Part shown: positions 1 to 64,000 of the stretch, in pieces
How the letters are laid out: every line of letters starts with the position of its first letter
Position numbering within the stretch: the first letter of the stretch is position 1
Virus record (IMG/VR): IMGVR_UViG_3300008110_000030
Coordinates: 62,001-126,000 of that record
Direction: 5' to 3' (one strand)
Length of the DNA: 64,000 nt
The notes under the pieces: generated by a model
Databases searched by the model: none
The model's input: only the letters and a program-made list of their open reading frames with translations
Told to the model about the DNA's origin: nothing
Position numbers and translations under genes: made by a program

Positions 1-67
1 GAAATGGAAGACGCTATTCAAAGAGCCTTGAAGGGCGAAGTTAAAGGTCATCATAAGAAGGAAGAAA

Positions 68-532
68 ATGCCTAAGTGTTATCAATTAATTGGTGTTCCA
101 GCTTCAGGAAAAAGTACCTGGGTTAAAAATCAAGATTGGGCAGTTGACTGTGTAGTAGTTTCTACAGATGAATTTGTTGAAGATTATGCCAAAGAGTGTG
201 GCTTAACTTATAGTGAAGTATTTGACGACTACATGCCAACTGCTGTTGATTTGATGGCTGAGAAAGTTATTCGTGCTCGAGAAGCAGGCAAAGATATTAT
301 TTGGGACCAAACTAGTACATCGTGGACCAGTCGTCGACGTAAATTTAATATGTTGCCTGACTATGAACATATTGCTGTAGTGTTTCAAACTCCTGATGAA
401 GAAGAACATCTACGTCGGTTAAAAACACGTCCAGGAAAAGTTATTCCAGAAGCAGTATTGTTTGACATGGTTTGGAATTTTGAAATGCCTACTGAGGAAG
501 AAGGCTTTAAAGAAATTTGGAGAGTATCATGA
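68..532 (+). CDS. P-loop kinase, AAA_33/polynucleotide-kinase-like
   Basis: Walker A GVPASGKST, then VSTD, IIWDQTS and an RxxR-like lid (RLKTR); 154-aa single domain. Confidence 0.75.
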   Translation: MPKCYQLIGVPASGKSTWVKNQDWAVDCVVVSTDEFVEDYAKECGLTYSEVFDDYMPTAVDLMAEKVIRAREAGKDIIWDQTSTSWTSRRRKFNMLPDYEHIAVVFQTPDEEEHLRRLKTRPGKVIPEAVLFDMVWNFEMPTEEEGFKEIWRVS

Positions 533-969
533 AAGAAGAATTTGATAAAAATCTAGTAGAAAAATATCCTAAGATATTTGCTAATCGTAATGGTGATCCT
601 AAAGAAACATTAATGTGTTGGGGTTTTGAATGTGGTGATGGTTGGTATCCTATCATTAATACTCTTTGTAGTGAAATACAATCTCGAATTGATTGGAATA
701 ATAAAAACGTAGATAACGGATATGGAAACTACAAAGAGATCAAACAGGTAGTAGCTGTACAGATTAAAGAAAAGTTTGGTGGACTTCGTTTTTATTACGA
801 AGGCGGTGATGATCATATTCACGGCATGGTCCGTATGGCAGAAAATTGGGCAAGCACTACCTGTGAAATATGTGGGAATCCTGGACAAACAAGACATGGG
901 TTTTGGATTAAAACATTGTGTGACGAACATGAAGCAGAACGACAAGAGAGATATAAGGACAGGTCATAA
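529..969 (+). CDS. conserved phage hypothetical protein (QIKEKFGGLRFY motif, C-terminal CxxC..C)
   Basis: ATG at 529 overlaps the upstream TGA (ATGA); motifs ECGDGW, KEKFGGLRFY, CEICG. Confidence 0.7.
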   Translation: MKEEFDKNLVEKYPKIFANRNGDPKETLMCWGFECGDGWYPIINTLCSEIQSRIDWNNKNVDNGYGNYKEIKQVVAVQIKEKFGGLRFYYEGGDDHIHGMVRMAENWASTTCEICGNPGQTRHGFWIKTLCDEHEAERQERYKDRS

Positions 970-1160
970 TGAAAGACGAAAGTCAACTACCAGTGTCTGC
1001 GCAAAGTCTAGTATATCGTTTACGTAAGCGGGCAGAGATTCGGCGACAAATCAAAGACCGAAAGAGTGTTCAAGAAGGTGCGCCAGATCGTATTGCAGAT
1101 CTCTTAGAAGAGGCGGCTGACGAGATTGAACGCCTTCAAATTGGTAAAATCAGTGGTTGA
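969..1160 (+). CDS. small hypothetical protein
   Basis: TAATG overlap with the upstream gene; DRIADLLEEAADEIERL helix. Confidence 0.65.
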   Translation: MKDESQLPVSAQSLVYRLRKRAEIRRQIKDRKSVQEGAPDRIADLLEEAADEIERLQIGKISG

Positions 1161-1185
1161 CTGCCACTGGTTTTTCCTATATAAT
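1145..1185 (+). promoter_or_regulatory. sigma70-type early promoter for rIIA, with its -35 in a hairpin loop
   Basis: TTGACT (1157-1162), 17 bp, TATAAT (1180-1185); inverted repeat AAAATCAGTGG/CCACTGGTTTT flanks the -35. Confidence 0.8.
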
Positions 1186-1220
1186 TTACACATACACTAA
1201 CAAACACAGAAAGGTTTTCT

Positions 1221-3392
1221 ATGCTTCTTAATCTTGCTCCTAACAACGAAGCTATTTTGAGCAATGTTGGCCAAATTGGCGAATTCCGTATTCGCAACAG
1301 TGCTAAAGCATTTAACATTTTGAGCTCAGGCTTGTATGCTAACAAGATCCGTGCTATTGTACGTGAGCTGTCATGTAACGCAGTGGATAGTCATGTAGCG
1401 GCAGGTCGTAGTGAAACTCCTTTTGATATCCATCTTCCAAATCAATTAGAGCCTTGGTTTGCTATTCGCGACTACGGTACTGGCTTGTCACATGATCAAG
1501 TGACTAACATCTACACCACTTACTTTGAGTCTACTAAAACTAATAGTAACGACTTTATTGGTGCGTTGGGTTTGGGTTCTAAGAGCCCATTCAGCTACAC
1601 TGATAACTTTACCGTAACTGCTATCAAAGATGGCATTAAAGGTATCTACAGTGCTTTCATTAATGCTGAAGGTGTTCCTTCTATTGCTAAGATGGGCGAG
1701 GAAGAAACTACAGAACCTTCAGGTGTTGAAGTTAAATTTAGTGTTAATGACCGTTGGGACTTTTCAAAGTTCCACGACGAAGCACGTCAAGTTTTTACTT
1801 ACTTTAAACTTCGTCCTGTTATTGGCGGTGTGAGTGATTTTAAGTTTCGTGATGTTGAATACGAAACTGAAAACATCATTCCTGGTGTACATTCAACAAC
1901 AAATCGCCATAGTGTTGCTATCATGGGTAATATTGCCTACCCTGTGCAAGTTCCAGAAGCTAACCAAAAGGACTTGGGCGATGTTGCAGTATTGTTGAAC
2001 TGTGGTTTGGAAATGCACTTTGCTATTGGTGAATTGGACTTCCAAGCATCACGTGAAGGCTTGTCATACATTCCGCAAACAATTGACAGCATTAAGCGTA
2101 AGTTGGAAGCTGTGAATGCGCAATTGGCTATACACATTACTGAAGAAGCTAACAAGATTAAAAACTTGTGGGAACGTGCTTTCTTTCTGTTGAAGAAGAA
2201 AGAAAATACATTGTGGCAAGCGGCTGTTCGCAAGTACGTTATTGACTCTAAGTTTGATTTGGTTGATGCAACTAACTCTAGTTATTACTACATGCGTGGT
2301 AAGGAATTTGAATTCCCTGTCATGCAGTTGGCTAAAAAGTACAACATTGAAATTTTGGCATTCCAAAAGAATGTTGGTTCAAAGGGTACTAGCAATTTGA
2401 ATAGCTATACTGTTCATCCAAAGAACTCAACTGATGTTGCTTACAAGGCTTGGCAAATTCGTGTTAGCGAAGGCGTGAACTTTATCAAGAACGATACCAA
2501 AATTGGTGCGTTGTCTCGTGCTAAGTTCCACTTCAATAACACGCAGTTTCCTAAAGGTACTCACCACTATCAAACTGTGTATGTGATGAGTGCCGCTGAT
2601 AAGGCTAAGCCTGCTCGTTTTGATGCATTTTTGAAAGCATTGTCTAATCCTCCAACTGTAGTGAACGCAAGTGACTTGATGGTGAAGGAACGTGCATCTA
2701 ACTCTGCAACTGGCAAGAACGTGACCATTATGCGTTTGGAAGAACGTGGTCGTGGTGGATACTATGCTAGTAAAGAAATGGTTTGGCGTGATGCTGGCAA
2801 GGCTGATAGTTTTGACAGCAAGGACACTTACTATTACTTGCCGTTGAGTGGCTTTGCTATTGTTAGTGATTTTGGATTGAACAGCACTAAAGAGTTTGCA
2901 GAAGACTTGAAGCGTTGTGGTTTTGGTATGTTGAATGTTGAAGTTTACGGTGTACGTAAAACAGATATCGAATTTATCAAAACTCAAAAGAACTGGGTTA
3001 ATATTGAACAACATTTGAAACAATACTTGTCCAATGTTAAAGAAGATGATTTGAAACGTTTGGTAGTTTCCGCTCTTGACAAAAAGGCAATTTTGCAGTA
3101 TCATAACACTATTGCAGACAACGTCGAAAACAAAGCTAGTCCCTATTTGAAGGTGGCTACAATGTTTAAAGGCGTAACTAAAGTTGATGGTTATAGTCAA
3201 GCTTCGTTACAACGTCTTTGCCGACGCTATGCTACAGAGCTTGAATTTTCCAAACTTGAACAAACGATTGAGAACGAATGTGCCGCAGTTCTTAACCGTT
3301 ACCCACTGTTGAGCGGCCTTGAAACTTACCGTATGAATAATCTTGCGGTAGCTGAATATATTAATTTGATCGACACAAAGAAAGGTGTTTAA
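1221..3392 (+). CDS. rIIA: RIIA-like protein (N-terminal GHKL/Hsp90-type ATPase)
   Basis: VRELSCNAVDSH, IRDYGTGL, GALGLGSKSPFSY, SREGL; 723 aa; directly upstream of an rIIB-like gene. Confidence 0.85.
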   Translation: MLLNLAPNNEAILSNVGQIGEFRIRNSAKAFNILSSGLYANKIRAIVRELSCNAVDSHVAAGRSETPFDIHLPNQLEPWFAIRDYGTGLSHDQVTNIYTTYFESTKTNSNDFIGALGLGSKSPFSYTDNFTVTAIKDGIKGIYSAFINAEGVPSIAKMGEEETTEPSGVEVKFSVNDRWDFSKFHDEARQVFTYFKLRPVIGGVSDFKFRDVEYETENIIPGVHSTTNRHSVAIMGNIAYPVQVPEANQKDLGDVAVLLNCGLEMHFAIGELDFQASREGLSYIPQTIDSIKRKLEAVNAQLAIHITEEANKIKNLWERAFFLLKKKENTLWQAAVRKYVIDSKFDLVDATNSSYYYMRGKEFEFPVMQLAKKYNIEILAFQKNVGSKGTSNLNSYTVHPKNSTDVAYKAWQIRVSEGVNFIKNDTKIGALSRAKFHFNNTQFPKGTHHYQTVYVMSAADKAKPARFDAFLKALSNPPTVVNASDLMVKERASNSATGKNVTIMRLEERGRGGYYASKEMVWRDAGKADSFDSKDTYYYLPLSGFAIVSDFGLNSTKEFAEDLKRCGFGMLNVEVYGVRKTDIEFIKTQKNWVNIEQHLKQYLSNVKEDDLKRLVVSALDKKAILQYHNTIADNVENKASPYLKVATMFKGVTKVDGYSQASLQRLCRRYATELEFSKLEQTIENECAAVLNRYPLLSGLETYRMNNLAVAEYINLIDTKKGV

Positions 3393-3393
3393 G

Positions 3394-4194
3394 ATGTCAT
3401 ATCCATTTTTGGTCCAAGGTTCAAACATTGTTGTAGTAATTGACAACAAACCGCATACTATTTCTAAGACTCACATTACCTATGAAAAGGTATTGGAAGC
3501 AATTAAAGCGGGTGATTGGGAAACTGTTAAGGATACTATTGATCCTAAGAAAGTCGTTATCAATTACGGTAAGGGCAATGTTGAAGTACAGGGCGACAAG
3601 TTGTTCTGGAAAGGTAAAGAATTCCACAATGCTCTGTCAAGTCGTATGATTGGCATGTTGCAAGAAGGCTTACCAGTTGAACCGCTTATCCTGTTTATGG
3701 AAAACTTGATGGCAAATCCATCAATGCGTTCTGTTACAGAACTGTACGGTTTCTTGGAAAAGAACAACTTGCCAATTACCAGCGACGGTCACTTCTTGGC
3801 CTACAAGAAAGTTCGTAAAGACTTTAAAGACTGTCATACTGGTACAATGGATAACGGCATTGGTCAAGTGGTTGAGATGGTCCGCAACGAAGTTGACGAT
3901 GACCAAAACCGTACTTGCAGTACTGGCTTGCACTTCTGTAGCCAAAACTACTTGAGTCACTTTAGTGGCGAACGTACAGTGATTGTCAAAATCAATCCTC
4001 GTGATGTCGTTAGTATTCCTACAGACTATGACTTCAGTAAGGGTCGTGCTTGCCGTTATGAAGTCATTGGTGAGTTGGGTGTACATCCAGATGACGCATT
4101 CAAGGAAACAGTTCAAGACGAAGCATACACTCAAGAGCAGTTGGATGCCGCAGTTAAGGCTGCTGTTGAAGCCGCACTCAAGGTCACACAATGA
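3394..4194 (+). CDS. rIIB: RIIB-like protein
   Basis: NLMANPS, LPITSDGHFLAYKKV, CSTGLHFCS, VKINPRDVVSIPTDY, GRACRYEV; ATG at 3394 follows an AAAGGTG RBS. Confidence 0.85.
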   Translation: MSYPFLVQGSNIVVVIDNKPHTISKTHITYEKVLEAIKAGDWETVKDTIDPKKVVINYGKGNVEVQGDKLFWKGKEFHNALSSRMIGMLQEGLPVEPLILFMENLMANPSMRSVTELYGFLEKNNLPITSDGHFLAYKKVRKDFKDCHTGTMDNGIGQVVEMVRNEVDDDQNRTCSTGLHFCSQNYLSHFSGERTVIVKINPRDVVSIPTDYDFSKGRACRYEVIGELGVHPDDAFKETVQDEAYTQEQLDAAVKAAVEAALKVTQ

Positions 4195-4328
4195 TTAGAC
4201 TTTGGTTAGCATTTGCTATCCTTGCCTTCCTAATTCATCTGGGTATCATGACTAAGTCCGTAACGTATAGTATAATTGTCGCATTACTAGCGTTGCTGGT
4301 AATGACTGTGATTGTAATTCTTTTTTAA
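4191..4328 (+). CDS. 45-aa hydrophobic membrane peptide (not in ORF track)
   Basis: ATGA overlap with the rIIB stop; translates MIRLWLAFAILAFLIHLGIMTKSVTYSIIVALLALLVMTVIVILF; fills the gap before the SPFH gene. Confidence 0.65.
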   Translation: MIRLWLAFAILAFLIHLGIMTKSVTYSIIVALLALLVMTVIVILF

Positions 4329-4336
4329 GGTATCAA

Positions 4337-5146
4337 ATGACACGTATTTTTACTCTCTCTATTCTTGCCGCGGCAGTTCTTGCTACAGGTTGCACTCGTA
4401 TCGAAACTGGTGAAGTTGGTGTTCGAGTTGGCTTTGACAAACAAGTCCAGCAAGGCGAACTACTTCCCGGCTCGTTCAATCAAGTGTTGATTGGCGATGT
4501 GCTTACATTCCCAATTAAGGACGTTAATGTTAAGTTAGATGACATGACTCCTGTGGCTAAAGATAATAGCACAATGAAAGACTTTGATGCTGTGGTTATC
4601 TATAACATCAATCAAGCACAAGTAGCTGAACTTTACAGCCAAAAGAGTCAAGCATTCCACGCTCGACATAACGGCGACATTTACTTGATGTACAATTATA
4701 TTGTTCAAACTACTCGTAATGCTATCTACAAAGAAGCACGTAAGTACGAAGCATTGGACATGGCAGATGCACGTCAGTCAATGGAACAGGCAATTAAAGA
4801 ACAAATCCAAAAATCACTTGCTGAAGAAAAACTTGACGGCAGTTTGGTTATTGGTCAAGTGTTGATTCGTAATATTGTACCTGCTGACTCAGTTGTGGCA
4901 AGTGCTAACGAGTTGGTCAAGGCTAAGAATGAGCTCAAGCAAAAGGAAGTTGAAGTTAAGACTGCTGAAGCAGAAGCTCGTCGTATTGCGGCACTTAATA
5001 CAAATGCTGGCGCTATCCAGTACATGGATGCACAAGCTCGTATGAAGCAAGCTGATGCGGCACTTAAGATGGCAGAAGCAGTATCTAGTTTTAAGGGTAA
5101 TACCCTTGTAATTGGTGCAGGTGCAAATGTTAACGTTGGCAAGTAA
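4337..5146 (+). CDS. SPFH/Band-7/prohibitin-family lipoprotein
   Basis: Signal peptide ending LATGC, RIETGEVGVRV start of the SPFH domain, C-terminal coiled coil (AEAEARR). Confidence 0.8.
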   Translation: MTRIFTLSILAAAVLATGCTRIETGEVGVRVGFDKQVQQGELLPGSFNQVLIGDVLTFPIKDVNVKLDDMTPVAKDNSTMKDFDAVVIYNINQAQVAELYSQKSQAFHARHNGDIYLMYNYIVQTTRNAIYKEARKYEALDMADARQSMEQAIKEQIQKSLAEEKLDGSLVIGQVLIRNIVPADSVVASANELVKAKNELKQKEVEVKTAEAEARRIAALNTNAGAIQYMDAQARMKQADAALKMAEAVSSFKGNTLVIGAGANVNVGK

Positions 5147-5164
5147 TTAGATAAAAAGAAGAAC

Positions 5165-5200
5165 AAGGGCCTTGACGGCCCTTTTCTTTTATGTTATACT
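5165..5200 (+). terminator. intrinsic terminator fused to a sigma70-type promoter
   Basis: AAGGGCC-TTGAC-GGCCCTT followed by TTCTTTT; TTGACG (5172-5177), 17 bp, TATACT (5195-5200). Confidence 0.75.
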
Positions 5201-5214
5201 GAGCATAATATAAA

Positions 5215-5487
5215 ATGATAAATTTTAATTTTTCTCTTTCAAATCCTTGGAGTAATCGATGGAAAACTCTTTGGACTAAACATCGACTATTGTACACAAA
5301 CAAAGTTGTAGAGTTTAATGGCTATAAAACAAATTCATTGATCACTGTGAATTTTGATCTCAGTTTTCAAACTGATCACGCAGGTCTTAGATTGATGCTG
5401 GGCTTGTTTGGGTACGAAGTGGAAGTTCACTTTTATGATACAAGACATTGGGATAGCGAAAAAGATACTTGGGAAGTATATGATTAG
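5215..5487 (+). CDS. hypothetical protein
   Basis: 90-aa ORF directly downstream of a promoter. Confidence 0.6.
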   Translation: MINFNFSLSNPWSNRWKTLWTKHRLLYTNKVVEFNGYKTNSLITVNFDLSFQTDHAGLRLMLGLFGYEVEVHFYDTRHWDSEKDTWEVYD

Positions 5488-5498
5488 GGGAGTAAATC

Positions 5499-5669
5499 AT
5501 GCTTAAATTTTCACCATTTAGAAATTGGGTTCGAGAAACATGGATGGAAAATTGTGAAGAACACTTGACATATTCTGAAGATCCTTATACAATAAAGCAG
5601 TATTGGGATAGATACAAGTGGTGGCTTAAACGTGAATTTAAATATCAAAAGGCAAAAAATGACAGATAA
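5499..5669 (+). CDS. 56-aa Trp-rich hypothetical protein (not in ORF track)
   Basis: GGGGAG RBS, ATG at 5499; translates MLKFSPFRNWVRETWMENCEEH...YKWWLKREFKYQKAKNDR. Confidence 0.65.
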   Translation: MLKFSPFRNWVRETWMENCEEHLTYSEDPYTIKQYWDRYKWWLKREFKYQKAKNDR

Positions 5670-5925
5670 GAAATTTGAAGAACTTAACGAAGATGAATTT
5701 AAAAATTTGAAAGTTGAGTTTGCTCCTGGATGCTTTGACAATTTCGAAGGCACACAAGAAGAATTGGATGAATTGATTTCTTCAATCAAAGATATGTTTG
5801 CTTCTGGTGAAGCACAGAAGAAATCACGCCCAATTGATTTTGAAGAGCTTGATGAGGAAGACCTTGAATTAATTGAAAAACTTGAAGCATTTGAAGAAAA
5901 TACCAATAATAGAAAATTACAATGA
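5659..5925 (+). CDS. acidic hypothetical protein
   Basis: ATG at 5659 after AAGG; VEFAPGCFDNFEGTQEELDEL motif. Confidence 0.65.
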   Translation: MTDKKFEELNEDEFKNLKVEFAPGCFDNFEGTQEELDELISSIKDMFASGEAQKKSRPIDFEELDEEDLELIEKLEAFEENTNNRKLQ

Positions 5926-6143
5926 AAAATGACAGACTAGACGAACTGTACCAAAAGCAATGGTCTGTGACCAGCGTCATGTTAGAGGACAATCGTCCTA
6001 TGGAAGTAGCAGGGGTTATGCTTGCCCAAGCTCTTAGAATTTACAAAACACTTTTGTCAGAAAAAGAATTTGATCAAATGATGGATAATATTTCTAATAG
6101 TAGAGATAAAATAGAAAAATTTCAAGGACCTATTATACAATGA
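5922..6143 (+). CDS. hypothetical protein
   Basis: ATGA overlaps at both ends. Confidence 0.65.
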   Translation: MKNDRLDELYQKQWSVTSVMLEDNRPMEVAGVMLAQALRIYKTLLSEKEFDQMMDNISNSRDKIEKFQGPIIQ

Positions 6144-6577
6144 AAGCAGAAAAACCCGCAGAAGGAATTTTAAAAACAAACGACTATGGTAACTCAAAAT
6201 GGTATCAGGTAGTATGCGGGTGTGGGCAACCAGATCATGCTCTGACTGTAGAAGTGGAAGCAGACGAAACAGGAGTTAGCGTAAACACCTACGCCACAGT
6301 TAAAACTGACTACTGGAATGAAACAGTTAAAAAGCGTTACGATATCGACAATCCTTGGTTGCAGGAGTGGGATTGGTTTTGGAAAGATCTAGTAAATGGA
6401 CTTGTTGCTAGATTACGACTCACTCGAGATATTTGGTTTAAAGGGTATGTTCAATGCGAAACTACCACGCTTATGAGTAAACAGCAAGCTCTTAATTTTT
6501 CTGAAACACTAAAGTTGTCTATTAAAGATGTTGAAGATTTCGAATTACAAAGAACAAAAATTTCAAAAGAAAGTTAA
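6140..6577 (+). CDS. hypothetical protein (CxC..H motif)
   Basis: ATGA overlap; VVCGCGQPDH. Confidence 0.65.
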   Translation: MKAEKPAEGILKTNDYGNSKWYQVVCGCGQPDHALTVEVEADETGVSVNTYATVKTDYWNETVKKRYDIDNPWLQEWDWFWKDLVNGLVARLRLTRDIWFKGYVQCETTTLMSKQQALNFSETLKLSIKDVEDFELQRTKISKES

Positions 6578-6585
6578 ATGTTTCA

Positions 6586-6783
6586 ATGTCCACATTAGAG
6601 AGGCTGATAACAGCTACCATACTAGTTAGTTTTTTATATATGGTACTTTTCTATAATTTCATTGATTATTCTAATATAGTCATTTATGATTGCGAACATA
6701 TAGAATATTATCATAATGTTCCTAGCGAAGTTAAAAAAGAATGTAATTCTTTAAAGAAACCTATACCCCAATTAATAATATGA
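6586..6783 (+). CDS. small membrane-anchored protein
   Basis: N-terminal hydrophobic helix and two Cys; ATGA overlap with the next gene. Confidence 0.55.
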   Translation: MSTLERLITATILVSFLYMVLFYNFIDYSNIVIYDCEHIEYYHNVPSEVKKECNSLKKPIPQLII

Positions 6784-7325
6784 TCAGCAAAAGCCCCAAG
6801 CGCCATACCTTCCAAGCAGAAGGATACGTCAAACGTTGCGAAGAAAAAGGTGAAGAACCACGAGAAGATTACCTAAATTTGTTTAAAACCTTTCGTGAAC
6901 AAGACGATGAAAACATGGTTGATCCAGAATGGCAAAAGAACAATTTGGAGTACGACTTGCGTTCCACTGAATGGATTTTGGAAAAAGCTCGGACTCGAGA
7001 TGAGTATGCTCAAAACATCTATGCCGCCATGTGCAATATGCGCTGGCAACGACTAGATGTCTTCCCAATACTAAAAGACGAGTTTTGGTCATGCAGTTGG
7101 CGCAGTGCTGGTGGCATTGTTGCAGATATGCTACAACAAGGTGACTATATTGATTGGTACTGTTCCGGAATGGGCGGACTAACTGGAGATTGGGATAAGG
7201 ATAGTGAAACTTTTGAACAATGGCAAACCCGTACTAAGTACGTTCCAGAAGGCGTTGTCACTGAAGAAATTCGAATAGATTTCCAAAAGTTAGGATGGGT
7301 GCCAAGTGAATGGCCAGACGAATAA
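6780..7325 (+). CDS. conserved phage hypothetical protein
   Basis: YAQNIYAAMCN, WSCSWRSAGGIVA, DYIDWYCSG. Confidence 0.7.
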   Translation: MISKSPKRHTFQAEGYVKRCEEKGEEPREDYLNLFKTFREQDDENMVDPEWQKNNLEYDLRSTEWILEKARTRDEYAQNIYAAMCNMRWQRLDVFPILKDEFWSCSWRSAGGIVADMLQQGDYIDWYCSGMGGLTGDWDKDSETFEQWQTRTKYVPEGVVTEEIRIDFQKLGWVPSEWPDE

Positions 7326-7329
7326 TCGG

Positions 7330-7370
7330 TAAAATCAGTTGTTGACAACCAACAATTCTGAATGTATAAT
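7330..7370 (+). promoter_or_regulatory. sigma70-type early promoter
   Basis: TTGACA (7342-7347), 17 bp, TATAAT (7365-7370) preceded by TG; upstream GGTAAAATCAGT is identical to that of the rIIA promoter. Confidence 0.85.
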
Positions 7371-7401
7371 ATATACATATTGTTAATTAGAGGAGCGCCA
7401 A

Positions 7402-8616
7402 ATGGCCACTAAAGCACCAGTTAAAAAATCCCGTGTTACTAAAAAGCAAGTAATCGCACACCGTCAGAATGCCAAAAAAGATCACAGCCCAATTTGGGAT
7501 GGTTTCGAAACTATGACTGCGGATCAATTCAATTTACATTTTAGACGTAGTATGGAATACTATCGTTTGGAATTTAGTGGTAAGGATCTTAAACCCAAAG
7601 TCATTGACTGGATGAGTAAGACTGGTTACGACAAAGATACTATTAAGGCATTTAAAGAAACTAAAGATCACCGTTGCAATAGTACAATGGGTGGCTTGGC
7701 TGCTTGTCTGTTGCGTGGCATGCCAGAAGTTCGTGCAGACTGGAACAGTGGCCGAAACAGTGCTGATTGGCTGAGAGCTTCTATAAAGAACGCGATTGAA
7801 GAAGGCGGACTTGATAAGACTGAAGCTGAGGCTTTAGAAGCTAAACTTGCTCCAAAAGTAGAAGTATACGTTCCAACTATTCAAGAGCGGTTGCGTGATA
7901 CTGCTGGTGCAATGAGCGAAGAACTTGATATTGCAATTGATGACTTTAGCAGAGATCCAGATGCGTTTGATCCTAAGGCATTTAAGATTCCAAACTTGTT
8001 GCGTGGTAAAGGTGCGAAAGCCGCACATGCACGTTTGATTAAGCAATACTATATTCCAGCTCATACTGAGTTGTTGGAACTTGCAAGTGGTCAAGCTGAC
8101 GAGCAATTGAAAGAAGGCTACAGCCATTTGCCACGTAAGAACGTTAAAAAACTTATTGAGTTCTACGAAGCAATTATGACTGCATGTGATCAATTGGCAG
8201 TGGAAGCAAAGGCTCTTAAAAAGCCACGTGCTAAGAAAATCGTCCCTGCTGAGAAAATTGTTGCTAAACTAAAATATTTGAAAGCTGATGACAGCTTGGG
8301 CATTAGTTCAGTCTCACCAACTACTATTATTGGCGCACAATATATGTTTATATACAATGCCAAAGCTCGTAAGATTGGTATGTATATTGCTGGTAATAGT
8401 GAAGGATTTGGTGTTAAAGGTACAACAATTACTAACTTTACTGACAAGAGTACACAAAAGACTGTGCGTAAACCTGCAGAGCAACTTAAAGCATTCAAAG
8501 ATTTGAACACGCAAAAACGTTGCCAAACTTGGTTTGAAAAAGATGTTAAGACCACTGAAGTTAAACTTAATGGTCGCTTCAATGAAGATACAGTAATTTT
8601 GAAAGTGTACAAATGA
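7402..8616 (+). CDS. hypothetical protein, 404 aa, basic
   Basis: Strong GAGGAG RBS, long ORF directly after a consensus promoter. Confidence 0.75.
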   Translation: MATKAPVKKSRVTKKQVIAHRQNAKKDHSPIWDGFETMTADQFNLHFRRSMEYYRLEFSGKDLKPKVIDWMSKTGYDKDTIKAFKETKDHRCNSTMGGLAACLLRGMPEVRADWNSGRNSADWLRASIKNAIEEGGLDKTEAEALEAKLAPKVEVYVPTIQERLRDTAGAMSEELDIAIDDFSRDPDAFDPKAFKIPNLLRGKGAKAAHARLIKQYYIPAHTELLELASGQADEQLKEGYSHLPRKNVKKLIEFYEAIMTACDQLAVEAKALKKPRAKKIVPAEKIVAKLKYLKADDSLGISSVSPTTIIGAQYMFIYNAKARKIGMYIAGNSEGFGVKGTTITNFTDKSTQKTVRKPAEQLKAFKDLNTQKRCQTWFEKDVKTTEVKLNGRFNEDTVILKVYK

Positions 8617-8870
8617 GCAAGGCAAGACACAAACCTCATCAATGGATTGATGGTGAAACAGCGGATCGTATTACCGCACTCAATCTTCGAGACTACCGTT
8701 CTTACCTTAAAAAGGAACTAGCACAATGGAAAAAGAATCCTAAAACAGAGGATAATCCAAAAGGCTTTTGGTTACATCCAGAAGATGTAAGCGGCAACAT
8801 TCTTCGAATTGAAGCGTTGAATTTGATCATCAATGATTTTATTGAGGTTCCTGATGACATTACCCGATGA
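8613..8870 (+). CDS. hypothetical protein
   Basis: ATGA overlap; WLHPED motif. Confidence 0.65.
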   Translation: MSKARHKPHQWIDGETADRITALNLRDYRSYLKKELAQWKKNPKTEDNPKGFWLHPEDVSGNILRIEALNLIINDFIEVPDDITR

Positions 8871-9468
8871 ACGATATCGAGCCGTAGTACAGACTCAGAG
8901 ATTTTTATTGAGAATCTTAACTACACCTAGAGTTCCAAAAGCTGTTAAAGATGAAGCTAGATATTGTTTGCGTCATTATCCTAGCAATTGGGATATGCAA
9001 CGTGCGGCAGAAGGTTCTCCGGATGTTTTCCAAGAACGTATGGATGACCTACATAAATTTTTACTTAAAGGTTCAGAAATGAAAGCAAAAGAATTGTTTG
9101 AAAATATTGAAGAGCTGGCAGCTGTCAGTGACGAGGCATTGGATAATGCATACCATTATGGGCGCAGTACTCCAGGTGCTAACTTTGGATGGCTTGCCAA
9201 TATTGAAAGTGCCAAGGCAGCATCAAATCTTATTAATAGTGGTGAAACAAATATTGAAGTAATTGCAGACGCAATCCACGATGGTTGGAATATTACTGCA
9301 ATGAAAGATTATAATGGTGAACTAAAATTAGACACGCCTACTCCACAAGAGAAAAAAGAAAAGAGAGCCGCACTTGCTCGGCAGTCGTATGCTCAACTTC
9401 CTGAAGTTGAGAAAGAGAAAGATAGAGTAGTGGCACGTGCCCTGCTTAAATTTATTAAAGGTGTATAA
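8854..9468 (+). CDS. two-module protein: small N-terminal domain plus a leader-tagged RyR-domain-like C-terminal module
   Basis: GAGG RBS before ATG 8854; internal in-frame ATG 9079 (MKAKELFE) after AAAGGT; C-terminal IHDGW...YAQLPEVEKEKDR resembles the RyR repeat consensus. Confidence 0.6.
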   Translation: MTLPDERYRAVVQTQRFLLRILTTPRVPKAVKDEARYCLRHYPSNWDMQRAAEGSPDVFQERMDDLHKFLLKGSEMKAKELFENIEELAAVSDEALDNAYHYGRSTPGANFGWLANIESAKAASNLINSGETNIEVIADAIHDGWNITAMKDYNGELKLDTPTPQEKKEKRAALARQSYAQLPEVEKEKDRVVARALLKFIKGV

Positions 9469-9914
9469 TGAAAATTGGACTTAGTTATAGTCGCTGTGTT
9501 AGAGATATCGTTGACGGTGTGGTAGACCTAGACGATGTGCTAGTATTAATTACACGCACAGACTTTGATCCACACAATGACGAACAATGGGCAAGCATTT
9601 GGTTGGGGTACGGGGGCGGAACTGAAAATGCGTACACACGTGGATTCTTTAGTCACAGTAATCCTGAGTGGGCTGGATATCCTCCTGAAGAAGAAGCCAA
9701 ATTTCGTTTGATTAGTACTGAACTGTATGATCAAGGTAAATTGCATCAGCCTCGTAAGTTTGGAGCTCATCCAAAACGACGTCCTGAAATTTGGCTAGAA
9801 GCAGTATTACCAAACAGCGAGTTGGACAAAAACCCAGCAGCCAAAGCCGCTTGGAATAGATTCCAGATGATTGCTGGATTAACAAATGTAGAATTAGATG
9901 ACAAATATCAATAA
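9468..9914 (+). CDS. conserved phage hypothetical protein
   Basis: TAATG overlap; [14 protein letters not shown]...GKLHQPR. Confidence 0.7.
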
Positions 9915-9924
9915 AGGAAACAAA

Positions 9925-10545
9925 ATGAGTTTAGTGCCAATGGTGGTTGAGAAAAGCAATCAAGGCGAACGTGCCTATGACATTTATAGTCGATTGCTCA
10001 AAGATCGTGTGATCTTTTTGAACGGTGAAGTGGAAGACTATATGGCCAATGTAATTATTGCGCAACTACTATTTTTAGAAAGTGAGAATAGCGAGTTGGA
10101 TATTCACTTGTACATTAATAGTCCAGGCGGTAGCGTGAGTGCCGGTCTTGCAATTTACGACACTATGCAGTTCATTAAACCTGATGTATGTACCTATGTA
10201 ATGGGACAAGCGTGTAGTATGGGCAGTTTCCTTGCACAAGCAGGGGCTCCTGGTAAACGAGTAGTACTACCAGAATCACGCACAATGATTCATCGTGTGA
10301 GTTCAGGTACTCGTGGTACAAGCGGTAGTATTCACGTACAAGACTTGCAATTTGAAGATGCTAAACGTAGCTTTGAAGAAGCACAGCGTATTAACAAACG
10401 TTTGACTGAACTGTATGTACGTCACAATACTGTAGGCAAAACTTATGAAGAGCTGTTTGAGACTATGAAGTTTGATACGTTCTTGAGTGCCTCCGAAGCA
10501 GTATCTAATGGTCTTGCTGACCAAGTGATTGCAAAACGTCCTTGA
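9925..10545 (+). CDS. clpP: ATP-dependent Clp protease proteolytic subunit
   Basis: [24 protein letters not shown], catalytic Ser in GQACSMGS, His in MIHR, Asp in DTFLSA; AAGGA RBS before ATG 9925. Confidence 0.95.
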
Positions 10546-10552
10546 TCCATCT

Positions 10553-10576
10553 AGTACGCTAATAAATATGCGTACT
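10553..10576 (+). promoter_or_regulatory. T4-like late promoter box (TAAATA) in the loop of a perfect 7-bp inverted repeat
   Basis: AGTACGC-TAATAAATAT-GCGTACT; TAAATA at 10563-10568, upstream of a probable virion gene. Confidence 0.55.
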
Positions 10577-10586
10577 CGAGGGAACT

Positions 10587-11666
10587 ATGGCAGGACCTGC
10601 ATTTAACAGCAATCAGCTAATCAAAAACATACGTCCAGATCAACTGGACATACGTAAAGGGGAACTATCTGGAGATTTGATTTCAGGTGGTTCCATTTCT
10701 ACGTTTGCTTCTACTGGTATTAAAGATGAAGCAAGTCAAACTTCTCTCATTGTCAAAGATAATGAAATAATTGTTGACAACATTACTACCAAGCAATTAA
10801 CAGGAAATATACTAGTTGAAGGTAATTTACAAGTATCTGGTCAAATAACTGCTGACCGAATACATGTTCGAGAATTAACTTCAGATAGAACATATGATAA
10901 AATGTATCTAGAGTTTCAACCTGTAGATACAGCAAAAAATCCAAACGGTAGTGGACTCATTTGGAAAGGTACTGACTATACCAAATTATTTGTTCTTAAA
11001 ACAGACAAGTTTTTTAGTAGCGAACATATTGATTTACATGCTGATAAAAGTTTCAAAATTGACAATGTTGATGTACTAACAAAAAATTCTTTAGGTTCAA
11101 CTATAAGAAAAAGTAGTCTTAGAGAAATTGGAACACTACATCATTTAACAGTAAGTGGCGATGTAAGTTTAGCTGACTTTGTAACATTTAGCAGTGACCA
11201 ACAAAGAATATCAATTAACGTTGAACAACCTGTGGGCACTATTACCATAGGCGATGTTATGCAAGACGTAATCATGAACATTGATGTTGACAATGGTCGT
11301 GCTAAAATTGGAACCTATAATAATAGACCTTTTGATCTAACTGCTGGTGATCAAACGCTAGTAACATTAGATCCAAAAGGAATAGTTAGTGTTGGTCATG
11401 AATATAAAACAGACACTGAAATTCGTTTGTACGGCAAAGTAGGAATTAATGTTAAGCATCCTGAAGCAGATTTAGATGTTAAGGGCGGTATAAGATTTGG
11501 TAATAAACTTTTCATGGTATATAATTCTCCTCCAGAAAAAGGTAATTACAAGAGAGGGGACATAGTTTGGAACGAATCCCCTGCTATTAATTCACCTTTA
11601 GGCTGGGTATGTATTGTATCAGGTTCGCCTGGTAAATGGGCATCATTTGGGGACATTCATGAATAG
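10587..11666 (+). CDS. probable virion structural protein (tail-fiber-like)
   Basis: Beta-rich fiber-like repeats (GNLQVSG, GKVGIN...LDVKG), C-terminal GDIVWN...GWVC..G.PG.W; late-type promoter upstream. Confidence 0.6.
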   Translation: MAGPAFNSNQLIKNIRPDQLDIRKGELSGDLISGGSISTFASTGIKDEASQTSLIVKDNEIIVDNITTKQLTGNILVEGNLQVSGQITADRIHVRELTSDRTYDKMYLEFQPVDTAKNPNGSGLIWKGTDYTKLFVLKTDKFFSSEHIDLHADKSFKIDNVDVLTKNSLGSTIRKSSLREIGTLHHLTVSGDVSLADFVTFSSDQQRISINVEQPVGTITIGDVMQDVIMNIDVDNGRAKIGTYNNRPFDLTAGDQTLVTLDPKGIVSVGHEYKTDTEIRLYGKVGINVKHPEADLDVKGGIRFGNKLFMVYNSPPEKGNYKRGDIVWNESPAINSPLGWVCIVSGSPGKWASFGDIHE

Positions 11667-12006
11667 GCATATTAAAACAGACAAAATTAAAAAACAAACT
11701 ACTTATTGGCTTTGGTTTGGTAGGGTAAGTCCACTACTATTCCTTATTGGATCTTTTTCGTTATTTGAAATTTTCAATACACAAATACCATTCATTTTCT
11801 ATTCCAGTTGGATAATTTTTGTTACAATATCTTTAATTTGGTGGGCTTGGGTTCTTAGGACTATTTTAGAATTTATTAAATTTTTTCAAGAAGTCAGTCA
11901 CTCTGTTGAAGACATAAAAGACAATATAATTGAAGTTCAACAGAGTATAACAATTTTGAAAGATTTAGAGTCAAACATAAACAAAAAGATTGACAATCCT
12001 AAATAA
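11659..12006 (+). CDS. membrane protein (2 TM plus coiled coil)
   Basis: Two hydrophobic segments; ATG at 11659 after GGGGA overlaps the upstream stop. Confidence 0.6.
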   Translation: MNRHIKTDKIKKQTTYWLWFGRVSPLLFLIGSFSLFEIFNTQIPFIFYSSWIIFVTISLIWWAWVLRTILEFIKFFQEVSHSVEDIKDNIIEVQQSITILKDLESNINKKIDNPK

Positions 12007-12017
12007 TAATGTATAAT
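11990..12017 (+). promoter_or_regulatory. sigma70-type promoter for the queD-like gene
   Basis: TTGACA (11990-11995), 16 bp, TATAAT (12012-12017). Confidence 0.7.
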
Positions 12018-12024
12018 TACTATA

Positions 12025-12067
12025 TGCGGCCTTAGGCATTCATCCCGCAATATAAATTCTGCATGTC
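12025..12067 (+). ncRNA. candidate cis-regulatory H-type pseudoknot in the 5' UTR of the queD-like gene
   Basis: P1 TGCGG/CCGCA, P2 GGCAT (12035-12039)/ATGTC (12063-12067), A-rich linker; begins at the predicted transcription start. Confidence 0.4.
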
Positions 12068-12090
12068 ATTGTTCATAAAGGAAAACAACA

Positions 12091-12630
12091 ATGGCAAAAT
12101 ATCTTTCAACAAAAACATACGGTAACGACCGCGGCTTATCATGCTGTTTTAGACAGTGGCGTAGTACACATAGTCACTGCTCATTACTGCACGGATATTC
12201 AATTGGTATTAAACTAGTTTTTGAATCTGAAACACTGGATACTCGAAATTGGGTCATGGACTTTGGCGGACTCAAAGCATTTAAAGAGTGGGCTGACCAC
12301 ATGTTTGATCATACTTTGGTAATTGCTGAAGATGATCCCCATCGTGCCATGTTTGAAAAGATGGCTAGTTTGGGCTTACAAGATAAAGGTGGAGTGTGTG
12401 ACGTCCGTATCGTAGAAGGTGTAGGATGTGAAAAATTCAGCGAATTAGCTTTTAAAACCATGCAAGAAATTTTGGAAACTTTCCAAAGAGGCGAAGGTTG
12501 GGAATTAAAAGACCAAACAGGCAAAACAGTAAAACTGTTTGGTGCTCGATACCCAGTTGGTTCTGATGTTAAATTACGGTCAGTAGAAGTTTTTGAACAT
12601 GCGGGCAATTCAGCAGTTTACGAAGGTTAA
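12091..12630 (+). CDS. queD: 6-pyruvoyl-tetrahydropterin synthase / QueD-like T-fold protein
   Basis: HCSLLHGY, NWVMDFGGLK, FDH, GCEKF, VEVFEH; AAGGA RBS. Confidence 0.75.
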   Translation: MAKYLSTKTYGNDRGLSCCFRQWRSTHSHCSLLHGYSIGIKLVFESETLDTRNWVMDFGGLKAFKEWADHMFDHTLVIAEDDPHRAMFEKMASLGLQDKGGVCDVRIVEGVGCEKFSELAFKTMQEILETFQRGEGWELKDQTGKTVKLFGARYPVGSDVKLRSVEVFEHAGNSAVYEG

Positions 12631-12784
12631 GAAACTTTGGCGTCTTTGGGCTAAGGCTTTGGGTGAAAAATCCGGCAGTTCGGATGAAGAAGCAGATAAA
12701 ATCGCTTGCATTCGGACTGCAATTGTGTTAACATATATTATAACAAACTTTTTTATTGTAGCAGGCGTTATAAGGCATTGGTAA
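12593..12784 (+). CDS. small membrane protein, start uncertain
   Basis: LWRLWAKALGEK...IVAGVIRHW with one TM segment; fills the gap and is TAATG-coupled to the next gene, but no clear ATG. Confidence 0.5.
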   Translation: MNMRAIQQFTKVKKLWRLWAKALGEKSGSSDEEADKIACIRTAIVLTYIITNFFIVAGVIRHW

Positions 12785-13191
12785 TGACTACTGGATTTAC
12801 ATGTTCAACATTTGATTTGTTTCACGCAGGTCACGTAATGATGCTCAAAGAAGCCAAAGAGCATTGTGATTATCTTCTTGTTGGGCTACAAACAGATCCA
12901 ACCATAGATAGACCACACAAAAACAAGCCTATCCAAACAGTATTTGAACGTTTTATACAATTAAAGGCTTGTAAGTATGTTGACGAAGTTGTAGTGTATG
13001 CTACTGAAAAAGAACTTCGAGACATATTGCTTTCTTATCCTATTAGTATTAGAATACTGGGAGAAGAATATGCTGGTAAAGAATTTACTGGCGATGATAT
13101 TGATATGGACTTTTATTTCAATCGACGAGAGCACAGTTTTTCAACAACCGAACTAAGACAGCGTGTAGTAGACGCAGAAAGTAAAAAATGA
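12784..13191 (+). CDS. cytidylyltransferase (TagD/HIGH family)
   Basis: TFDLFHAGH, KYVDEV, R..SFSTTELR; ATG at 12784. Confidence 0.85.
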   Translation: MTTGFTCSTFDLFHAGHVMMLKEAKEHCDYLLVGLQTDPTIDRPHKNKPIQTVFERFIQLKACKYVDEVVVYATEKELRDILLSYPISIRILGEEYAGKEFTGDDIDMDFYFNRREHSFSTTELRQRVVDAESKK

Positions 13192-14204
13192 TTAAGCGCA
13201 TAGGCTTTGCATGTAAGTGGATCGACACTCCTGATCAAGTAGATGGTATCAGGGCTACTGATGATTGTAAGCAATACAACACTGGTGCTACCACCATAAC
13301 TTGGTTAAATAAACAAACAAAAGAAGTTGCTGAACAAAAGCTATGGGATCTAATGGTCCAGAACTTAGAAGCGACTCGTTTGCTTGTTGAAAGGGTAGGT
13401 AAACAACATGAAAGACTCCGCATGGTTCGCCTTAGTAGCGACATTCTTCCTGCTTATACCCAGTCTGATTGGAGTTACTTTTGGAGCAAGCCTGACGTTG
13501 TCCAGTATCTTGAACGCAATTTTATCCTTATTGGGGATAGTGCTCGTGCAAGCAATACCCGTGTTTCTATGCATCCTGGTCAGTTTACTGTTCTTGCTAG
13601 TGATAATCCGGACATTGTTCGGCGAAGCATAGAGGAGTTTGAATATCATGCAGATATGGTCAGGTACATGGGCTACGGTAAACAATTTCAGGACTTTAAG
13701 ATCAACGTCCACATCTCGGGTAGAGCCGGTCCCGAAGGTATTCGAGCTGCCTACAAAAAACTTACCCCCGAAGCAAGAAATTGCATCACCATTGAAAATG
13801 AGGAAATGAGCCATGGTTTATCTACTTGCTTGTCTCTTGGTGACCTTCTTCCTATTGTACTTGATATCCATCATCATTGGATTAAAGAAGGTGAATACAT
13901 CATGCCTAATGACCCAAAAGTACAGCAAGTACTTGACAGTTGGCGTGGTCTTCGCCCTACTATGCACTATAGCGTTAGCAGGGAAGACGTGTTGGTTGGT
14001 CATTGCACACTGACTAAACCTGATCACAAGACTCTGTTAGAGTCTGGACATAAAAAACAAAAACTTAGAGCACACAGTAATTTTTATTGGAATAAAGAAG
14101 TTAATGATTGGGCTTTGACTTTTAATGACCAATTTGATATTATGTGCGAAAGCAAGGCTAAGAACCTAGCCAGCAAGGCATTGTTTGACTACAGCAATAC
14201 TTGA
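13188..14204 (+). CDS. uvsE: UV-damage endonuclease (UVDE)
   Basis: RIGFACK, RLSSD, SMHPGQF, ITIENEE, VLDIHHHW, MHYS, MCESKAK. Confidence 0.9.
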   Translation: MIKRIGFACKWIDTPDQVDGIRATDDCKQYNTGATTITWLNKQTKEVAEQKLWDLMVQNLEATRLLVERVGKQHERLRMVRLSSDILPAYTQSDWSYFWSKPDVVQYLERNFILIGDSARASNTRVSMHPGQFTVLASDNPDIVRRSIEEFEYHADMVRYMGYGKQFQDFKINVHISGRAGPEGIRAAYKKLTPEARNCITIENEEMSHGLSTCLSLGDLLPIVLDIHHHWIKEGEYIMPNDPKVQQVLDSWRGLRPTMHYSVSREDVLVGHCTLTKPDHKTLLESGHKKQKLRAHSNFYWNKEVNDWALTFNDQFDIMCESKAKNLASKALFDYSNT

Positions 14205-14222
14205 GTAAGTAAACACCCAAAT

Positions 14223-14248
14223 AAAAACCCGCACTAGGCGGGTTTTTT
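14223..14248. terminator. bidirectional intrinsic terminator
   Basis: AAAAACCCGC-ACTAG-GCGGGTTTTTT between convergent genes. Confidence 0.9.
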
Positions 14249-14274
14249 GTTGCCAAGAAGATTATAACTTATAG

Positions 14275-14565
14275 TTACGCAGTCTTCTTAGGCGCCCTAG
14301 GCTTAGTACCAACTTTCTTTACAGCTGGTGTCTTTGCTGGGGCTTTTGGTTTTGGAGCTGCCTTAGCTTTTGCAGGTGCCTTTGCAGGTGCCTTTGCAGG
14401 TGCCTTTTTAGTTGCTGGCTTTTTCTTAGCTGGTGCAATTGATTCAACAACTGCTTGACTAGCTTGCTCAACAACTGGTGTTGTCGCAGGTGCTTCCACT
14501 TTATATGGAACTTCTGCTGTTACCGGCTTCTCTGAACCAAATAATGATTTTAGAAATTTAATCAT
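14275..14565 (-). CDS. Lys/Ala/Pro-rich histone-H1-like small basic protein
   Basis: AAGGAG RBS on the minus strand; KKAPAKAPAKAPAK tail. Confidence 0.75.
   Translation of the reverse strand: MIKFLKSLFGSEKPVTAEVPYKVEAPATTPVVEQASQAVVESIAPAKKKPATKKAPAKAPAKAPAKAKAAPKPKAPAKTPAVKKVGTKPRAPKKTA
14369..14404. repeat. 12-bp tandem repeat, 3 copies (TTTGCAGGTGCC)
   Basis: Three exact copies; encodes (APAK)3 on the minus strand. Confidence 0.9.
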
Positions 14566-14637
14566 AATTTAATCTCCTTGTCTTTTAATTATGCCTGTAG
14601 ATTGTTCGATAAATAAAATTGTGAAAGTATTAAAAAG

Positions 14638-14666
14638 TTGACTTAAAGAGATATTGGTGCTACAAT
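14638..14666 (+). promoter_or_regulatory. sigma70-type promoter (extended -10) for the suf-like genes
   Basis: TTGACT (14638-14643), 17 bp, TACAAT (14661-14666) preceded by TGn; a TAAATA box also lies at 14610. Confidence 0.75.
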
Positions 14667-14709
14667 GTTTACTGTGGGCCAAAAACTACAAAAACAATAA
14701 GGTTCAATT

Positions 14710-15435
14710 ATGTTAAAAATTACAAATCTCTCCGTCAATTACGACGTTATTCCAATTTTGGAAGATATCAATTTAGAAATCAATGAAGGCGAAATTCACG
14801 CCATTTTAGGACCAACAGGTTCAGGCAAAAGTTCCTTAGTCAGTGTTATTGCTGGCAAATCAGATCTTAGCGTTGTCAAAGGTAAAATAAACTTTAAGAG
14901 AAAATCTTTAAACAGTTTAGATCCAAATGAAAGAAGTAAATTAGGAATTTTTACAACATTTCAGGAGCCACCTGAAATTAATGGCATTACAAATTTAAAT
15001 TTAACTAGACAAATTTTGAATGCTCGAAATGATAAAAGATCATCAACTGACGTTATTAATGATTATAAAAATTTAATAAAACAATTTGATCTAGGAAGCG
15101 AATGGTCTAATCGAGATTACAACGTAGGAGCAAGCGCAGGCGAAAAAAAGAAAAATGAAATTGTACAGTTATACATGCTCAATCCATCTCTTACAATTTT
15201 AGACGATATTGACAGTGGCTTAGACTTAGACACACTAACTGAAGTATTTAAAAGTTTAAAATCTTTCCTCTCACAAAAAGGAAAGGCAGCTATCATTATC
15301 ACACATCAACCAACGATCCTTGAAGCAATAGAGCCCACACATGTGCATGTTATCATAGATGGAAGAATCGTGGAGTCAGGTGATAAGAAAATAATTAAAA
15401 GGATCATTTCAAATGGCTATCGAGAGTTTTCTTAA
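14710..15435 (+). CDS. sufC: SufC-like ABC ATPase with degenerate signature and Walker B
   Basis: EIHAILGPTGSGKSS, FQEPPEI, SAGEKKKNEIVQ, ILDDIDSGLD, IITH, VHVIIDGRIVESG. Confidence 0.85.
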   Translation: MLKITNLSVNYDVIPILEDINLEINEGEIHAILGPTGSGKSSLVSVIAGKSDLSVVKGKINFKRKSLNSLDPNERSKLGIFTTFQEPPEINGITNLNLTRQILNARNDKRSSTDVINDYKNLIKQFDLGSEWSNRDYNVGASAGEKKKNEIVQLYMLNPSLTILDDIDSGLDLDTLTEVFKSLKSFLSQKGKAAIIITHQPTILEAIEPTHVHVIIDGRIVESGDKKIIKRIISNGYREFS

Positions 15436-16237
15436 AGTTGATTCACAAGACCCAGATTGGTCAAACAGTCCTACACAGTACTTTGGTAAAAAATTTAAGG
15501 TCATTGATGCAAATTGCTTAATGATAAAAGAAAATACTGATGACTTGATGGTTCTACGTATGAATCCAACTGAATCAGATTTGTTATGCAAAAATTTACA
15601 AGTGCTTGGAAGAGACAGTAGTAGGCTAGACTTATTCATTCTATGCGATGGATCTAAAAATACTCAACAGGTTTTTATTTACAATGTAACTGCTGAACCA
15701 AATTCAATTATTAATATTGGGATTTTTGTTAAAGACGGGAAACTTAATAAGCATATATTTGAATGTGAGCTATACGAAAACTCTGTTATTAATATCTTTG
15801 GTCTAGCAGAAAATGGGGTTGGCGGTAGCAGTGAGATTATAAGCAAAGTTTATCACGCTGGTCCTTGTGCAGAGAGCAACACGTTTGTAAACAGTATTGC
15901 TGGAAAAAATAGTCGAACTGTCTTTCAGGGTATTGTTAAAATTGAAGAAGACATGATAGACAGCGTGTCCAGTGTAACTAATACCAGTATTGTCTGTGAC
16001 GAAACTTCACAAGCATTTAGTACTCCACAAATGGTTATTGACTGTGGACAAGTACGGGCGTATCATAGTTGTGAAGTTACTACAATTGACGAACATAGTC
16101 TATGGTATTTAGAAAGCAAGGGCATTGATAAAGTCAGTGCTGAGAACTTGTTAAAAACCCTGCATCAAGATAGTGTGTTGGAACTTATTGAATATCAAGA
16201 CATTAAAGATGAACTCAAAGATTTTTTCCAAAGTTAA
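15413..16237 (+). CDS. sufD: SufD/SufB-family beta-helix protein, most like SufD
   Basis: SRTVFQGIVKI, STPQMVID..V.AYHS, LWYLESKGI; lies between sufC and sufS. Confidence 0.75.
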   Translation: MAIESFLKVDSQDPDWSNSPTQYFGKKFKVIDANCLMIKENTDDLMVLRMNPTESDLLCKNLQVLGRDSSRLDLFILCDGSKNTQQVFIYNVTAEPNSIINIGIFVKDGKLNKHIFECELYENSVINIFGLAENGVGGSSEIISKVYHAGPCAESNTFVNSIAGKNSRTVFQGIVKIEEDMIDSVSSVTNTSIVCDETSQAFSTPQMVIDCGQVRAYHSCEVTTIDEHSLWYLESKGIDKVSAENLLKTLHQDSVLELIEYQDIKDELKDFFQS

Positions 16238-17357
16238 AAGCGATTTTACTTTACCAGACAAAACATACTTAAACAGTGCATCACAAACTATAATTCCTAA
16301 TCAGGTAAAGGATTCCTACCTTGATATTTGTAATAAAATTGATGCAAGGGATGAGTATGAGTTTATTAGACAAAAAGTAAAATTATTAATTAATTCTAAA
16401 AAAGACAACGAAATAATTTTTACTCAAGGAAACAATCATGGCATAAACATGATTGCCAAGAGCATTTGTCACAAATGGCATTCAAATGATTGTGTAATTG
16501 TTCCTGAAAGTGAACACCATGCTAATTTTCTCATTTGGCAATACATGTCCATTGAATATGGTTTTAGATTTGAAACCGTAAATGTTATCAAAGATGGCAG
16601 TATGGATCTTGGTCATCTTGAAGATTTACTCAATGGCTGTGATGGTAAGATATTGTTCAGTATGAGCCATATCTCTAACAGTATTGGTTATGTACAACCT
16701 GTTAAAAGTATATTTGATAAAGTCAAAGAATATGACGGGATAACTTTGCTAGATGCAAGTTTAAGCATTGGCAGAGAAACAATAGACGTGCAAGATTTCA
16801 ATATTGATTTTTTAACATTTACTGGACATAAATTTTATGGTCCAACGGGTGTTGGCATGTTATACGGGAAACAAAAGTATTTAGACAAGTTAGAACCTAC
16901 TATATTAGGTGATAGCAATAGTACACTACTCCCTTGGAAATTAGAAATTGGCAAACCCAACATTGCAGGGGTAGTAATGTTAGGTTCAGCAATTGACTGG
17001 TTCACTTCATATGATTTAGAAAGTTTTAAAGTTCATGACAAACTTATGAATGCAAACTTTCAAATGATGTTGAATGACCTTGACTTCATAGAAATATTCC
17101 ACCCAGGTTACTATAAAGGTGGCTTAATTGGCTTCAACGTACATGGCCACCATCCTGCTTATGTAGGAGAATTTTTACTTAACGAAGGAATTGTATTAAA
17201 ATATGGTCATTTAAATGCAAGACCAATTGTAGAAGAAAAATTCCCAAATGGAATACTTAGATTGAGTTGGGCTTGCTACAATACTAAAGATGATGTTGAA
17301 CATTTAAAACAGGGTCTTGTAAAATTCTACGATAAATACAATTCTAAAAGGACATAA
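16209..17357 (+). CDS. sufS: SufS-like class-V PLP enzyme lacking the catalytic Cys
   Basis: YLNSAS, EIIFT, SEHHAN, SHISN, FTGHKFYGPTGVG (PLP Lys present); KYGHLNA replaces RxGHHCA. Confidence 0.8.
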   Translation: MNSKIFSKVKSDFTLPDKTYLNSASQTIIPNQVKDSYLDICNKIDARDEYEFIRQKVKLLINSKKDNEIIFTQGNNHGINMIAKSICHKWHSNDCVIVPESEHHANFLIWQYMSIEYGFRFETVNVIKDGSMDLGHLEDLLNGCDGKILFSMSHISNSIGYVQPVKSIFDKVKEYDGITLLDASLSIGRETIDVQDFNIDFLTFTGHKFYGPTGVGMLYGKQKYLDKLEPTILGDSNSTLLPWKLEIGKPNIAGVVMLGSAIDWFTSYDLESFKVHDKLMNANFQMMLNDLDFIEIFHPGYYKGGLIGFNVHGHHPAYVGEFLLNEGIVLKYGHLNARPIVEEKFPNGILRLSWACYNTKDDVEHLKQGLVKFYDKYNSKRT

Positions 17358-17360
17358 AAT

Positions 17361-17747
17361 ATGGCATATTCAGACAAAGTAATCGATCATTACGAGAATC
17401 CTCGCAACGTTGGTAGCTTTGACAAGAACGATACCGATGTTGGCACTGGCATGGTTGGTGCACCTGCTTGCGGTGATGTAATGAAACTACAGATAAAGGT
17501 AGACAATGATACAGGTATTATTACAGATGCAAAATTTAAAACGTATGGCTGCGGATCGGCTATCGCGAGCTCGAGTCTCGTTACAGAATGGCTCAAAGGA
17601 AAAACTCTCGACGAAGCAGGAACAATCAAAAACTCCGAAATCGCCACAGAACTAGCATTACCCCCAGTAAAGATACACTGTAGTATTCTAGCAGAAGATG
17701 CTATTAAGGCGGCTGTAAATGATTACCGTAACCGACACAGCACGTAA
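17361..17747 (+). CDS. iscU: Fe-S scaffold IscU
   Basis: MAYSDKVIDHYENPRNVGS, APACGD, YGCGSAIASS, LPPVKIHCS; all three Cys present; TAAATA at 17333. Confidence 0.97.
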   Translation: MAYSDKVIDHYENPRNVGSFDKNDTDVGTGMVGAPACGDVMKLQIKVDNDTGIITDAKFKTYGCGSAIASSSLVTEWLKGKTLDEAGTIKNSEIATELALPPVKIHCSILAEDAIKAAVNDYRNRHST

Positions 17748-18045
17748 GAGAATTAAACAGAATTTAGAAAAACGCGGCAAAGGCGTGGGTATTCGCATAG
17801 GTGTAAAAACCACAGGCTGTAGTGGATTGGCCTATACTATCGAATATGTGGATGAATACACTGCTGAACCTGGAGTCACTAATTTTGGTCAACCAGAATT
17901 TATTGTGCTGGTCGATGCCAAGAGTTTGGCTTATCTAAATGGTTTAACAATGGATTGGGTTCGCAACGGACTTAATGAAGGATTTGATTTTATTAATCCC
18001 AATGAGCGTGACCGCTGTGGATGTGGTGAAAGTTTTAGAGTTTAA
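17719..18045 (+). CDS. iscA: A-type Fe-S carrier IscA
   Basis: TTGCSGLAY, F.NPN...CGCGESF. Confidence 0.95.
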   Translation: MITVTDTARKRIKQNLEKRGKGVGIRIGVKTTGCSGLAYTIEYVDEYTAEPGVTNFGQPEFIVLVDAKSLAYLNGLTMDWVRNGLNEGFDFINPNERDRCGCGESFRV

Positions 18046-18329
18046 ATCTTACCAATTGGCAATGTACTGCTAACTGGCATATCCCAAATTTTTCTTTTAG
18101 TAATGCCCATTCGTTGGGCAAATTTTTTGACGTCACATTCTCCGCAAACATGAAAATATTTGTTGCTGAGTCTTTTGGGGTCTATCTTAGCATGATCCCT
18201 TGTAAAATCCCTGTCACAATTGTCACATCGAAAAACATTAATTGTTTTTGTTCTAGTATAATGATGTTCTTTGCCTAATTTACTGCTTCGAACATAATTA
18301 GAAATTTCTTTAAAGGATCGTATGAACAT
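18042..18329 (-). CDS. small Zn-finger-like protein
   Basis: CDNC and HVCGEC; TAAATA 5 nt before the ATG on the minus strand. Confidence 0.65.
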   Translation of the reverse strand: MFIRSFKEISNYVRSSKLGKEHHYTRTKTINVFRCDNCDRDFTRDHAKIDPKRLSNKYFHVCGECDVKKFAQRMGITKRKIWDMPVSSTLPIGKI

Positions 18330-18334
18330 GCCAT

Positions 18335-18370
18335 TATTTACATTAAGTTTATAAAACTATAAGGTAAATA
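18335..18370. promoter_or_regulatory. divergent pair of late-type TAAATA boxes
   Basis: TATTTA at 18335-18340 (minus) and TAAATA at 18365-18370 (plus). Confidence 0.6.
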
Positions 18371-18410
18371 AAGTGGACAGTTGGTATATCACCCAAATTT
18401 GGAGTTAATA

Positions 18411-21400
18411 ATGGCAAGAAAAGACGTTAATATTGGTTTAACAGGTAACGATGGAACAGGTGACAGCATACGTGATGCGTTTTCCAAAGTTAATGCAAAT
18501 TTCCAAGAACTTTACGCTAGTCAAGGTCTAGAGGCCGGACTAACATTTGATAACTTAGTTGACGTTATCAAACCACTAAGACCTAACACAGTTTTAGGCT
18601 TAGACAGTTTAGGAAAAACGATTGTTAGTAGAGATTTAGAAGCGGCTATTGGTATCAGTATTGATACAGCTACTGATCCATCTAAAATAATCTTTAGTAT
18701 TGCTAACGTTCAAATTCGACAAGACCCAACTCCTACGCTGTCAAACGTATTAGACGGAAGTGGTTTTAAATTAAGTTTTATTGGTGATCCTGAAAATGAC
18801 CAAGATGCTGTTACTAGAAAATGGGTTTATCAGAATTTCTTAAACAGAGACAATATTGACAAGTTGGGCACCTTTGATCTTGCTGCCGGCAGTGTCATGC
18901 GTCAGAACTTCAAAATTAGTCCTACTCCAGATAACGGCAACGTTAATGCTGGTACAAAAATTATTAGCGTTGTTGGATCTGACGGTGTTACTCCAAAGAA
19001 TGATGTTTTCTTAAAATTCCAAGCAACGCACCCTGCTCATGCAACACGTAAAGAATATGTAGATACTAAACTTTCTTTACAGGGAACTAACACACTAGAT
19101 CCAGCAACTGGCTTTGTAAACAAGGGCATGGGCGTGATGACTGGTCCATTAATATTAAATGACCACCCTGGTGACTATGTTGGTATCAATCGTCTTCCAG
19201 ACGGAACACTATTTGTACAAGAAGATTACAGAGCAGTTACTAAAGGATATGTAGATTCTAAGTCATATTCTAGTAGTGGTAATTTGTATGTTAGTACAAA
19301 AGGTAATGATGATATTTGGGATTTTGACAACGATCGTCCAAATCCAATCTATGGTTATCCAGAAGAAGAAATTGGTCGCAGTTGGAGTAAAGCATTTAAA
19401 TCATTGAATGCCGCATGTCGCTATGCAACTCGAATTATAGACACTGTTGAATTACAAAATACACCATACCAAGTTACGCCACAACAAATTACTCGTTGGG
19501 CTCCGCCATTTACAACTCCAATTACAAGCCCAAGAACTCGTGTGCGTGTAAGTTTACAAAATCATGGATTTCAAGATGGAGATTACGTTTTAGTTAGTGG
19601 AGCTATCTTAGGATCACTGGACACAAGAAATTTAAATGGTATCCATAGAGTTAATGCTTTAGATGTTAATAACTTTGAATTAAATTTAAAATCATTAGTA
19701 ACATGGCCAAATCCAGAAGTTGCTCCTGGCGGAACTATTAGCATTTCATTAGCTAACAAAAAGGATGGTCCTTACAGTATAACTTCTAAAGTCGATTTTG
19801 GATTTAGAGGATTCTTTGTACCAAAACCTGAAATTACTATTATGGTTGAGTCAGGTGTATATTTTGAAGAAGCTCCAATTTTTGTCCCACCTAACTGTGC
19901 TATTAAGGGTGACGAATTTAGACGTACATTAGTTAAACCAAAACCAGGTCCAGTTGACCCTGTTAAATCTCAACAGCTCAAGTTTGTTCGAGGCGACCGA
20001 AGCCAAAGTGCTACCTTTTGGTATAACACTCACTACTACCACCAACTTGCTAGATCAGTTGGAACTACTAACGTAGTTGGTAGTACAAAATTAGAAATTA
20101 AAAATAGTCCTTATAGACCAAAGAGTGGTATGAGGTTTATTGTAGGAACCGTTGGTGGAATACCTAATGTCTACAGAGTTGGGCGTGAAGTTAATATTGT
20201 TTACAAAGACCCAAATCCAGATTTAAACATTGCTCCAGGAACATATATTATGGACATTGTTGACGACAACGGTGATCCAAAACCACTAGCAACTGGTATC
20301 CCAGATTCATCAACAATTGAATTCTTGTTAGACAACGAGCACTGCGATGCATTATTGGTTGCTGATGCATTCCAATTGCGTAACCTAACACTTATTGGAT
20401 TCAAAGGCTTTGCTATGTCTTTTGATCCAAATAGACAAATCAAAACACGTTCTCCATATGCACAAGTTGGCGCTGTATTTGCTGGGGAAGGCGGTGGTGG
20501 TCAATTGGTTGACGGTATGTCTGGTAACCAAGTTTGCTACGTTCAAGACACTAGCTATACAGATCCGTTCACTGGTACACAAGGTTCTAGTGGTCTCAAA
20601 ATGACTGTTACTGGTCTTGTGCGTACTCCTGAAACTCCAAACACATTTTTCTTAGCTAAGAAAAAGTATGTCATTATTGATTCAACAACTCCAGATGCTA
20701 ATGGAACTGCTACATTAACATTGAGTACTACTACTCCAATTGAACTTGATGATACTTATTTGCCAGCAGGATTTATTCCAAACGGTTCTCAGATTTTAAT
20801 TGAAACTGCTGGTAATAGATCTATGTTGTCTAATGACTTTACCATGATCAACGATTTAGGTTATGGTCTAGTTTGTGAAAACAACGGTGTTGCAGAAGCA
20901 GTTAGTCAATTTACATACTATTGCCGTGCCAGCTATTTGTCTAGATCAGGCGGTCAAATTCGTTCTGTAACAGGCTCAAGTTGTTATGGTATTGTTGGTT
21001 TACAATCTGAAGGTAGCGATCCTAACGAAGCTATTCAAATTGGTAGAGTTAAAACTGACATTGGTAACATCATGCAAGTGTATATTGATGATCCAGATGC
21101 AGATGGTAACCAAGGTGCTGTAAATTTAGTAATGGGCGGCTTGGCTAGCAAGCCTATAAGAAATGCCACATTCAAACTGACCAAACATGAAGTTATTATT
21201 AAAAATATTGCTAGAGCAAGATTGCCAGGTGGGACATTAACTAATGGTCCTCTAGTAGTAACTACATATTATCCTCACCCTTTCTCAACTGGAGAAAGTG
21301 TACAAATGACCAGTGTTCGAGGATTGCAATTGCCTGCAATTCCTCCAAGTACTACTCCTAGAACAACTGATGTTGACGGCAGAGTTTACACAATTACCTC

Positions 21401-24400
21401 TATCAGTGACCATACCTTTACGTTAGATGGTTCTGAGAGTACTAACTATATCAATGATTTAGGAACTTATAATTTTGCTGACTTGCCGGCTCGCGCTATA
21501 TCCAATTTAGTAATTGGGGCACAAGACGTTGTATTCTCAATTAAAGGTGATCCAAGCCCATCTAATATTACAGGTAGAGCAAGGTTTGATGGAATTCCTG
21601 GTGAAAACCAAGCTGGTCAAAACGTACTAAAACTTCAACGTCTACAACGTCCAGCTGTTGTTGGAATGAAAACAACTATACCTGGCGGTGTACTGACCTA
21701 CACTGTAACTGGTGTTACTGAAAAAACGGTCACATTCAAACCTTCTCCAAGACCAACTCCTACTGGTGATAATGATAATAAAATTGGCGCACAGACCATT
21801 TATATCTATACCACTACAGACATTACAACAGGTGCTATTAGTGGTACTACTCTTACTGCTACTAATCTAGATCAAAATAATGTTGGTCAATTGGTCACAG
21901 GCGACACTGTAGCTGCCAACACTTATATTATTGAAGTTACCAGTCCAACAACTGCAACAGTTTCAATTAGTCAAAGTGTTACTAATAGAACTTTAGAATT
22001 AAGTTGGGTGCCTAAGATAGGTTGGAGTTTCCAACATTTAGACACCAACATGGGTCTACAGTTAACTTATACAAGATATACAATTACTGATACCCCAGTT
22101 TATGATGCAGTGTCAAACAGATGGGCTGTGACATTAGATACTCCTCTAACAGTTAACATGCAAAATCAAGAGGCAACTGGTCAGACTACCATCGTTGATG
22201 GCATATGGGACGTTACTTTAAATTATGATTTAGAAGTGAGTATCGTTAATAGTGTGACTCCTGTGTCATTTACATTTGTTGATTCATATTGGGTTACAAG
22301 TATTGATCCATCGCTGACTAACCCAATACCTACAGTCACTGATGCATATAATAGGACTCGTGCTCGTAAAATAAACTTGTATCAACAAAAGACAATTAGT
22401 GTAAGTCAAATTTTAAACAGACCTGCTATTATTAACAGTTCCGCCTTAAGATTTTCAGCTTCAAATTATGATCCAAGTATATACCGTATTTTAGGTAAGA
22501 CATCTGATGGCGGCATTACTCAAGACAAATACGCTGTTACTACAACAATAAATCCATTAAGTGGTCTCAACACCAATGCTGTACAAAAAGTATCAGATAA
22601 CAAAATTTGGATACAATCTGAAGTTATTGATTATTTGGCCACAATTTATCCTAACTTCCAATATAACATCAACACATGCTTCCGTGACGTTGGGTACATT
22701 ATTGATGCCGTTCTTTATGACTTGACCTATGGTGGTAACGTAAGAAGTCGTGCCGCTGGTATTAGTTATTATCAGCAAGGTAATCCAAGTGCGGCTCTTG
22801 TATTGAGTCAGCAAAAAATAGAAACTATTGATGCAATTAATTTTGCCACCACTGCGGCAATTACTGCACTGAATCAATACAGTGGTGCAACTATACCACA
22901 ACTACAACTACCATATCGTGGAAGCAATTTAAATGGTGTTGCACAAATACAAGCAAATAAATTATTTGTACAAGATGAAGTTATTGCATTTTTAGCACAA
23001 ACATACCCATCTTTACAATTTAATCAAACTACTTGCCGTAGAGACGTTGGTTTAATTCTTGATGCTGTTGCCTATGACTTAGAATATGGTGGTAACGTAG
23101 CAACTAGAACGGCTGCTCTAGCATATTATGACGGTTCAACAAGTTCACAATATGTGTTGTCTAATCAAAAAACACAAACCATTGCTGCCGTTAATAGAGC
23201 ATCAACTGTTGTTCAACAGATTGTTTTAGAAACAACTGTGACTGCAACAGCTGGAAATACATCAACGCAAAACACTGCTGGAACTCCTGGAGTTGCTGGG
23301 GTCGACAACGTACGAGTTCAAGAATTAATGAACATTATAACCAATGTTCTACAGAACGGTACTTCAGTTGCTCCTGTTAGAAATTTAGGTATTAGAAGAA
23401 GTTACCAAGATCCTTTAAGTATAGATTACGTTGCACAAGATATTGACAGTGGCATTGTAGCTGAAGCTGGAGCGGCAACTGCTTTACAAGCCTTAATGGA
23501 TCAAATTGTAGCAATAATTCAATTTGGTGCTACTGGCCCTCATGTTATTGTTCAACCACAAGTGTTGGACACACTACAAGCAATTGACTTCCCACCAACT
23601 GCAACATCACTACAATATGGTGCAGTATTAACTGGTATAGGAATTCCTAGAGCAGGAGTAGGTGGCGTAACTGAAGATACATTTATTAGAACTGTAACGC
23701 AGTTGTTTGACGAAAATCAAAATACAATTGGCTATAGAGCTAGAATTAGTGCTCCAGTCACACAAGCGATTCCTGCTGGTACAGAGATTACTATTACTGG
23801 TCCAGGCAGTGACTTCTTATTTGACCTAAACACCCCACTAGACCTTAGACACTTAGCTGGAGATGTAATTGGTATTACTACTACATTCTCAACAGTACGT
23901 GCAACTGGACATGATTTCTTAAACGTTGGTGCAGGTGGTTATGATGATTCTAACTATCCTAACAACGTTTATGGTCAACCAGTTAATACACCATCTGATA
24001 GTGCAATTGCCACAGAAGTTGGAACAGGTCGTGTGTTCCACGTGTCCACTGATCAAAATGGTAACTTTAGAGTAGGTAGTTTCTTTAACGTTAACCAAGG
24101 CGACGGCTCTGTTAGTATTAGTGCTAAGATTGGTCTAAGTGCTGTTACAAGTTTAAGTTTCTTAACTGGTGCAACTGTTAACCAATTCTCAACTGATTCT
24201 AAATTAGACGACAACAGTGATAACATTGTTTCAACACAGAAAGCAATGAAGACCTACATCAATAACTTGATTGATGGTCGCTTTACAATTGATAACACTG
24301 ATACTCCACAACGAGGTCTATTAAGACTTGACGGTGAGAGCATTATGGTTGGCGATTTAGACATTGGTTTAAACAGTGTTGAACGTATAGTAAACAGTCC

Positions 24401-26942
24401 AAACAATGACGGTGCTGTCAATAGAAAATATGTAGATAATGTATTTGCAGGCGGAACTATTAATTATGATGGTTCTTATGAAATTGAAACAACTGGCAGT
24501 AGAACAAATGTATTAGCATTTACTATGATAACCGACAACACTTCAGTTGGCGGTGTTCCAAATAATAAGGGCGGAATTGATCTTAACAATAATAAGATAG
24601 TAAGTCTGAAAGCTCCAACTGAGTTGACAGATGCTGCCAATAGAGCTTATGTTGATCAGACCATTGCCACAGGCGGTGTAAGAACAGGTTGGACTGGATT
24701 CACACTTTCTAATACTACTATAAGAAATACTGTATCTAGTATCAGTATGGTAAACAACGGTGGCGGTTATCTTGTTCCACCAGTGGTTGTAATTTACTCT
24801 ACTAGTGGTACTGGTGCTGCCGCAAGAGCAGTTCTTACTGCTGGAAGTGGTGCAAGAAGTGTTAACAACATTATTGTTGACAGTGGCGGGTATGGTTACA
24901 CTGAAGCCCCAATGATTATTATTGGCGGCAGTGTGTCAAATGTAAACGTAAACAGTTCTGGATCAGGGTATAGCAGTGCCCCAACATTGACCTTTAGTGC
25001 TCCTCCAACTGGTGGTATTAGAGCTACTGGTTATGCTGTTATGCAAGGAAGCGGATCAAATCAAATTATTAGTAGCATTGTAATTACTAATGCAGGTGCG
25101 GGCTATACACTTGCACCAACTATTGCGCAATCTGGCGGTGGTTCACCTACTGTGACTGCAATTATTACTGCTGTTTTACAACCAGGATCAGGCGCAACAG
25201 CTACCGCAGGTATTACTGCTACTCTAAGAAATATTGATTTAAATGGTAACAAGGTAACTGGCTCTGCTGATCCAACACAAAATACAGATTTAGTAACTTT
25301 AAATTATTTTAATACTAAAAACTTTATTGGCGAAATTGCTGACGTAACTATAACCAATGTTCCTGCAAGTGGTGATTTATTAGTATTCACAGGTACTGTA
25401 CCAGCAGGAAGTAAAGGTGCTATGGTCAACGTGGCAGTTGATTCAAGTAGTGATATTTCGTTTGTAAGAAGTGCTAATACAATTGCTGTTAATATTAAAG
25501 ACAATGCTATTATTGATAGCAACATTGCTCCTAATGCCGCAATTCAACAAACTAAATTATTGTTGAGTCGAGCAAATTCAGTTACTGAAGGCGCTGTACC
25601 TGGTGTTGGTGATTTTGGTATATCGTCATTTAATGCTACTGAATTTATCAGTGATAATGGTTTAATTAAACTACGTCAGTCAGAAAGTAAAAATACTGGT
25701 GTTCGTTTAGATAGAATGCAACAGATCACTAATTATCGAATACTAGGAAGATACAATGTTACTGAAGGTGAAACTTCAGTTGGCCCTATTACTGAAGTCC
25801 CGGTAACAGATTTAAAACAATTACTAGGATTGAGTGCCGCAACTGTTCAAGTTCTTATTAGTGATGACATTTTAGGTGGTAAACAAGTTGATAGTGGCAA
25901 TCCACTAAATCCATTACTTGCTACCAACTGGAATGGTAGTGCATCGTTTGGTGCGCTATTAAGACGTGGCGGATCAATGATTGGTAAAATAGTCATGACT
26001 GATGCTGGGGGATTGCCAGCAGGTGATGCAAATATTACTCCAATTATTGGTGTTGGCGCCGGCCTCACTGACAAGTTAGACATTGGTACAAGCTCATTAA
26101 GATTTAGAAACGTATTCTCTAAGAATCACTATGGTGACGTATTTGAAGGTGCAACATTTGGTAGTGCTAGTGCCCCGACAACACAAGGTAGTGGAGCAAC
26201 ATTTAATGGAACTGCTACATTTGCTGGAAGTTCTGGAGCATTACAATTTGCGTTGGTTGCAGGTGGAGATATTGCTCTTAGAAATGGCGCAAATAATGTA
26301 AACTTTAATGGAAGTCAACAAGTTACTGTCAGTGTGCTAGCAGAAAGTGGTACTGTAAACAACAGTCTTGTAAGAAGAACTAGTGATGGTCAAATTAATG
26401 CAAGTCAGTTTAATGGTCCGTTAAATGGGTTGGCTACAAATGCAACTAACTTGCGTTTAGGAACTACTGATTATCCAGCAAGTGACAGTGCAAGTAGCAC
26501 TTCAGTTCCGTTACGTATTAACGGAGTAATAAAGGCTACTACTTTTGAAGGTAAAGCAACCAGTGCCAACTATGCTGACTTAGCTGAAAATTATCAAGCT
26601 GACTTTGCATATGAGCCTGGTACTGTACTTGAATTTGGTGGCGCTCACGAAGTTACTGTTGCACAAGATGAAACTAGAAAGGTAGCAGGGGTTGTATCAA
26701 CAAGACCAGCACATTTAATGAATACTGAACTACAAGGTGAAAATGTTGTAGCACTTGCACTACAAGGGCGTGTTCCATGTAAAGTACGTGGTAAGATTAG
26801 TAAAGGCGACCTAATGGTTAGTGCCGGAGGTGGTTATGCTCGTCCAACACACGATCCAAAAATTGGAACAATTATTGGAAAAGCGTTAGAAGACTTTGAT
26901 GGTGTTGAAGGTGTCATTGAAGTGGTTGTTGGAAGATTGTAA
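18411..26942 (+). CDS. giant baseplate/tail-fiber protein (~2843 aa)
   Basis: GGAG RBS before ATG 18411; N-terminal NIG..NDGTGD..R.AF.KVN.NF (T4 gp9/gp10-like); DAxxKxYVD fiber repeats; GxGY..aPt repeats; C-terminal ADLAENY...GRVPCKV.G...GD...IGKAL chaperone-like domain. Confidence 0.85.
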   Translation: MARKDVNIGLTGNDGTGDSIRDAFSKVNANFQELYASQGLEAGLTFDNLVDVIKPLRPNTVLGLDSLGKTIVSRDLEAAIGISIDTATDPSKIIFSIANVQIRQDPTPTLSNVLDGSGFKLSFIGDPENDQDAVTRKWVYQNFLNRDNIDKLGTFDLAAGSVMRQNFKISPTPDNGNVNAGTKIISVVGSDGVTPKNDVFLKFQATHPAHATRKEYVDTKLSLQGTNTLDPATGFVNKGMGVMTGPLILNDHPGDYVGINRLPDGTLFVQEDYRAVTKGYVDSKSYSSSGNLYVSTKGNDDIWDFDNDRPNPIYGYPEEEIGRSWSKAFKSLNAACRYATRIIDTVELQNTPYQVTPQQITRWAPPFTTPITSPRTRVRVSLQNHGFQDGDYVLVSGAILGSLDTRNLNGIHRVNALDVNNFELNLKSLVTWPNPEVAPGGTISISLANKKDGPYSITSKVDFGFRGFFVPKPEITIMVESGVYFEEAPIFVPPNCAIKGDEFRRTLVKPKPGPVDPVKSQQLKFVRGDRSQSATFWYNTHYYHQLARSVGTTNVVGSTKLEIKNSPYRPKSGMRFIVGTVGGIPNVYRVGREVNIVYKDPNPDLNIAPGTYIMDIVDDNGDPKPLATGIPDSSTIEFLLDNEHCDALLVADAFQLRNLTLIGFKGFAMSFDPNRQIKTRSPYAQVGAVFAGEGGGGQLVDGMSGNQVCYVQDTSYTDPFTGTQGSSGLKMTVTGLVRTPETPNTFFLAKKKYVIIDSTTPDANGTATLTLSTTTPIELDDTYLPAGFIPNGSQILIETAGNRSMLSNDFTMINDLGYGLVCENNGVAEAVSQFTYYCRASYLSRSGGQIRSVTGSSCYGIVGLQSEGSDPNEAIQIGRVKTDIGNIMQVYIDDPDADGNQGAVNLVMGGLASKPIRNATFKLTKHEVIIKNIARARLPGGTLTNGPLVVTTYYPHPFSTGESVQMTSVRGLQLPAIPPSTTPRTTDVDGRVYTITSISDHTFTLDGSESTNYINDLGTYNFADLPARAISNLVIGAQDVVFSIKGDPSPSNITGRARFDGIPGENQAGQNVLKLQRLQRPAVVGMKTTIPGGVLTYTVTGVTEKTVTFKPSPRPTPTGDNDNKIGAQTIYIYTTTDITTGAISGTTLTATNLDQNNVGQLVTGDTVAANTYIIEVTSPTTATVSISQSVTNRTLELSWVPKIGWSFQHLDTNMGLQLTYTRYTITDTPVYDAVSNRWAVTLDTPLTVNMQNQEATGQTTIVDGIWDVTLNYDLEVSIVNSVTPVSFTFVDSYWVTSIDPSLTNPIPTVTDAYNRTRARKINLYQQKTISVSQILNRPAIINSSALRFSASNYDPSIYRILGKTSDGGITQDKYAVTTTINPLSGLNTNAVQKVSDNKIWIQSEVIDYLATIYPNFQYNINTCFRDVGYIIDAVLYDLTYGGNVRSRAAGISYYQQGNPSAALVLSQQKIETIDAINFATTAAITALNQYSGATIPQLQLPYRGSNLNGVAQIQANKLFVQDEVIAFLAQTYPSLQFNQTTCRRDVGLILDAVAYDLEYGGNVATRTAALAYYDGSTSSQYVLSNQKTQTIAAVNRASTVVQQIVLETTVTATAGNTSTQNTAGTPGVAGVDNVRVQELMNIITNVLQNGTSVAPVRNLGIRRSYQDPLSIDYVAQDIDSGIVAEAGAATALQALMDQIVAIIQFGATGPHVIVQPQVLDTLQAIDFPPTATSLQYGAVLTGIGIPRAGVGGVTEDTFIRTVTQLFDENQNTIGYRARISAPVTQAIPAGTEITITGPGSDFLFDLNTPLDLRHLAGDVIGITTTFSTVRATGHDFLNVGAGGYDDSNYPNNVYGQPVNTPSDSAIATEVGTGRVFHVSTDQNGNFRVGSFFNVNQGDGSVSISAKIGLSAVTSLSFLTGATVNQFSTDSKLDDNSDNIVSTQKAMKTYINNLIDGRFTIDNTDTPQRGLLRLDGESIMVGDLDIGLNSVERIVNSPNNDGAVNRKYVDNVFAGGTINYDGSYEIETTGSRTNVLAFTMITDNTSVGGVPNNKGGIDLNNNKIVSLKAPTELTDAANRAYVDQTIATGGVRTGWTGFTLSNTTIRNTVSSISMVNNGGGYLVPPVVVIYSTSGTGAAARAVLTAGSGARSVNNIIVDSGGYGYTEAPMIIIGGSVSNVNVNSSGSGYSSAPTLTFSAPPTGGIRATGYAVMQGSGSNQIISSIVITNAGAGYTLAPTIAQSGGGSPTVTAIITAVLQPGSGATATAGITATLRNIDLNGNKVTGSADPTQNTDLVTLNYFNTKNFIGEIADVTITNVPASGDLLVFTGTVPAGSKGAMVNVAVDSSSDISFVRSANTIAVNIKDNAIIDSNIAPNAAIQQTKLLLSRANSVTEGAVPGVGDFGISSFNATEFISDNGLIKLRQSESKNTGVRLDRMQQITNYRILGRYNVTEGETSVGPITEVPVTDLKQLLGLSAATVQVLISDDILGGKQVDSGNPLNPLLATNWNGSASFGALLRRGGSMIGKIVMTDAGGLPAGDANITPIIGVGAGLTDKLDIGTSSLRFRNVFSKNHYGDVFEGATFGSASAPTTQGSGATFNGTATFAGSSGALQFALVAGGDIALRNGANNVNFNGSQQVTVSVLAESGTVNNSLVRRTSDGQINASQFNGPLNGLATNATNLRLGTTDYPASDSASSTSVPLRINGVIKATTFEGKATSANYADLAENYQADFAYEPGTVLEFGGAHEVTVAQDETRKVAGVVSTRPAHLMNTELQGENVVALALQGRVPCKVRGKISKGDLMVSAGGGYARPTHDPKIGTIIGKALEDFDGVEGVIEVVVGRL

Positions 26943-26979
26943 GATATCCTAAAATAAATAAGATAAACAGGAACGAAAA

Positions 26980-29900
26980 ATGAGCATTCAATACATAAAC
27001 ATTGGTTCTAACGCAAATGATGGTACTGGCGATGATTTACGCACTGCGTTTTTAAAAGTAAATGATAATTTTCAATTACTTGCAACTATAGGTGGAGAGA
27101 CTAACGTAGGCGCTAATTTAGGTGGTGGCAGTGGGCAGGTTTACGCTGGCAAAACTAATGAGACTCTTAACTTTAGAACAATTGCTGGTGATGTCAGTTC
27201 AGGTATAACTGTAAATCAATCTGGCAATGTTATTACAATCGCTAGTAATTTTAGTGTTCCTGCATCTATTACTACATTAATATCCGACGACAACAGTGGA
27301 CAATTTACTACTACCAGTCCTGGAGCAACGTTTAGATTCAATGGAACTGGCGGTGTGACTACCAGTTTGAATGCTAATATATTAACTATTGATGGTCAAT
27401 TTACTCTGGTACAAGATACACTACCTTTATTAGGTGGTAATTTAGATTTGAACGGAAGCAATGTTGTTGGTTTAGGTAACATTAGTATTATTGGTGATAT
27501 TACCTCTGATTACTTAACTGTTGGAAGAATAGTAACTCCTGGAGTATTTCCAGCATCTGCTACTGTTAATGGTTCATTAACCGTACGTGGATCTTCAAGT
27601 TTACAGGCAGTTACTGCAACTACTATTCTTACTAACAATATTATAACTGCTCCAGGATTTACAGCAACAAGTGGAGCTTTCACTGGTAACCTTACTGGTA
27701 ATAGTACTGGCACACATTACGGCAATGTGGCTTTGAAAGTTGTTGATCCATTAGATCCTAATTATCCTGAAATAGTCATAGTTGATTCTGACACACAAAC
27801 AATAACTGGTACGCATTTTGGTACATTCAGTGGGGGAATGACTGGGTCACTAATTACTGGTGGGCTAGCATTGGATGGTAATGCTATTACTGGTCAAGGT
27901 AGAATAGAAATAACAGGATCACTAATTCCTACTAGCACTATGCCGTTTAAAGTGATTGGTAGATTCCATGGTGGCGATCAAGCTGATGGAGTTGCACCTG
28001 TATTAAGCGATGGTCCCGTTGGCGCAACTTTTTCAATGGAGCAACAACCAAATGGGTTTTCTGAACCAATTCGTTTACAGTCGTACAGTAAAAATGGAAG
28101 TAATTCGTTACCGCTAGGTCCAGGTATTAGATTTGAATCAATTAATGAAATAGATGTAACAGATCCGTTAACATACGATCCTTTAAATCCACCAACACAG
28201 CCAGAATATGTACTACATGGACATATTGGTGTGCTATCTTATAGTGACGGTGTTGAGGGATCAAATCCTGAACATAGTTCATTTGTTGCTAGAGTTAGAC
28301 ATGGCGATGCTGTAGGTGAGATGCGAGATGTAATTATTGCACGTGGTAATGATAGAGTAAGTATTACTGGTATTGACATTGATATTGCTAAAATTGGTAC
28401 AAGAATTATAGAAATTAGTCCTGGGGTCACTGGCCCAAGACCTTATGATTTAATTATTACTAATGAATCTTCAGGAAACTATATCAACTTTTATGGTGAT
28501 TATGATCCTCTCTTAGCTGAAGGCGCCGCAACTGGTCCTGGTTTTACTGGTTATAGTTTTCCAAAGGTGATTGGTGCTCCTGGTGAGGTACTGACTGTTC
28601 AATTAGGAACCAACCTACTGACATGGGCCACCCCAGGTGGCGGTGGAGGTGGAGGTGGTACAACTTTATTAAATTTAACTGACGTTCCAGACAGCTACGC
28701 TACCCATGCTGGTAAACTTTTACGAGTAAAATCAACAAGTGATGGTATTGAATTTACAAACAGTTTTGATGCCACAGTAACTGGTAGTTTAATTGGTAAT
28801 GCTGACACTGCAACTGCATTAGAAACTGCTAGAACAATTAACGGGTTTACGTTTGACGGTACTCAAAATATTACTATTGATACTAGACAAATTGAAGAAT
28901 TAAAACAACTGGCATCAAATGCCAGTCTAGTAGGCAGCAGTGGTTCTGTAGTAACAACAACTACTATTACTATTGCAGAATCTAATCTAACCATTAATGC
29001 TGGTGAGCCCTCTACTAACCAAGGTGCTCGTAAATTCCGTGTAGGAATGATAGTTAAAGGAATAGATATCCTCAATGCTGTTATTACTAATATTGCCTTA
29101 ACTGGTGGTTCAACCCCTGTTCCTAATAACGACAGAACAGTAACTCTAACAATAACATTTGACAGCCAAGTAGTGAATGCACAAACTGGTCTTAGTATCA
29201 CTGGCGAAGTTACAAATCAATGGTTTAATGATACAAAAGTTCGTGAAACCATTAGTGTTAGTCCTGGCAGTGCTCTTTCATATAACGAAACATTAGGTTT
29301 ATTTACATTGTCAGATGCAGTGTCAAGTGTTAATGACACATTGGTAAGAAGAAATAGCACTGGTGAAGTATTTCTTAAAACTGCCTATGTTACTACACTA
29401 ACAAAGAATAGTGCTGATAGTGTAATAACTGTAACAAGCCCAGTTTCTACTAATTCTGAGATAAACTCAACAGCAAACATTACCACAACAGGAACTGTTG
29501 TTGCTGGATTTATAACCTTAAATGGAGTAGGAAATCAAACCATAGCATCTAGTGCTGGTACTAGCATTATTTTACAACCAGGAACAAGTGTTGATGTAAG
29601 TGGCAAAAAGATAACGAATCTTTCAATTGCGGCTCCAACCGCAGACAGTGATGCTTCAACTAAAAAATATGTTGACGATGAAATTACAGGTCTATTTAAT
29701 GAGACGTTTCAAGAATTACCAGTGTCTGGAGATACTGGTGGAACATTAAATGTACAACGTAGTGCAATTTTCACAGTCGCTGGTAGTTCAAATATTGCTA
29801 CGGCAACAACTGGTACTGGTGTTCAGATCAATTTAAAAAGTACAATTTCTGGAATTAGCATTAGTGGAAACTTACCAGTTACAGGAAACGTAACAAGTTC

Positions 29901-30399
29901 GGGTGGATTTATAAAAGGTGGTAATGTTAAGATAGACGGAAATGCTGTTACACAAACTGTAAATGGTAGTGATTTAAATCTAGTTCCTGGAGATTTAGGT
30001 GGGTCAGTTGTAGTAAGTGGGAGCGATTTAAAACTAGTTAATAGTAGACTATTCCTTAACGGTTCTGATACAATGGAGTTTCCTCCTAATACATTAGAAC
30101 AAGATATTACGTTAGTAACAGCAACAACTTTTATTAGAACTGCTAACTGGGTTGACGATTCAGCAGGACTAGCTTATGCATCTTTGGCTAATGGTAGTCC
30201 AGGACAGATAAAAACAATTATTATGGCTAGCCGTGGTACATACGGTAATGCCTTAGATACAAGACCTAGATACTTGTTATTAAGTGGTAACATTAATGGA
30301 TCCACTAGAACAGTAAACATTGCCGCTTCTGATCCTAACGGTTCAACAACGTTCTTGTTCTTGAACAACAGTTGGTGGCGAATTGCTCATGTGGCGTAA
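26980..30399 (+). CDS. baseplate/tail-fiber protein
   Basis: Same NIGSNANDGTGDDLRTAF N-terminus, LETARTING and DASTKKYVD fiber motifs; TAAATA at 26955. Confidence 0.8.
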   Translation: MSIQYINIGSNANDGTGDDLRTAFLKVNDNFQLLATIGGETNVGANLGGGSGQVYAGKTNETLNFRTIAGDVSSGITVNQSGNVITIASNFSVPASITTLISDDNSGQFTTTSPGATFRFNGTGGVTTSLNANILTIDGQFTLVQDTLPLLGGNLDLNGSNVVGLGNISIIGDITSDYLTVGRIVTPGVFPASATVNGSLTVRGSSSLQAVTATTILTNNIITAPGFTATSGAFTGNLTGNSTGTHYGNVALKVVDPLDPNYPEIVIVDSDTQTITGTHFGTFSGGMTGSLITGGLALDGNAITGQGRIEITGSLIPTSTMPFKVIGRFHGGDQADGVAPVLSDGPVGATFSMEQQPNGFSEPIRLQSYSKNGSNSLPLGPGIRFESINEIDVTDPLTYDPLNPPTQPEYVLHGHIGVLSYSDGVEGSNPEHSSFVARVRHGDAVGEMRDVIIARGNDRVSITGIDIDIAKIGTRIIEISPGVTGPRPYDLIITNESSGNYINFYGDYDPLLAEGAATGPGFTGYSFPKVIGAPGEVLTVQLGTNLLTWATPGGGGGGGGTTLLNLTDVPDSYATHAGKLLRVKSTSDGIEFTNSFDATVTGSLIGNADTATALETARTINGFTFDGTQNITIDTRQIEELKQLASNASLVGSSGSVVTTTTITIAESNLTINAGEPSTNQGARKFRVGMIVKGIDILNAVITNIALTGGSTPVPNNDRTVTLTITFDSQVVNAQTGLSITGEVTNQWFNDTKVRETISVSPGSALSYNETLGLFTLSDAVSSVNDTLVRRNSTGEVFLKTAYVTTLTKNSADSVITVTSPVSTNSEINSTANITTTGTVVAGFITLNGVGNQTIASSAGTSIILQPGTSVDVSGKKITNLSIAAPTADSDASTKKYVDDEITGLFNETFQELPVSGDTGGTLNVQRSAIFTVAGSSNIATATTGTGVQINLKSTISGISISGNLPVTGNVTSSGGFIKGGNVKIDGNAVTQTVNGSDLNLVPGDLGGSVVVSGSDLKLVNSRLFLNGSDTMEFPPNTLEQDITLVTATTFIRTANWVDDSAGLAYASLANGSPGQIKTIIMASRGTYGNALDTRPRYLLLSGNINGSTRTVNIAASDPNGSTTFLFLNNSWWRIAHVA

Positions 30400-30402
30400 A
30401 CT

Positions 30403-33400
30403 ATGACCGTAAAACCTATTTGGATTACATCTTCTGGAAGTTTAGGAAGTTTTGAACAAAGTCAATCTATCACTCCAATTGTGTTGGAAGTGGCAAATGC
30501 CAACGAAGTAAAAATTATTTCTAAAACTTTGCCTAATGGATTAAAACTTGATTCAATAACTAAAACTATTACAGGAGTTCCACTTGACAGCGGAATTACA
30601 AAAACTTATGATTTTGTTGTTAGAGCAAGCATTGTAGATGTTGATGGCAAAGTCTATATACAAGATAGAACTTTTAACATTACGATTATTAGTAATGCAC
30701 AGCCAAGACTGTTGACTCTTCCTGGAACTATATCCGTTGGATTGAATAGAGAAAATTTTGTTTTAAATAAATCTATTGTTAATTTTCAATTTGATGCAGT
30801 AGCAAGTAGTGTACCCCCTGGACAAAAATTAAAATTTTATTTAGAAGAAAATAAAGGCGAACTTCCTCCTGGACTTAAATTATCAGAAGAAGGTCTATTA
30901 TACGGAACAATTGATGATGATCTAGAACTAGATTTTAAAGTTGTTCAAGGAACATATGATAGAGATTTTTATGACATCAATCCGTATGACTATGGTACTC
31001 CAATTGAACCAGCTAGAGGCACAACAACAGTTGCAAATGGAAAAATACAATCCGTATCGGTGACCTATGGCGGAAATGGCTATTTGCTAGATCCAAAAAT
31101 TATTGTTGGCGGCAGTGTAGATTTTAGCTCTATTGTTATTACTGATGGAGGTAGTGGTTATACTAGTGCGCCAACTGTAGTGTTTAGTAATAGTTTAACT
31201 ATTGGCGGTATCACTGCAACAGGATATGCTGAAATATCAAACGGTGCTGTTACTAACATTGTTATAACAAATCCAGGAACTGGATATGATGTTGCTCCAA
31301 CAATTATATTCAAAGATCAAAATACAGGTAGTGGAGCCAGTGCAACATGTCAGTTACAGTTAGGTTTAGATGGTGCTCTTATTTCAAGAGTTACTAACGG
31401 AACGGTTGTTGACATTGACATTGCTAATCCTGGTAGTGGATATCAAACAGCTCCTGCAATAAGTTTTGGTGCTCCAACAGCAGGATCTAGAATCATATCT
31501 AAGACTTATAAGTTTTCTTTAACAGTTGCTAATGGTGAGTTGACAGATACTAAAATTTATACTATTTTTGTAAAAAGTGAAAACTCTCTACGTGTTGATA
31601 CTACATTTATATTTTCAGACACAGTTGATTTTGACACAAGTAGAACATACATTCAGCCGCCAATTTGGATTACTCCAAATACACTGCCTATTGTAAAAGG
31701 CAATAACAATTACATATATGATTTAGAAATATTTGATCCAACTCCTACTGTAGGAAAATTATATTTTGGATTACTGGATTTTAATTTTGACGGAACTCCA
31801 AGCGAGTTTGGTCCAAGAAATAATGAGCGCAATCAGATTGCTCACAGTATAACTAATATTGATTTAGATTCCCCTGTTTTATTAACAGTAGCGCAACGAC
31901 ATACTTTTAACGACAGTGACCGAGTTAGAATATCAAATGTTGGTGGAACTACTGAGCTTAACGATGACGTATATTATGTTAAAGTAATTAATGAAACACA
32001 AGTTGCGTTATATTCTGATGTAGTATTAGTAAACCCAATTGTGGGAACATTTTTTAATGCGTATACAAGTGGTGGAACAATTAACCCAGAAGAGAACTAT
32101 TTAAAATTAGATCCTGTTGGTGGAGAAATCAACGGATTTATTCCATACCAACCAAGTGTAACAAAAACTTATACTTTTACTGTACAAATACAAAGAATTT
32201 TAGACGATGTTGAAGTAGCAAATGCGTTCAAACAATTTCAATTGACTGTAGAAGGAAATATACAAGGTGACATTAATTTTATTACTCCAACACTTGTTGG
32301 CAACTTACGACCAAACGAGCAAAGTTTATTAAAAATTGAAGCTGAGTCTACACTACCGTCTGCATCTGTAGTATACGATCTTGTTCCTGGCTATGGTAAA
32401 ACGTCTAGAGTAAATTACACTGAGTTAAACATCAGCGAATATCGTGGAAATATCCTAATTGAAAATTACGGTATCAATCCTATATTAATTTTAGAAAAAG
32501 GTCAAAGCTATAAGATTAACGTAGACCTAGATAATTTTACAGTAGGTTTTAAAAACATTGACGGTACATATTATAATAGTGGTCTTCGACACAGCACAGG
32601 TGTCGTAGGACAGGCGGCACAAGAAAAATCTAATGGATATTATATTTTTATTCCTCCATTTAATGAAACTAGTAAAATTGAGTTAGTTTATACTAACACT
32701 AAAAAAGATGGCTTATTCTTAGCATTAAAAAAATTTAATGCTGACACAAAGGAATGGGATCGTCAAATCATAAACTCTTATTTTACAGAATATGATGCTT
32801 ACACAAATTTGACTAGACAAATTAATGCTGGACAGGATGCATTTGCTGTAATTTTAGACTATACTAAAATTCAGTTTGGTATTGAAAAATACAATGCTGG
32901 CACACTAACTTGGGACCTTGTAAATATCACAACCGTAAAACCAAGTAATCCTACAGGTAGTTCATACTGGCTAGATCTTTCTGAAAGTAGTTTTGGTGTT
33001 TTAGAATTTAGATACTTTGGTCTACAGGGTCGTTGGGTACCAGTTGTTATGTCTGTTGTTACCACAATGCCAAATAACAGTGAAGGTGTCAACGGAAATT
33101 ATAAAGTACTTAACGATGTTGGTACTTATAAAGTGCTTAGAAAAATTAATGGCGTTTGGAAAATAGTACAAAGATTATCTATTGATGTTAAAACTGCGTT
33201 TGATCCAAATGTTTTCTTTAAACCAGCCACTGCTATTGTACCAGTTACAAATTTACAGTATGATGTTTGGTTCAAATATAATGCATTATATAATGGGTTA
33301 GATCAAAAGATCACAGTTAATTTAAAAACATTAGATAATCTTCCTACAGATATTTCAATTGGTCTTAGTGGTGATATTATTGGTAAGATTACTCCAACTA

Positions 33401-34644
33401 CTGGAAACACATTTAAAGGTTATTACAGTCCTAATGTGTTGTACGTGGCTAACGATGTAGTCACTTTTAATAATTCTTTATATATTTGTATAAATCAATA
33501 CAGATCTACTGGCAATTGGTATCAAGAATTAACTAATTGGAACAGTTTTGCTTATAGCAAACGTGTTGCTACAACTATTGACGTTAACAGTTATGGTGTG
33601 GCAAAATTTAGTATTCATGGTATAAATGATGATGGTACTTCTATAGACAAACTTCTAAGATTTAGAATTAGAGCTAGAGATACACAAAATGTTAGTTCTT
33701 TAGAAAAAGATTTTACTATTAATTATGAAAGCAGTACTACAACATCATTAACTAACATATACCTACAACCATTTTTAGGAAAAGAAAGTAGAGATAGATA
33801 TTTTAATTTTATCACCAATACTGACATTTTCTTATCTGATAGTTTATATAGATCAGAAGATCCAAACTTTGGAATTCAACGTGTTCCTAAAATGCTTCTT
33901 CTTGGCGGTATTGAAAATACTAAATCTGATAATTACGTCAGTGCTGTTCAAAGAAACTATTATGACAGACCGTTATACTTTGGTGACATAAAAGTTGCCA
34001 TTGCAAAAAACGAAGACAATTTAGAGTATGAAGTTATATACGTAGAAATCAACGATCCATATGAAATCAATAATGTAAGTGTGTCTGACAAAATTAAACT
34101 GTCATTTGATTATGATCCGCTTACTGTTGATTACAGCAAAATTAGAGTTGACGATACTGGTATAGTTGCAACTGATACAGGATTGGATACTATATACCCA
34201 AGTAGTATTACGCTCATGCAAGATGCGTTGAAAAATGTCATGCTTGAAAAATCTGACAGTGTTTTAGTAACTCCAACTTATGAAGATTGGGGTGGTATCA
34301 TAGGTTCAAGTTCTGATCTTGAAGATTGGGGATTAGTTGCTGAAAGAGTTTCATTAGTTGATGATTTCTTACTTGCTAGAAATAAAATAGGATTTGACGT
34401 TAAATATCGTCCACTATGGATGAATACTAGTCAAGATGGTACAGGAAATCCAGTTGGATTTGTCAAAGCAATACCAATTTGCTATGTCAAACCTGGAGAA
34501 AGTGCAAAAATACTGCGACTAATTGAAAGAAGTAAGTTTGATTTTAAAACGTTGAACTTCAAAATTGACAGGATAGTAATTCAAAATCCTCTAGGTGAAA
34601 CTGGGGATAAATATATAAAGTTTATTAACAGGGAAATTATATGA
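30403..34644 (+). CDS. large virion structural protein (baseplate-wedge-like, Ig-like and GxGY repeats)
   Basis: P.WIT..G.LG repeats, LPxGLxL Ig-like motifs, GSGY..APT repeats. Confidence 0.75.
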   Translation: MTVKPIWITSSGSLGSFEQSQSITPIVLEVANANEVKIISKTLPNGLKLDSITKTITGVPLDSGITKTYDFVVRASIVDVDGKVYIQDRTFNITIISNAQPRLLTLPGTISVGLNRENFVLNKSIVNFQFDAVASSVPPGQKLKFYLEENKGELPPGLKLSEEGLLYGTIDDDLELDFKVVQGTYDRDFYDINPYDYGTPIEPARGTTTVANGKIQSVSVTYGGNGYLLDPKIIVGGSVDFSSIVITDGGSGYTSAPTVVFSNSLTIGGITATGYAEISNGAVTNIVITNPGTGYDVAPTIIFKDQNTGSGASATCQLQLGLDGALISRVTNGTVVDIDIANPGSGYQTAPAISFGAPTAGSRIISKTYKFSLTVANGELTDTKIYTIFVKSENSLRVDTTFIFSDTVDFDTSRTYIQPPIWITPNTLPIVKGNNNYIYDLEIFDPTPTVGKLYFGLLDFNFDGTPSEFGPRNNERNQIAHSITNIDLDSPVLLTVAQRHTFNDSDRVRISNVGGTTELNDDVYYVKVINETQVALYSDVVLVNPIVGTFFNAYTSGGTINPEENYLKLDPVGGEINGFIPYQPSVTKTYTFTVQIQRILDDVEVANAFKQFQLTVEGNIQGDINFITPTLVGNLRPNEQSLLKIEAESTLPSASVVYDLVPGYGKTSRVNYTELNISEYRGNILIENYGINPILILEKGQSYKINVDLDNFTVGFKNIDGTYYNSGLRHSTGVVGQAAQEKSNGYYIFIPPFNETSKIELVYTNTKKDGLFLALKKFNADTKEWDRQIINSYFTEYDAYTNLTRQINAGQDAFAVILDYTKIQFGIEKYNAGTLTWDLVNITTVKPSNPTGSSYWLDLSESSFGVLEFRYFGLQGRWVPVVMSVVTTMPNNSEGVNGNYKVLNDVGTYKVLRKINGVWKIVQRLSIDVKTAFDPNVFFKPATAIVPVTNLQYDVWFKYNALYNGLDQKITVNLKTLDNLPTDISIGLSGDIIGKITPTTGNTFKGYYSPNVLYVANDVVTFNNSLYICINQYRSTGNWYQELTNWNSFAYSKRVATTIDVNSYGVAKFSIHGINDDGTSIDKLLRFRIRARDTQNVSSLEKDFTINYESSTTTSLTNIYLQPFLGKESRDRYFNFITNTDIFLSDSLYRSEDPNFGIQRVPKMLLLGGIENTKSDNYVSAVQRNYYDRPLYFGDIKVAIAKNEDNLEYEVIYVEINDPYEINNVSVSDKIKLSFDYDPLTVDYSKIRVDDTGIVATDTGLDTIYPSSITLMQDALKNVMLEKSDSVLVTPTYEDWGGIIGSSSDLEDWGLVAERVSLVDDFLLARNKIGFDVKYRPLWMNTSQDGTGNPVGFVKAIPICYVKPGESAKILRLIERSKFDFKTLNFKIDRIVIQNPLGETGDKYIKFINREII

Positions 34645-35258
34645 GCTCAAGCGCCATTGTTTACACAACAATTAACGAAAACTTTCCAGCCGCAGGGCAG
34701 GATAATGATTCACAAGGTTTTAGAGATAACTTTGCCAGAGTCAAAACTGCATTAGGTACAGCACAAAGTGAAATCACTTATCTAAACAATAATGCTGTTG
34801 ATAAAACACAGAATAATGACATGGGTAATAACACCCTAAGCAATGTGATTTTAAAAAATTCTGGTATCGTAAGCAACACAGCACTAACGTCTGCTGCCGC
34901 AACCAGTGTTATTTCTTTTAGTGAGTTTCAATACAGACGATACAGCTTAGGTAATAACACAAACATTTTCCAAATTGACAACTGGCCCGTAGGTTGCTAT
35001 TCTGAAATGTTTATTGAAGTTGTTTCTTCAAGCGGTACCAAACAAATTAGATTCCAAACAGGTGTTATTAATAACAGTTTAGGAACTCCAACTAAGATCA
35101 TGCATTTAGGTGCAGGATTTGGGAATAACGAGTATGTAGATTGTACTAGATTAGACGGTTCAAATAGATTACAAACATATCTATTCAAAGTTGCAACACC
35201 TGATGGCGGTGTAAACACTTACGTATCACTAGTTGACATGTTCAAACAGCAGGCTTAA
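34641..35258 (+). CDS. probable virion protein
   Basis: FPAAGQDNDSQGFRDNF N-terminus; ATGA overlap; TAAATA at 34608. Confidence 0.65.
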   Translation: MSSSAIVYTTINENFPAAGQDNDSQGFRDNFARVKTALGTAQSEITYLNNNAVDKTQNNDMGNNTLSNVILKNSGIVSNTALTSAAATSVISFSEFQYRRYSLGNNTNIFQIDNWPVGCYSEMFIEVVSSSGTKQIRFQTGVINNSLGTPTKIMHLGAGFGNNEYVDCTRLDGSNRLQTYLFKVATPDGGVNTYVSLVDMFKQQA

Positions 35259-35491
35259 TGCATCCTTTACAAGTAAACCTTGAAAATCTTACTGACAGTG
35301 AGATTGAAGATAAAATAAAAGAGCTAACCAAAAAGTACTTTGTGGTACTACAGGTTAGCCCTTCAGCGTCAACGCAAGTATTGATGCTGTTAGAAGATTA
35401 CAAAAGCGAACAATCAGCAAGAGAACACAAACGACAAAACCACAAAACAGACCTAGGTGATGAATTTGATGGTTTGATCAATATTGGTTGA
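35258..35491 (+). CDS. hypothetical protein
   Basis: TAATG coupling; 77 aa. Confidence 0.65.
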   Translation: MHPLQVNLENLTDSEIEDKIKELTKKYFVVLQVSPSASTQVLMLLEDYKSEQSAREHKRQNHKTDLGDEFDGLINIG

Positions 35492-35515
35492 CATTTTTGT
35501 AAATTCATATATAAT
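35488..35515 (+). promoter_or_regulatory. sigma70-type promoter, probably giving a leaderless transcript
   Basis: TTGACA (35488-35493), 16 bp, TATAAT (35510-35515); ATG 6 nt later with no SD. Confidence 0.7.
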
Positions 35516-35521
35516 ACTGTA

Positions 35522-36037
35522 ATGCACAGTAATCAATATGGACAAGTTTTTAGGAATGAGCAGGAAGTTCTAGACTTAATGCTACAAAATCCTAATTTAG
35601 ATATTTCCAAAATAAACTTTGAAAGCCTCGATGTCGTTAATCTGTTTAACGAGTCTGCAAATCGCTGTGGCATAAATGTAAACATACAGGCTGGAAAAGA
35701 GATTACTATTGATTTAATCGAGTTTGATAAACAAAATCAAACTGAGTGGTTTATGCCAGAAGAATACTGTCCAAATCTTTTTGAAATGCTGTTTGCCAAG
35801 TGTGATAACGATGAGAAAAGAGCAAGGGTAGATAAAGAGCTTGAACTATATATTAAGCATGGCATGGTAGAACTGCTACATTTCATGAAATACCTAGTAG
35901 ATACATTAAGGTCTAATAATGTAGTTTGGGGTGTTGGTAGAGGTTCTAGTGTAGCAAGTTATATACTATATTTGATAGGTGTTCATAAGGTTGACAGCAT
36001 TAAATATAATTTAGATATTAATGAATTTCTAAAATAA
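35522..36037 (+). CDS. stand-alone DnaE (Pol III alpha)-like fragment
   Basis: RVDKELE, YLVD, WGVGRGSSVASYILYLIGVHKVDSIKYNL..EFL match the DnaE palm segment; the ORF ends before PDxD. Confidence 0.75.
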   Translation: MHSNQYGQVFRNEQEVLDLMLQNPNLDISKINFESLDVVNLFNESANRCGINVNIQAGKEITIDLIEFDKQNQTEWFMPEEYCPNLFEMLFAKCDNDEKRARVDKELELYIKHGMVELLHFMKYLVDTLRSNNVVWGVGRGSSVASYILYLIGVHKVDSIKYNLDINEFLK

Positions 36038-36058
36038 AATTAAAAAGGAGACACTTTT

Positions 36059-36361
36059 ATGAGTGAACGAAAAATTTATAAAACTATGCAGGGAAAAATG
36101 ATTGATTTTGATGCATTACGTTTAGCAAATGAATTGACCCCAGCTATAGGCAATATGAAAGTCAATGCACGTGGGGATCAAATTGACCCTAATGGTACCA
36201 TTGTTAGAACAAGGGACGACATTGTTCAAGAACGAACCATTAAAGAAAATGCTCATATTGAGGAATTTACTGAAGACTTTGGTCCTGAACCAGAAATTAC
36301 TCCTGAAGAAGCACAAAAAATATTGTCCAAAAATAAAAAAAATAAACCTCAGGAGCAGTAA
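36059..36361 (+). CDS. hypothetical protein
   Basis: AAGGAG RBS; GNMKVNARGD motif. Confidence 0.7.
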   Translation: MSERKIYKTMQGKMIDFDALRLANELTPAIGNMKVNARGDQIDPNGTIVRTRDDIVQERTIKENAHIEEFTEDFGPEPEITPEEAQKILSKNKKNKPQEQ

Positions 36362-36724
36362 ATGACTGTTAAAGGTAAATTGCGTCCTTTGCATAACAAG
36401 GTAATGGTCACCAATATGAATTTTGGTGAGGGTAAGACTAAAACTGGTATTGTTTTAACTTCTGATGATGGTAAGAGCAGTGGTCTACATCCAAGATGGT
36501 GTCAAGTCAAGTTTGTAGGGGAAGAACAAAAAGATATCAAAGTAGGTCAGTGGCTATTGATGCAACATGGTCGTTGGACACGCGGTATAAAATATGAAGA
36601 AGAAGATGGCACTGAGATAACTCTACATATGATAGACACGGAAGGCGTCTTAGTAGTGAGCAATGAAGAACCTGAGACTGATGATTATAGAGTCAAAGTT
36701 GGGGCAATGAATTTCCAAACATAA
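36362..36724 (+). CDS. groES: GroES/gp31-like co-chaperonin
   Basis: LRPLHNKVMV, KTKTGIVL mobile loop, VG....IKVGQW. Confidence 0.75.
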   Translation: MTVKGKLRPLHNKVMVTNMNFGEGKTKTGIVLTSDDGKSSGLHPRWCQVKFVGEEQKDIKVGQWLLMQHGRWTRGIKYEEEDGTEITLHMIDTEGVLVVSNEEPETDDYRVKVGAMNFQT

Positions 36725-36725
36725 T

Positions 36726-37160
36726 ATGAATATAGATCTAAACAAATATAAACAATTCGTAGAAGCAGTTACTAGCACAGCCAGTAATGATTTGACCACA
36801 TTTATGAATCGATGTGATGAGCTAGACGGCAATTTTGATTCTAAAACAGATACACACGGTCCTGATATTAATGTGCCGTTGTTAATTACTGCATGTTTTG
36901 GACTGGCAGCTGAAGCTGGAGAATTTATTGAAGTTCCTAAGAAAATTGTCTTTCAAGGTAAACCACTTGGCGATGATGAAGTATTTCATATGAAACGTGA
37001 ACTAGGTGACGTCATGTGGTACTGGATCAATGCTTGCCGAGCATTAAATCTTGATCCTAATGAAGTTATTGCCGAAAACGTTCGAAAATTGGAATCACGC
37101 TATCCAGGCGGTAAGTTTGACGCATACTATTCCGAAAATAGAAAAGACGGAGACCTTTGA
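36726..37160 (+). CDS. MazG-like NTP pyrophosphohydrolase
   Basis: GLAAEAGEF, KRELGDVMWY, NVRKLESRYP. Confidence 0.85.
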   Translation: MNIDLNKYKQFVEAVTSTASNDLTTFMNRCDELDGNFDSKTDTHGPDINVPLLITACFGLAAEAGEFIEVPKKIVFQGKPLGDDEVFHMKRELGDVMWYWINACRALNLDPNEVIAENVRKLESRYPGGKFDAYYSENRKDGDL

Positions 37161-37201
37161 TAAAATTGTGTGTTGACATAACTTGCAATATCATTTAATA
37201 T
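37161..37201 (+). promoter_or_regulatory. sigma70-type promoter
   Basis: TAAAAT-N6-TTGACA (37173-37178), 17 bp, TAATAT (37196-37201). Confidence 0.6.
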
Positions 37202-37233
37202 TATAGTGTATACTTTTAATATGAAAGGTCAGT

Positions 37234-37641
37234 ATGTTAGCACACATTTATCGTGGAATCTTAGACATTCTTCACAATCATTATAGTCAGCTTCGAAAAA
37301 ACTTAACTGAGCATATTCGACGTTTTGATGAAACTAATTTAGAAGAAAAATTAAGTGATGTCAGTGTATACGGTTTCTGGCGTATGCTACTTGAATTAAC
37401 TTTCAACACCTATATCCATATTTGTTTGGGCGTAGGTATTTTATTGGCATTCTTACTTGTATTAGTATCTTGGCCAATTAGGGCAATCTTTGGATTGTAT
37501 TTTCACACAGTGTCTGTTAAAAATCAGATGATGTATGATATGTCTATGCAAGATAATCAAGGGGCACAAGTTAATCTGCCTAAATATAATGTTAGTGAAG
37601 GGAAGAAACAAGTTGCAAGTCCAACCAAAAGATCCAAGTAA
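37234..37641 (+). CDS. membrane protein
   Basis: AAAGGT RBS; long hydrophobic segment. Confidence 0.6.
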   Translation: MLAHIYRGILDILHNHYSQLRKNLTEHIRRFDETNLEEKLSDVSVYGFWRMLLELTFNTYIHICLGVGILLAFLLVLVSWPIRAIFGLYFHTVSVKNQMMYDMSMQDNQGAQVNLPKYNVSEGKKQVASPTKRSK

Positions 37642-37780
37642 GGGACATTTTTATGTCAGTCTTGCTAAAAGTGCTATTCGTATTGTAGCAGGCGTCTGTT
37701 TGATTACAGGCAATTTGCTAATGGCAGGTGTTTGCTTTATAATGGCAGAAGTATTAGGCATAGTTGAGGAATTAGTATGA
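37589..37780 (+). CDS. small membrane protein (start 37589 or 37613)
   Basis: HFYVSLAKSAIRI...AEVLGIVEELV hydrophobic hairpin; ATGA overlap with the next gene. Confidence 0.55.
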   Translation: MLVKGRNKLQVQPKDPSKGHFYVSLAKSAIRIVAGVCLITGNLLMAGVCFIMAEVLGIVEELV

Positions 37781-38049
37781 GTGGAAAATGGCATGGTGGT
37801 AAAGGAAGTAGCCCACGTCCTTATAGCGTGACCCAACAAACATTTGAAAGTAATTGGGAACTGGCTTTTGGTAAAAAGGAAAATAAAATGAGTCCAAAAA
37901 TTGAAGATATGAAAAAAGGAACTTGTGGTTGTGGCAGAAGTCCTACTGGTGACTGTTGCGGTTGGCATGGTCTAACTGAAGAACAGTATCAGGTCAAATT
38001 AGAAGAATACATGACCAATCGAGAAGATATAAAAGGCAATGAAGCATAA
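37777..38049 (+). CDS. small protein with a CDGSH-like Fe-S motif
   Basis: CGCGRSPTGDCCGWH; internal AAGGA RBS and ATG at 37888. Confidence 0.6.
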   Translation: MSGKWHGGKGSSPRPYSVTQQTFESNWELAFGKKENKMSPKIEDMKKGTCGCGRSPTGDCCGWHGLTEEQYQVKLEEYMTNREDIKGNEA

Positions 38050-38209
38050 TCAATTATTAAATGATCTTGTGATACAATTACACGATATTGCTAGGATTAT
38101 AGAACAACAAATAGGCATTGGACAGTTAAGCAACGATGTTCGAAACGTTGCTGATAGACTGCACACATTAACAAATGAATTAGGTAACCAGCAAAAGGCA
38201 AAAGAATGA
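38039..38209 (+). CDS. 56-aa hypothetical protein (not in ORF track)
   Basis: Translates MKHNQLLNDLVIQLHDIARIIEQQIGIGQLSNDVRNVADRL...; ATGA overlap with the clamp loader. Confidence 0.6.
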   Translation: MKHNQLLNDLVIQLHDIARIIEQQIGIGQLSNDVRNVADRLHTLTNELGNQQKAKE

Positions 38210-39129
38210 ATCAATTATGGGTAGAAAAATATCGGCCTAAAAACGTAGACGGATACGTGTTTAGAGATGAGAATCAACGTAAACAAGTTGAAGCATGGAT
38301 TAAGCAAGGCAGTATTCCGCATCTATTGTTAAGCGGCAGTCCTGGAATTGGCAAAACTACCCTAGCTAAACTACTACTTAATGAATTAGAAATCCCACAG
38401 TATGATATCTTAGAAATTAACGCAAGTCGTGAACGAGGTATTGGTGAAGTCCGTGAAAGGATTACTAACTTTATTCAAATGATGCCGTTTGGTCCATTTA
38501 AAGTTGTACTACTTGACGAGGCAGATTATCTAACTCCAGAAGCACAGGCAGCTATGCGAGGTGTTATGGAAGAATATTCTGGGACCAGTAGATTTATTTT
38601 AACTTGTAATCATCCTAATCAAATTATTCCAGCTATACACAGTCGTTGTCAGCAGTTTCACTTTGAAAAAATTGATCAAACTGAATTTACTGCTCGTGCG
38701 GCAACCATCCTAGTTGAAGAAGGTATCGACTTTGATCTAGATAACTTAGACACATTTGTTAAGGCAACATATCCAGACTTGCGCAAATGCATCAACATGG
38801 TACAACAAAACTGTCGTGATGGTAATTTGCTAGCACCTTCTAAATCTGATTCAGGAATGCAAGATTGGAAGATTAAAATGGTTGAGCAGTTTAAAGCTGG
38901 CAAGATCAGTGATGCAAGAAAAACTATCTGTGCAAGTGCTAGACCAGAAGATCTTGACAGTGTGTACAGATGGATGTATGATAATTTAGATGTGTTTAGT
39001 AAAGATGAAGAACTGCAAGACCAAGCAGTGATTATAATTAAACAAGGTCTAGTTGATCATACATTGATTGCTGATCCAGAAATTAATCTATCAGCAACAT
39101 TAATTAAATTAGCCAAATTAGGAAAGTAA
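38206..39129 (+). CDS. sliding-clamp loader AAA+ subunit (T4 gp44/RFC-like)
   Basis: LWVEKYRP, GSPGIGKTT, EINAS, LLDEAD, FILTCN, SRC. Confidence 0.92.
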   Translation: MNQLWVEKYRPKNVDGYVFRDENQRKQVEAWIKQGSIPHLLLSGSPGIGKTTLAKLLLNELEIPQYDILEINASRERGIGEVRERITNFIQMMPFGPFKVVLLDEADYLTPEAQAAMRGVMEEYSGTSRFILTCNHPNQIIPAIHSRCQQFHFEKIDQTEFTARAATILVEEGIDFDLDNLDTFVKATYPDLRKCINMVQQNCRDGNLLAPSKSDSGMQDWKIKMVEQFKAGKISDARKTICASARPEDLDSVYRWMYDNLDVFSKDEELQDQAVIIIKQGLVDHTLIADPEINLSATLIKLAKLGK

Positions 39130-39593
39130 TGGTTAGAAAAAATTCAGCTAAAGGACGTGATAGTTATGATGCTGAGATAGGGGGTAGTGTTATCCCCTTT
39201 TTTAATCGCAATGTGACCCCGTATGCTACAGAAGCGGGCGGACCTAAGTTTGATTTAATTCCAGTTACTAAACAAAAAGACATAATGATTAATCATGCTA
39301 GGATGTATGCCCAGCAAGAATATGATCGCATTATGGAGTTAGTAGCAGTATTAGAAAAACAAGCTCAAGAAATTAAACGTAGGTTAGATGTTACTGATGC
39401 TGTTCATGCGGCAGTATATCAGTTTCAGCCTGTAATGGGAAATTGCTATTGGTTAGCGTGGGATAAAAGAAAACAACACATGTTGTTAACTCAGAATGGT
39501 CCTAATGACTGGTCTTCAGGGCCGCCAGAAGACTATGAATATCAAACCAAGGTAAAGTACATGGGCGACCATACTTGGATGGAAATAGAATAA
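39129..39593 (+). CDS. conserved hypothetical protein
   Basis: TAATG coupling; FQPVMG..Y, DHTW. Confidence 0.65.
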   Translation: MVRKNSAKGRDSYDAEIGGSVIPFFNRNVTPYATEAGGPKFDLIPVTKQKDIMINHARMYAQQEYDRIMELVAVLEKQAQEIKRRLDVTDAVHAAVYQFQPVMGNCYWLAWDKRKQHMLLTQNGPNDWSSGPPEDYEYQTKVKYMGDHTWMEIE

Positions 39594-39614
39594 AAGGGGC
39601 ACAAGGCCCCTTTT

Positions 39615-39616
<2 letters not shown>
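39592..39616. terminator. bidirectional intrinsic terminator
   Basis: AAAAGGGGC-ACAAG-GCCCCTTTTTT between convergent genes. Confidence 0.88.
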
Positions 39617-41701
<2,085 letters not shown>

Positions 41702-41711
41702 AGGATAAAAA

Positions 41712-42347
41712 ATGAGTTTTACATTTAATTTTACAAAACAGCAATTAGAACAAATGATTCCAGGTAATGCTTACCTAACTCATTGGTACGAAGCACTTTC
41801 TGCTATTTTGCCTGAATATGAAATTAATACTCCACAACGAGTAGCGGCATTTATTGCACAATGCGCACACGAGTCAGGTGGATTCAAAGCACTAAAAGAA
41901 AATTTAAATTACAAGGCAGCGACACTGCGTAAAATTTTCCCTAAGTATTTCCCTACAGATGAATTGGCTGCAAAATATGCCGCAATGCCAAACAAGCAAG
42001 AAGCAATTGCCAATTTGGTCTATGCTAATCGTATGGGCAACGGCGGTCCAGAAACTGGTGACGGCTATCGCTACTGCGGTCGTGGACTTATTCAATTGAC
42101 TGGTAAGGAAAACTATTCATGGTTCGCAGCCAGTTTAGAAATGCCAGTTGAAGATGTTCCAGAATATCTAGGCACATTTGAAGGTGCTGTCCAATCAGCT
42201 TGCTGGTTCTGGGAAACAAATAACTTAAACCAATGGGCAGACAAGGGCGACATTCTAACATTGACCAAACGTATTAACGGTGGCACAATTGGCTTAGAAG
42301 ATCGTATCAAACATTTTAATCACGCTGTTCATGTATTAGGACACTAA
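41712..42347 (+). CDS. endolysin, glycoside hydrolase family 19
   Basis: AFIAQCAHESGGF, ENLNY, GDGYRYCGRGLIQLTGKENY, TKRINGG..GLEDR. Confidence 0.92.
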   Translation: MSFTFNFTKQQLEQMIPGNAYLTHWYEALSAILPEYEINTPQRVAAFIAQCAHESGGFKALKENLNYKAATLRKIFPKYFPTDELAAKYAAMPNKQEAIANLVYANRMGNGGPETGDGYRYCGRGLIQLTGKENYSWFAASLEMPVEDVPEYLGTFEGAVQSACWFWETNNLNQWADKGDILTLTKRINGGTIGLEDRIKHFNHAVHVLGH

Positions 42348-42348
42348 T

Positions 42349-42813
42349 ATGTGGCTATTGACATTCTTGCCTGATAGCTTGTTAATGTATATCATTAACG
42401 GCATATTGGTCACTGGAGCTGTAAGTTTCTTTTTAAGTTTTTTTGTTCTACACAAAATTCTAAATAAATTTCCTGCTCTAGCACCATATCACTTGATAAT
42501 ACAAATCGTCAGCGTAGTATTATTAGTATCAGGCATTTATTTCAAAGGCGGATATAGCACTGAAATGATGTGGCGTGAGCGAGTAAAAGAAGCAGAAGCC
42601 AAAGTTGCTGTTGTTGAACAACAAAGTCAATTGCTCAATACACAGCTAGAACAAGAACGCAAGAAAAAACAACAGGTCAAAGTAGAGTACTACAATACTG
42701 TAAAAACTGAAATTAAAGAAGTTGAAAAAGTTATCAATGCCAAATGTGAAGTGGATCCTAACGTAAACGATCTGCATAATAAAGCGGCAACTAATCCGGA
42801 GAAAGCAAAATGA
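42349..42813 (+). CDS. inner-membrane spanin (Rz-like)
   Basis: N-terminal TM segments, coiled coil, C-terminal Cys; follows the endolysin. Confidence 0.7.
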   Translation: MWLLTFLPDSLLMYIINGILVTGAVSFFLSFFVLHKILNKFPALAPYHLIIQIVSVVLLVSGIYFKGGYSTEMMWRERVKEAEAKVAVVEQQSQLLNTQLEQERKKKQQVKVEYYNTVKTEIKEVEKVINAKCEVDPNVNDLHNKAATNPEKAK

Positions 42814-43079
42814 AAAGATTAGTACTGCTACTTCCAACAATTTTATTAACAGGGTGTTTAGCAACGGCTCCAGTTGTTCCTAAATGGCCTGATGTTCCCA
42901 AGGAGCTATTAGTAGAATGTCCTAATTTAAAAACTGTAGAACCTACAAATAATAAAATTAGCACACTAATAGAAACTGTTGCTGATAATTATAAAGAATA
43001 TTATGAGTGCAAGGACAAGGTCGAGGATTGGATCACTTGGTATAACGGGCAACAAAAATTGTGGGAAACACTTAAATAG
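42810..43079 (+). CDS. outer-membrane spanin lipoprotein (Rz1-like)
   Basis: Lipobox LLTGC, Pro-rich stretch, CP.L and YYEC motifs; overlaps the Rz-like gene. Confidence 0.75.
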   Translation: MKRLVLLLPTILLTGCLATAPVVPKWPDVPKELLVECPNLKTVEPTNNKISTLIETVADNYKEYYECKDKVEDWITWYNGQQKLWETLK

Positions 43080-43100
43080 TAGTATATTAAGGAGCGAGTG

Positions 43101-43403
43101 ATGGAAGATAAAAAATTACTCAAGTGGGTGTTCATTATGTTGTTGGCACCGCTTGTGTTAGCATACTTTAGCAATGGCGGAGAAAGTTTCCGATACCCTT
43201 GCCAAAATCCAGCAAACTGGGATAAAGAAATGTGTAAAATGCCAACATGTGATGTAACCCGCACATGTCCAGAGCATATTTTTAAAGGTCAACGAGACCC
43301 AAGACTAGGACCCCCAAAAGATGAACCAAATAAAACAACTACTACACCGACTCCGTCAGCGAGTTTCGGACCTACTACGCAAGGAGCAAACTGTGGAAAA
43401 TAA
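43101..43403 (+). CDS. exported Cys-rich small protein
   Basis: AAGGAG RBS; signal/TM segment, then YPCQNP.NW...CKMPTCDVTRTCP. Confidence 0.65.
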   Translation: MEDKKLLKWVFIMLLAPLVLAYFSNGGESFRYPCQNPANWDKEMCKMPTCDVTRTCPEHIFKGQRDPRLGPPKDEPNKTTTTPTPSASFGPTTQGANCGK

Positions 43404-43929
43404 CACAACCCCAACACACATCTATACTGAAGAGCAGTTAATGGCTCGACTAAAATTCTTTATCGGCATTTGTCTATCATTGACATTGTTTGGTATTGTA
43501 TTTGTTGTGCTTTACTCATTAATTTTTGTAACACAACCTTTAAACGCTATCAGTCCAATTGATCAAAAGTTCTTTGAATTGATTATCCCAATTGCTACAT
43601 TCTTAACAGGTACACTAAGCGGTATTATGTTAGCTGGTGGTGATAAAGATTTAAGAGCAAAAGCATTAGATGCGGCTAACAAGGCGCCAACAGTAAGTCC
43701 AGCACCAACAACTCCTGCTCCAGGCGGTTTTAAGGCAGCTCCTGCATTTGGAGCAACTGCTCCTAGTAGTTTTGGAACTACTGCACCAACAGGATTTGGC
43801 GGAGCACCACTAGGTGGAAACACAATGAGTACACCATTCAATGCTGAGCCAAGTTGGGGTACAACTCCAATTGCAACCACAGCAAGTGGTAAAAAGATTG
43901 TTCCAGAAGAACCACAACCTGAGCTATAA
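43393..43929 (+). CDS. 2-TM membrane protein with low-complexity tail (holin/antiholin candidate)
   Basis: AAGGAG RBS before GTG 43393; two TM helices; ends ...GKKIVPEEPQPEL. Confidence 0.65.
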   Translation: MENNTTPTHIYTEEQLMARLKFFIGICLSLTLFGIVFVVLYSLIFVTQPLNAISPIDQKFFELIIPIATFLTGTLSGIMLAGGDKDLRAKALDAANKAPTVSPAPTTPAPGGFKAAPAFGATAPSSFGTTAPTGFGGAPLGGNTMSTPFNAEPSWGTTPIATTASGKKIVPEEPQPEL

Positions 43930-43935
43930 TATACC

Positions 43936-44343
43936 ATGTCATCGGTGAGCGAACAAAAGAAAGAAGATTGGATGAATACTAAATGGCGTCCAATGATGGG
44001 TTGGATGTACATGGTAGTATGTATTGCTGACTTTGTTATCTTTCCAGTACTATGGAGTTTAGTACAAGCTCTACATGGTGGCAGAGTAGAAACACAATGG
44101 AGCCCAATTACACTTAATGGTGCAGGATTGTTTCATATGGCCATGGGTGCTATATTGGGTATTGCAGTTTATGGTCGTACACAAGAAAAGTTAAATGGTG
44201 TAAACAATGTTGGTACACAACCTACAGCACCTACTACAATTCCTAGTACGACAACAACTTTCAGTGGCGGGTTTTCTCAACAGCCATTGACTTCAAGTAC
44301 AGGAAAGCCAATGCCGGCACAAGCTGTACAACCAGAACTTTAA
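43936..44343 (+). CDS. holin-like protein (GTA 3TM-holin type)
   Basis: WRPMMGWMY, FHMAMGAILG..VYGRTQEK; sits in the lysis cassette. Confidence 0.65.
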   Translation: MSSVSEQKKEDWMNTKWRPMMGWMYMVVCIADFVIFPVLWSLVQALHGGRVETQWSPITLNGAGLFHMAMGAILGIAVYGRTQEKLNGVNNVGTQPTAPTTIPSTTTTFSGGFSQQPLTSSTGKPMPAQAVQPEL

Positions 44344-44353
44344 AGGAAAAATT

Positions 44354-44467
44354 ATGTTAGAAACATTATTTTGGTTAGCATTAGGTGCATTTGTTGGTTG
44401 GAATTTCCCTCAACCAGAATTTGCAAAAACAATACAGGCTAGAGTTTTAGCCATGTTTAAAAAATAA
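44354..44467 (+). CDS. 37-aa membrane peptide (not in ORF track)
   Basis: AAGGA RBS; translates MLETLFWLALGAFVGWNFPQPEFAKTIQARVLAMFKK. Confidence 0.65.
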   Translation: MLETLFWLALGAFVGWNFPQPEFAKTIQARVLAMFKK

Positions 44468-44477
44468 GGAAAATAAA

Positions 44478-44768
44478 ATGAAACTATTAGCAACAGCAAT
44501 TTTTACAAGTATGTTAGCATTTGGTACAGTAGCCTGTGCTAAAGAAGAACCAAAAAAAGAAGTAGCAGAAATTAAGAAAACTTCTGCTCCTGCATCAGCT
44601 CCAGCAGATGCTAAAAAAGACGAAGCTCCAAAAACTAAAAAAGCATGTATCAAAACTACAGACGCCAAAACAGGTAAAGAAGTTGAAAAGTGCAAAGTGG
44701 TTAAAATTCACGAAAAGCATGAAGGTACAAAAGTTGAAGGCGCAACTAAGGAATCTGGCAAGAAATGA
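44478..44768 (+). CDS. exported Lys-rich small protein
   Basis: AAGGA RBS, signal peptide, two Cys in the mature part. Confidence 0.65.
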   Translation: MKLLATAIFTSMLAFGTVACAKEEPKKEVAEIKKTSAPASAPADAKKDEAPKTKKACIKTTDAKTGKEVEKCKVVKIHEKHEGTKVEGATKESGKK

Positions 44769-45157
44769 GAAAATTACTTTTTACTGGTATGGTGGTTATT
44801 TCCTTAACTGGCTGTGCTAGTATTAAGGAAATGGTTCCAAGTTTTTCCGATGTTAATCAATCATCAAAAATTATCGATGTTAGACAAAGTGTGGCGCAGT
44901 TGAATTGTAAAGAAGCACATGCGCCACAAGTTAAAGTTATTAAAGATAATTTACAATGGTTTGTTATGTATAGTGAAAGCAAGGGCTGGCGTCAAAATGA
45001 TGTTATCAAGCTAGTCAAACCAATTCAAGATACAGTTGATGATTTTTATAAGCGTAGTATAGACAAGCAAGGCACAGAAAGTTATTGTGAAATTAAGAAA
45101 AAAATTATGACCACACAGACTGAAAAAGCTGCCAGTGCTATATTAGGGAGATTTTAA
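44765..45157 (+). CDS. lipoprotein
   Basis: Lipobox SLTGC; ATGA overlap. Confidence 0.7.
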   Translation: MRKLLFTGMVVISLTGCASIKEMVPSFSDVNQSSKIIDVRQSVAQLNCKEAHAPQVKVIKDNLQWFVMYSESKGWRQNDVIKLVKPIQDTVDDFYKRSIDKQGTESYCEIKKKIMTTQTEKAASAILGRF

Positions 45158-45387
45158 TGATTGATAATTTGTATAAATTGGCACAAACTGGCGGACCAAT
45201 TGGTGAACGTGCTCAAATGGCTCTTATGCTAACTGAGCAACACAACAAAGGCGATATTACTGATAGTGAATTTCAAGAACTCATGCTAGACCTAACACGT
45301 CTTGATGAAGTAACTGATAATGCCACTTCAATTGAATATAAGACTATGTTTGTGACCGCAGTATACGCTGTTGCACAACTGGCATAA
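45157..45387 (+). CDS. hypothetical protein
   Basis: GGGAG RBS, TAATG coupling. Confidence 0.65.
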   Translation: MIDNLYKLAQTGGPIGERAQMALMLTEQHNKGDITDSEFQELMLDLTRLDEVTDNATSIEYKTMFVTAVYAVAQLA

Positions 45388-45405
45388 CAGGTTAAACAAC
45401 TTTCA

Positions 45406-45443
45406 AAAGGCAGCTTGACAGTTGCCTTTCTTTGTTATATAAT
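45406..45443 (+). terminator. terminator-like hairpin fused to a consensus sigma70 promoter
   Basis: AAAGGCAGC-TTGACA-GTTGCCTTT followed by CTTT; TTGACA (45415-45420), 17 bp, TATAAT (45438-45443). Confidence 0.8.
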
Positions 45444-45449
45444 AGTGTT

Positions 45450-46292
45450 ATGAAAGATTATTATGCAATCCTTGGTGTTCCAAAAACCGCAAGTGCTGAG
45501 GAAATCAAAAAAGCATTTAGAAAAGCCGCAATGAAGCACCATCCTGACCGGGGTGGCGATCAACAACGATTCAAAGAAATTAACGAAGCACACGAAATTC
45601 TCTCAGACAGAGAAAAACGTATGCAGTTAGATCAAGGCATTGATCCACTAAATCCAAATCAAAGAACTTATAGAAGTCAGAATTTTAATCAAGGCTTCAA
45701 TAATATGGAAGATATCTTTCAAAACTTTGGTTTTGATTTTGGATTTACTCCACGCGGTTTTAGACCACAACCCCCTACAAAAAATAAATCCTTTAATGTT
45801 CAAATGACATTGACATTAGAAGAAGCGTTTACTGGGATCAATAAAAATATCACAATCACGCATCCTGGCGGTGTTGGTAAAAATGTAGGAATTAATATTC
45901 CACCTGGCATTGACAATGGCATGGCTATACGTTATGCTGGCATGGGAGATGACAGTATTGGTGGATTACCTGCAGGTGATTTAACAATTATAATTAATAT
46001 CGCTCCTCACCCAGTGTATGCTAGAGAAGGACTAAATTTATTAACTGATGTTACTATTGACTGTTTTGATTCTATACTAGGCACAAGTGCTGAAATTGAC
46101 ACATTAGATGGTAGAAGGTTGCAAGTAGTAGTTCCTGCTGGAACACAACCAGGAACTACACTGGGATTGAAGAATGAAGGAATGCGTGACCAACAGGGCA
46201 ATGTTGGAAAACTATATGTAAGAGTTAATGTTAGCGTTCCTAAAATTACTGATCCTATTAAATTATCTTTAATCAAACAACTTAAAAATTAA
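45450..46292 (+). CDS. dnaJ: DnaJ/CbpA-type J-domain co-chaperone (no Zn finger)
   Basis: [19 protein letters not shown]-rich linker, C-terminal GDL and PAGTQPG; ATG at 45450. Confidence 0.9.
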
Positions 46293-46300
46293 ATATTAAT

Positions 46301-46813
46301 ATGGTAAAACTTGTATTTCATCCAGATCCAATATTAGAAGAACAAATGCCAGCATTTGATTTTGATAATCCTATTATGGATCCAAAAGAATTAGAAAAAG
46401 AATTACTAGCAATTATGTTTGCCAATAATGGAATTGGACTTGCGAGTCCACAAATTGGCATTAAAACTAGAGTATTTGCAATGGGACATTCACTCATGCC
46501 TGAAGCAAGTCTTGCTATGTTTAATCCAACAGTAATTGACGCTAGTAACGAATTTCAAGATATAGAAGAAGGCTGTTTAAGTTTTCCAAATATTTTTGCT
46601 AAAATTAAAAGACCTACTTGGATTGTTGTAAAATACAATACTAGTGATAATGAAGAACGAACTGAACGAATGGAAGGTTACAACTGTAAATGTTTTTTAC
46701 ATGAATTGGACCACTTAGATGGTATCGTAATGAAAGATCGTTTAAGTCAACTTAAATGGGCGTTAGCCGTTAAAAAATCAAAAAAGGTAAAAAATTATGC
46801 TAGAACCAAATGA
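46301..46813 (+). CDS. def: peptide deformylase
   Basis: GIGLASPQ, EGCLS, HELDH. Confidence 0.95.
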   Translation: MVKLVFHPDPILEEQMPAFDFDNPIMDPKELEKELLAIMFANNGIGLASPQIGIKTRVFAMGHSLMPEASLAMFNPTVIDASNEFQDIEEGCLSFPNIFAKIKRPTWIVVKYNTSDNEERTERMEGYNCKCFLHELDHLDGIVMKDRLSQLKWALAVKKSKKVKNYARTK

Positions 46814-49079
46814 AGATCTAGAAAAGATCTTTGAACGTGCAATTCAGTTATCGTTAGATAACCATCATCAATATATCACGCTAGAACATTTCTTATATTG
46901 CATGGTCACTGACGAAACATTCAATAGCGTACTTATGGGCTACGGCACAGATGTTCAAGACTTGACTACAAAGTTAGAAAACTATATTAAAAACGAGCTT
47001 GTTAGTATCGTTGACCAAACATCAAATTCCAGACCAAAAAAGACTAATAGTGTTGAACGTATGCTTAACAGAGCATTTACTCACACATTGTTTTCTGGAA
47101 GAACAACTATTGAACCAATCGATTGTTTTTTAAGCATTTTAAACGAAAAGAAAAGTCATGCGGCATTTTATCTTCGTAGTGCTAATATTGAAAAAGACAA
47201 ATTTATTGAATACGTTAATAAAGAAATTGGCCCTAGTAGTCAAGACGGAGAAGAAAACACTGTGCCAGAAAATAAACTTGAAGCATATATTGGCAACTTC
47301 TGTACGAATTTAAATGCTAAAGTTAAGAATAAAGAAATTGATCCTGTAATTGGCAGAGATAAAGAACTAGAAGAAATGCAATTAGTTCTTGCACGTAGAC
47401 ACAAGTCAAACGTTATGCTAATTGGTGATCCAGGGGTTGGTAAAACAGCTCTTGCTGAAGGACTTGCACGTAAGATTGTTGAAGGCAATGTTCCTAAGTT
47501 TATTCAAGACCACACAGTCTATACTTTAGACATTGGTGCTTTGTTAGCTGGTTCTAAATATCGTGGAGATTTTGAAGAACGTCTTAAAAATGTTCTTACA
47601 GCTATCCAAAAAAAGAAAAAGTGCATTTTGTTTATTGACGAAGCACACATGATGAACGGTGCAGGAACAAGCAGTGGTCAGAGCAATGATATGGCTAATA
47701 TGCTAAAGCCTGCACTTGCTAAAGGTGGGTTAAAAGTCATTGCATCAACTACGTGGGAAGAATTCCGCAAGCACTTTGAAAAGGATCGTGCCTTAATGCG
47801 CAGGTTCCAACGTGTTATGGTTGGCGAGCCTGACGAAGTAACTACTATTAAGATTATTAAAGGTCTTAAAAAGTATTACGAAAAGCATCATGGATGCAAA
47901 ATTACTAATCAAGCAATTATTGATTCTGTAAAATATAGTGTCAAGTATATGAGTGATAAAAAATTGCCTGATAAAGCAATTGATATCATTGACTGTGCCT
48001 GTGCTCGCTTTAAGGTGCGTGATGAAGAAGGTGGTACAGTAGATCACGATGAAGTTGTATTTGAAGTTGCCAAGATGACTGGATTGCCTTTAGAACAAGT
48101 AGCCGCTAAAGACACAACTACGTTACATGATTTAGAAGGTGACATTAAATCTGAAGTATATGGTCAGGATACTGCTGTAGACTCATTGCTTGATAAAATT
48201 TATATAGCACAGGCTGGACTTAAGAGTCATAATAAGCCAATTGGTAGTTTCTTGTTTGTTGGTCCAACTGGTTGTGGCAAAACTGAAACTGCTAAAGTAC
48301 TTGCAAATAAAATGGGCATTAAGATGCTACGTTTTGATATGAGTGAGTTCCAAGAGAAACACTCAGTTGCTAAATTTATTGGTGCCCCTCCAGGATATGT
48401 TGGCTTTGAAGACAATGCTGGGCAACTAATAACTCAGCTTCAAGAAAATCCAAACTGTATATTGTTGCTGGATGAAATTGAAAAAGCGCATCCAGACGTT
48501 AGTAATGTGATGTTGCAACTTATGGACAACGGTTTTGTTACTGGTAGCAATGGTAAGAAAGCAGATGCACGTAATGTTATTATCATTATGACTTCTAACT
48601 TAGGCGCTTCTGATAGTGAGAAATCTAATATTGGTTTTGGCAGTCAAGAAAAACTTGGCGAAATCAACAATGCTGTTAATAGATTCTTTGCTCCTGAGTT
48701 CCGCAATCGTTTAGATGGAATTATTACGTTTAAGAAACTTGAACACAGTGTAATGACAAAAGTTGTTGACAAGTTTATTAAAGAAATGAATTCGTTAATT
48801 ACTGATAAGAATGTGTTTGTACAGTTAACTGAAACTGCTAAAAATCATCTTATTGACAAAGGGTTTGATAGCAAGATGGGTGCTAGACCAATGCAACGTG
48901 TAATTGATGAAGGCATTAAGAAGCCTTTAAGCAGACAAATACTGTTTGGTAAACTAGTAAACGGTGGTTTAGTTAAAGTAGACTTTGTTAATGATCAGCT
49001 AGTATTTGATTACTTTGACCCATTACCAATCGTAAAAGATACTGAGCCAAGTATAGAAGAAAATGCAACACAAGATTAA
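46797..49079 (+). CDS. clpA: ClpA-type Hsp100 unfoldase
   Basis: Two AAA+ modules (GDPGVGKT, GPTGCGKT), RFDMSEF, IGF loop, PEFRNRLD, MGARP; 760 aa with no M-domain. Confidence 0.93.
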   Translation: MLEPNEDLEKIFERAIQLSLDNHHQYITLEHFLYCMVTDETFNSVLMGYGTDVQDLTTKLENYIKNELVSIVDQTSNSRPKKTNSVERMLNRAFTHTLFSGRTTIEPIDCFLSILNEKKSHAAFYLRSANIEKDKFIEYVNKEIGPSSQDGEENTVPENKLEAYIGNFCTNLNAKVKNKEIDPVIGRDKELEEMQLVLARRHKSNVMLIGDPGVGKTALAEGLARKIVEGNVPKFIQDHTVYTLDIGALLAGSKYRGDFEERLKNVLTAIQKKKKCILFIDEAHMMNGAGTSSGQSNDMANMLKPALAKGGLKVIASTTWEEFRKHFEKDRALMRRFQRVMVGEPDEVTTIKIIKGLKKYYEKHHGCKITNQAIIDSVKYSVKYMSDKKLPDKAIDIIDCACARFKVRDEEGGTVDHDEVVFEVAKMTGLPLEQVAAKDTTTLHDLEGDIKSEVYGQDTAVDSLLDKIYIAQAGLKSHNKPIGSFLFVGPTGCGKTETAKVLANKMGIKMLRFDMSEFQEKHSVAKFIGAPPGYVGFEDNAGQLITQLQENPNCILLLDEIEKAHPDVSNVMLQLMDNGFVTGSNGKKADARNVIIIMTSNLGASDSEKSNIGFGSQEKLGEINNAVNRFFAPEFRNRLDGIITFKKLEHSVMTKVVDKFIKEMNSLITDKNVFVQLTETAKNHLIDKGFDSKMGARPMQRVIDEGIKKPLSRQILFGKLVNGGLVKVDFVNDQLVFDYFDPLPIVKDTEPSIEENATQD

Positions 49080-49758
49080 AAATCTTTTTACTAAAAAGTT
49101 ATTTTACAAAAAATGGCTCTACAAAGTTGTCGTCAGTTGCCCTGGAATTGGGCAACTACGTCGACGAGGACTAGAATACATAACCACTGTTCAAACTAAA
49201 AAGACTGGTAATTTTTACTTAAATTCAATTATTGATGACATAAACAATCACAGGAAAGACTTGATATTGATATCATCAATATTAGAGAAAGAATTAAAGT
49301 CAGTTGATCATCAAGTTAGAGTTGAAGGGAGTTCGTGTGCAATTTTTACTAATTCTAAATCCCTAATATCTAATATTGAAAAAGCGTTGCATGGATTTGT
49401 TACAGAAATACATTTGCCTGAATCGTTAGAATCAGAAATGTTTTTATCTGGTAGTAAAAATAAAGTAATATGCTCACAACTACCTCTAGAAGGATATAGA
49501 TATAAAATATATCTTAAAAATGGTGATATTCGTAGTCATGAAAATTTGCAAAAATTTGTATCTTGGGCAGACAATTTCAAAGACAGAATACATATCCCTA
49601 TAGGCACTAGACGAGTTTTAGTTGGGCTTGCACACCCATACATATACGGACAATACTTCTATGCCAAGGATCAAAAAATGGCTAGTATGGCCCTAATGAT
49701 CATGGGTGATCATTTGAATAAAACTGAAGAATACGTATTAAAATCTGAACTAATATAG
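49063..49758 (+). CDS. hypothetical protein
   Basis: 231-aa ORF overlapping the end of clpA. Confidence 0.65.
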   Translation: MQHKIKNLFTKKLFYKKWLYKVVVSCPGIGQLRRRGLEYITTVQTKKTGNFYLNSIIDDINNHRKDLILISSILEKELKSVDHQVRVEGSSCAIFTNSKSLISNIEKALHGFVTEIHLPESLESEMFLSGSKNKVICSQLPLEGYRYKIYLKNGDIRSHENLQKFVSWADNFKDRIHIPIGTRRVLVGLAHPYIYGQYFYAKDQKMASMALMIMGDHLNKTEEYVLKSELI

Positions 49759-49772
49759 GTAAATATAAGACT

Positions 49773-50201
49773 ATGCCAGCACTAAGCGAAACACTACTTT
49801 TTACATCGGGTACGGATTCAAACGGAAACCCAAATAAAACATCGAGTCTAACATATCCATCTGGGGTAAGTGGCGCTCAAACATATTATAGTGACAAAAT
49901 CAAGGGCGAAGGTTATTACGGTGGAAACGGCTTACATACCGGCGGGTACACTCCATGGCCTGAATCTAATCTAGTTAACCCTGGTGAGAACAATAACTTT
50001 AGAGGCGCCATACAGCTTCAAGCAAGTCTAGTAACAAATCCAGCAGAATCTGATTGGTTTGCTATTGTTGGTACAGATGCTACGTTTGATGGCACAGATC
50101 AATCCAATAGATTTCTTAATTTTGTAGGTAATTTTGTTTGGATTCGTGCAAAAGTTGTTATAACACAAGGCGTTTTAACGTCAATTCAAGTCAATCACTA
50201 A
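49773..50201 (+). CDS. probable virion protein
   Basis: TAAATA 7 nt upstream; KGEGYYG, LQASL...P...DWF, NFVGNFVWIRA. Confidence 0.6.
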   Translation: MPALSETLLFTSGTDSNGNPNKTSSLTYPSGVSGAQTYYSDKIKGEGYYGGNGLHTGGYTPWPESNLVNPGENNNFRGAIQLQASLVTNPAESDWFAIVGTDATFDGTDQSNRFLNFVGNFVWIRAKVVITQGVLTSIQVNH

Positions 50202-50284
50202 TATTGGTACTAGCTCAATTCAAATAAATACATGATAGTTAAAATCATGGTACCTTTACCATGGGTGAGTAAGGCACATATATC

Positions 50285-50653
50285 ATGAAATTATTTGAAT
50301 TTTTTAGTCAGAATACAACTGAACCAGAAGAGAAAGAAAATGACGACCAAATACGTAAGGACGTCATGGCCTTTATACTCGATGATAATGACATCTATCG
50401 AGAGAAACTTCTCCCACTGATCCACAAGCACAATAAGAACGTTAAAGATGAAGATTTACGTAAAGATTACGTAAAAGTTATCAACGACTGTTGCATCGAA
50501 TTTTATAAAGAAAAAGAATTAAAAACAGATCCAAACAAACTTTTTCCAAAAGCAATGAGAAATGAGATGATAAAACAACTCATTAAGATCAATAAAGAAA
50601 ATATTACTACAAAGAAGAATAAAAAAGATGAAGATACGAGATCTGTTATTTGA
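50285..50653 (+). CDS. hypothetical protein with MKLFEFF leader
   Basis: First gene of the leader-tagged array; TAAATA at 50225. Confidence 0.65.
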   Translation: MKLFEFFSQNTTEPEEKENDDQIRKDVMAFILDDNDIYREKLLPLIHKHNKNVKDEDLRKDYVKVINDCCIEFYKEKELKTDPNKLFPKAMRNEMIKQLIKINKENITTKKNKKDEDTRSVI

Positions 50654-51014
50654 AGGTAGGATTGATCCTACTCTTTTAAATCATTTTCTTAAACACTGTT
50701 CTGAAGAATTGGGTCTTGAATCGTTACCTAAAATTAATCTCATAGATAACAAAGAATATTCAGTAACACACAAATCATTTGGCGGTTATCAGCCAGGCGA
50801 AAAATCAATAATTTTATCCACTAAGGATAGACACCCAGTTGATGTGTTTAGAACACTAGCACATGAACTAACTCACTATAAACAAGATTTAGACGGACAA
50901 CTTGAAGGGGACGATGTTGGTGCCACAGGTAGTCCAGAAGAAAATGAAGCTAATTCTGTTGCAGGCGTAATAATGCGTAACTTTGGTCAGAAGTTTCCAG
51001 AAGTATTTGAATAA
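50628..51014 (+). CDS. zincin-like metallopeptidase domain with MKIRDLLFE leader
   Basis: RTLAHELTH (HExxH) and downstream ENEAN. Confidence 0.7.
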   Translation: MKIRDLLFEGRIDPTLLNHFLKHCSEELGLESLPKINLIDNKEYSVTHKSFGGYQPGEKSIILSTKDRHPVDVFRTLAHELTHYKQDLDGQLEGDDVGATGSPEENEANSVAGVIMRNFGQKFPEVFE

Positions 51015-51022
51015 GGACCATC

Positions 51023-52036
51023 ATGCGTATTAAAGATCTATTTGAAGGCGGGTGGGATACTACCAAAACACAAAACACTGTACTACATCCTAAAATTGTA
51101 AGTGTTGCCTTATCTGTAGTAGATCGATTTGTTGTTGATTTCAATAACTTTATTAAAAATAAAAACGTTGGTCAAATTAAACGTGGAAGACCAACAGGTA
51201 GCAGTGCATACCATGAACAAGACGCCATTGAAAGACCAGATACAATTTATGGCGATATTGATTTACAAATGATTGCACCGCCAGTTGAAGGATTAACTTA
51301 CGGACAGTTTAGTGGTTATTGGAATAAACTAGCAGATGATTTTGTTAAGACTGCAAATCCTGCGTATGTAGACACAACTGAAAGCAAACCTGGTCATCCA
51401 ATTTTCCAAGTTGGTAAACAAGACTATGTTCAAATTGACTTTATGTGGCATGAGCAAAAAATGGCGGATTGGGGTGCTACTCGTGTAACTCCAGAACGTG
51501 GTATCAAAGGTTTACTGTCAGGTAACATGTACAGTGTATTTGGTGAAATACTTGACATGAGTATTCAACATGCTGGAGTACAACTTAAAGTAATTGATGA
51601 CCAACGTGTGCCGTTTAGTAAACAAAAAGATACACAAATAATCACAGTGACAACAAATCCAAAAACATTTATATTAGATGTGTTTATGTATTTGGCCAAA
51701 CGTATGGGCGTGAACAATCCAAGAATTGATCCCATGCTCAAACAGTTCTCTGGCAACGACATTAACGATGTTAAAATAAGCAAACTAGTTAATGGTATGA
51801 AGGGATTTGCCTCAAGTGCAGAAGCAAGTGGTATGTTTGGTAAAGGTGATTTACAAAATTTTAACTCTGCACAAGATTTTATGAATAAGTTTTGGCAACG
51901 TTACGAAGAAAAAGCACAAATTGACATTGCTGGTAAAAAGCGTGACAAAGCACAAACCCCAGATGCTATTGCACGTGCCAATGCAGACAGAGAAAAGATC
52001 CAAAAAGGTCTAGATATGGTTAAAGGATATTTCTAA
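51023..52036 (+). CDS. Pol-beta-superfamily nucleotidyltransferase with MRIKDLFE leader
   Basis: PTGSS...YGDIDL and third acidic residue in VQIDF. Confidence 0.65.
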   Translation: MRIKDLFEGGWDTTKTQNTVLHPKIVSVALSVVDRFVVDFNNFIKNKNVGQIKRGRPTGSSAYHEQDAIERPDTIYGDIDLQMIAPPVEGLTYGQFSGYWNKLADDFVKTANPAYVDTTESKPGHPIFQVGKQDYVQIDFMWHEQKMADWGATRVTPERGIKGLLSGNMYSVFGEILDMSIQHAGVQLKVIDDQRVPFSKQKDTQIITVTTNPKTFILDVFMYLAKRMGVNNPRIDPMLKQFSGNDINDVKISKLVNGMKGFASSAEASGMFGKGDLQNFNSAQDFMNKFWQRYEEKAQIDIAGKKRDKAQTPDAIARANADREKIQKGLDMVKGYF

Positions 52037-52413
52037 TGAGAGCAAAAGAATTTATAACTGAAATTAAGGCAGGAGCAATATCTAAACGACAAGGCATGTC
52101 AACTACTGGTATAAATTTATATACTGATGCTGAAAGACGAAACAGCGACTATGTGTCATATCGTTTAGGTATGGCAGTTGCTTGTACAGATGGTACAAAC
52201 GATCCTGATATGGATGCTAAAAGTTGGGTTGACAAAAGTAAGACTACTCACCCATATACACCCCAAGAACAAGAAATGCTTAAAAAAGCCTACAAGGCAG
52301 TAGGAGCAAAATGGAAAGATTTAAATCACGGAGATTTAACTAGTCAAGAATTAAAAACAACCAACGTTGTTAGTCCAGTTGCAAAACCTAAACGAAACAA
52401 ATACGGCGTGTAA
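52036..52413 (+). CDS. hypothetical protein with MRAKEFITE leader
   Basis: TAATG coupling; YRLGMAVA, SPVAKPKRNKYGV. Confidence 0.7.
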   Translation: MRAKEFITEIKAGAISKRQGMSTTGINLYTDAERRNSDYVSYRLGMAVACTDGTNDPDMDAKSWVDKSKTTHPYTPQEQEMLKKAYKAVGAKWKDLNHGDLTSQELKTTNVVSPVAKPKRNKYGV

Positions 52414-52425
52414 TGAGAGTTAAAA

Positions 52426-53265
52426 ATGAAAATATTTGAACTGTTAATTGAAAGTGGTAAAAGGCTTGCTAGTCAAGGAGTTGAAGTCTCTAGAGTAAAC
52501 AAAGACGACTTTGTTGCCGCTAAAAATGTTTTAAATCCTATTCTAATCAAAGCAGGAATTAAAGCAGGATGGACTGCTGGCGGTGCTGGTAGTTTTGATC
52601 CTGAACACGACTATGGTGGTGGTGGAAGAGAAGACAGCGGTGATATTGACATTATGATTGACCCTGCAGAACTAGTAGGACGTTTTCCACCCAATGTTGA
52701 AGCATACAATGCCGCAAGTGCAAAACCAATCGGTCCAAAAGCTATGGCCAACGCTATGGCAGATCCAGCTAAAAAAGCCAAGATAGAAATGAGTGCTAGT
52801 AAATGGGCACTGGCTGACTTTATGACAAAAAATGGTTTTAGAACCGACCCAGGAACGCTAACTGTTGAATATACCGCTAGTGGGAAAAGTTTTTCAGTTG
52901 ACTTGATTATACGTCCAAGAAATGCTTGGCCACTACATACTCATGATTTTGCAACTGATCCAAAAATGCGTGGTGGAGATTTATGGATTAACATGTATCC
53001 TGTGTTAGCTAAACTTGCTAGTAAGACAGTTTTTACTGATCCAAAAACTGGTGAAGAAAAAGGCAATATACAATTTAGTCCTGATAAAGGCTTAGTGGAC
53101 AGAGATACTAATAAAGTAATTGCCATTGATAAAAATGACATTGCCAAAATTTTATTAGGTCCACAATTTAGTGCAAAGGATTTGTCAAGTATGACAGGTA
53201 TTAGAAATGCGTTATCTAAACAACCTGAAAAGTTGTCAAAACTACCACAGCCACAAGAGCAATAA
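52426..53265 (+). CDS. Pol-beta-superfamily nucleotidyltransferase with MKIFELLIE leader
   Basis: GGAGS...DSGDIDI and third acidic residue in FSVDL. Confidence 0.65.
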   Translation: MKIFELLIESGKRLASQGVEVSRVNKDDFVAAKNVLNPILIKAGIKAGWTAGGAGSFDPEHDYGGGGREDSGDIDIMIDPAELVGRFPPNVEAYNAASAKPIGPKAMANAMADPAKKAKIEMSASKWALADFMTKNGFRTDPGTLTVEYTASGKSFSVDLIIRPRNAWPLHTHDFATDPKMRGGDLWINMYPVLAKLASKTVFTDPKTGEEKGNIQFSPDKGLVDRDTNKVIAIDKNDIAKILLGPQFSAKDLSSMTGIRNALSKQPEKLSKLPQPQEQ

Positions 53266-53273
53266 ATACAGTT

Positions 53274-55682
53274 ATGAATTTATTTGAACTTTTTTCACCC
53301 ACTAAACAAGCTATTATGGAAGGCATTGACCATCCAGAAGATCTCATTATCTCACAAGGTAGTGCAGGTGCTGACAGGGTATTAAAAGATTTAGCAAGTT
53401 TGGAAAAAGATCCAAACACAGTTACAGTCAAGTGGGACGGATTCCCAGCAGTTGTGTTTGGTAGAGACAAGGGCGGAAACTTAGTGTTTATGGATAAACA
53501 CATGTACGAAAAAGTAGCCTCTGGAAAAATGGACTTTATGTCTATTAAAGATTATGACGAAAGTCGTGGTGCTAATCGTACAAGTTTGATTGATCAAGAA
53601 AGTATTATACGTCCGCTATTAAGTAAAATAGTTCCTAACGTCAAAGATCAATATTGGATGGGTGACTTGATGTGGACTGGTACGCCGCCAGTTAGTAATG
53701 GCGCATTTGTGTTTAAACCAAACACTGTAGAATATCAAGTTGATATAGATCAAACTCCAGGCGTTGGAGATTCATTAAGCGATAACATTGCCAGAAGTGG
53801 GGCAGGAATTGCAGTGCATACTTTTATTCCTGGTTTAGGTCAGCCTGATCAACCACTTGTTGGACTTAAAGGTTTGCCAGAAGATGCTGGTATTACTTTC
53901 CTAGTTGGAGAGATGAAGGACAAGCCACGTGTTGCAATTAATCCTGAACTATTAAATCAAACACAACAAATAATTAATTCTAATAGAAGTGCTGTAGACA
54001 AGTTTTTTGTTGACTTAACTGCAATGAAGGGCAAGAGCGTTATAACTGCTATGGGTCCGTTCATTACACGTATGTTAGAAGACAATGACATCAAAGGTGA
54101 CATTGTTCCTAGATTCTTAGAGTTTTTAGGCGAACGTTTAACTGACAGTGCTAAACAAAAAATGTTAGGCACAAATAAAGATGGTTGGCTTTACCAAGAA
54201 CAGGGCGGTGCTCCTGGACTACTTGGCATTTGGACTATGTGGGCCGCAATTACTGAATTAAAATTAAACGTTAAACAACAAATTGACACACAACAGCAAG
54301 GTAGTAAAATACGTGCTGTTACTGATGGTATCAATGCACATGAAGGTTACGTGTTTGGTGCAGGTAAAGACAAATTAAAACTAGTTGATCGATTAGGATT
54401 CAGCAGAGCAAACTTTGCTAAACACAAAGTTAGTGATGAAGAAGTAGCTGAAAAAAGTAAAATGCCGCTAGCTGTTTTTTGCTTTGGTCGTATGAACCCG
54501 CCAACAATGGGACACGGACTTGTTTTAAATAAAACAGTTGAACTTGGCAAACAAAATGCATTTGTATTTTTAAGCAATAGTGTTGACCCAACAGATAATC
54601 CACTATCGCCAGCAATAAAAGCAAAATTTATTGAACAAATTTATCCTACTACTAAAGGTCATATTGTTACAGATTTTGTACAAAGTCCAATATATGCTGC
54701 CAACTGGCTGTATAGTAAAGGTTATCGTAACATGGCATTTGTTGCTGGTAGTGACCGACTAGGAAAAGAAAAAGGTAGTATTGAAAAACTACTTAGTAGT
54801 TGGAACAGTGGACCAGTTAGAAGTACTGATCCAGCTGGCGCTAGAGACTTTGTAAATATGCAGTACATAAGTGCAGGAGATAGAGATCCTGACGGTGAAG
54901 GAGTTACTGGCTACAGTGGAACTAAAGCTCGTCAAGCAGTGACTGCGAACAATGAACAACAGTTTCAAAATTATACTGGAATTGGTAGCGACATTGTGGT
55001 TAACGGAAAAACGTTATACCAGTCAGTCAAAGAAGGTATGGGCATAAGAGACCAGGCACTAGCGCAACCTGCTGTTGTTAAACAACCTGCAACGCCAAAT
55101 GTACAAGTAACTAAAAAGATTCCAGGAAAAGCACCAGCACAGGAGTTGGACACAATGAATGAAACTACCTTAAAAAATAAGGAAGATTTACAAGCAAAAC
55201 GTAAAGCATTACAAGATATTCAGATGGATAAACATACACATAAGGATCCACAATTGAGTGCTGAATTAGCTAGACGCAAAGCATCTTTAGAGCGTGAAGC
55301 AAAGAAAAAAGGTATTGCTGAATCAATTGTTGAGTCAATTGGTATTTTAGAAGAACAACAAAATTTCTTAAGAAGACAAAAGTTAAATGAGGCACCAATT
55401 GAAATGGATCCACAAAATCCAAATGATCCAATGGTTATGCCTCCTGGACTTAATCCAGGTAAATTAAGTTATCGAAAACAACGAGCTGCCGCACAATTAG
55501 CAGATTTAGCTCGTATGGCTTCGCAGGCAAATGAAAAGAATAGTGCTATAATGTGGGATAGTATTGTTAGACATTTTCCAGAATTGGAAACAAACATTCG
55601 TAGCATACAACATGGTATGCAAGAATTAGAAAAAGTGCGTCGTGCAGGCGGCAAACGAAGCAAGGGAATTGAAAAAATATGA
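53274..55682 (+). CDS. fusion of an RNA-ligase-like (KxDG) domain and a HIGH-superfamily nucleotidyltransferase, with charged C-terminal modules
   Basis: VKWDG, MGDL, HEGYV, KLVDR; then FGRMNPPTMGH, NPLS, VAGSDR, YSGTKAR; MNLFELF leader; TAAATA at 53263. Confidence 0.7.
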   Translation: MNLFELFSPTKQAIMEGIDHPEDLIISQGSAGADRVLKDLASLEKDPNTVTVKWDGFPAVVFGRDKGGNLVFMDKHMYEKVASGKMDFMSIKDYDESRGANRTSLIDQESIIRPLLSKIVPNVKDQYWMGDLMWTGTPPVSNGAFVFKPNTVEYQVDIDQTPGVGDSLSDNIARSGAGIAVHTFIPGLGQPDQPLVGLKGLPEDAGITFLVGEMKDKPRVAINPELLNQTQQIINSNRSAVDKFFVDLTAMKGKSVITAMGPFITRMLEDNDIKGDIVPRFLEFLGERLTDSAKQKMLGTNKDGWLYQEQGGAPGLLGIWTMWAAITELKLNVKQQIDTQQQGSKIRAVTDGINAHEGYVFGAGKDKLKLVDRLGFSRANFAKHKVSDEEVAEKSKMPLAVFCFGRMNPPTMGHGLVLNKTVELGKQNAFVFLSNSVDPTDNPLSPAIKAKFIEQIYPTTKGHIVTDFVQSPIYAANWLYSKGYRNMAFVAGSDRLGKEKGSIEKLLSSWNSGPVRSTDPAGARDFVNMQYISAGDRDPDGEGVTGYSGTKARQAVTANNEQQFQNYTGIGSDIVVNGKTLYQSVKEGMGIRDQALAQPAVVKQPATPNVQVTKKIPGKAPAQELDTMNETTLKNKEDLQAKRKALQDIQMDKHTHKDPQLSAELARRKASLEREAKKKGIAESIVESIGILEEQQNFLRRQKLNEAPIEMDPQNPNDPMVMPPGLNPGKLSYRKQRAAAQLADLARMASQANEKNSAIMWDSIVRHFPELETNIRSIQHGMQELEKVRRAGGKRSKGIEKI

Positions 55683-56740
55683 AAATTACACAACTTTTAG
55701 ACGAAGCAAAAAAAGGTGTTAAGGCACCTAAGCATACTGTCAAACCTAGAAACTTTGTAGCTAAAAACGCTATAGCCACTACTAGTGGTGCTGGCGCACA
55801 CAAGGATAAAAAGAAAGCCGCTAAACAAGGCGATGTTAAGCACAAAGGCAAAGAGCTTGCTGAAGATACTCGTGCCGAGTTAGCTTTTAAAGATTTAGAT
55901 GCAGAAATATCAGGCGACAGTACCAATGTATCTGATCTAGAACAACGAGCATCAGCATTAAGAAAACAAATGCCTGTGCAAAAACCAACTCGAGTAGCTG
56001 ACTTACCAGATGTTGATCAATACGAAAATGCAAAAAGATTTGGAAAATTTAATGGATCATACGGGGATTGGTTAAAAAATAAAGGCATGAAAGAAAATAC
56101 ATTGCAAGGTGTGGAGGAAGAAAAACAAAAAGGTGTTGATGGCAAGGCCTGTTGGAAAGGCTACAAGCGCATGGGCACCAAGAAGAAAGGTGGCAAGACA
56201 GTAGACAACTGTGTGCCTATGAATGAGAGTTTTGATCCCGAGTATGATGACGAAGCTGGTATGGCAGACAATAACCTTGAAACTTTAAAAAGAGCAGTAG
56301 AAGGTTTAGACGACATGATTAACGAAGGCGACAACTTGCCTGAATGGTGTCAAGAAAAAATTGCAGTAGCAAAAAGCATGTTAATCTCAGTTTGGGACTA
56401 TATGCAAAGTGAAGAAAATAGTATGTCTGAAAATCAAAGAAATCCTGATCTAATGAGTCAAACTGATTATGATCGATATCAACAAGGTCAAATGGACCAA
56501 CAAAAGCGTGACTTTAAACGTGACGAACTAGAACATGAACTTGGCCATGAAGAGCAAGGCATGTACTATGTTGTAATTGCAAAGAATGGCAAATGGGAAC
56601 ACACTAAAGCGCAGCCTAGACAAGAAGGAATGAATGCCGCACAAAGAATTATTAATGCGTTACATTCAAAATATCCTAGTATGCACTTGGGCATGGTTGG
56701 TCCAGACGGCAAAGTATATAATTATGGTAAGGGCAAATAA
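55679..56740 (+). CDS. modular charged protein with MKITQLLDE leader (probable internal head protein)
   Basis: Short unrelated modules separated by hydrophobic-x-E motifs. Confidence 0.65.
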   Translation: MKITQLLDEAKKGVKAPKHTVKPRNFVAKNAIATTSGAGAHKDKKKAAKQGDVKHKGKELAEDTRAELAFKDLDAEISGDSTNVSDLEQRASALRKQMPVQKPTRVADLPDVDQYENAKRFGKFNGSYGDWLKNKGMKENTLQGVEEEKQKGVDGKACWKGYKRMGTKKKGGKTVDNCVPMNESFDPEYDDEAGMADNNLETLKRAVEGLDDMINEGDNLPEWCQEKIAVAKSMLISVWDYMQSEENSMSENQRNPDLMSQTDYDRYQQGQMDQQKRDFKRDELEHELGHEEQGMYYVVIAKNGKWEHTKAQPRQEGMNAAQRIINALHSKYPSMHLGMVGPDGKVYNYGKGK

Positions 56741-56742
56741 AA

Positions 56743-57177
56743 ATGGATAAGCTACAACTAGCATTAAAAACAGCATTTGCAAGTGAATATTCATTTGCCT
56801 TAAAAGCACAAAATTTCCATTGGAATGTAGAGGGCATGTTCTTTACACAGTTTCATGATTTGTTTGGTGACATTTATACTGAAGTTTATGGAAACATTGA
56901 TGCGTTTGCAGAAAATATTAGAAAAGCAAGAGCATACACCCCAGCAAGTTTAACACGCTTTAGTATGTTAAGTGTTATTCAAGATGAAACAGAAATATTA
57001 GAAGCACCAGAGATGTGTGCAGAACTTTTATCAGATTCTGATAAGATGGCTGAAATTCATAGATTAACTTTCCAGTTGTCTGAAGAAGCAGGTGAACACG
57101 GTCTTAGTGATTTTTTAGCTGGAAGACAAGATGCCTTCCGCAAACACTCTTGGATGTTAAGAGCCACATTGAAATGA
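56743..57177 (+). CDS. dps: Dps / ferritin-like DNA-protection protein
   Basis: AQNFHWNVEG..F..FH.LF...Y, D..AE.IR, KHSWML. Confidence 0.9.
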   Translation: MDKLQLALKTAFASEYSFALKAQNFHWNVEGMFFTQFHDLFGDIYTEVYGNIDAFAENIRKARAYTPASLTRFSMLSVIQDETEILEAPEMCAELLSDSDKMAEIHRLTFQLSEEAGEHGLSDFLAGRQDAFRKHSWMLRATLK

Positions 57178-57224
57178 AGATCAAAGAATTATTAGAACAT
57201 AAACAAACGCATGAAACAATATAG
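57174..57224 (+). other. orphan 16-codon ORF consisting of the array leader (MKIKELLEHKQTHETI)
   Basis: ATGA overlap with the dps stop; matches the leader consensus. Confidence 0.5.
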
Positions 57225-57504
57225 AATTACTACTGATAATATTGTTAATGACAGTCCTGATGATTGTTATTTAGATCCTACTGACCCTTTGAATGAGATA
57301 AAGGCTCTACAATATCTTGGTGGTATCAATTCGTTAAATAGACTACAAGAGTACAAAGGTATGCAAGGTAGTAATATTAGTGCAACTGGCTCAGAGAAGG
57401 GAAGGCTACAGCGAGAAAACAATATTAAACCAGGAACTCCTGAATGGTTTAAATTGTGGTTTAGTTTACCGTATATGACTGGCGAGAGGCCTATTGAAAA
57501 ATGA
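57211..57504 (+). CDS. hypothetical protein
   Basis: IKPGTPEWFKLWF motif; ATGA overlap with the next gene. Confidence 0.65.
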   Translation: MKQYRITTDNIVNDSPDDCYLDPTDPLNEIKALQYLGGINSLNRLQEYKGMQGSNISATGSEKGRLQRENNIKPGTPEWFKLWFSLPYMTGERPIEK

Positions 57505-58655
57505 AAATAAGAGATTTATTAGAGTTATCAAAATCTAGTCCACTAGGCAAATTCATTGATAAAGTAGATACAGATTATTCTGTAGGGGCAACCACAGATA
57601 AGATTGGCAATGCAATTTCTAACGTTTTTAAAAATTATTCTAATGATAAAACAGATGCACCTACTAAAAGTGAAGTTCCTGTAACAGTAGCAAAACCTGC
57701 ATCAAGTTCAACTGCTGTAAGTTCTGAAGTTGTTGCTCAAGAATTAGATAGACAAGGAATCACTGACCCAAATTTAAGAAAATCAATTATGGGGAAATTT
57801 GGTCAAGAATCAGGCGGAAACACTAGAGTCACTGAAATTCCTTATAAGAATACAAGTAATGATATTATTAGATTAAGATTACCGCAACTTAGAAGTATGA
57901 GTGATAATGAATTAAATGATTTAAAACAAGATACAGAAAAATTTTTTAATAGGGCGTATGGATATAAAGGTAATTCGTTAAACAATACCGAACCAGGTGA
58001 TGGTTACAAATACAGGGGCCGTGGTCTAACTGGTATCACTGGTAAAGTAAATTACCAAAGAGCTGATGATGCATTAGGTTTAAAAGGCGAGCTAGTTAAA
58101 AATCCTGATCTACTATTAGATCCAGAAATTGATAAAAGAGCTTCTGTTTGGTTTTATAAGGCAGCTGGCGCGGATAAAGTAACTTTTGCCAATCAAGAAG
58201 ATGCTAATAAGTGGGCTATACACAAGGCTGGTGGGAACATGTATGCTCCTGGCACTGAGTTAGGAAATATCGCATTAAATGATTTGAATAAAAGAACGGC
58301 CGTAATTGGTGCGGTAGCTGCCACTGGGATTGTGGCAGGTCCAACTTTAGTAAGAAAAGCAGACACTGTAATAGATAGGGTTAAAAATCTCTTAGGCAAA
58401 ACAGCCGACAGTGCTAAATCAGTTGTAGGACAAACAGTAAACACTGCCAGAAATACTGCTATAGCAACTGCATTGGGTTCAGGATCTAGCAGTGGAAGTG
58501 GTGGAGGCTTTTATGGCGGAAGTGGATCAGCTCCAGAAGAACAAGAAGTGACATTAATAATTAATGGCAAACGTAAAAAATTTAAAAATAAAAGAGAAGC
58601 AAAAATTGCAATGGACATTGCAAGATCACAAGGGATAGATGCAAGATATGGGTAA
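57501..58655 (+). CDS. second GH19/lysozyme-like protein with MKIRDLLE leader (probable virion-associated muramidase)
   Basis: GQESGG, GDGYKYRGRGLTGITGKVNY, NPDLL. Confidence 0.75.
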   Translation: MKIRDLLELSKSSPLGKFIDKVDTDYSVGATTDKIGNAISNVFKNYSNDKTDAPTKSEVPVTVAKPASSSTAVSSEVVAQELDRQGITDPNLRKSIMGKFGQESGGNTRVTEIPYKNTSNDIIRLRLPQLRSMSDNELNDLKQDTEKFFNRAYGYKGNSLNNTEPGDGYKYRGRGLTGITGKVNYQRADDALGLKGELVKNPDLLLDPEIDKRASVWFYKAAGADKVTFANQEDANKWAIHKAGGNMYAPGTELGNIALNDLNKRTAVIGAVAATGIVAGPTLVRKADTVIDRVKNLLGKTADSAKSVVGQTVNTARNTAIATALGSGSSSGSGGGFYGGSGSAPEEQEVTLIINGKRKKFKNKREAKIAMDIARSQGIDARYG

Positions 58656-59256
58656 GCCAGAAGTTTATTTAGATATGGACGGAGTTATTGCAGACTTTTT
58701 TACAGAGTATGCTAAACTTGCGGGCATTGAATCAGGGAACTACAGAGATATTCCACCAGCAAAAACAGATCCTACATTAAACAAAATGATAGGTACAGAC
58801 TTCTTTGCACGTCTACCAAAATGCAGAAATGCAGATGCACTAGTAGACTTAATAGTAAAAACATTTGGTACTTATAATATTTGTTCAAGTCCTCTGCGTG
58901 GTGATCATGCAAACAGTGAAAAACAAAAAAAGATTTGGCTTGGCAACAATCTAAAATACCAACCTAAAGATGTTGTAATTACACCAAACAAAGCCAAATG
59001 GGCCAAACAAACAGATGGAACTCCTAACATTTTAATTGATGATAGAGGAAGTAACATTAGTTCATGGGAAGCCGCTGGTGGTATTGGTATCAAATATCAA
59101 GCAGACGAAGACAACTTACAAGTAATTGTACAAGGTATTAAAAGAGCATTTTCTGTTATAAAAGGTGAAGAGAAACACGACCCTCAAAAGTTAAAAAGTT
59201 TAGATCGTAGTAATGGTAATTTAATTGCTACTAGTGGTGATAAAGACGCCCATTAA
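58639..59256 (+). CDS. HAD-superfamily 5'(3')-deoxyribonucleotidase-like phosphatase
   Basis: YLDMDGVIADF, CSSP, K..W, ILIDD, W.AAGG.GI. Confidence 0.85.
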   Translation: MQDMGKPEVYLDMDGVIADFFTEYAKLAGIESGNYRDIPPAKTDPTLNKMIGTDFFARLPKCRNADALVDLIVKTFGTYNICSSPLRGDHANSEKQKKIWLGNNLKYQPKDVVITPNKAKWAKQTDGTPNILIDDRGSNISSWEAAGGIGIKYQADEDNLQVIVQGIKRAFSVIKGEEKHDPQKLKSLDRSNGNLIATSGDKDAH

Positions 59257-59265
59257 GGACATCAT

Positions 59266-59502
59266 ATGAAAATTCAAGAAATTATCACAGAAACTGCTAC
59301 AGCTGGATCAACAAGTGCTAGTAATATTGCTAGTACTGGAAACAGTCCACACGTTGCAGTTGGAAGCCCTGCAGTGATTAAACGATGGGGCGGAAGTCCT
59401 GGTAAAATGGGTAAAAGTCCAGAACCAGCTAAAACTAAGTCTCAAGACGCCGATGATAACCCTGTCACTAACCCAAGTGTCGGTAATAACCTAGTTGCAT
59501 AA
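59266..59502 (+). CDS. small protein with MKIQEIITE leader
   Basis: AAGGA RBS; ETATAGSTSASNIAS. Confidence 0.7.
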   Translation: MKIQEIITETATAGSTSASNIASTGNSPHVAVGSPAVIKRWGGSPGKMGKSPEPAKTKSQDADDNPVTNPSVGNNLVA

Positions 59503-59522
59503 ATATAGTATTGGAGAACAAA

Positions 59523-60866
59523 ATGCCTTTTAAATCAGCTAAACAGAAAAAAACAATAGATGCGGCAGCACATAATCCTGCTTTTGCAAAAAAAGTAGGA
59601 ATTAAGACCGGTGATGCCAAAAAAATGTCTGCACATGGTAAGGGTCAAACTAAGTTTGAAGAAGCCAAAGATACTGTAGAAAAAGATGAAAAAGGCAACG
59701 TTAAATCATGGAAGCACGAAGGCGACTGGAAAAAAGCTGATAACAAACAAGGACGTGGAAAAGTGACTAATTTAAGCGACAAGGCTCGTAGACAAACAGC
59801 AAAGATGAGCAAGGCTGAAACTGAAATGGCTGAAGCATTTGAACAAGCATTAGAAGGTGCTGGATCTCCAACAGTTACGCATGGTCCAAACAAAGGCAAA
59901 AAATGGAGTCCAGAAACTCCAGGGCCAACAAACCCAAGTTATAAAAGTATAGACAAAGGCATCCCTAGTCCACCAGATGGTGCAACTGCTCCTCCTCCTG
60001 GTTACAAGCCTCCAAAGCCTAGCAAACGTGCAGAAGTTACACCTACAAGTGACAGTGACGACACAGCCATGACCGCAGAAAGTTCTTCTAAGAAAGTAAT
60101 GAAGAAGTTACGTGCTAAACACATGATGGAGTCAATTAAAGTGTTAGGAGAATTAATTGCAGAAGCTAAAAAATCTGCAAAAAAGAAAAGTACTAAAGTA
60201 AAAGAAGATCCTAACGAAGGTAATGCATTTGGTAAAGCAGTGCAAGATGCTAAAAAAGACGGCATACAAAAAGGTGAAAAAGTCAAAGTTGGTGGTAAAG
60301 AATATCCAGTAAAAGAAGCTGCCAATGAAAAATGCAATCATACACCAAAAGGTAAAAAGTGCCCAGTACACGGTTTGAAAGAGTGTGGTTCAATGTATGA
60401 AGGCAATGACGGTAACTTGGCCAATAATGCCAAACCATATGACAAAGTCACACGTGGTGATGTTATTGCTGGTCGTTTGGGCAAAGACGAAATGGGCGGT
60501 AAGAAAAAGAAAGATAAAAAGACTACTGAAACATTTATGCCTGTAAACAAGGAAAAGCCACAAGGACCAGTTGATAAGGCAATTGGTAATGTGACCAAGG
60601 CAGTTGGTGGTGCAATTAAAACTGTTGCAGACAAAGTAAAAGGTGCAACTGGAGACACTGACGTAAAAACAGACGAGTCATATACTGTCAATGGTAAGAA
60701 AGTGTCCAAAGCTGCCTATGATAAAGAAATGAAAAAAGCTGGCAAAGGTAAAGAAAAAGTTAAAGAAGGTTGGACACACGATACACTAGCCGCAAGATTA
60801 TTTGAAAGTGGTGACGAGTATATGGTTTCATTACATAACAGATTAAGCCAAAAAATAAAAGGTTAA
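59523..60866 (+). CDS. highly charged modular protein (probable internal head/core protein)
   Basis: TAAATA at 59500, GGAG RBS, ATG at 59523; many hydrophobic-x-E-(G/A/S) motifs. Confidence 0.65.
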   Translation: MPFKSAKQKKTIDAAAHNPAFAKKVGIKTGDAKKMSAHGKGQTKFEEAKDTVEKDEKGNVKSWKHEGDWKKADNKQGRGKVTNLSDKARRQTAKMSKAETEMAEAFEQALEGAGSPTVTHGPNKGKKWSPETPGPTNPSYKSIDKGIPSPPDGATAPPPGYKPPKPSKRAEVTPTSDSDDTAMTAESSSKKVMKKLRAKHMMESIKVLGELIAEAKKSAKKKSTKVKEDPNEGNAFGKAVQDAKKDGIQKGEKVKVGGKEYPVKEAANEKCNHTPKGKKCPVHGLKECGSMYEGNDGNLANNAKPYDKVTRGDVIAGRLGKDEMGGKKKKDKKTTETFMPVNKEKPQGPVDKAIGNVTKAVGGAIKTVADKVKGATGDTDVKTDESYTVNGKKVSKAAYDKEMKKAGKGKEKVKEGWTHDTLAARLFESGDEYMVSLHNRLSQKIKG

Positions 60867-60878
60867 TCCACTAATACT

Positions 60879-60904
60879 AACAGGGCACAAGTTGCCCTGT
60901 TCTT
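60879..60904 (+). terminator. probable terminator ending the array
   Basis: AACAGGGCA-CAAGT-TGCCCTGTT followed by CTT. Confidence 0.7.
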
Positions 60905-60915
60905 ACGACTGACTC

Positions 60916-60943
60916 TTGACTTCTTTATAAATGATAGTATAAT
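60916..60943 (+). promoter_or_regulatory. sigma70-type promoter
   Basis: TTGACT (60916-60921), 16 bp, TATAAT (60938-60943). Confidence 0.7.
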
Positions 60944-60965
60944 TGTATATTATTTAGGAGATAAC

Positions 60966-61301
60966 ATGTCTAAAGTATTTGGTGCGCCAGAACAGGCTAA
61001 ACTAAAACAACTAGTAAAAGATGGTTGGCAAGTAATGGATGAAATTAAAAGTCTACAGGAAGGATTGAACGACACAATCAAAGCCGTAGCTGAAGAACTT
61101 GATGTTAAACCAAGTGTAATTAAAAAAGCTATACGTACAGCAATGAAAGACGATTGGGAACAAACTGCTAAAGACTTCAGTGATTTAGAAGACATTGTTC
61201 ATACAACAGGTCATGCTGGTCCATGGAATCAAAACACAACAACAACACCTAAACCACAAGCGCAAGTAATAGATGATACAGACGATTCTGCACCATTCTA
61301 A
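60966..61301 (+). CDS. small DNA-binding protein (T4 DsbA/GapR-like)
   Basis: AGGAG RBS; LNDTIKAVAEELDVKPSVIKKAIR helical pattern. Confidence 0.55.
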   Translation: MSKVFGAPEQAKLKQLVKDGWQVMDEIKSLQEGLNDTIKAVAEELDVKPSVIKKAIRTAMKDDWEQTAKDFSDLEDIVHTTGHAGPWNQNTTTTPKPQAQVIDDTDDSAPF

Positions 61302-61575
61302 AAACGCCAAAGAGTGGATTAAGGCCGATTGGGATGCCAATCCTTGGCGATTAACAGCAGAAACATATAACGCATTCACAGCGTTAGCTACTGCTATCAT
61401 TTTTGCCTTTTTGGCTCCTGATGTGCCTTACGGTATAACATATCCATTATGGTTAAGCGGAACATTTTTAATGATATTCTGCGGTATAAGCCGAGGAAGT
61501 TTTGGCATGGTAGTAATGAGTGTTGTTATGACAATCATAGACACATTTGGTTACATTCGTTTTTTACTACAATAA
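61273..61575 (+). CDS. membrane protein (about 3 TM)
   Basis: Three hydrophobic segments. Confidence 0.6.
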   Translation: MIQTILHHSKNAKEWIKADWDANPWRLTAETYNAFTALATAIIFAFLAPDVPYGITYPLWLSGTFLMIFCGISRGSFGMVVMSVVMTIIDTFGYIRFLLQ

Positions 61576-61587
61576 ATATATGTAAGA

Positions 61588-61638
61588 TGGTTGATCCAGC
61601 CACAATTGGATATATTGGTTTGCAAGCCGTAAGTTGCA
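61588..61638 (+). promoter_or_regulatory. tandem RNA hairpins abutting the polymerase RBS (candidate translational operator)
   Basis: TGGTT-G-ATCCA-GCCACAAT-TGGAT and TGGTT-TGCAA-GCCGTAAG-TTGCA, immediately followed by GAGGAG. Confidence 0.55.
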
Positions 61639-61650
61639 GAGGAGAAAAAT

Positions 61651-64000
61651 ATGAGTTATGTAGATGCCTTCTGGGATAGAGAGAAGGATGTGATTCACGT
61701 AGTTGAACGTGATAACAAAGGTCAAAGACGTTTCGTTGACTATCCAGCGAAATACACATTTTACTACCCTGATAATAAAGGGAAGTTCCACAGCATATTT
61801 GGTGAATCATTATCCAAAGTCACTGCTAGAAATTTTAAAGAATTTGCAAAAGAACAAAAGATACACAGCAATCATACACTGTATGAAAGCGATATTAATC
61901 CAGTATTTCGTGTTTTAGAAGAACAATATCTAGGACAAGAACCTCCAAAATTACACGTAGCATTTTTTGACATTGAGGTGGACTTTGATCCAGAACGTGG
62001 CTACGCATCGCCAGATGATGCGTTTATGCCAATTACTGCGATTGCTGTTCACCTACAATGGTTAGATACTTTAGTATGTTTAGCTATTCCGCCAAAAACA
62101 TTAACAATGGAACAGGCAAAAGAGCAAATTAAAGAATTTCCAAATACAATACTGTTTGAAACTGAAGCAGAATTATTGGATACCTTTTTAACTTTAATTG
62201 AAGATGCTGATGTTATTACAGGCTGGAACAGTGAAGGCTTTGATATTCCTTATACTGTTAACCGTGTTACTAAAGTTCTAAGCAAAGAGGACACTAAGAG
62301 ATTCTGTCTATTTGATCAGTATCCTAAAAAACGTGAATATGAAAAGTTTGGTAGAACTTCAACTACATATGACTTTGTTGGGCGGGTGCATTTAGATAGT
62401 TTAGAAGTTTATAGAAAATACAAATATGAAGAAATGCACAGTTACAGATTGGATGTAATTGGTGAGCTAGAATTGGGTGAGAAGAAAACTCAATACGAAG
62501 GAACATTAGATCAACTGTATAATCAAGACTTTAAAACATTCATTGAATACAACAGACAAGATACGTCACTGTTAGATAAGATGGATAAGAAATTAAAGTT
62601 TTTAGATCTGGCCAATGTACTAGCACATGGTAATACTGTATTGTTGCAAACAACAATGGGTGCTGTAGCCATGACCGAACAAGCTATTATTAATGAAGCA
62701 CACCAACAAGGATTGATTGTTCCAAGTAGAGCAAGAAAATCTGAACAAGGCGACACTGCGGCAGCAGGTGCGTATGTTGCATATCCTAAAAAAGGATTGC
62801 ATGGTTGGATTGGTGCTATTGACATTAACTCACTGTACCCTAGTGCAATTCGAGCATTAAACATGGCTCCAGAAACTATTGTTGGACAATTACGTCAAAC
62901 AAAAACACAAGAGTTTATTGAAACACAAATGGCTTTACACAAAAAGTCATTTGCTGGCAGCTGGGAAGATAAATTTGGTAGCTTAGAATACGAGTCAGTT
63001 ATCAATCAAGACAAAGCAGAAGAAATTACAATTGATTGGGAAAACGGTGAAGTATCAGTACATAGTGGTGCTGAAATTTATGATATGATTTTCAACAGTC
63101 ACAAACCGTGGATCTTAAGTGCTAATGGTACAATATTCACTTATGAAAAAGAAGGCATTATTCCAGGTCTGTTAAAAAAGTGGTATGCTGAACGTAAGGA
63201 AATGCAAAAGAAATCTAAGGAAGCAGAATCTGCTGGCAACAAAATTGAAGCTGAATATTGGGACAAGCGACAATTAGTGCGTAAAATTAATCTTAACAGT
63301 TTGTATGGTGCGTTGTTAAATCCTGGTTGCAGATTCTTTGATAAGCGAATTGGACAATCAACTACACTGGTTGGCAGATGTGTTGCTAGACATATGGCAG
63401 GAAAGATCAATGAAATCATTTGCGGCACATATGATTACAAAGGTAAAAGTATTATATATGGCGACACTGACTCTTGTTATTTCTCCGCATATTCAACATT
63501 AAAAACTGACATTGATAAAGGTAACATAGCATGGAATAAAGACACTGTGGTTACTTTGTATGATCAAATTGCAGACGAAGTAAATGACAGTTTTCCACAA
63601 TTCATGCTTGACTACTTCCATGTTCCTAAGTCACGTGGAGAAGTGATTAAGGGTGGTAGAGAATTAGTTGCTATCAGCGGATTGTTTATTACCAAAAAGC
63701 GTTATGGTGTTTTAATTTATGACAAAGAAGGCAAACGTTTAGATGTAAACGACAAGCCAGGAAAAATTAAAGCAATGGGCTTGGATCTTAAACGTTCTGA
63801 TACACCTGAATATATGCAGACCTTTTTAGAAGAAATTCTAACAAACGTGCTAGAAGGAAAACAAGAAAAAGAAATTCTTGACAAGATCATTGAATTTAGA
63901 AACGAATGGAAAACCCGTCCTGGCTGGGAAAAAGGAAGTCCAAGACGAGCTAACAATATTTCTCAATATCAAGAAGAAGAACGTAAAAAAGGTAAAGCTA
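61651..64000 (+). CDS. family-B DNA polymerase (T4 gp43-like), truncated by the window end; missing from ORF track
   Basis: GAGGAG RBS, ATG at 61651; in-frame ExoI FFDIE, ExoII GWNSEGFDIPY, ExoIII YNRQD, motif A DINSLYP, motif B KINLNSLYG, motif C YGDTDS, KKRY. Confidence 0.96.
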   Translation, partial: MSYVDAFWDREKDVIHVVERDNKGQRRFVDYPAKYTFYYPDNKGKFHSIFGESLSKVTARNFKEFAKEQKIHSNHTLYESDINPVFRVLEEQYLGQEPPKLHVAFFDIEVDFDPERGYASPDDAFMPITAIAVHLQWLDTLVCLAIPPKTLTMEQAKEQIKEFPNTILFETEAELLDTFLTLIEDADVITGWNSEGFDIPYTVNRVTKVLSKEDTKRFCLFDQYPKKREYEKFGRTSTTYDFVGRVHLDSLEVYRKYKYEEMHSYRLDVIGELELGEKKTQYEGTLDQLYNQDFKTFIEYNRQDTSLLDKMDKKLKFLDLANVLAHGNTVLLQTTMGAVAMTEQAIINEAHQQGLIVPSRARKSEQGDTAAAGAYVAYPKKGLHGWIGAIDINSLYPSAIRALNMAPETIVGQLRQTKTQEFIETQMALHKKSFAGSWEDKFGSLEYESVINQDKAEEITIDWENGEVSVHSGAEIYDMIFNSHKPWILSANGTIFTYEKEGIIPGLLKKWYAERKEMQKKSKEAESAGNKIEAEYWDKRQLVRKINLNSLYGALLNPGCRFFDKRIGQSTTLVGRCVARHMAGKINEIICGTYDYKGKSIIYGDTDSCYFSAYSTLKTDIDKGNIAWNKDTVVTLYDQIADEVNDSFPQFMLDYFHVPKSRGEVIKGGRELVAISGLFITKKRYGVLIYDKEGKRLDVNDKPGKIKAMGLDLKRSDTPEYMQTFLEEILTNVLEGKQEKEILDKIIEFRNEWKTRPGWEKGSPRRANNISQYQEEERKKGKA

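What the first reader, a model, noticed from the sequence alone, without database searches (positions are those of the whole stretch)
12021..12090. Riboswitch-like pseudoknot at the start of the queD-like transcript
Seen: a GC-rich island in an AT-rich leader that begins about 7 nt after TATAAT. P1 (TGCGG/CCGCA) closes a 15-nt loop, an A-rich linker follows (ATATAAAT), and ATGTC can pair with loop GGCAT about 10 nt before the AAGGA RBS. Known: preQ1-I riboswitches are tiny H-type pseudoknots (5-bp P1, A-rich tail) upstream of que genes, and QueD acts in preQ0/preQ1 synthesis, which phages also use for 7-deazaguanine DNA modification. Inference: a variant preQ1/pterin-sensing riboswitch or a protein-binding operator. 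The loop does not match the canonical preQ1-I consensus as I recall it.
Basis: partly seen in the sequence, partly recalled or inferred. Interest (0 to 1): 0.65.

Follow-up and report, generated by a model that had tools for sequence, protein, structure and literature searches.

The report
Phage pseudoknot switch before QueD gene
The leader of a giant freshwater phage's QueD-like gene carries a small conserved RNA pseudoknot. It has the hallmarks of a previously undescribed riboswitch that would open the ribosome-binding site when an unidentified ligand is present.

Summary

**Structure.** Homologous leaders from more than 190 viral contigs keep the same H-type pseudoknot.
- P1 (12025-29 with 12045-49) is 99.5% paired, and its middle pair switches among C-G, A-U and U-A.
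- P2 (12035-39 with 12063-67) is 86% paired in a gap-free alignment, against 55% in shuffles. All five pairs show compensatory changes.
- Loop nucleotides are invariant: UCA.C, A.A.A, UCUGC, and a C directly 5' of the P1 3' strand.

The 3' strand of P2 is also the 5' arm of a hairpin (12064-73 with 12087-96) that buries the AUG. In other phages the equivalent hairpin buries the Shine-Dalgarno sequence instead. The pseudoknot and the hairpin exclude each other, which predicts a translational ON switch.

**Context.**
- There is one copy per genome, always ahead of a QueD-family gene.
- These phages also carry FolE and a QueE-like enzyme.
- The motif occurs only on viral or MAG contigs. It was not found in four cultured-phage QueD loci scanned with the model, nor by two BLASTN searches of the cultured-phage collection.
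- It matches no Rfam 15 family, and I found no description in the literature.
- It resembles preQ1-I in fold, but it is larger, fails that model, and has the opposite regulatory logic.

Ligand binding is untested.

The parts
11990..12017 (+). Sigma-70-type promoter: TTGACA, 16 nt, TATAAT. The predicted start of the transcript is at about 12024-12025, the first nucleotide of P1.
   Evidence: 12 of 12 consensus matches; 50 of 168 distinct homologous upstream contexts carry such a promoter, with the -10 box ending mostly 6-8 nt before P1. The transcription start itself was not mapped.
12025..12029 (+). P1 5' strand (UGCGG)
   Evidence: columns 3-7 with 29-33 are 99.5% paired in 115 sequences. The middle pair is C-G 70, A-U 27, U-A 18.
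12030..12034 (+). L1 (CCUUA). The first three positions follow the family pattern N-C-U. The rest varies in length between homologues.
   Evidence: L1 plus the P2 5' strand is 9-14 nt in the protein-anchored set. C and U at L1 positions 2-3 are invariant.
12035..12039 (+). P2 5' strand (GGCAU)
   Evidence: gap-free alignment A2 of 120 sequences. P2 is 86.2% paired against 54.8% in shuffles. 204 cells have changes on both sides. All 5 pairs covary. Slid registers give 28-48%.
12040..12044 (+). L2 (UCAUC). U, C, A and the last C are invariant. C12044 sits directly 5' of the P1 3' strand, the position of the specificity cytosine in preQ1-I.
   Evidence: invariant in 50 of 50 distinct aptamers retrieved through the protein alone; one lineage carries U there instead.
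12045..12049 (+). P1 3' strand (CCGCA)
12050..12062 (+). L3, 13 nt (A-rich, then UCUGC). A at positions 3, 5 and 7 and the final UCUGC are invariant. Positions 4 and 6 covary with the middle P1 pair.
   Evidence: alignment columns 37 and 39 against pair 5-31 give MI 0.97 and 0.71.
12063..12067 (+). P2 3' strand (AUGUC). Four of its five nucleotides also belong to the sequestor hairpin.
12064..12096 (+). Sequestor hairpin. The 5' arm is 12064-12073. The 13-nt loop holds the Shine-Dalgarno AAGGA (12078-12082). The 3' arm is 12087-12096 and contains the AUG (12091-12093).
   Evidence: 10 bp, about -9 kcal/mol.
in 144 of 148 distinct platforms the P2 3' strand pairs with the SD or the AUG region.
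the non-coding nucleotide before the AUG pairs with its partner in 84 of 86 (C-G 57, U-A 23, G-C 3, A-U 1). Shuffles gave a mean of 61 and a maximum of 69.
12091..12630 (+). QueD-like gene of the 6-pyruvoyl-tetrahydropterin synthase family, 179 aa; the regulated gene.
   Evidence: Pfam PTPS, 4.9e-13. PHROG 2389 QueD-like, 4e-33; 42-47% identity to QueD of cultured phages, which include ones reported to carry 7-deazaguanine DNA modifications.

Best explanation
The leader RNA of the phage QueD-like gene folds into a roughly 45-nt H-type pseudoknot aptamer: a 5-bp P1, a 4-7-bp P2, and invariant nucleotides in L1, L2 and L3.

The 3' strand of P2 can pair in two ways. It can pair with the aptamer loop to form the pseudoknot. 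Or it can pair with the start-codon region (the Shine-Dalgarno sequence in other phages) to form a hairpin that blocks ribosome binding.

I infer that a small molecule binds and stabilises the pseudoknot. This withholds the anti-RBS strand from the hairpin and switches QueD translation ON.

The ligand is probably a heterocycle with a guanine-like face read by the invariant cytosine next to P1. Candidates are a pterin or folate precursor, guanine or deoxyguanosine, or a 7-deazaguanine intermediate.

Shown: the two helices, their covariation, the invariant loops, the competing hairpin, and the exclusive link to QueD-family genes.
Inferred: ligand dependence, the ligand class, and the ON direction.
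For: (1) P1 and P2 covary strongly, in alignments not fitted to the structure.

(2) Many G-U pairs in P2 place the structure on the mRNA strand.

(3) About 20 loop positions are invariant in 50 distinct aptamers found through the protein only. Flanking upstream sequence is unalignable, and third codon positions of QueD have a mean major-allele frequency of only 0.65 in the combined protein- and pattern-retrieved set.

(4) L3 positions covary with the middle P1 pair, as expected if L3 lies in the P1 groove.

(5) In 144 of 148 distinct expression platforms the P2 3' strand pairs with the AUG region (87) or the SD (53), in several unrelated architectures. The pair at position -1 of the AUG covaries.

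(6) In the window the sequestor is worth about -9 kcal/mol and the bare P2 duplex only -2.6. P2 therefore needs extra stabilisation to win.

(7) There is one copy per genome, always before a QueD-family gene or an operon that contains one.

(8) FolE and a QueE-like gene are present in the same genomes.
Against: - No binding or expression experiment exists.
- The single-sequence fold is not significant.
- A swap test of tail against RBS complementarity was weak (z about -1.8). Nearly all tails can pair with nearly all RBS regions.
- An ON switch on a biosynthetic gene is unusual. The classical preQ1-I logic is OFF.
- The pseudoknot might form constitutively during transcription, or it might be bound by a protein.
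- TGT/DpdA was not detected and QueC gave only weak hits. The end product of the pathway, and so the expected effector, is unclear.
Confidence: 0.6

Rival explanations
1. Protein-binding translational operator. A phage or host RNA-binding protein, possibly QueD itself or a phage translational regulator, recognises the pseudoknot and shifts the balance between the pseudoknot and the RBS hairpin.
For: The same structural evidence applies. Phages such as T4 are known, from my general knowledge, to use translational operators. The motif is restricted to one group of phages, which would fit a clade-specific protein partner.
Against: About 20 invariant nucleotides sit in the loops of a 45-nt knot beside freely covarying helices. 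An invariant C occupies the preQ1-I specificity position. This pattern is typical of small-molecule aptamers. No conserved RNA-binding protein gene accompanies the motif; neighbouring genes vary.
Confidence: 0.15
2. Ligand-independent folding device. The pseudoknot forms first during transcription and keeps the RBS open for a time, or acts as a thermometer or stabiliser of the 5' end. There is no specific effector.
For: - P2 is transcribed before the RBS, so kinetic trapping is possible.
- In 50 of 168 contexts P1 starts at the predicted 5' end of the transcript, where a structure could protect the mRNA.
Against: A stabiliser or timer does not need invariant unpaired nucleotides in three loops, nor L3-P1 covariation. 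In about 70% of contexts no strong promoter immediately precedes the motif, so in those it is probably internal to a longer transcript.
Confidence: 0.15
3. A diverged but ordinary preQ1-I riboswitch that binds preQ1 or preQ0 and represses QueD (OFF), for example because the bound knot blocks the ribosome standby site.
For: It shares the fold topology, a 5-bp P1, an A-rich L3 start, a C before the P1 3' strand, and a que gene downstream (features of the class from PMC10622847).
Against: - The Rfam PreQ1 models give no hit at E<=10 in 11 representatives.
- The aptamer is about 15 nt larger than preQ1-I aptamers.
- The SD is not part of P2.
- The P2 3' strand competes with an RBS-sequestering hairpin, which gives ON logic.
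Confidence: 0.1

Closest known systems
preQ1-I riboswitch (Rfam RF00522; types I-III)
   Same: - H-type pseudoknot with a 5-bp P1.
- P2 formed between the hairpin loop and the 3' tail.
- L3 begins A-rich.
- An invariant C lies directly 5' of the P1 3' strand, where preQ1-I has its specificity cytosine (PMC10622847).
- It sits upstream of a queuosine / 7-deazaguanine pathway gene.
   Different: - The aptamer is about 45-50 nt rather than 30-34.
- L1 is 5-10 nt with an invariant C-U.
- L3 is 13 nt and ends in an invariant UCUGC.
- P2 is 4-7 bp and does not contain the SD.
- The predicted logic is ON, not OFF.
- It is not detected by the Rfam model.
- It is found only on phage-like contigs.
Guanidine-III riboswitch (general knowledge)
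   Same: A small H-type pseudoknot that acts as a translational ON switch.
   Different: Unrelated conserved nucleotides and unrelated gene context (guanidine export). No Rfam match here.
THF-II (folE motif) and THF-I riboswitches
   Same: Cis-regulatory RNAs in the pterin/folate branch that starts with FolE. They read the guanine-like face of a pterin (PMC6800512, PMC9881143).
   Different: THF-II is a simple hairpin with an internal loop placed upstream of folE. There is no sequence or model match here.
add adenine riboswitch (general knowledge)
   Same: A translational ON switch. Ligand-stabilised aptamer pairing withholds a strand that would otherwise sequester the SD and AUG.
   Different: It is a three-way junction purine aptamer, not a pseudoknot.

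Membership tests
preQ1-I riboswitch | H-type pseudoknot: a 5-6 bp P1, with P2 formed between the hairpin loop and the 3' tail | tested here: met
   both helices covary. Shuffle and slide controls are far below the observed values.
preQ1-I riboswitch | Highly conserved specificity cytosine immediately 5' of the P1 3' strand | tested here: met
   C12044 is invariant in 50 of 50 protein-anchored aptamers. One divergent lineage has U. Its role in ligand reading is untested.
preQ1-I riboswitch | A-rich L3 docking in the P1 minor groove | tested here: inconclusive
   L3 has invariant A at three alternating positions, and the two positions between them covary with the middle P1 pair. But L3 is 13 nt and ends in UCUGC. 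No 3D data exist.
preQ1-I riboswitch | Recognised by the family covariance model; compact 30-34 nt aptamer | tested here: not met
   No hit to RF00522, or to any other family, at gathering score or at E<=10 in the window or in 10 other loci. The aptamer is about 43 nt in the window and up to about 50 nt elsewhere.
preQ1-I riboswitch | Shine-Dalgarno sequence (or a terminator strand) is part of P2, giving ligand-dependent repression | tested here: not met
   The SD lies 10-25 nt downstream of P2. The P2 3' strand is instead an anti-RBS strand.
preQ1-I riboswitch | Binds preQ1 or preQ0 | not testable with these tools
   Needs in-line probing, ITC or SPR.
Riboswitch (general) | Conserved aptamer in the sense-strand 5' leader, with covarying helices and invariant unpaired nucleotides | tested here: met
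   About 69 G-U or U-G cells in P2 fix the strand.
Riboswitch (general) | Expression platform with mutually exclusive pairing that involves an aptamer strand | tested here: met
   The swap test was weak.
Riboswitch (general) | Direct, protein-free binding of a metabolite or ion that changes gene expression | not testable with these tools
Programmed -1 frameshift pseudoknot | Lies inside a coding overlap, a few nt downstream of a slippery heptamer | tested here: not met
   The element is non-coding. In 50 of 168 contexts it starts at a predicted transcript 5' end.

The most novel reading that the evidence does not exclude
A previously undescribed riboswitch class that, in the collections searched, occurs only on viral and phage-like metagenomic contigs. 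It would be a preQ1-I-like pseudoknot with inverted (ON) logic. It would sense a pterin, guanine or 7-deazapurine metabolite and commit FolE's product to the QueD-QueE branch during infection by giant freshwater and marine phages.
Probability: 0.5. Interest if true: 0.85.

Novelty: new variant of a known kind. Interest (0 to 1): 0.78.

Why it matters
- Riboswitch classes are normally defined in bacteria. A class carried only by viruses would show that phages evolve their own metabolite sensors to time auxiliary metabolism.
- The element is tiny, abundant in lake and marine viromes, and has clear covariation. It is an easy target for ligand screening and structure determination.
- Finding its ligand would show what signal these giant phages use to divert GTP-derived pterin into the 7-deazaguanine branch.
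- That would help explain why they keep FolE, QueD and QueE with no detectable TGT/DpdA and no clear QueC.
- A natural ON-type relative of preQ1-I would also be useful for studying RNA folding and for building synthetic switches.

Tried and rejected
- **Rfam 15.** Gathering thresholds on the whole window gave no hits. E<=10 on 11900-12200 gave only four chance hits below threshold, none to a preQ1 family. E<=10 on 10 further loci gave no hits. The element is therefore not a catalogued family.
- **Single-sequence folding.** Not significant.
- **Cultured phages.** BLASTN of the leader gave only chance hits. Model R1 with filters off on the QueD regions of Chryseobacterium phage MA9V-3, Xanthomonas phage PhiXhv-15, Synechococcus phage BUCT-ZZ01 and Microcystis phage Me-ZS1 found nothing.
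- **Bacterial and archaeal genomes.** A pattern scan of 596 Gb gave 24 matches. Only 7 have P1 and P2 pairing, and all 7 are on MAG contigs (4-32 kb) with QueD-like or phage-like context.
- **Extra copies.** None in G000-G004.
- **QueD loci without the motif.** L037, L061/L063, L071 and L080 have no model hit.
- **Tail swap test for RBS complementarity.** Weak, z about -1.8. I replaced it with the position-specific count.
- **RNA evidence.** Only metatranscriptome contigs were available. They show relatives' aptamer core and platform in RNA libraries. They cannot show transcript ends, and DNA carry-over is not excluded.
- **Literature.** Six full-text searches and several papers read; no description of this motif was found. 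Guanine-II was checked and is a three-way junction, so it is unrelated.
- **Leader peptide or uORF reading.** Rejected: the ATGs inside the motif are not conserved.
- **Not used.** The large protein searches, because family scans settled the gene's identity. The metagenome scan, because the viral and genome scans gave enough. No alternative genetic code.

Full report
**Setting.** The window is bases 62001-126000 of a 214.6-kb IMG/VR virus record that CheckV rates 61% complete. Relatives reach 343-382 kb at 98-100% completeness, so this is a giant phage. Runs holding its DNA come mostly from lake and freshwater metagenomes, in at least 14 studies.

**The observation.**
- A perfect TTGACA-16 nt-TATAAT promoter lies at 11990-12017.
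- Seven nt follow, then P1: 12025-12029 with 12045-12049, closing a 15-nt loop.
- An A-rich linker follows.
- Loop GGCAU (12035-12039) is complementary to AUGUC (12063-12067).
- AAGGA lies at 12078-12082 and the AUG at 12091.
- The AUG opens a 179-aa ORF that matches Pfam PTPS and PHROG 2389, 'QueD-like'.

On its own the fold is unremarkable, with a z-score of -1.32. The same fold shows a second, 10-bp hairpin (12064-12073 with 12087-12096). It has the SD in its loop and the AUG in its stem, and it overlaps the P2 3' strand by four nucleotides.

**Comparative evidence for the pseudoknot.**
- A protein-based search found 597 viral contigs with a QueD homologue. Of the 80 fetched (71-100% protein identity), 78 have upstream sequence and 73 of those carry the motif. 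The sequence further upstream is unalignable.
- A pattern scan added at least 120 more viral contigs.
- In a MAFFT alignment of 115 distinct aptamers, P1 is 99.5% paired. Its middle pair is C-G 70, A-U 27 and U-A 18.
- For P2 I used a gap-free 37-nt alignment anchored on the invariant UCA and CUGC, so that the register was not fitted to the pairing. It is 86.2% paired against 54.8% in shuffles. It has 204 cells with changes on both sides, and all five pairs covary. Registers slid by 1-3 columns give 28-48%.
- About 69 G-U or U-G cells in P2 place the structure on the mRNA strand.
- In some lineages P2 extends to 7 bp; in others one pair is deleted on both sides together.

**Conserved loops.** Fifty distinct aptamers were reached through the protein alone, so they are unbiased by the RNA pattern. 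In them:
- L1 begins N-C-U.
- L2 is U-C-A-N-C.
- L3 is N-U-A-N-A-N-A-Y-U-C-U-G-C, with A at positions 3, 5 and 7 and the final UCUGC invariant.
- The C directly 5' of the P1 3' strand is invariant.

In the combined protein- and pattern-retrieved set, third codon positions of the adjacent gene have a mean major-allele frequency of 0.65. The two variable L3 positions between the invariant A's covary with the middle P1 pair. That is expected if L3 lies along P1, although shared ancestry could contribute.

One divergent lineage (L230, L233, L235) has U in place of the invariant C. It sits before a 194-aa PTPS-family gene only distantly related to the window's.

**Expression platform.**
- In 144 of 148 distinct platforms the first nucleotides after CUGC, which are the P2 3' strand, pair in the MFE structure with the start-codon region (87 cases) or the Shine-Dalgarno sequence (53 cases). 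Several unrelated architectures do this.
- In the AUG class, start positions +4 and +5 are paired in 97% and 92% of cases.
- The non-coding nucleotide at -1 covaries with its partner: C-G 57, U-A 23, G-C 3, A-U 1. That is 84 of 86 paired, against a shuffle mean of 61 and maximum of 69.
- A cruder swap test was weak.
- In the window the sequestor is worth about -9 kcal/mol and the isolated P2 duplex only -2.6.
- No U-tract terminator follows the hairpin.

The pseudoknot and the RBS hairpin are therefore mutually exclusive, and the pseudoknot needs extra stabilisation to prevail. This is the design of a translational ON switch.

**Gene context.**
- The motif is single-copy in each of five genomes: 57-64 bits, with the next best hit at or below 17 bits.
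- 184 of 194 instances directly precede the QueD-like gene by my first automatic call. Several of the other ten are QueD genes missed by that call (TTG starts, contig ends).
- In the remaining real cases the motif precedes a second PTPS paralogue, a methyltransferase, a cupin or an unknown 243-aa gene. Each of these that could be followed is itself followed by QueD.
- The protein is 42-47% identical to QueD of cultured phages, among them Pseudomonas phage Iggy, the Rhizobium RHEph phages and Microcystis phage Me-ZS1. In the Synechococcus BUCT-ZZ01 and Microcystis Me-ZS1 loci fetched, QueD lies beside QueE and FolE, and in Me-ZS1 also beside QueC and a TGT.
- The window's genome and five relatives all have FolE and a QueE-like radical-SAM gene.
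- No TGT/DpdA was detected, and QueC gave only weak PP-loop hits.
- The pathway is therefore secure as far as 7-carboxy-7-deazaguanine and open beyond it.
- FolE and QueE are not under the motif. Only the QueD step is, and that is the step that removes dihydroneopterin triphosphate from the folate branch.

**Distribution.**
- A scan of one genome per prokaryotic species gave 24 pattern matches. Only 7 have both helices, and all 7 lie on MAG contigs (4-32 kb) with the same QueD-like or phage-like context. No isolate genome has the motif.
- Four cultured-phage QueD leaders lack it, and BLASTN of the leader against the phage collection finds nothing.
- Lake metatranscriptome contigs contain the aptamer core and platform of relatives. 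This is weak evidence for transcription.

**Comparison with known families.**
- No Rfam 15 family matches, at gathering thresholds or at E<=10, in the window or in ten other representatives.
- Full-text searches found no description of the motif.
- The nearest known fold is preQ1-I. Its defining features, taken from PMC10622847, are an H-type pseudoknot, a 5-6 bp P1, an A-rich L3 along P1, a specificity C, and the SD inside P2.
- The phage element shares the topology, the P1 length, the start of L3, the C, and a que-pathway gene.
- It fails the covariance model, is about 15 nt larger, has its own invariant L1 and UCUGC signatures, and places the SD outside P2 with inverted logic.
- I therefore do not file it as a preQ1-I member. 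I describe it as a new candidate class with a preQ1-I-like architecture.

**Mechanism and ligand (inference).**
- P1 and P2 are transcribed before the RBS.
- If an effector locks the knot, the anti-RBS strand stays occupied and QueD is translated.
- Otherwise the more stable hairpin closes over the AUG.
- The invariant C beside P1 suggests a ligand with a guanine-like Watson-Crick face.
- Given ON logic at a branch-point enzyme, I rank the candidates in this order: a reduced pterin or folate species (substrate feed-forward or folate sufficiency), then guanine or deoxyguanosine, then 7-deazaguanine intermediates.
- None of this is tested.
- The rivals are a protein-bound operator, a ligand-free kinetic or stability element, and an ordinary OFF-type preQ1 sensor. 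Each is listed with its refuting test.

**Limits.**
- There are no experiments, no mapped transcript ends and no 3D model.
- The invariance figures from pattern-retrieved loci are partly circular, so I quote the protein-anchored set for them.
- Read laying was given 3001 letters.
- No alternative genetic code was used.

Noticed in passing
L230:1965-2014 (also L233, L235): A natural variant of the motif has U instead of the invariant C next to the P1 3' strand. It has an intact P2 and its own TTGACA/TATACT promoter 7 nt upstream. It sits before a divergent 194-aa PTPS-family gene. By analogy with C-to-U specificity changes in purine and preQ1 aptamers, it may read a different ligand.
   Followed up: partly
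G000:C1:135826-136721 (outside the window, same genome): The QueE-like radical-SAM gene of this genome is split over two reading frames: aa 2-52 in one frame and aa 59-285 in another, with about 47 nt between. It is intact in five relatives. This is either an assembly error or a real frameshift.
   Followed up: partly
window 9898-10545, 14710-15435, 15413-16237, 13188-14204, 12706-13191: The neighbourhood encodes ClpP protease, a SufC-like ABC ATPase next to a SufB/D-like protein, a UvdE UV-damage endonuclease, and a cytidylyl/adenylyltransferase (RfaE domain II-like). This is an unusual set of auxiliary genes for a phage.
   Followed up: no
window 12782-13187: One metatranscriptome contig (run X18, 7 mismatches) joins 12782 to 13187 and skips 404 nt. 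A relative appears to lack most of the cytidylyltransferase-like gene.
   Followed up: no
L068:2429-3525: Some relatives carry two tandem QueD-family paralogues (168 aa, then 174 aa). The motif precedes the first. The same 168-aa type follows the motif on several MAG contigs (L205, L221, L226).
   Followed up: partly
Alignment A1 columns 37 and 39 with pair 5-31 (window 12053 and 12055 with 12027-12047): Two L3 positions change in step with the identity of the middle P1 base pair. With C-G they are C/U and A; with A-U or U-A they are A and mostly U/C. This looks like base-triple covariation.
   Followed up: partly
window 10587-11666: The gene two positions upstream matches virion-structural and tail-fibre PHROGs. 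The QueD unit, with its own consensus promoter, therefore sits directly after structural genes.
   Followed up: no

What the first reader, a model, noticed from the sequence alone, without database searches (positions are those of the whole stretch)
14638..18045. Two-layer SUF plus ISC locus in a phage, with no sufB in the window
Seen: sufC, sufD-like and sufS-like are very divergent and lie behind a sigma70-type promoter. They are followed by near-canonical iscU and iscA with all Cys ligands and the HscA-binding LPPVK motif, and iscU has its own TAAATA box (17333). No sufB, sufE, iscS or hscAB is present in this window. Known: SufB is the essential scaffold subunit, and IscU normally depends on IscS and HscAB. 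Inference: two acquisitions of different age and timing. The SUF-like proteins could interfere with host SufBCD while phage IscU/IscA redirect host-made clusters to phage clients.
Basis: partly seen in the sequence, partly recalled or inferred. Interest (0 to 1): 0.65.

Follow-up and report, generated by a model that had tools for sequence, protein, structure and literature searches.

The report
Eroded phage SUF operon plus iscU-iscA
A large T4-like phage carries the worn-down remains of a complete iron-sulfur (SUF) assembly operon: the scaffold gene sufB is deleted, SufC and SufS have lost key catalytic residues yet are still conserved, and an intact, separately mobile iscU-iscA cassette sits beside them.

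Summary
Five overlapping genes (sufC-like, a 274-aa sufD-like, sufS-like, iscU, iscA) lie behind a conserved sigma70-type promoter. No sufB, sufE, hscB, Fer2 ferredoxin or second desulfurase is found in the 214-kb record.

Three findings change the picture:
- Related phages carry a complete sufB-C-D-S-E-T-A operon at the same site. The window lineage nests among them, and a 36-nt scar made of the sufB start and end lies between the promoter and sufC. So sufB was deleted.
- The window's SufS has Asn in place of the catalytic Cys and lacks the HRGxH segment and a hairpin. Its SufC has Asp in place of the catalytic Glu. Even so, dN/dS is about 0.05, the same as neighbouring genes.
- More than 20 further phage lineages, including near-complete 328- and 353-kb genomes, keep only SufC-like plus SufD-like, always with a degenerate ABC signature motif.

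The iscU-iscA cassette has its own history: 75% and 69% DNA identity between sister phages whose flanks are 87–95% identical. Its closest copies lie in other phages beside nrdAB.

The 274-aa protein is a short SufD, not SmsB. The record also encodes at least five radical-SAM proteins, which are likely clients. What the non-catalytic SUF remnant does is not known.

The parts
14638..14666 (+). sigma70-type promoter, TTGACT-17 nt-TACAAT with an extended -10 TG
   Evidence: 10 of 12 matches. TTGAC and TAxAAT are invariant in the alignment with L013 and L016 (upstream of sufC) and with L021 and L019 (upstream of sufB).
14674..14709 (+). 36-nt scar of the deleted sufB: remains of its start (GTGGGCCA, compare ATGGACCA in L021) and of its last codons (AAGGTTCAAT, compare GAAGGTTCAATAGGATAATG in L021)
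   Evidence: Sequences; alignment.
14710..15435 (+). SufC-like ABC ATPase, 241 aa. Walker A and the H-loop are kept. The Walker B catalytic Glu is Asp (ILDDID). The signature reads SAGE instead of SGGE. The protein contains no cysteine.
   Evidence: dN/dS 0.058 against L013.
15413..16237 (+). Short SufD, 274 aa: beta-helix core plus a C-terminal helical domain that binds SufC in the solved homologues. The N-terminal domain of bacterial SufD is missing.
   Evidence: AF2 model with pLDDT 91. Foldseek TM 0.81 to SufD in 5awf and rmsd 2.0 A to 2zu0_A. dN/dS 0.048.
16209..17357 (+). SufS-like PLP-fold protein, 382 aa from the ATG that relatives also use (an upstream GTG lies at 16173). The PLP Lys and EHHAN are kept. 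The catalytic Cys is Asn (GHLNA), AAQS has become ASLS, and the HRGxH segment and a 9-10-aa hairpin are deleted.
   Evidence: dN/dS 0.051.
17333..17338 (+). TAAATA, a T4-type late-promoter-like box 28 nt before iscU
   Evidence: The motif is about tenfold enriched upstream of ORFs in this genome.
17361..17747 (+). IscU scaffold, 128 aa, canonical: three Cys, Asp, His and LPPVK
   Evidence: Part of a cassette exchanged among phages.
17719..18045 (+). IscA, an A-type carrier of 108 aa with three Cys; overlaps iscU by 29 nt
   Evidence: The same overlap is seen in L136 and L137.
18042..18329 (-). Conserved convergent neighbour, a 95-aa protein with CxxC...CxxC. It marks the downstream border of the variable part of the locus in most relatives.
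   Evidence: No Pfam or PHROG match.

Best explanation
The locus is a reduced descendant of a phage-borne SUF operon (sufB-C-D-S-E-T-A) that sits between uvdE and a giant fibre gene in a clade of T4-like jumbo phages.

**Shown**
- In the window's lineage sufB was deleted, leaving its promoter and a 36-nt scar.
- sufE and sufT are gone.
- SufS lost its persulfide-forming Cys and the segments specific to desulfuration.
- SufC lost its catalytic Glu.
- SufC, SufD and SufS nevertheless stay under purifying selection as strong as that on neighbouring genes.
- An intact iscU-iscA cassette, exchanged among phages, occupies the downstream end.

**Inferred**
- The productive Fe-S function of this phage rests on IscU and IscA. 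They would draw sulfur and chaperone help from the host (IscS, HscBA) and feed the phage's own radical-SAM enzymes, partly from a late promoter.
- The SufC/SufD/SufS remnant acts without catalysis of its own. Most likely SufD and SufC form a half-complex that docks onto host SUF parts (SufB-SufC).
- An ABC dimer made of one canonical host SufC and one phage SufC with a single spoiled motif would still have one competent ATP site.
For: **An ancestral complete operon**
- Complete operons with canonical motifs lie at the same site in L015, L019, L020 and L021/L009.
- Phage SufB is monophyletic, with topology (L020,(L019,(L021,L015))).
- In the SufD tree the window falls inside the clade whose basal members carry the full operon (98/99 and 99/97 support).
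- The promoter is conserved and a sufB scar is present.

**Catalytic losses**
- Cys to Asn in SufS and Glu to Asp in SufC.

**Continued selection**
- Window against L013, dN/dS: SufC 0.058, SufD 0.048, SufS 0.051, UvdE 0.046, fibre 0.054.
- L134 and L135 have the same architecture with a fully dead SufS (no Lys, no Cys). That ORF is still intact, with dN/dS 0.20.
- Twenty non-redundant lineages with only SufC and SufD all have a degenerate signature motif, while Walker A and mostly Walker B are kept. They include genomes 92% and 99% complete with no SufB, SufS or IscU.

**A separately mobile isc cassette**
-.

**Likely clients**
- Six radical-SAM domain hits, five of them supported by NCBIfam, lie in the same record.

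**Published precedent**
- T4-like marine viral genomes with IscU or A-type carriers plus many radical-SAM genes are described in PMC5332604.
Against: - No experiment or interaction test supports any partner for the SUF remnant.
- The host is unknown, so it is not known whether it has ISC, SUF or both.
- The record is about 61% complete. A sufB, iscS or hscBA could lie in the missing part.
- One near-complete phage with only SufC and SufD has no radical-SAM gene (G006), so the pair is not tied to phage clients.
- Different lineages spoil different SufC motifs, and some spoil all of them (L134, L016). This fits a role independent of ATP better than a hybrid ATPase.
- dS is near saturation in the more distant comparisons.
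Confidence: 0.6

Rival explanations
1. Interference. The catalytically spoiled SufC, SufD and SufS act as dominant-negative decoys. They poison host SufBC2D and SufS/SufE, while phage IscU and IscA capture iron and sulfur for phage enzymes.
For: Catalytic residues are lost while the proteins stay under purifying selection. The SufD motif that contacts SufC in the solved homologues (LWYLQSRG: Y232 and G237 invariant, R236 in at least 90%) is conserved.
Against: Close relatives carry a complete, canonical operon whose evident purpose is to build clusters, so a switch from helper to inhibitor would be needed. Most phages with only SufC and SufD have no IscU to take over. Nothing was tested.
Confidence: 0.17
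2. Decay. sufC, sufD and sufS are functionless leftovers on the way to loss, and only iscU-iscA matters.
For: A graded series of degeneration is seen in SufS and SufC across lineages. L007 has lost the isc genes, and the lineages with only SufC and SufD have lost sufS altogether.
Against: dN/dS of about 0.05 equals that of neighbouring genes. Full-length ORFs persist down to 32-40% identity in dozens of lineages. No frameshifts or stops were seen.
Confidence: 0.08
3. New chemistry. The Cys-less SufS is still a PLP enzyme that works without a persulfide, for example as a selenocysteine lyase or cysteine sulfinate desulfinase. From my own knowledge, Cys-to-Ala mutants of E. coli CsdB keep these activities. 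Or it uses a Cys of IscU in trans.
For: The PLP Lys, EHHAN, Asp and the carboxylate-binding Arg are kept in the window clade (P0047-P0054). The gene lies directly before iscU.
Against: Sister lineages with the same gene order have also lost the PLP Lys (L016, L134, L135, P0055, P0056). The HRGxH segment at the active site is deleted. The one complex prediction gave no verdict.
Confidence: 0.1
4. Minimal self-sufficient scaffold. The phage SufC and the 274-aa protein build clusters on their own, as archaeal SmsCB does.
For: The two-gene set without a desulfurase resembles SMS in content.
Against: The family profile matches SufD (4e-22) far better than SufB (8e-12) or SmsB MJ0034 (1.5e-4), and the fold is closest to SufD. 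In SMS the cluster sits on three Cys of SmsC, including a C-terminal CxxC (PMC12192291). The window SufC has no Cys at all, and the SufD family has no invariant Cys. The ABC signature is degenerate where sufB is absent.
Confidence: 0.03

Closest known systems
Bacterial SUF system (SufBC2D scaffold, SufS/SufE sulfur donor, SufT, SufA), with the operon order sufBCDSE-sufT seen in the Bacteroidota loci fetched here
   Same: Relatives of this phage carry the same genes in the same order. The window keeps SufC, SufD and SufS homologues, and its SufD model superposes on E. coli SufD.
   Different: sufB, sufE and sufT are absent from the window. SufD is 274 aa against 410-490 aa in the bacterial loci. 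SufS lacks its catalytic Cys and SufC its catalytic Glu. Phage SufC is only 38-45% identical to bacterial SufC, while phage SufB is 66-71% identical to bacterial SufB.
E. coli SufC2D2 complex (PDB 2ZU0)
   Same: It is a known SufC-SufD assembly without SufB. The phage pair has the matching folds and keeps the conserved C-terminal SufD motif that contacts SufC in the solved complex.
   Different: Its physiological role is unsettled even in E. coli. The phage SufC has spoiled ATPase motifs, and the phage SufD lacks the N-terminal domain.
IscU and A-type-carrier auxiliary genes of T4-like marine viral genomes (Nishimura et al. 2017, PMC5332604)
   Same: T4-like phages carrying IscU and/or an A-type carrier together with several radical-SAM genes. 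The IscU is of the gammaproteobacterial type.
   Different: That work does not describe sufB, C, D or S in phages. It does not describe a degenerate SufC/SufD/SufS module or cassette exchange of iscU-iscA.
Archaeal SMS (SmsC2B2)
   Same: A two-component ABC ATPase plus beta-helix protein, without a desulfurase.
   Different: See the membership test. The cluster-binding Cys of SmsC are absent, and the 274-aa protein is closer to SufD in both sequence and fold.
Heterodimeric ABC proteins with one degenerate ATP site (for example TAP1/TAP2; from my own knowledge)
   Same: One partner has a spoiled signature with intact Walker motifs (the phages with only SufC and SufD). Or it has a spoiled catalytic Glu with a near-intact signature (the window).
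   Different: This is an analogy only. No heterodimer of phage and host SufC has been shown.

Membership tests
SufC (Fe-S assembly ABC ATPase) | Equivalog HMM TIGR01978 above its cut-off | tested here: met
   253.2 bits against a cut-off of 212.8.
SufC (Fe-S assembly ABC ATPase) | Catalytic Glu after Walker B, and the SGGE signature | tested here: not met
   ILDDIDSGLD against E. coli ILDESDSGLD, and ASAGE against FSGGE. Walker A Lys, Q-loop and H-loop are present.
SufD | SUFBD core beta-helix plus the C-terminal helical domain that binds SufC | tested here: met
   PF01458 at 94.9 bits. Profile against PDB SufD gives 4e-22. AF2 model pLDDT 91, TM 0.81 to 5awf_B and rmsd 2.0 A to 2zu0_A.
SufD | Full-length equivalog (TIGR01981 cut-off) including the N-terminal domain | tested here: not met
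   99.8 bits against 222. The alignment covers only E. coli SufD residues 246-409. The bacterial SufD fetched here are 410-490 aa.
SufB scaffold | Equivalog HMM TIGR01980 above its cut-off | tested here: not met
   57 bits against 346, the only hit in the record. True phage SufB in L019 scores 600 bits.
SMS (SmsC2B2) | Cluster-binding Cys of SmsC (C218 plus a C-terminal CxxC) | tested here: not met
   The window SufC has no Cys and no C-terminal extension. The feature is defined in PMC12192291.
SMS (SmsC2B2) | The beta-helix subunit groups with SmsB rather than with SufD or SufB | tested here: not met
   SmsB MJ0034 scores E 1.5e-4 against SufD 4e-22. TM 0.57 against 0.81.
SufS (type II cysteine desulfurase) | PLP-binding Lys in a class-V aminotransferase fold | tested here: met
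   PF00266 at 258 bits. HK aligned with B. subtilis SufS K224.
SufS (type II cysteine desulfurase) | Persulfide-forming Cys in the GHHCA loop | tested here: not met
   GHLNA aligned with GHHCA of 5j8q. The residue is Asn in P0047-P0054, whereas canonical phage SufS have FLCAQP. TIGR01979 scores 267 bits against a cut-off of 475.
IscU | Equivalog HMM, three Cys, Asp, His, and the LPPVK motif that binds HscA | tested here: met
   TIGR01999 224.8 bits against 192.4. The alignment to 1q48 and 2l4x shows all of these residues.
IscU | Works with IscS and HscBA | not testable with these tools
   No such genes are in the record. The only Hsp70 is DnaK. The host is unknown.
IscA / A-type carrier | Three conserved Cys (C-x63-C-G-C) and a family HMM match | tested here: met
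   TIGR00049 100.6 bits against 58.8. The IscA equivalog scores 132.9 bits, below its cut-off of 150.6. The Cys residues align with E. coli IscA.

The most novel reading that the evidence does not exclude
A clade of T4-like jumbo phages keeps a catalytically spoiled SufC-SufD pair, and in some lineages a SufS pseudoenzyme as well, as a dedicated module that plugs into the host's SUF machinery. The result would be a hybrid of host SufB and SufC with phage SufC and SufD, having one competent and one degenerate ATP site. If so, the phage takes over control of host Fe-S assembly rather than bringing its own. This would be a viral pseudoenzyme module aimed at cofactor biogenesis.
Probability: 0.2. 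Interest if true: 0.78.

Novelty: new variant of a known kind. Interest (0 to 1): 0.62.

Why it matters
Phage genes for Fe-S assembly have so far been reported mainly as single helpers: IscU, A-type carriers and SufE.

**What is added here**
- Some phages carry a whole SUF operon.
- A graded series of natural reductions runs from the whole operon down to a two-gene SufC-SufD core.
- That core has lost ATPase motifs yet has been kept through deep divergence.

**What the series offers**
- It is a natural experiment on which SUF parts can be dispensed with or repurposed.
- It gives a handle on the long-unclear role of SufD and of the SufC2D2 complex.
- It gives a clear case of enzymes turning into conserved pseudoenzymes in a virus.

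**A warning for annotation.** A "cysteine desulfurase" or "SufC" label in viral auxiliary-gene surveys may hide proteins that cannot catalyse the named reaction.

Tried and rejected
- **SufS-IscU complex.** Complex prediction with two copies of the window SufS-like protein plus IscU gave no verdict (score 0.00). It counts neither for nor against binding.
- **Sequencing runs.** I did not try another route.
- **Cultured phages.** GenBank phages hold no close relative of the 274-aa protein. Only weak hits at 23-24% identity appeared, to sufD-like stretches in Staphylococcus and Microcystis phage records. The DNA search found only iscU/iscA similarity.
- **Donor of the phage SUF genes.** Phage SufB is 66-71% identical to SufB from many phyla and falls in an unresolved part of the tree. 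The gene order matches the Bacteroidota loci, but that is not proof of origin.
- **Host of the phage.** The closest IscU relatives are unnamed metagenomic sequences, and the ones looked up are phage contigs. The window has no tRNA gene.
- **Literature.** Searches for phage sufB, sufC or sufD found nothing specific.
- **Link to radical-SAM genes.** I looked for a link between the SufC-SufD pair and phage radical-SAM genes and rejected it. G008 has 11 and G006 has none.
- **First SufB tree.** It wrongly included four SufD-like rows (L007, L023, L025, L027). Only the four true SufB rows were interpreted.
Full report
**What is there.** The window is bases 62,001-126,000 of a 214,617-bp IMG/VR virus record, about 61% complete by CheckV. 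RIIA and other T4-type genes mark it as a large T4-like phage. Five overlapping plus-strand genes lie between uvdE (13188-14204) and a convergent 95-aa gene followed by a 2,853-aa fibre-like gene:

| Gene | Coordinates | Length |
|---|---|---|
| sufC-like | 14710-15435 | 241 aa |
| SUFBD-core protein | 15413-16237 | 274 aa |
| sufS-like | 16209-17357 (ATG start shared with relatives; GTG at 16173 possible) | 382 aa |
| iscU | 17361-17747 | 128 aa |
| iscA | 17719-18045 | 108 aa |

Family scans confirm the names.
- SufC passes its equivalog cut-off.
- The SufD-like and SufS-like proteins fall far below theirs.
- IscU passes, and is about 82% identical to the E. coli and Haemophilus proteins with every ligand and LPPVK in place.
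- IscA has its three Cys.

- Aligned with B. subtilis SufS, the phage protein reads GHLNA where the enzyme has GHHCA. The persulfide-forming Cys is therefore Asn, while the PLP Lys is kept.
- Against canonical phage relatives it also lacks the HRGxH segment and a 9-10-residue hairpin, and AAQS has become ASLS.
- SufC has ILDDID where E. coli has ILDESD, so the catalytic Glu is Asp. Its signature reads SAGE instead of SGGE.

**The locus in relatives.** Searches of IMG/VR with the 274-aa protein and then with its family alignment gave 37 loci with the same flanks. Two more came from JGI contigs. They fall into five types:

| Type | Loci | Gene content |
|---|---|---|
| a | L015, L019, L020, L021 (=L009) | Complete sufB-C-D-S-E-T-A operon. 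All SufC and SufS motifs canonical, SufS Cys included. |
| b | Window, L013/14, L134, L135 | sufC-D-S-iscU-iscA. In L134/L135 SufS has also lost the PLP Lys and SufC has spoiled Walker B, signature and H-loop motifs. |
| c | L016-18 | As type b, with an extra ErpA-like carrier and a SufS with no catalytic residues left. |
| d | L007 | Degenerate sufC, then sufD and a Cys-less sufS, with no isc genes. |
| e | 24 loci (20 non-redundant) | Only sufC-like and sufD-like. |

In type e the ABC signature is degenerate in every case, while the Walker A Lys and usually Walker B D-E are kept. Two type-e genomes are 92% and 99% complete (328 and 353 kb). They have no SufB, no class-V aminotransferase and no IscU anywhere.

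**Direction of change.**
- The four phage SufB proteins form one clade with topology (L020,(L019,(L021,L015))).
- In a careful SufD tree rooted on bacterial SufD, all phage SufD form one clade (100/100).
- The window falls inside a sub-clade (98/99) whose two earliest branches, L020 and L019, and also L015/L021, carry the full operon.
- The promoter TTGAC-17-TAxAAT is conserved. It stands before sufB in L021 and L019, and before sufC in the window, L013 and L016.
- Between it and the sufC start the window has 36 nt. These begin GTGGGCCA (L021 sufB start: ATGGACCA) and end AAGGTTCAAT (L021 sufB end: GAAGGTTCAATAGGATAATG, whose ATG starts sufC).

So sufB was removed by an internal deletion. Whether the lineages with only SufC and SufD lost the other genes or never had them is not settled.

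**Not decaying junk.** The Cys-less SufS, the Asp-bearing SufC and SufD are constrained like ordinary genes:

| Comparison | SufC | SufD | SufS | UvdE | Fibre | IscU |
|---|---|---|---|---|---|---|
| Window vs L013 (dS 0.3-0.8) | 0.058 | 0.048 | 0.051 | 0.046 | 0.054 | not estimated (dS saturated) |
| L134 vs L135 (dS near saturation) | 0.30 | 0.10 | 0.20 | 0.14 | not computed | 0.025 |

In the L134/L135 pair, where SufS has lost every catalytic residue, the values are looser but still well below 1. Full-length ORFs persist down to 32-40% identity. SufD is the best-kept member.

**What the 274-aa protein is.**
- The family profile matches PDB SufD at 4e-22, SufB at 8e-12 and SmsB MJ0034 at 1.5e-4.
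- The AlphaFold model (pLDDT 91) is a beta-helix with three C-terminal helices.
- It superposes best on SufD in SufBC2D and in SufC2D2 (TM 0.81; rmsd 2.0 A over 229 columns). The match to SmsB is TM 0.57.
- The family has no invariant Cys, and the His aligned with E. coli SufD H360 is not conserved.
- In SMS the cluster sits on three Cys of SmsC (PMC12192291). The window SufC has no Cys.

It is therefore a short SufD, not a self-sufficient SmsB-type scaffold.

**The isc cassette.**
- Between the window and L013 the flanks are 87-95% identical in DNA, but iscU is 74.6% and iscA 69% identical. Synonymous sites are saturated for iscU and far above the flanking genes for iscA (dS 1.85).
- The window's iscU is closer (84-87% DNA, 94-96% protein) to copies in other large phage contigs (L136 at 330 kb, L137 at 87 kb).
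- In those contigs iscU-iscA has the same 29-nt overlap but lies beside nrdA, nrdB, grx and Hc1.

The cassette therefore moves among phages on its own.

**Expression signals.** TAAATA at 17333 lies 28 nt before iscU. In this genome 40 of 228 ORFs have the motif within 60 nt upstream, against 3.9 expected, and many of them read ATAAATA. A late promoter for iscUA in addition to the early-type promoter before sufC is therefore a reasonable inference.

**Rest of the genome.**
- At least five radical-SAM proteins cluster at C1:6.6-21 kb: two B12-binding methyltransferase-like, two SPASM-type and one viperin/MoaA-like. They are likely Fe-S clients.
- The record has DnaK (999 bits to the DnaK model, not HscA), IbpA and ClpS.
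- It has no HscB, Fer2 ferredoxin, SufE or second desulfurase.
- Published marine T4-like viral genomes with IscU or A-type carriers also hold many radical-SAM genes (PMC5332604). That half of the finding is therefore a known kind.
- I found no description of phage sufB, C, D or S, or of the degenerate pair.

**Mechanism.** The evolutionary account is well supported. The functional account is inference:
- IscU and IscA look fully competent. They must rely on a host desulfurase and chaperones.
- The SUF remnant cannot mobilise sulfur, and it lacks the subunit of the canonical SUF complex that scaffolds the cluster. Selection nonetheless keeps it.
- SufC motifs are canonical only where phage sufB is present, so the retained role does not need a full phage ATPase cycle.
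- My preferred reading is a phage SufD-SufC half-complex that docks on host SufB-SufC. With one spoiled motif per phage SufC, one ATP site of such a dimer would remain competent.
- Interference with host SUF, a new PLP chemistry for SufS, and slow decay are the rivals.
- The single complex prediction I ran (SufS-like dimer with IscU) gave no verdict. Read data could not be obtained.

Noticed in passing
G000:C1:6610-21042 (outside the window, minus strand): A cluster with six radical-SAM domain hits: two about 540-aa B12-binding KedN5-like methyltransferases, two rSAM/SPASM proteins and a viperin/MoaA-like protein, among other genes. The product of the pathway is unknown. Related phages hold between 0 and 11 such genes.
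   Followed up: partly
G000:C1:39562-42309 (outside the window): The phage encodes a full-length DnaK (999 bits), an IbpA-like small heat-shock protein and ClpS side by side. An ATP-dependent protease (PHROG 4871) lies at window 46797-49079.
   Followed up: partly
window 14275-14565 (-): A 96-aa protein rich in Lys, Ala and Pro (AKAPAKAPAK repeats), histone-H1/Hc1-like in composition. It is conserved upstream of the suf locus in relatives. An Hc1-family gene also precedes iscU in L136 and L137.
   Followed up: no
window 12091-14204: A PTPS/QueD-like gene, a cytidylyltransferase and the UV endonuclease UvdE precede the locus. UvdE is 62-73% identical across the more distant members of the phage clade and is a good marker for it.
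   Followed up: partly
window 18381-34644, and G000:C1:154590-168833 and 203788-213933: A run of very large ORFs (2,853, 1,139 and 1,413 aa in the window; 4,747 and 3,381 aa elsewhere). They are presumably fibre or structural proteins. The first one always follows the suf locus.
   Followed up: no
whole record G000: TAAATA is rare overall (135 sites on both strands of 214 kb) but stands within 60 nt upstream of 40 of 228 ORFs, often as ATAAATA. This is a T4-type late-promoter signal that could be used to map late genes.
   Followed up: partly
L136:9657-9893 and L137:9845-10075: The large phage contigs that carry the closest iscU-iscA cassette also encode a ribosomal protein S21 homologue.
   Followed up: no
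L016:9369-9698: One related lineage has a third carrier, ErpA-like (109 aa), in front of iscU-iscA. L134 has an unrelated 108-aa hydrophobic ORF between iscU and its A-type carrier.
   Followed up: no
window 18104-18120 (+): A terminator-like hairpin with a T run lies 59 nt after the iscA stop, inside the 3' end of the convergent 95-aa gene. It may end the operon.
   Followed up: no
L054-L133 against L021: Phage SufB is 66-71% identical to bacterial SufB, but phage SufC from the same operon is only 38-45% identical to bacterial SufC. This is an unusual mismatch in rates that I could not explain.
   Followed up: partly

What the first reader, a model, noticed from the sequence alone, without database searches (positions are those of the whole stretch)
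16209..17357. Intact SufS homolog with Asn at the catalytic persulfide Cys position
Seen: the ORF has no frameshift or stop and keeps the PLP-lysine motif (TGHKFYGPTGVG) and EHHAN. The group-II desulfurase motif RxGHHCA reads KYGHLNA. The AAT codon at 17214-17216 is two substitutions from a Cys codon, so a single base-call error is unlikely. By eye, DGAQ reads DASL, EAGT reads EIGK, and the GGG beta-hairpin segment looks shortened. Known: this Cys forms the persulfide that SufS donates to Fe-S assembly, while Cys-less relatives such as C-DES and Cys mutants can retain cystine or selenocysteine lyase activity. Inference: either a pseudo-enzyme or decoy that binds host SufS/SufE, or a repurposed PLP lyase. 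A Cys in LSWACYN might substitute.
Basis: partly seen in the sequence, partly recalled or inferred. Interest (0 to 1): 0.78.

Follow-up and report, generated by a model that had tools for sequence, protein, structure and literature searches.

The report
Catalytically dead SufS in a phage
A freshwater giant phage carries an intact, strongly conserved copy of the sulfur-mobilising enzyme SufS that has lost its catalytic cysteine and every part needed to hand sulfur on, so it is kept for some job other than cysteine desulfuration.

Summary
The ORF at 16209-17357 (382 aa) is an intact type II SufS fold (AF2 pLDDT 93.6, TM 0.92 to E. coli and B. subtilis SufS). Asn336 (AAT, 17214-17216) sits where the persulfide Cys should be. 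It also lacks the R56 loop (13 aa) and the beta-hairpin (10 aa), and has R359->K, TT->NN, Q->L and T->K.

This is not a one-off. At least 15 metagenomic relatives (40-93% identity) form one clade nested inside Cys-bearing phage SufS, and all carry N, D or S at that site. dN/dS is 0.05-0.09, the same as for neighbouring genes.

Cys-bearing relatives have a full sufBCDSE-sufT-sufA operon. Every Cys-less locus has only sufC-sufD-sufS*, usually followed by an iscU-iscA cassette of betaproteobacterial type. In these loci SufC also loses its catalytic Glu, signature motif and H-loop, and SufD often loses the essential His.

The window's subclade keeps a fully conserved, remodelled PLP pocket (Lys208, His103/104, Asp182, Arg351). 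Sister subclades have lost even the Lys.

Best reading: a pseudo-desulfurase retained for a non-desulfurase role in a remodelled phage Fe-S module. It probably still binds PLP, and a Cys-independent lyase activity remains possible. I found no report of this in the papers searched.

The parts
14638..14666 (+). Sigma-70-like promoter candidate (TTGACT, 17 nt, TACAAT, with TG before the second hexamer), 44 nt upstream of sufC
   Evidence: It matches 10 of 12 positions and lies in the only intergenic gap of the cluster. Promoter-like sites in the region as a whole are no more frequent than in shuffles, so this is a candidate only. The T4 late motif TATAAATA does not occur in the window.
14710..15435 (+). 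SufC-like ABC ATPase with a degenerate catalytic site (Glu after Walker B -> Asp; signature SGGE -> SAGE). Walker A, Q-loop and H-loop are kept.
   Evidence: TIGR01978 scores 253 bits, over the cut-off. Aligned to E. coli SufC. Comparison with live and dead phage loci in A2. dN/dS against L005 is 0.058.
15413..16237 (+). Short SufD (274 aa). The His equivalent to E. coli SufD H360 is kept here (RAYHSC). The gene overlaps sufC by 23 nt and sufS* by 29 nt.
   Evidence: PF01458 scores 94.9 bits and TIGR01981 99.8 bits. PDB alignment to SufD. A3. dN/dS 0.048.
16209..17357 (+). SufS* : Cys-less type II cysteine-desulfurase homologue (382 aa), the finding itself
   Evidence: PF00266 scores 258 bits. 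TIGR01979 scores 267 bits, below the 475 cut-off. AF2 pLDDT is 93.6. Foldseek TM is 0.92 to SufS structures. dN/dS 0.049.
16356..16367 (+). Site of the 13-residue deletion that removes the alpha3-alpha4 loop (NIHRGIH; E. coli H55/R56)
   Evidence: Alignments A1 and A5. Table. The role of R56 is taken from PMC11507941 and PMC11408855.
16512..16526 (+). EHHAN (residues 102-106; His103/His104 correspond to E. coli H123/H124), retained
16830..16832 (+). Codon of Lys208, the PLP Schiff-base lysine (E. coli K226), retained
   Evidence: The codon is AAA here and AAG in relatives, which shows site-level purifying selection.
16908..16922 (+). Site of the 10-residue deletion of the type II beta-hairpin (beta-latch); the sequence reads GDSNS
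   Evidence: The role of the hairpin is taken from PMC8918507 and PMC11408855.
17214..17216 (+). AAT codon of Asn336 at the position of the persulfide-forming Cys (E. coli C364, B. subtilis C361)
   Evidence: Independent contigs confirm the codon.
17361..17747 (+). IscU scaffold. All cluster ligands (Cys37, Asp39, Cys64, His106, Cys107) and the LPPVK motif are intact.
   Evidence: TIGR01999 scores 224.8 bits, over the cut-off. A4. It is 82-88% identical to IscU of Comamonadaceae and other Burkholderiales.
17719..18045 (+). IscA-type A-type carrier. It overlaps iscU by 29 nt.
   Evidence: PF01521 and TIGR02011. It is only 30% identical to the SufA of the Cys-bearing relative L007.

Best explanation
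SufS* is a pseudo-desulfurase: a folded SufS-type protein that can no longer make or pass on a persulfide. Selection keeps it for a non-desulfurase role inside a remodelled phage Fe-S assembly module.

Shown:
- It lacks the nucleophilic Cys, the R56 loop, the beta-hairpin and R359, which are all the parts used for C-S cleavage and persulfide transfer to SufE.
- Its ancestors had a complete sufBCDSE-sufT-sufA operon.
- Its lineage lost sufB, sufE and sufT, and received an iscU-iscA cassette of betaproteobacterial type.
- In the same lineage SufC loses its catalytic residues and SufD often loses its essential His.
- All three genes stay intact, translationally overlapped, and under purifying selection as strong as that on neighbouring genes.

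Inferred:
- Sulfur for the phage IscU comes from the host's own IscS.
- SufC*-SufD-SufS* act together as a binding, scaffolding or regulatory unit in Fe-S supply for the phage's Fe-S enzymes. The genome has several radical-SAM candidates.
- In the window's own subclade the protein still binds PLP, and probably an amino acid, because the remodelled pocket is invariant. It may serve as a structural cofactor or ligand sensor rather than for turnover.
For: Fold and active site:
- The Cys site is Asn in the PDB alignment. The fold is intact.
- The residue table shows every Cys-less member also lacks the 13-aa loop, and all but P0025 lack the hairpin.
- Seven members have lost the PLP Lys too (HK -> NT, QN, NN, SN, AN). 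P0251 has also lost Asp200 and Arg379 and 48 N-terminal residues, yet its ORF is intact in the same module.

Phylogeny and selection:
- The 15 Cys-less proteins form one clade (SH-aLRT 99) nested among Cys-bearing phage SufS.
- dN/dS for window against L005 is 0.049 (109 synonymous and 36 non-synonymous differences), against SufC 0.058, SufD 0.048 and UvdE 0.046.
- dN/dS is 0.049 for P0007/P0008 and 0.086 for the Lys-less pair P0032/P0033.

Context:
- The live loci L007 and L008 carry SufB-SufC-SufD-SufS-SufE-SufT-SufA.
- Twelve different Cys-less proteins looked up, on 17 loci, all sit after SufC-SufD with no SufB or SufE.
- The 214-kb and 245-kb records hold no SufB, no SufE and no second class-V aminotransferase.

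Co-degeneration and surroundings:
- SufC and SufD degenerate in the same loci. The essential roles of SufD H360 and SufC ATPase are from PMC5571166.
- IscU looks fully functional and is 82-88% identical to betaproteobacterial IscU.
- The genome has six radical-SAM hits, one over the Pfam cut-off.
- A SOD gene is inserted in the module in two lineages.
Against: - No partner has been shown. The one complex prediction (SufD + IscU + SufS*) returned 'no answer'.
- In the window's subclade all PLP and substrate contacts are invariant: H103, H104, N157, D182, T205, H207, K208 and R351. So are the new residues N76, L185, K249, K331 and N336. The background is 48% invariant columns. This is what a working but re-tooled PLP enzyme would look like.
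- In P0006-8 the same pocket is kept although SufC and SufD are more decayed, SufC is even split in L023, and IscU is absent. That loosens the link between SufS* and SufCD.
- No expression data exist: no RNA run was listed as holding the gene.
- The host is inferred only from IscU similarity.
Confidence: 0.55

Rival explanations
1. It is a re-tooled PLP enzyme. In the Lys-bearing subclade that includes the window, SufS* still binds PLP and catalyses a reaction that needs no active-site Cys. Candidates are selenocysteine lyase, cysteine sulfinate desulfinase, or a C-DES-like beta-elimination on cystine or a bulkier thiol. Deleting the R56 loop and the hairpin would open the active-site entrance.
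For: - Lys208, His103/104, Asn157, Asp182, Thr205, His207 and Arg351 are invariant in all eight members. The replacements N76, L185, K249, K331 and N336 are fixed rather than drifting, and the background is 48% invariant columns.
- The Lys, His and Asn codons vary synonymously.
- The same positions drift freely in the sister subclades, so their constancy here is not a simple structural requirement.
- From memory, not tested here: E. coli SufS/CsdB C364A keeps selenocysteine lyase and cysteine sulfinate desulfinase activity, and Synechocystis C-DES is a Cys-less NifS-like cystine lyase.
Against: - Sister lineages with the same gene order and similar purifying selection (dN/dS 0.086) have lost the Lys and most of the pocket. 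The role shared by the clade therefore cannot be PLP catalysis.
- The phosphate-binding TT, Gln203 and Thr278 are all replaced.
- R359K and R56 variants of E. coli SufS are already impaired (PMC11507941).
- The best structural matches are SufS, and C-DES is not among the top 50.
Confidence: 0.28
2. It is a decoy or dominant-negative. SufS*, perhaps with SufC* and SufD, binds host SufS, SufE or SufB, or another desulfurase partner such as those of the Dnd or Ssp DNA-phosphorothioation defence systems. This would shut down or divert a host pathway.
For: - Loss of catalytic residues with a retained fold and purifying selection is the usual signature of a dominant-negative pseudoenzyme.
- A Glu->Asp change after Walker B and a degenerate signature motif in SufC would favour ATP binding without hydrolysis. 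That rests on general ABC-protein knowledge from memory, applied.
- The protein shows generic similarity to SspA and DndA.
Against: - The parts of SufS that make the close-approach complex with SufE, the R56 loop and the beta-latch, are deleted (PMC11408855).
- In the window the alpha16 Asp needed for SufE binding is Tyr (the D346R effect is from PMC11408855).
- In the bacterial family with the closest IscU, SufB/D was found in 5 of 81 genomes and SufS in 17 of 81, so most candidate hosts have nothing to decoy.
- The SspA and DndA hits are weaker than the SufS hits and reflect only the shared fold.
Confidence: 0.1
3. It is a decaying remnant: a dead gene left over after the operon was broken up, not yet removed.
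For: Catalytic residues are lost stepwise across SufS, SufC and SufD. SufC is split in one contig, L023. A further N-terminal truncation is seen in P0251.
Against: - All 17 ORFs aligned or looked up are intact despite divergence down to 36-40% identity.
- dN/dS is 0.05-0.09, equal to that of the neighbouring functional genes.
- 77 positions are invariant across the clade.
- The 29-nt sufD/sufS overlap is conserved.
Confidence: 0.03
4. It is still a cysteine desulfurase that uses another Cys, for example Cys356 in LSWACYN, or a Cys supplied in trans by IscU.
For: Lys208, His103 and Arg351 are kept, and an IscU with reactive Cys residues is encoded 3 nt downstream.
Against: - The catalytic loop K331-P339 has no Cys.
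- Cys356 is also present in the Cys-bearing relatives and is H, L, I or V in other Cys-less members.
- IscU is absent from the loci of P0007, P0008 and P0025.
- The complex prediction gave no support.
Confidence: 0.04

Closest known systems
Type II cysteine desulfurase SufS/CsdB (E. coli, B. subtilis; TIGR01979)
   Same: It has the same fold (TM 0.92) at 28-30% identity. It keeps the PLP Lys, the His-His of EHHAN, the Asp to the pyridine N, the Asn to O3' and the carboxylate Arg. It sits in a suf gene cluster after sufC-sufD.
   Different: There is no catalytic Cys (Asn336), no R56 loop and no beta-hairpin. R359 is Lys, and TT, Q and T of the PLP site are replaced. It scores 267 bits against a 475-bit cut-off. 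There is no SufE or SufU partner and no SufB.
Laboratory variants SufS C364A (E. coli, PDB 6O11) and C361A (B. subtilis, 7E6A)
   Same: The nucleophile is missing while PLP chemistry up to the Cys-aldimine is retained. B. subtilis C361A is in fact the best sequence match in PDB.
   Different: Those are single point mutants. Here the loss is natural, fixed in a clade, accompanied by two deletions and five further active-site replacements, and maintained by selection.
Cys-bearing SufS of related giant phages (P0011-P0031; loci L007, L008)
   Same: They are 51-59% identical, with the same N-terminus, the same GFL-x-AQP loop context and the same position after sufC-sufD downstream of uvdE.
   Different: They keep the Cys, the loop, the hairpin and all PLP residues. 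They sit in a complete sufBCDSE-sufT-sufA operon with a catalytically intact SufC.
C-DES, the Cys-less NifS-like cystine C-S lyase of Synechocystis (from memory)
   Same: It is a class-V aminotransferase-fold protein without the desulfurase Cys that may still use PLP.
   Different: C-DES is not a derived SufS and has an intact PLP site. It is not among the top 50 structural matches, and no activity is known for SufS*.
Degenerate nucleotide-binding sites of ABC proteins (for the neighbour SufC; from memory)
   Same: The catalytic Glu after Walker B is replaced by Asp and the signature motif is altered, while Walker A is kept.
   Different: In known cases one of two sites in a heterodimer is degenerate. 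Here the only SufC is affected, so both sites of a SufC dimer would be degenerate.

Membership tests
SufS family cysteine desulfurase (type II; TIGR01979) | Class-V aminotransferase fold of the SufS type | tested here: met
   PF00266 scores 258 bits. AF2 pLDDT is 93.6. TM is 0.92 to E. coli and B. subtilis SufS.
SufS family cysteine desulfurase (type II; TIGR01979) | PLP-binding Lys (E. coli K226) with His/Asp/Asn/Arg contacts | tested here: met
   K208, H103/H104, D182, N157 and R351 are present. However TT->NN, Q203->L and T278->K. PLP binding itself was not measured.
SufS family cysteine desulfurase (type II; TIGR01979) | Persulfide-forming Cys in the short catalytic loop (RxGHHCA) | tested here: not met
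   Asn336 (AAT, 17214-17216) aligns with the Cys. The loop contains no Cys.
SufS family cysteine desulfurase (type II; TIGR01979) | Type II beta-hairpin (beta-latch) and alpha3-alpha4 loop with R56 | tested here: not met
   There are 10-residue and 13-residue deletions at these sites.
SufS family cysteine desulfurase (type II; TIGR01979) | Score over the curated family cut-off | tested here: not met
   267.3 bits against the cut-off of 475.1.
SufS family cysteine desulfurase (type II; TIGR01979) | Dedicated sulfur acceptor SufE or SufU | tested here: not met
   No SufE in G000, G001 or G004, though those records are only 61%, 70% and 17% complete. The neighbour is IscU-type (TIGR01999 at 224.8 bits, over the cut-off; SufU model 67 bits, below it).
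SufBC2D scaffold system | SufB together with SufC and SufD, an active SufC ATPase, and SufD His360 | tested here: not met
   The 214-kb record has only one SUFBD_core gene, the short SufD. In SufC the Glu is Asp and the signature reads SAGE. The SufD His is present here but lost in most sister loci.
Pseudoenzyme (catalytically inactive homologue kept by selection) | Essential catalytic residue lost in a whole clade, with an intact ORF and purifying selection | tested here: met
   A clade of 15. dN/dS is 0.049-0.086. Lack of activity is inferred from the residues and was not assayed.
C-DES-like Cys-independent C-S lyase | PLP-dependent beta-elimination without an enzyme Cys | not testable with these tools
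   The pocket is conserved in the Lys-bearing subclade but lost in its sisters. An enzyme assay is needed.

The most novel reading that the evidence does not exclude
A whole sub-complex of the SUF machinery (SufC, SufD, SufS) has been converted, in one lineage of freshwater giant phages, into a set of catalytically inert but strongly conserved proteins. They would work together in a new, non-enzymatic way, for example as a cysteine- or PLP-sensing regulator or adaptor that steers the host ISC pathway and the phage IscU-IscA towards phage Fe-S enzymes. This conversion followed a switch from SUF-type to ISC-type Fe-S assembly.
Probability: 0.3. Interest if true: 0.8.

Novelty: new variant of a known kind. 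Interest (0 to 1): 0.62.

Why it matters
Fe-S assembly genes are known as auxiliary genes in viromes (for example PMC8940887) and are read as simple boosts to host capacity. This locus shows that a gene annotated 'cysteine desulfurase / selenocysteine lyase' can be enzymatically dead and still be kept by selection. The same holds for its partners SufC and SufD.

The degeneration series is natural and graded: Cys->Ser, then Asn, then Asp; then loss of the PLP Lys; then loss of the Asp and Arg and the N-terminus. It offers material for asking what SufS, SufC and SufD do besides catalysis.

It also warns against counting such genes as sulfur-mobilising capacity in viral metabolic surveys. And it documents a phage lineage that replaced a SUF operon with a host-type IscU-IscA cassette.

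Tried and rejected
- Complex prediction of SufD + IscU + SufS* with my own alignments scored 0.00. The tool's verdict was 'no answer', so it counts neither for nor against binding.
- No close DNA relative exists in the INPHARED phage collection. Protein hits there are ordinary bacterial-type SufS at 22-32% identity.
- RNA evidence: no metatranscriptome was listed as holding the gene.
- The T4 late promoter motif TATAAATA is absent from the window, so there is no sign of late or structural expression. The sigma-70-like site at 14638 is only a candidate, because such sites are not enriched in the region.
- The 50%-representative search found no further distant Cys-less lineages beyond this viral clade. 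After three representatives the scores drop from 324 to 212 bits into ordinary SufS.
- Sequencing or assembly error is rejected.
- A substitute Cys at 356 is rejected.
- A neutral pseudogene is rejected.
- Model coordinates are not exposed to scripts, so I could not measure distances in the AF2 model or map clade conservation onto surfaces.
- The paper searches found no report of a Cys-less SufS pseudoenzyme or of suf operons in giant phages.
Full report
**1. The observation**

The ORF at 16209-17357 on the + strand encodes 382 residues without a stop. Pfam places it in Aminotran_5 at 258 bits. NCBIfam's best model is SufS (TIGR01979), but at 267 bits against a curated cut-off of 475.

Phmmer against all PDB chains gives B. 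subtilis and E. coli SufS as the best matches (E about 1e-52). It aligns the window's GHLNARP with GHHCAQP, so Asn336 occupies the place of the persulfide-forming Cys. The codon at 17214-17216 is AAT.

- EHHAN is at 102-106.
- TGHKFYGPTGVG is at 205-216, with Lys208.
- DGAQ reads DASL and EAGT reads EIGK.
- Ten residues of the type II beta-hairpin are missing.

A 13-residue deletion removes the NIHRGIH loop (E. coli H55/R56). The phosphate-binding Thr-Thr is Asn-Asn. R359 is Lys. The N-terminal 45 residues fall outside the Pfam match.

An AlphaFold2 model built on alignment A1 is confident (mean pLDDT 93.6, pTM 0.92). It superposes on E. coli and B. subtilis SufS with TM 0.92.

**2. It is real sequence**

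Three IMG/VR contigs from different samples encode a protein identical to it, and two more encode one at 93%. Lake and freshwater metagenomes from more than ten studies hold near-identical DNA. Logan contigs from two of those studies cover the Asn codon with no differences (X1 record 5, X4 record 22). Relatives spell the Asn as AAT or AAC, with synonymous changes in the flanking codons.

**3. Where it lies**

The window is bases 62001-126000 of a 214,617-bp IMG/VR virus record that CheckV rates 61% complete. It is T4-like, with an rIIA gene, ClpP, PhoH and a clamp-loader-like gene, and fibre genes of 2853, 1139 and 1413 aa.

The gene sits in a tight + strand cluster:
- SufC, 14710-15435
- a short SufD, 15413-16237
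- SufS*, 16209-17357
- IscU, 17361-17747
- IscA, 17719-18045

The overlaps are 23, 29 and 29 nt, with one 3-nt gap. A sigma-70-like site (TTGACT, 17 nt, TACAAT, with TG) lies 44 nt before sufC. The T4 late motif is absent from the window.

The record has no SufB, no SufE and no second class-V aminotransferase. It does have six radical-SAM hits, one over the Pfam cut-off, and an HSP70 gene.

**4. Relatives**

A search of 5.8 billion proteins found 34 close relatives at 40-93% identity, and then a drop to ordinary SufS at about 35%. Aligned in A1 and tabulated, they split cleanly into two groups.

Seventeen proteins of 401-414 aa keep every catalytic feature: TT, EHHAN, N, D, Q, HK, T, R, Cys, the R56 loop and the hairpin.

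Sixteen proteins of 368-389 aa lack the Cys (N, D, or S in P0025) and the R56 loop. Fifteen of these also lack the hairpin.

- The eight of the window's subclade keep H103, H104, N157, D182, H207, K208 and R351.
- P0009, P0010, P0027, P0029 and P0032-34 have also lost the PLP Lys (HK -> NT, QN, NN, SN, AN) and much of the pocket.
- P0251 (334 aa) has further lost the Asp, the Arg and 48 N-terminal residues.

A maximum-likelihood tree was built with the two deletion regions left out. It places 15 Cys-less proteins in one clade (SH-aLRT 99) nested among the Cys-bearing phage proteins. P0025 (Cys->Ser, codon TCT, hairpin kept) sits on a separate long branch, so the tree needs two changes of state. 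The codons form a possible path TGC -> (AGT/TCT Ser) -> AAT/AAC Asn -> GAT/GAC Asp.

**5. Selection**

Nei-Gojobori estimates:

| Pair | Gene | dN/dS |
|---|---|---|
| window vs L005 | SufS* | 0.049 (109 synonymous, 36 non-synonymous differences) |
| window vs L005 | SufC | 0.058 |
| window vs L005 | SufD | 0.048 |
| window vs L005 | UvdE | 0.046 |
| P0007 vs P0008 | SufS* | 0.049 |
| P0032 vs P0033 (Lys-less) | SufS* | 0.086 |

Seventy-seven positions are invariant across the whole Cys-less clade. The gene is therefore as constrained as its neighbours, and the 'neutral copy' refutation fails.

**6. Context tells the history**

The Cys-bearing relatives L007 and L008 carry, downstream of uvdE, SufB (474 aa), SufC, SufD, SufS, SufE, SufT (DUF59) and SufA.

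The Cys-less loci are the window, L002-L006, L016/17, L018, L019, L020/21, L022, L023, L024/25, L026, L108/109, L110/111 and L112. In the same syntenic place (ClpP, PTPS, UvdE upstream; a 95-aa Zn-ribbon gene and the giant fibre downstream) they all have only SufC-SufD-SufS*.

- IscU-IscA follow in most loci. They are absent next to P0007, P0008 and P0025.
- The window's IscA is only 30% identical to L007's SufA.
- IscU is 86-89% identical among these phages, where SufS* is 40-65%.
- IscU is 82-88% identical to IscU of Comamonadaceae and other Burkholderiales.
- The same iscU-iscA pair occurs in a different place in another 330-kb phage that shows no sufC-sufD-sufS nearby.
- Between the window and L005 the cassette is far more diverged (dN 0.13 and 0.25) than SufS* (0.04).

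So iscU-iscA is a mobile cassette that replaced the SufE-SufT-SufA tail. Two lineages also have an Fe/Mn superoxide dismutase gene inserted in or beside the module.

**7. The partners degenerate too**

Compared with E. coli SufC and the live phage SufC, the SufC of Cys-less loci shows three kinds of loss:
- The catalytic Glu after Walker B is lost: Asp in the window, L005, L016, L021 and L108, and S, H, C or Q elsewhere. L024 keeps Glu.
- The SGGE signature is lost: SAGE in the window, and TILE, SILE, DIVE, SIGE, SVGE, SNIE or STGE elsewhere.
- The H-loop His is lost in most loci, but kept in the window, L005 and L108.

In L023 SufC is split, with about 55 residues missing.

The SufD His equivalent to E. 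coli H360 is essential there (PMC5571166). It is kept in the window, L005 and L021, and is Q, N or I in the others.

The window's phage is thus the least degenerate member of a lineage in which all three remaining SUF proteins shed catalytic residues while staying under selection.

**8. What the lost and kept parts mean**

- The conserved Lys, Arg, His and Cys, and the type II hairpin, define SufS (PMC8918507).
- R56 on the alpha3-alpha4 loop and R359 are needed mainly for the transpersulfuration step (PMC11507941).
- The R56 loop, the beta-latch and helix alpha16 shape the close-approach complex with SufE (PMC11408855).

SufS* has lost the nucleophile, R56 with its loop, the latch and R359. 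That is the whole persulfide half of the enzyme. In the window, the alpha16 Asp needed for SufE binding is Tyr.

What remains in the window's subclade is the PLP and amino-acid-binding half. It is not merely present but invariant. Thirteen of the fifteen former active-site positions other than the Cys site, including the new N76, L185, T205, K249 and K331, and the new Asn336 itself, show no change in eight sequences. The background is 48% invariant columns. The same positions vary freely in the Lys-less sisters.

I read this as continued PLP binding in this subclade. Whether that serves turnover or only stability or sensing cannot be told from sequence.

**9. Host and the decoy idea**

The phage is from lakes. 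Its IscU points to freshwater betaproteobacteria of the Limnohabitans, Rhodoferax and Polaromonas kind.

In a sample of 81 genomes of that bacterial family, SufB/D was found in 5 and a SufS over the cut-off in 17. Of the five genomes with the closest IscU, one has SufB/D.

If the host belongs there, it mostly has ISC only, and a decoy for host SufS or SufE has no target. Together with the deleted SufE-docking parts, this lowers the decoy reading. The host assignment is an inference from one gene.

**10. Mechanism**

Most likely (0.55): SufS* is a non-desulfurase subunit or binding protein of a remodelled phage Fe-S module. Host IscS supplies sulfur to the phage IscU-IscA. SufC*-SufD-SufS* persist for a scaffolding, regulatory or sensing role. 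The window's copy probably still binds PLP.

- Shown: the loss of catalytic parts, the clade, the selection, the operon history and the co-degeneration.
- Inferred: the source of sulfur, the joint action of the trio and the nature of its role.

The one complex prediction allowed gave no answer.

Rivals:
- a Cys-independent PLP lyase in the Lys-bearing subclade (0.28);
- a decoy or dominant-negative (0.10);
- a desulfurase using another Cys (0.04);
- a neutral remnant (0.03).

**11. Comparison with what is known**

It works like, and descends from, type II SufS. It fails four defining features that were tested here (Cys, hairpin, R56 loop, family cut-off) and lacks SufE/SufU and SufB. I therefore file it as a derived, inactive variant and not as a SufS.

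It resembles the laboratory C364A and C361A variants and, more loosely, C-DES. PHROGs has a family for it with no function assigned (phrog_12787).

The paper searches found Fe-S genes reported as viral auxiliary genes, but no Cys-less SufS pseudoenzyme and no phage suf operon of this kind.

**12. Verdict**

Interest 0.62.

Noticed in passing
window 14710-15435 (and L016, L018, L019, L021, L022, L024, L026, L108): In every SufB-less locus the SufC ATPase has a degenerate active site. The Glu after Walker B is D, S, H, C or Q, the signature SGGE is altered, and the H-loop His is often lost. Yet dN/dS is 0.058-0.080.
   Followed up: yes
window 17361-18045; L005 6153-6846; L027 8001-8685: The iscU-iscA pair behaves as a mobile cassette. 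Between the window and L005 it is far more diverged (dN 0.13 and 0.25, dS saturated) than the adjacent sufS* (dN 0.04). It also occurs in a different context (after RNR and glutaredoxin) in another 330-kb phage contig. IscU recruits 50-200 times more metagenomic contig depth than its flanks.
   Followed up: partly
L110 7014-7571; L112 728-1324: An Fe/Mn superoxide dismutase gene is inserted inside or just before the SufC-SufD-SufS* module in two related phage lineages. L110 also has an extra A-type carrier gene.
   Followed up: no
L023 1485-2076: In the contig carrying P0007 the sufC gene is split into 61-aa and 139-aa pieces, with about 55 residues (including the Q-loop) missing. sufD and sufS* are intact. 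This could be a real loss or an assembly error in a 4.7-kb contig.
   Followed up: partly
window 18042-18329 (-): A 95-aa protein with two CxxC pairs (Zn-ribbon-like) has no Pfam or PHROG match. A minus-strand gene of the same size (91-95 aa), not compared by sequence, lies immediately downstream of the module in most related loci (a 75-aa one in L020), convergent with it.
   Followed up: no
window 14275-14565 (-): A 96-aa Lys/Ala/Pro-rich protein with repeated PAKA units (histone H1-like composition) is encoded between uvdE and sufC. Minus-strand genes of similar size (96-118 aa), not compared by sequence, occupy the same place in related loci. A GC-rich hairpin with T-runs on both sides at about 14224-14250 looks like a bidirectional terminator (seen by eye, not listed by the scan).
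   Followed up: no
window 12091-14204: A QueD/PTPS-like gene (12091-12630), a cytidylyltransferase-like gene (12781-13191) and a UV-damage endonuclease UvdE (13188-14204) precede the module. The PTPS...UvdE...Suf order is conserved in L018, L019 and L110.
   Followed up: partly
G000:C1:39571-41364 and C1:7273-20994 (outside the window): The phage record encodes a full-length HSP70 (865 bits) and six radical-SAM domain hits, one over the Pfam cut-off. IscU keeps the LPPVK motif that HscA-type HSP70s bind. Whether the phage HSP70 is HscA-like was not examined.
   Followed up: no
window 18381-34644: Three very large consecutive + strand ORFs (2853, 1139 and 1413 aa) have weak tail-fibre or virion-protein PHROG hits. 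In related loci the first gene after the module carries a weak T4 gp9/10 N-terminal domain hit.
   Followed up: no
window 1-64000: GC skew is positive over almost the whole window (cumulative skew rises steadily to 3.56). Almost all long ORFs are on the + strand. No tRNA genes were found.
   Followed up: no
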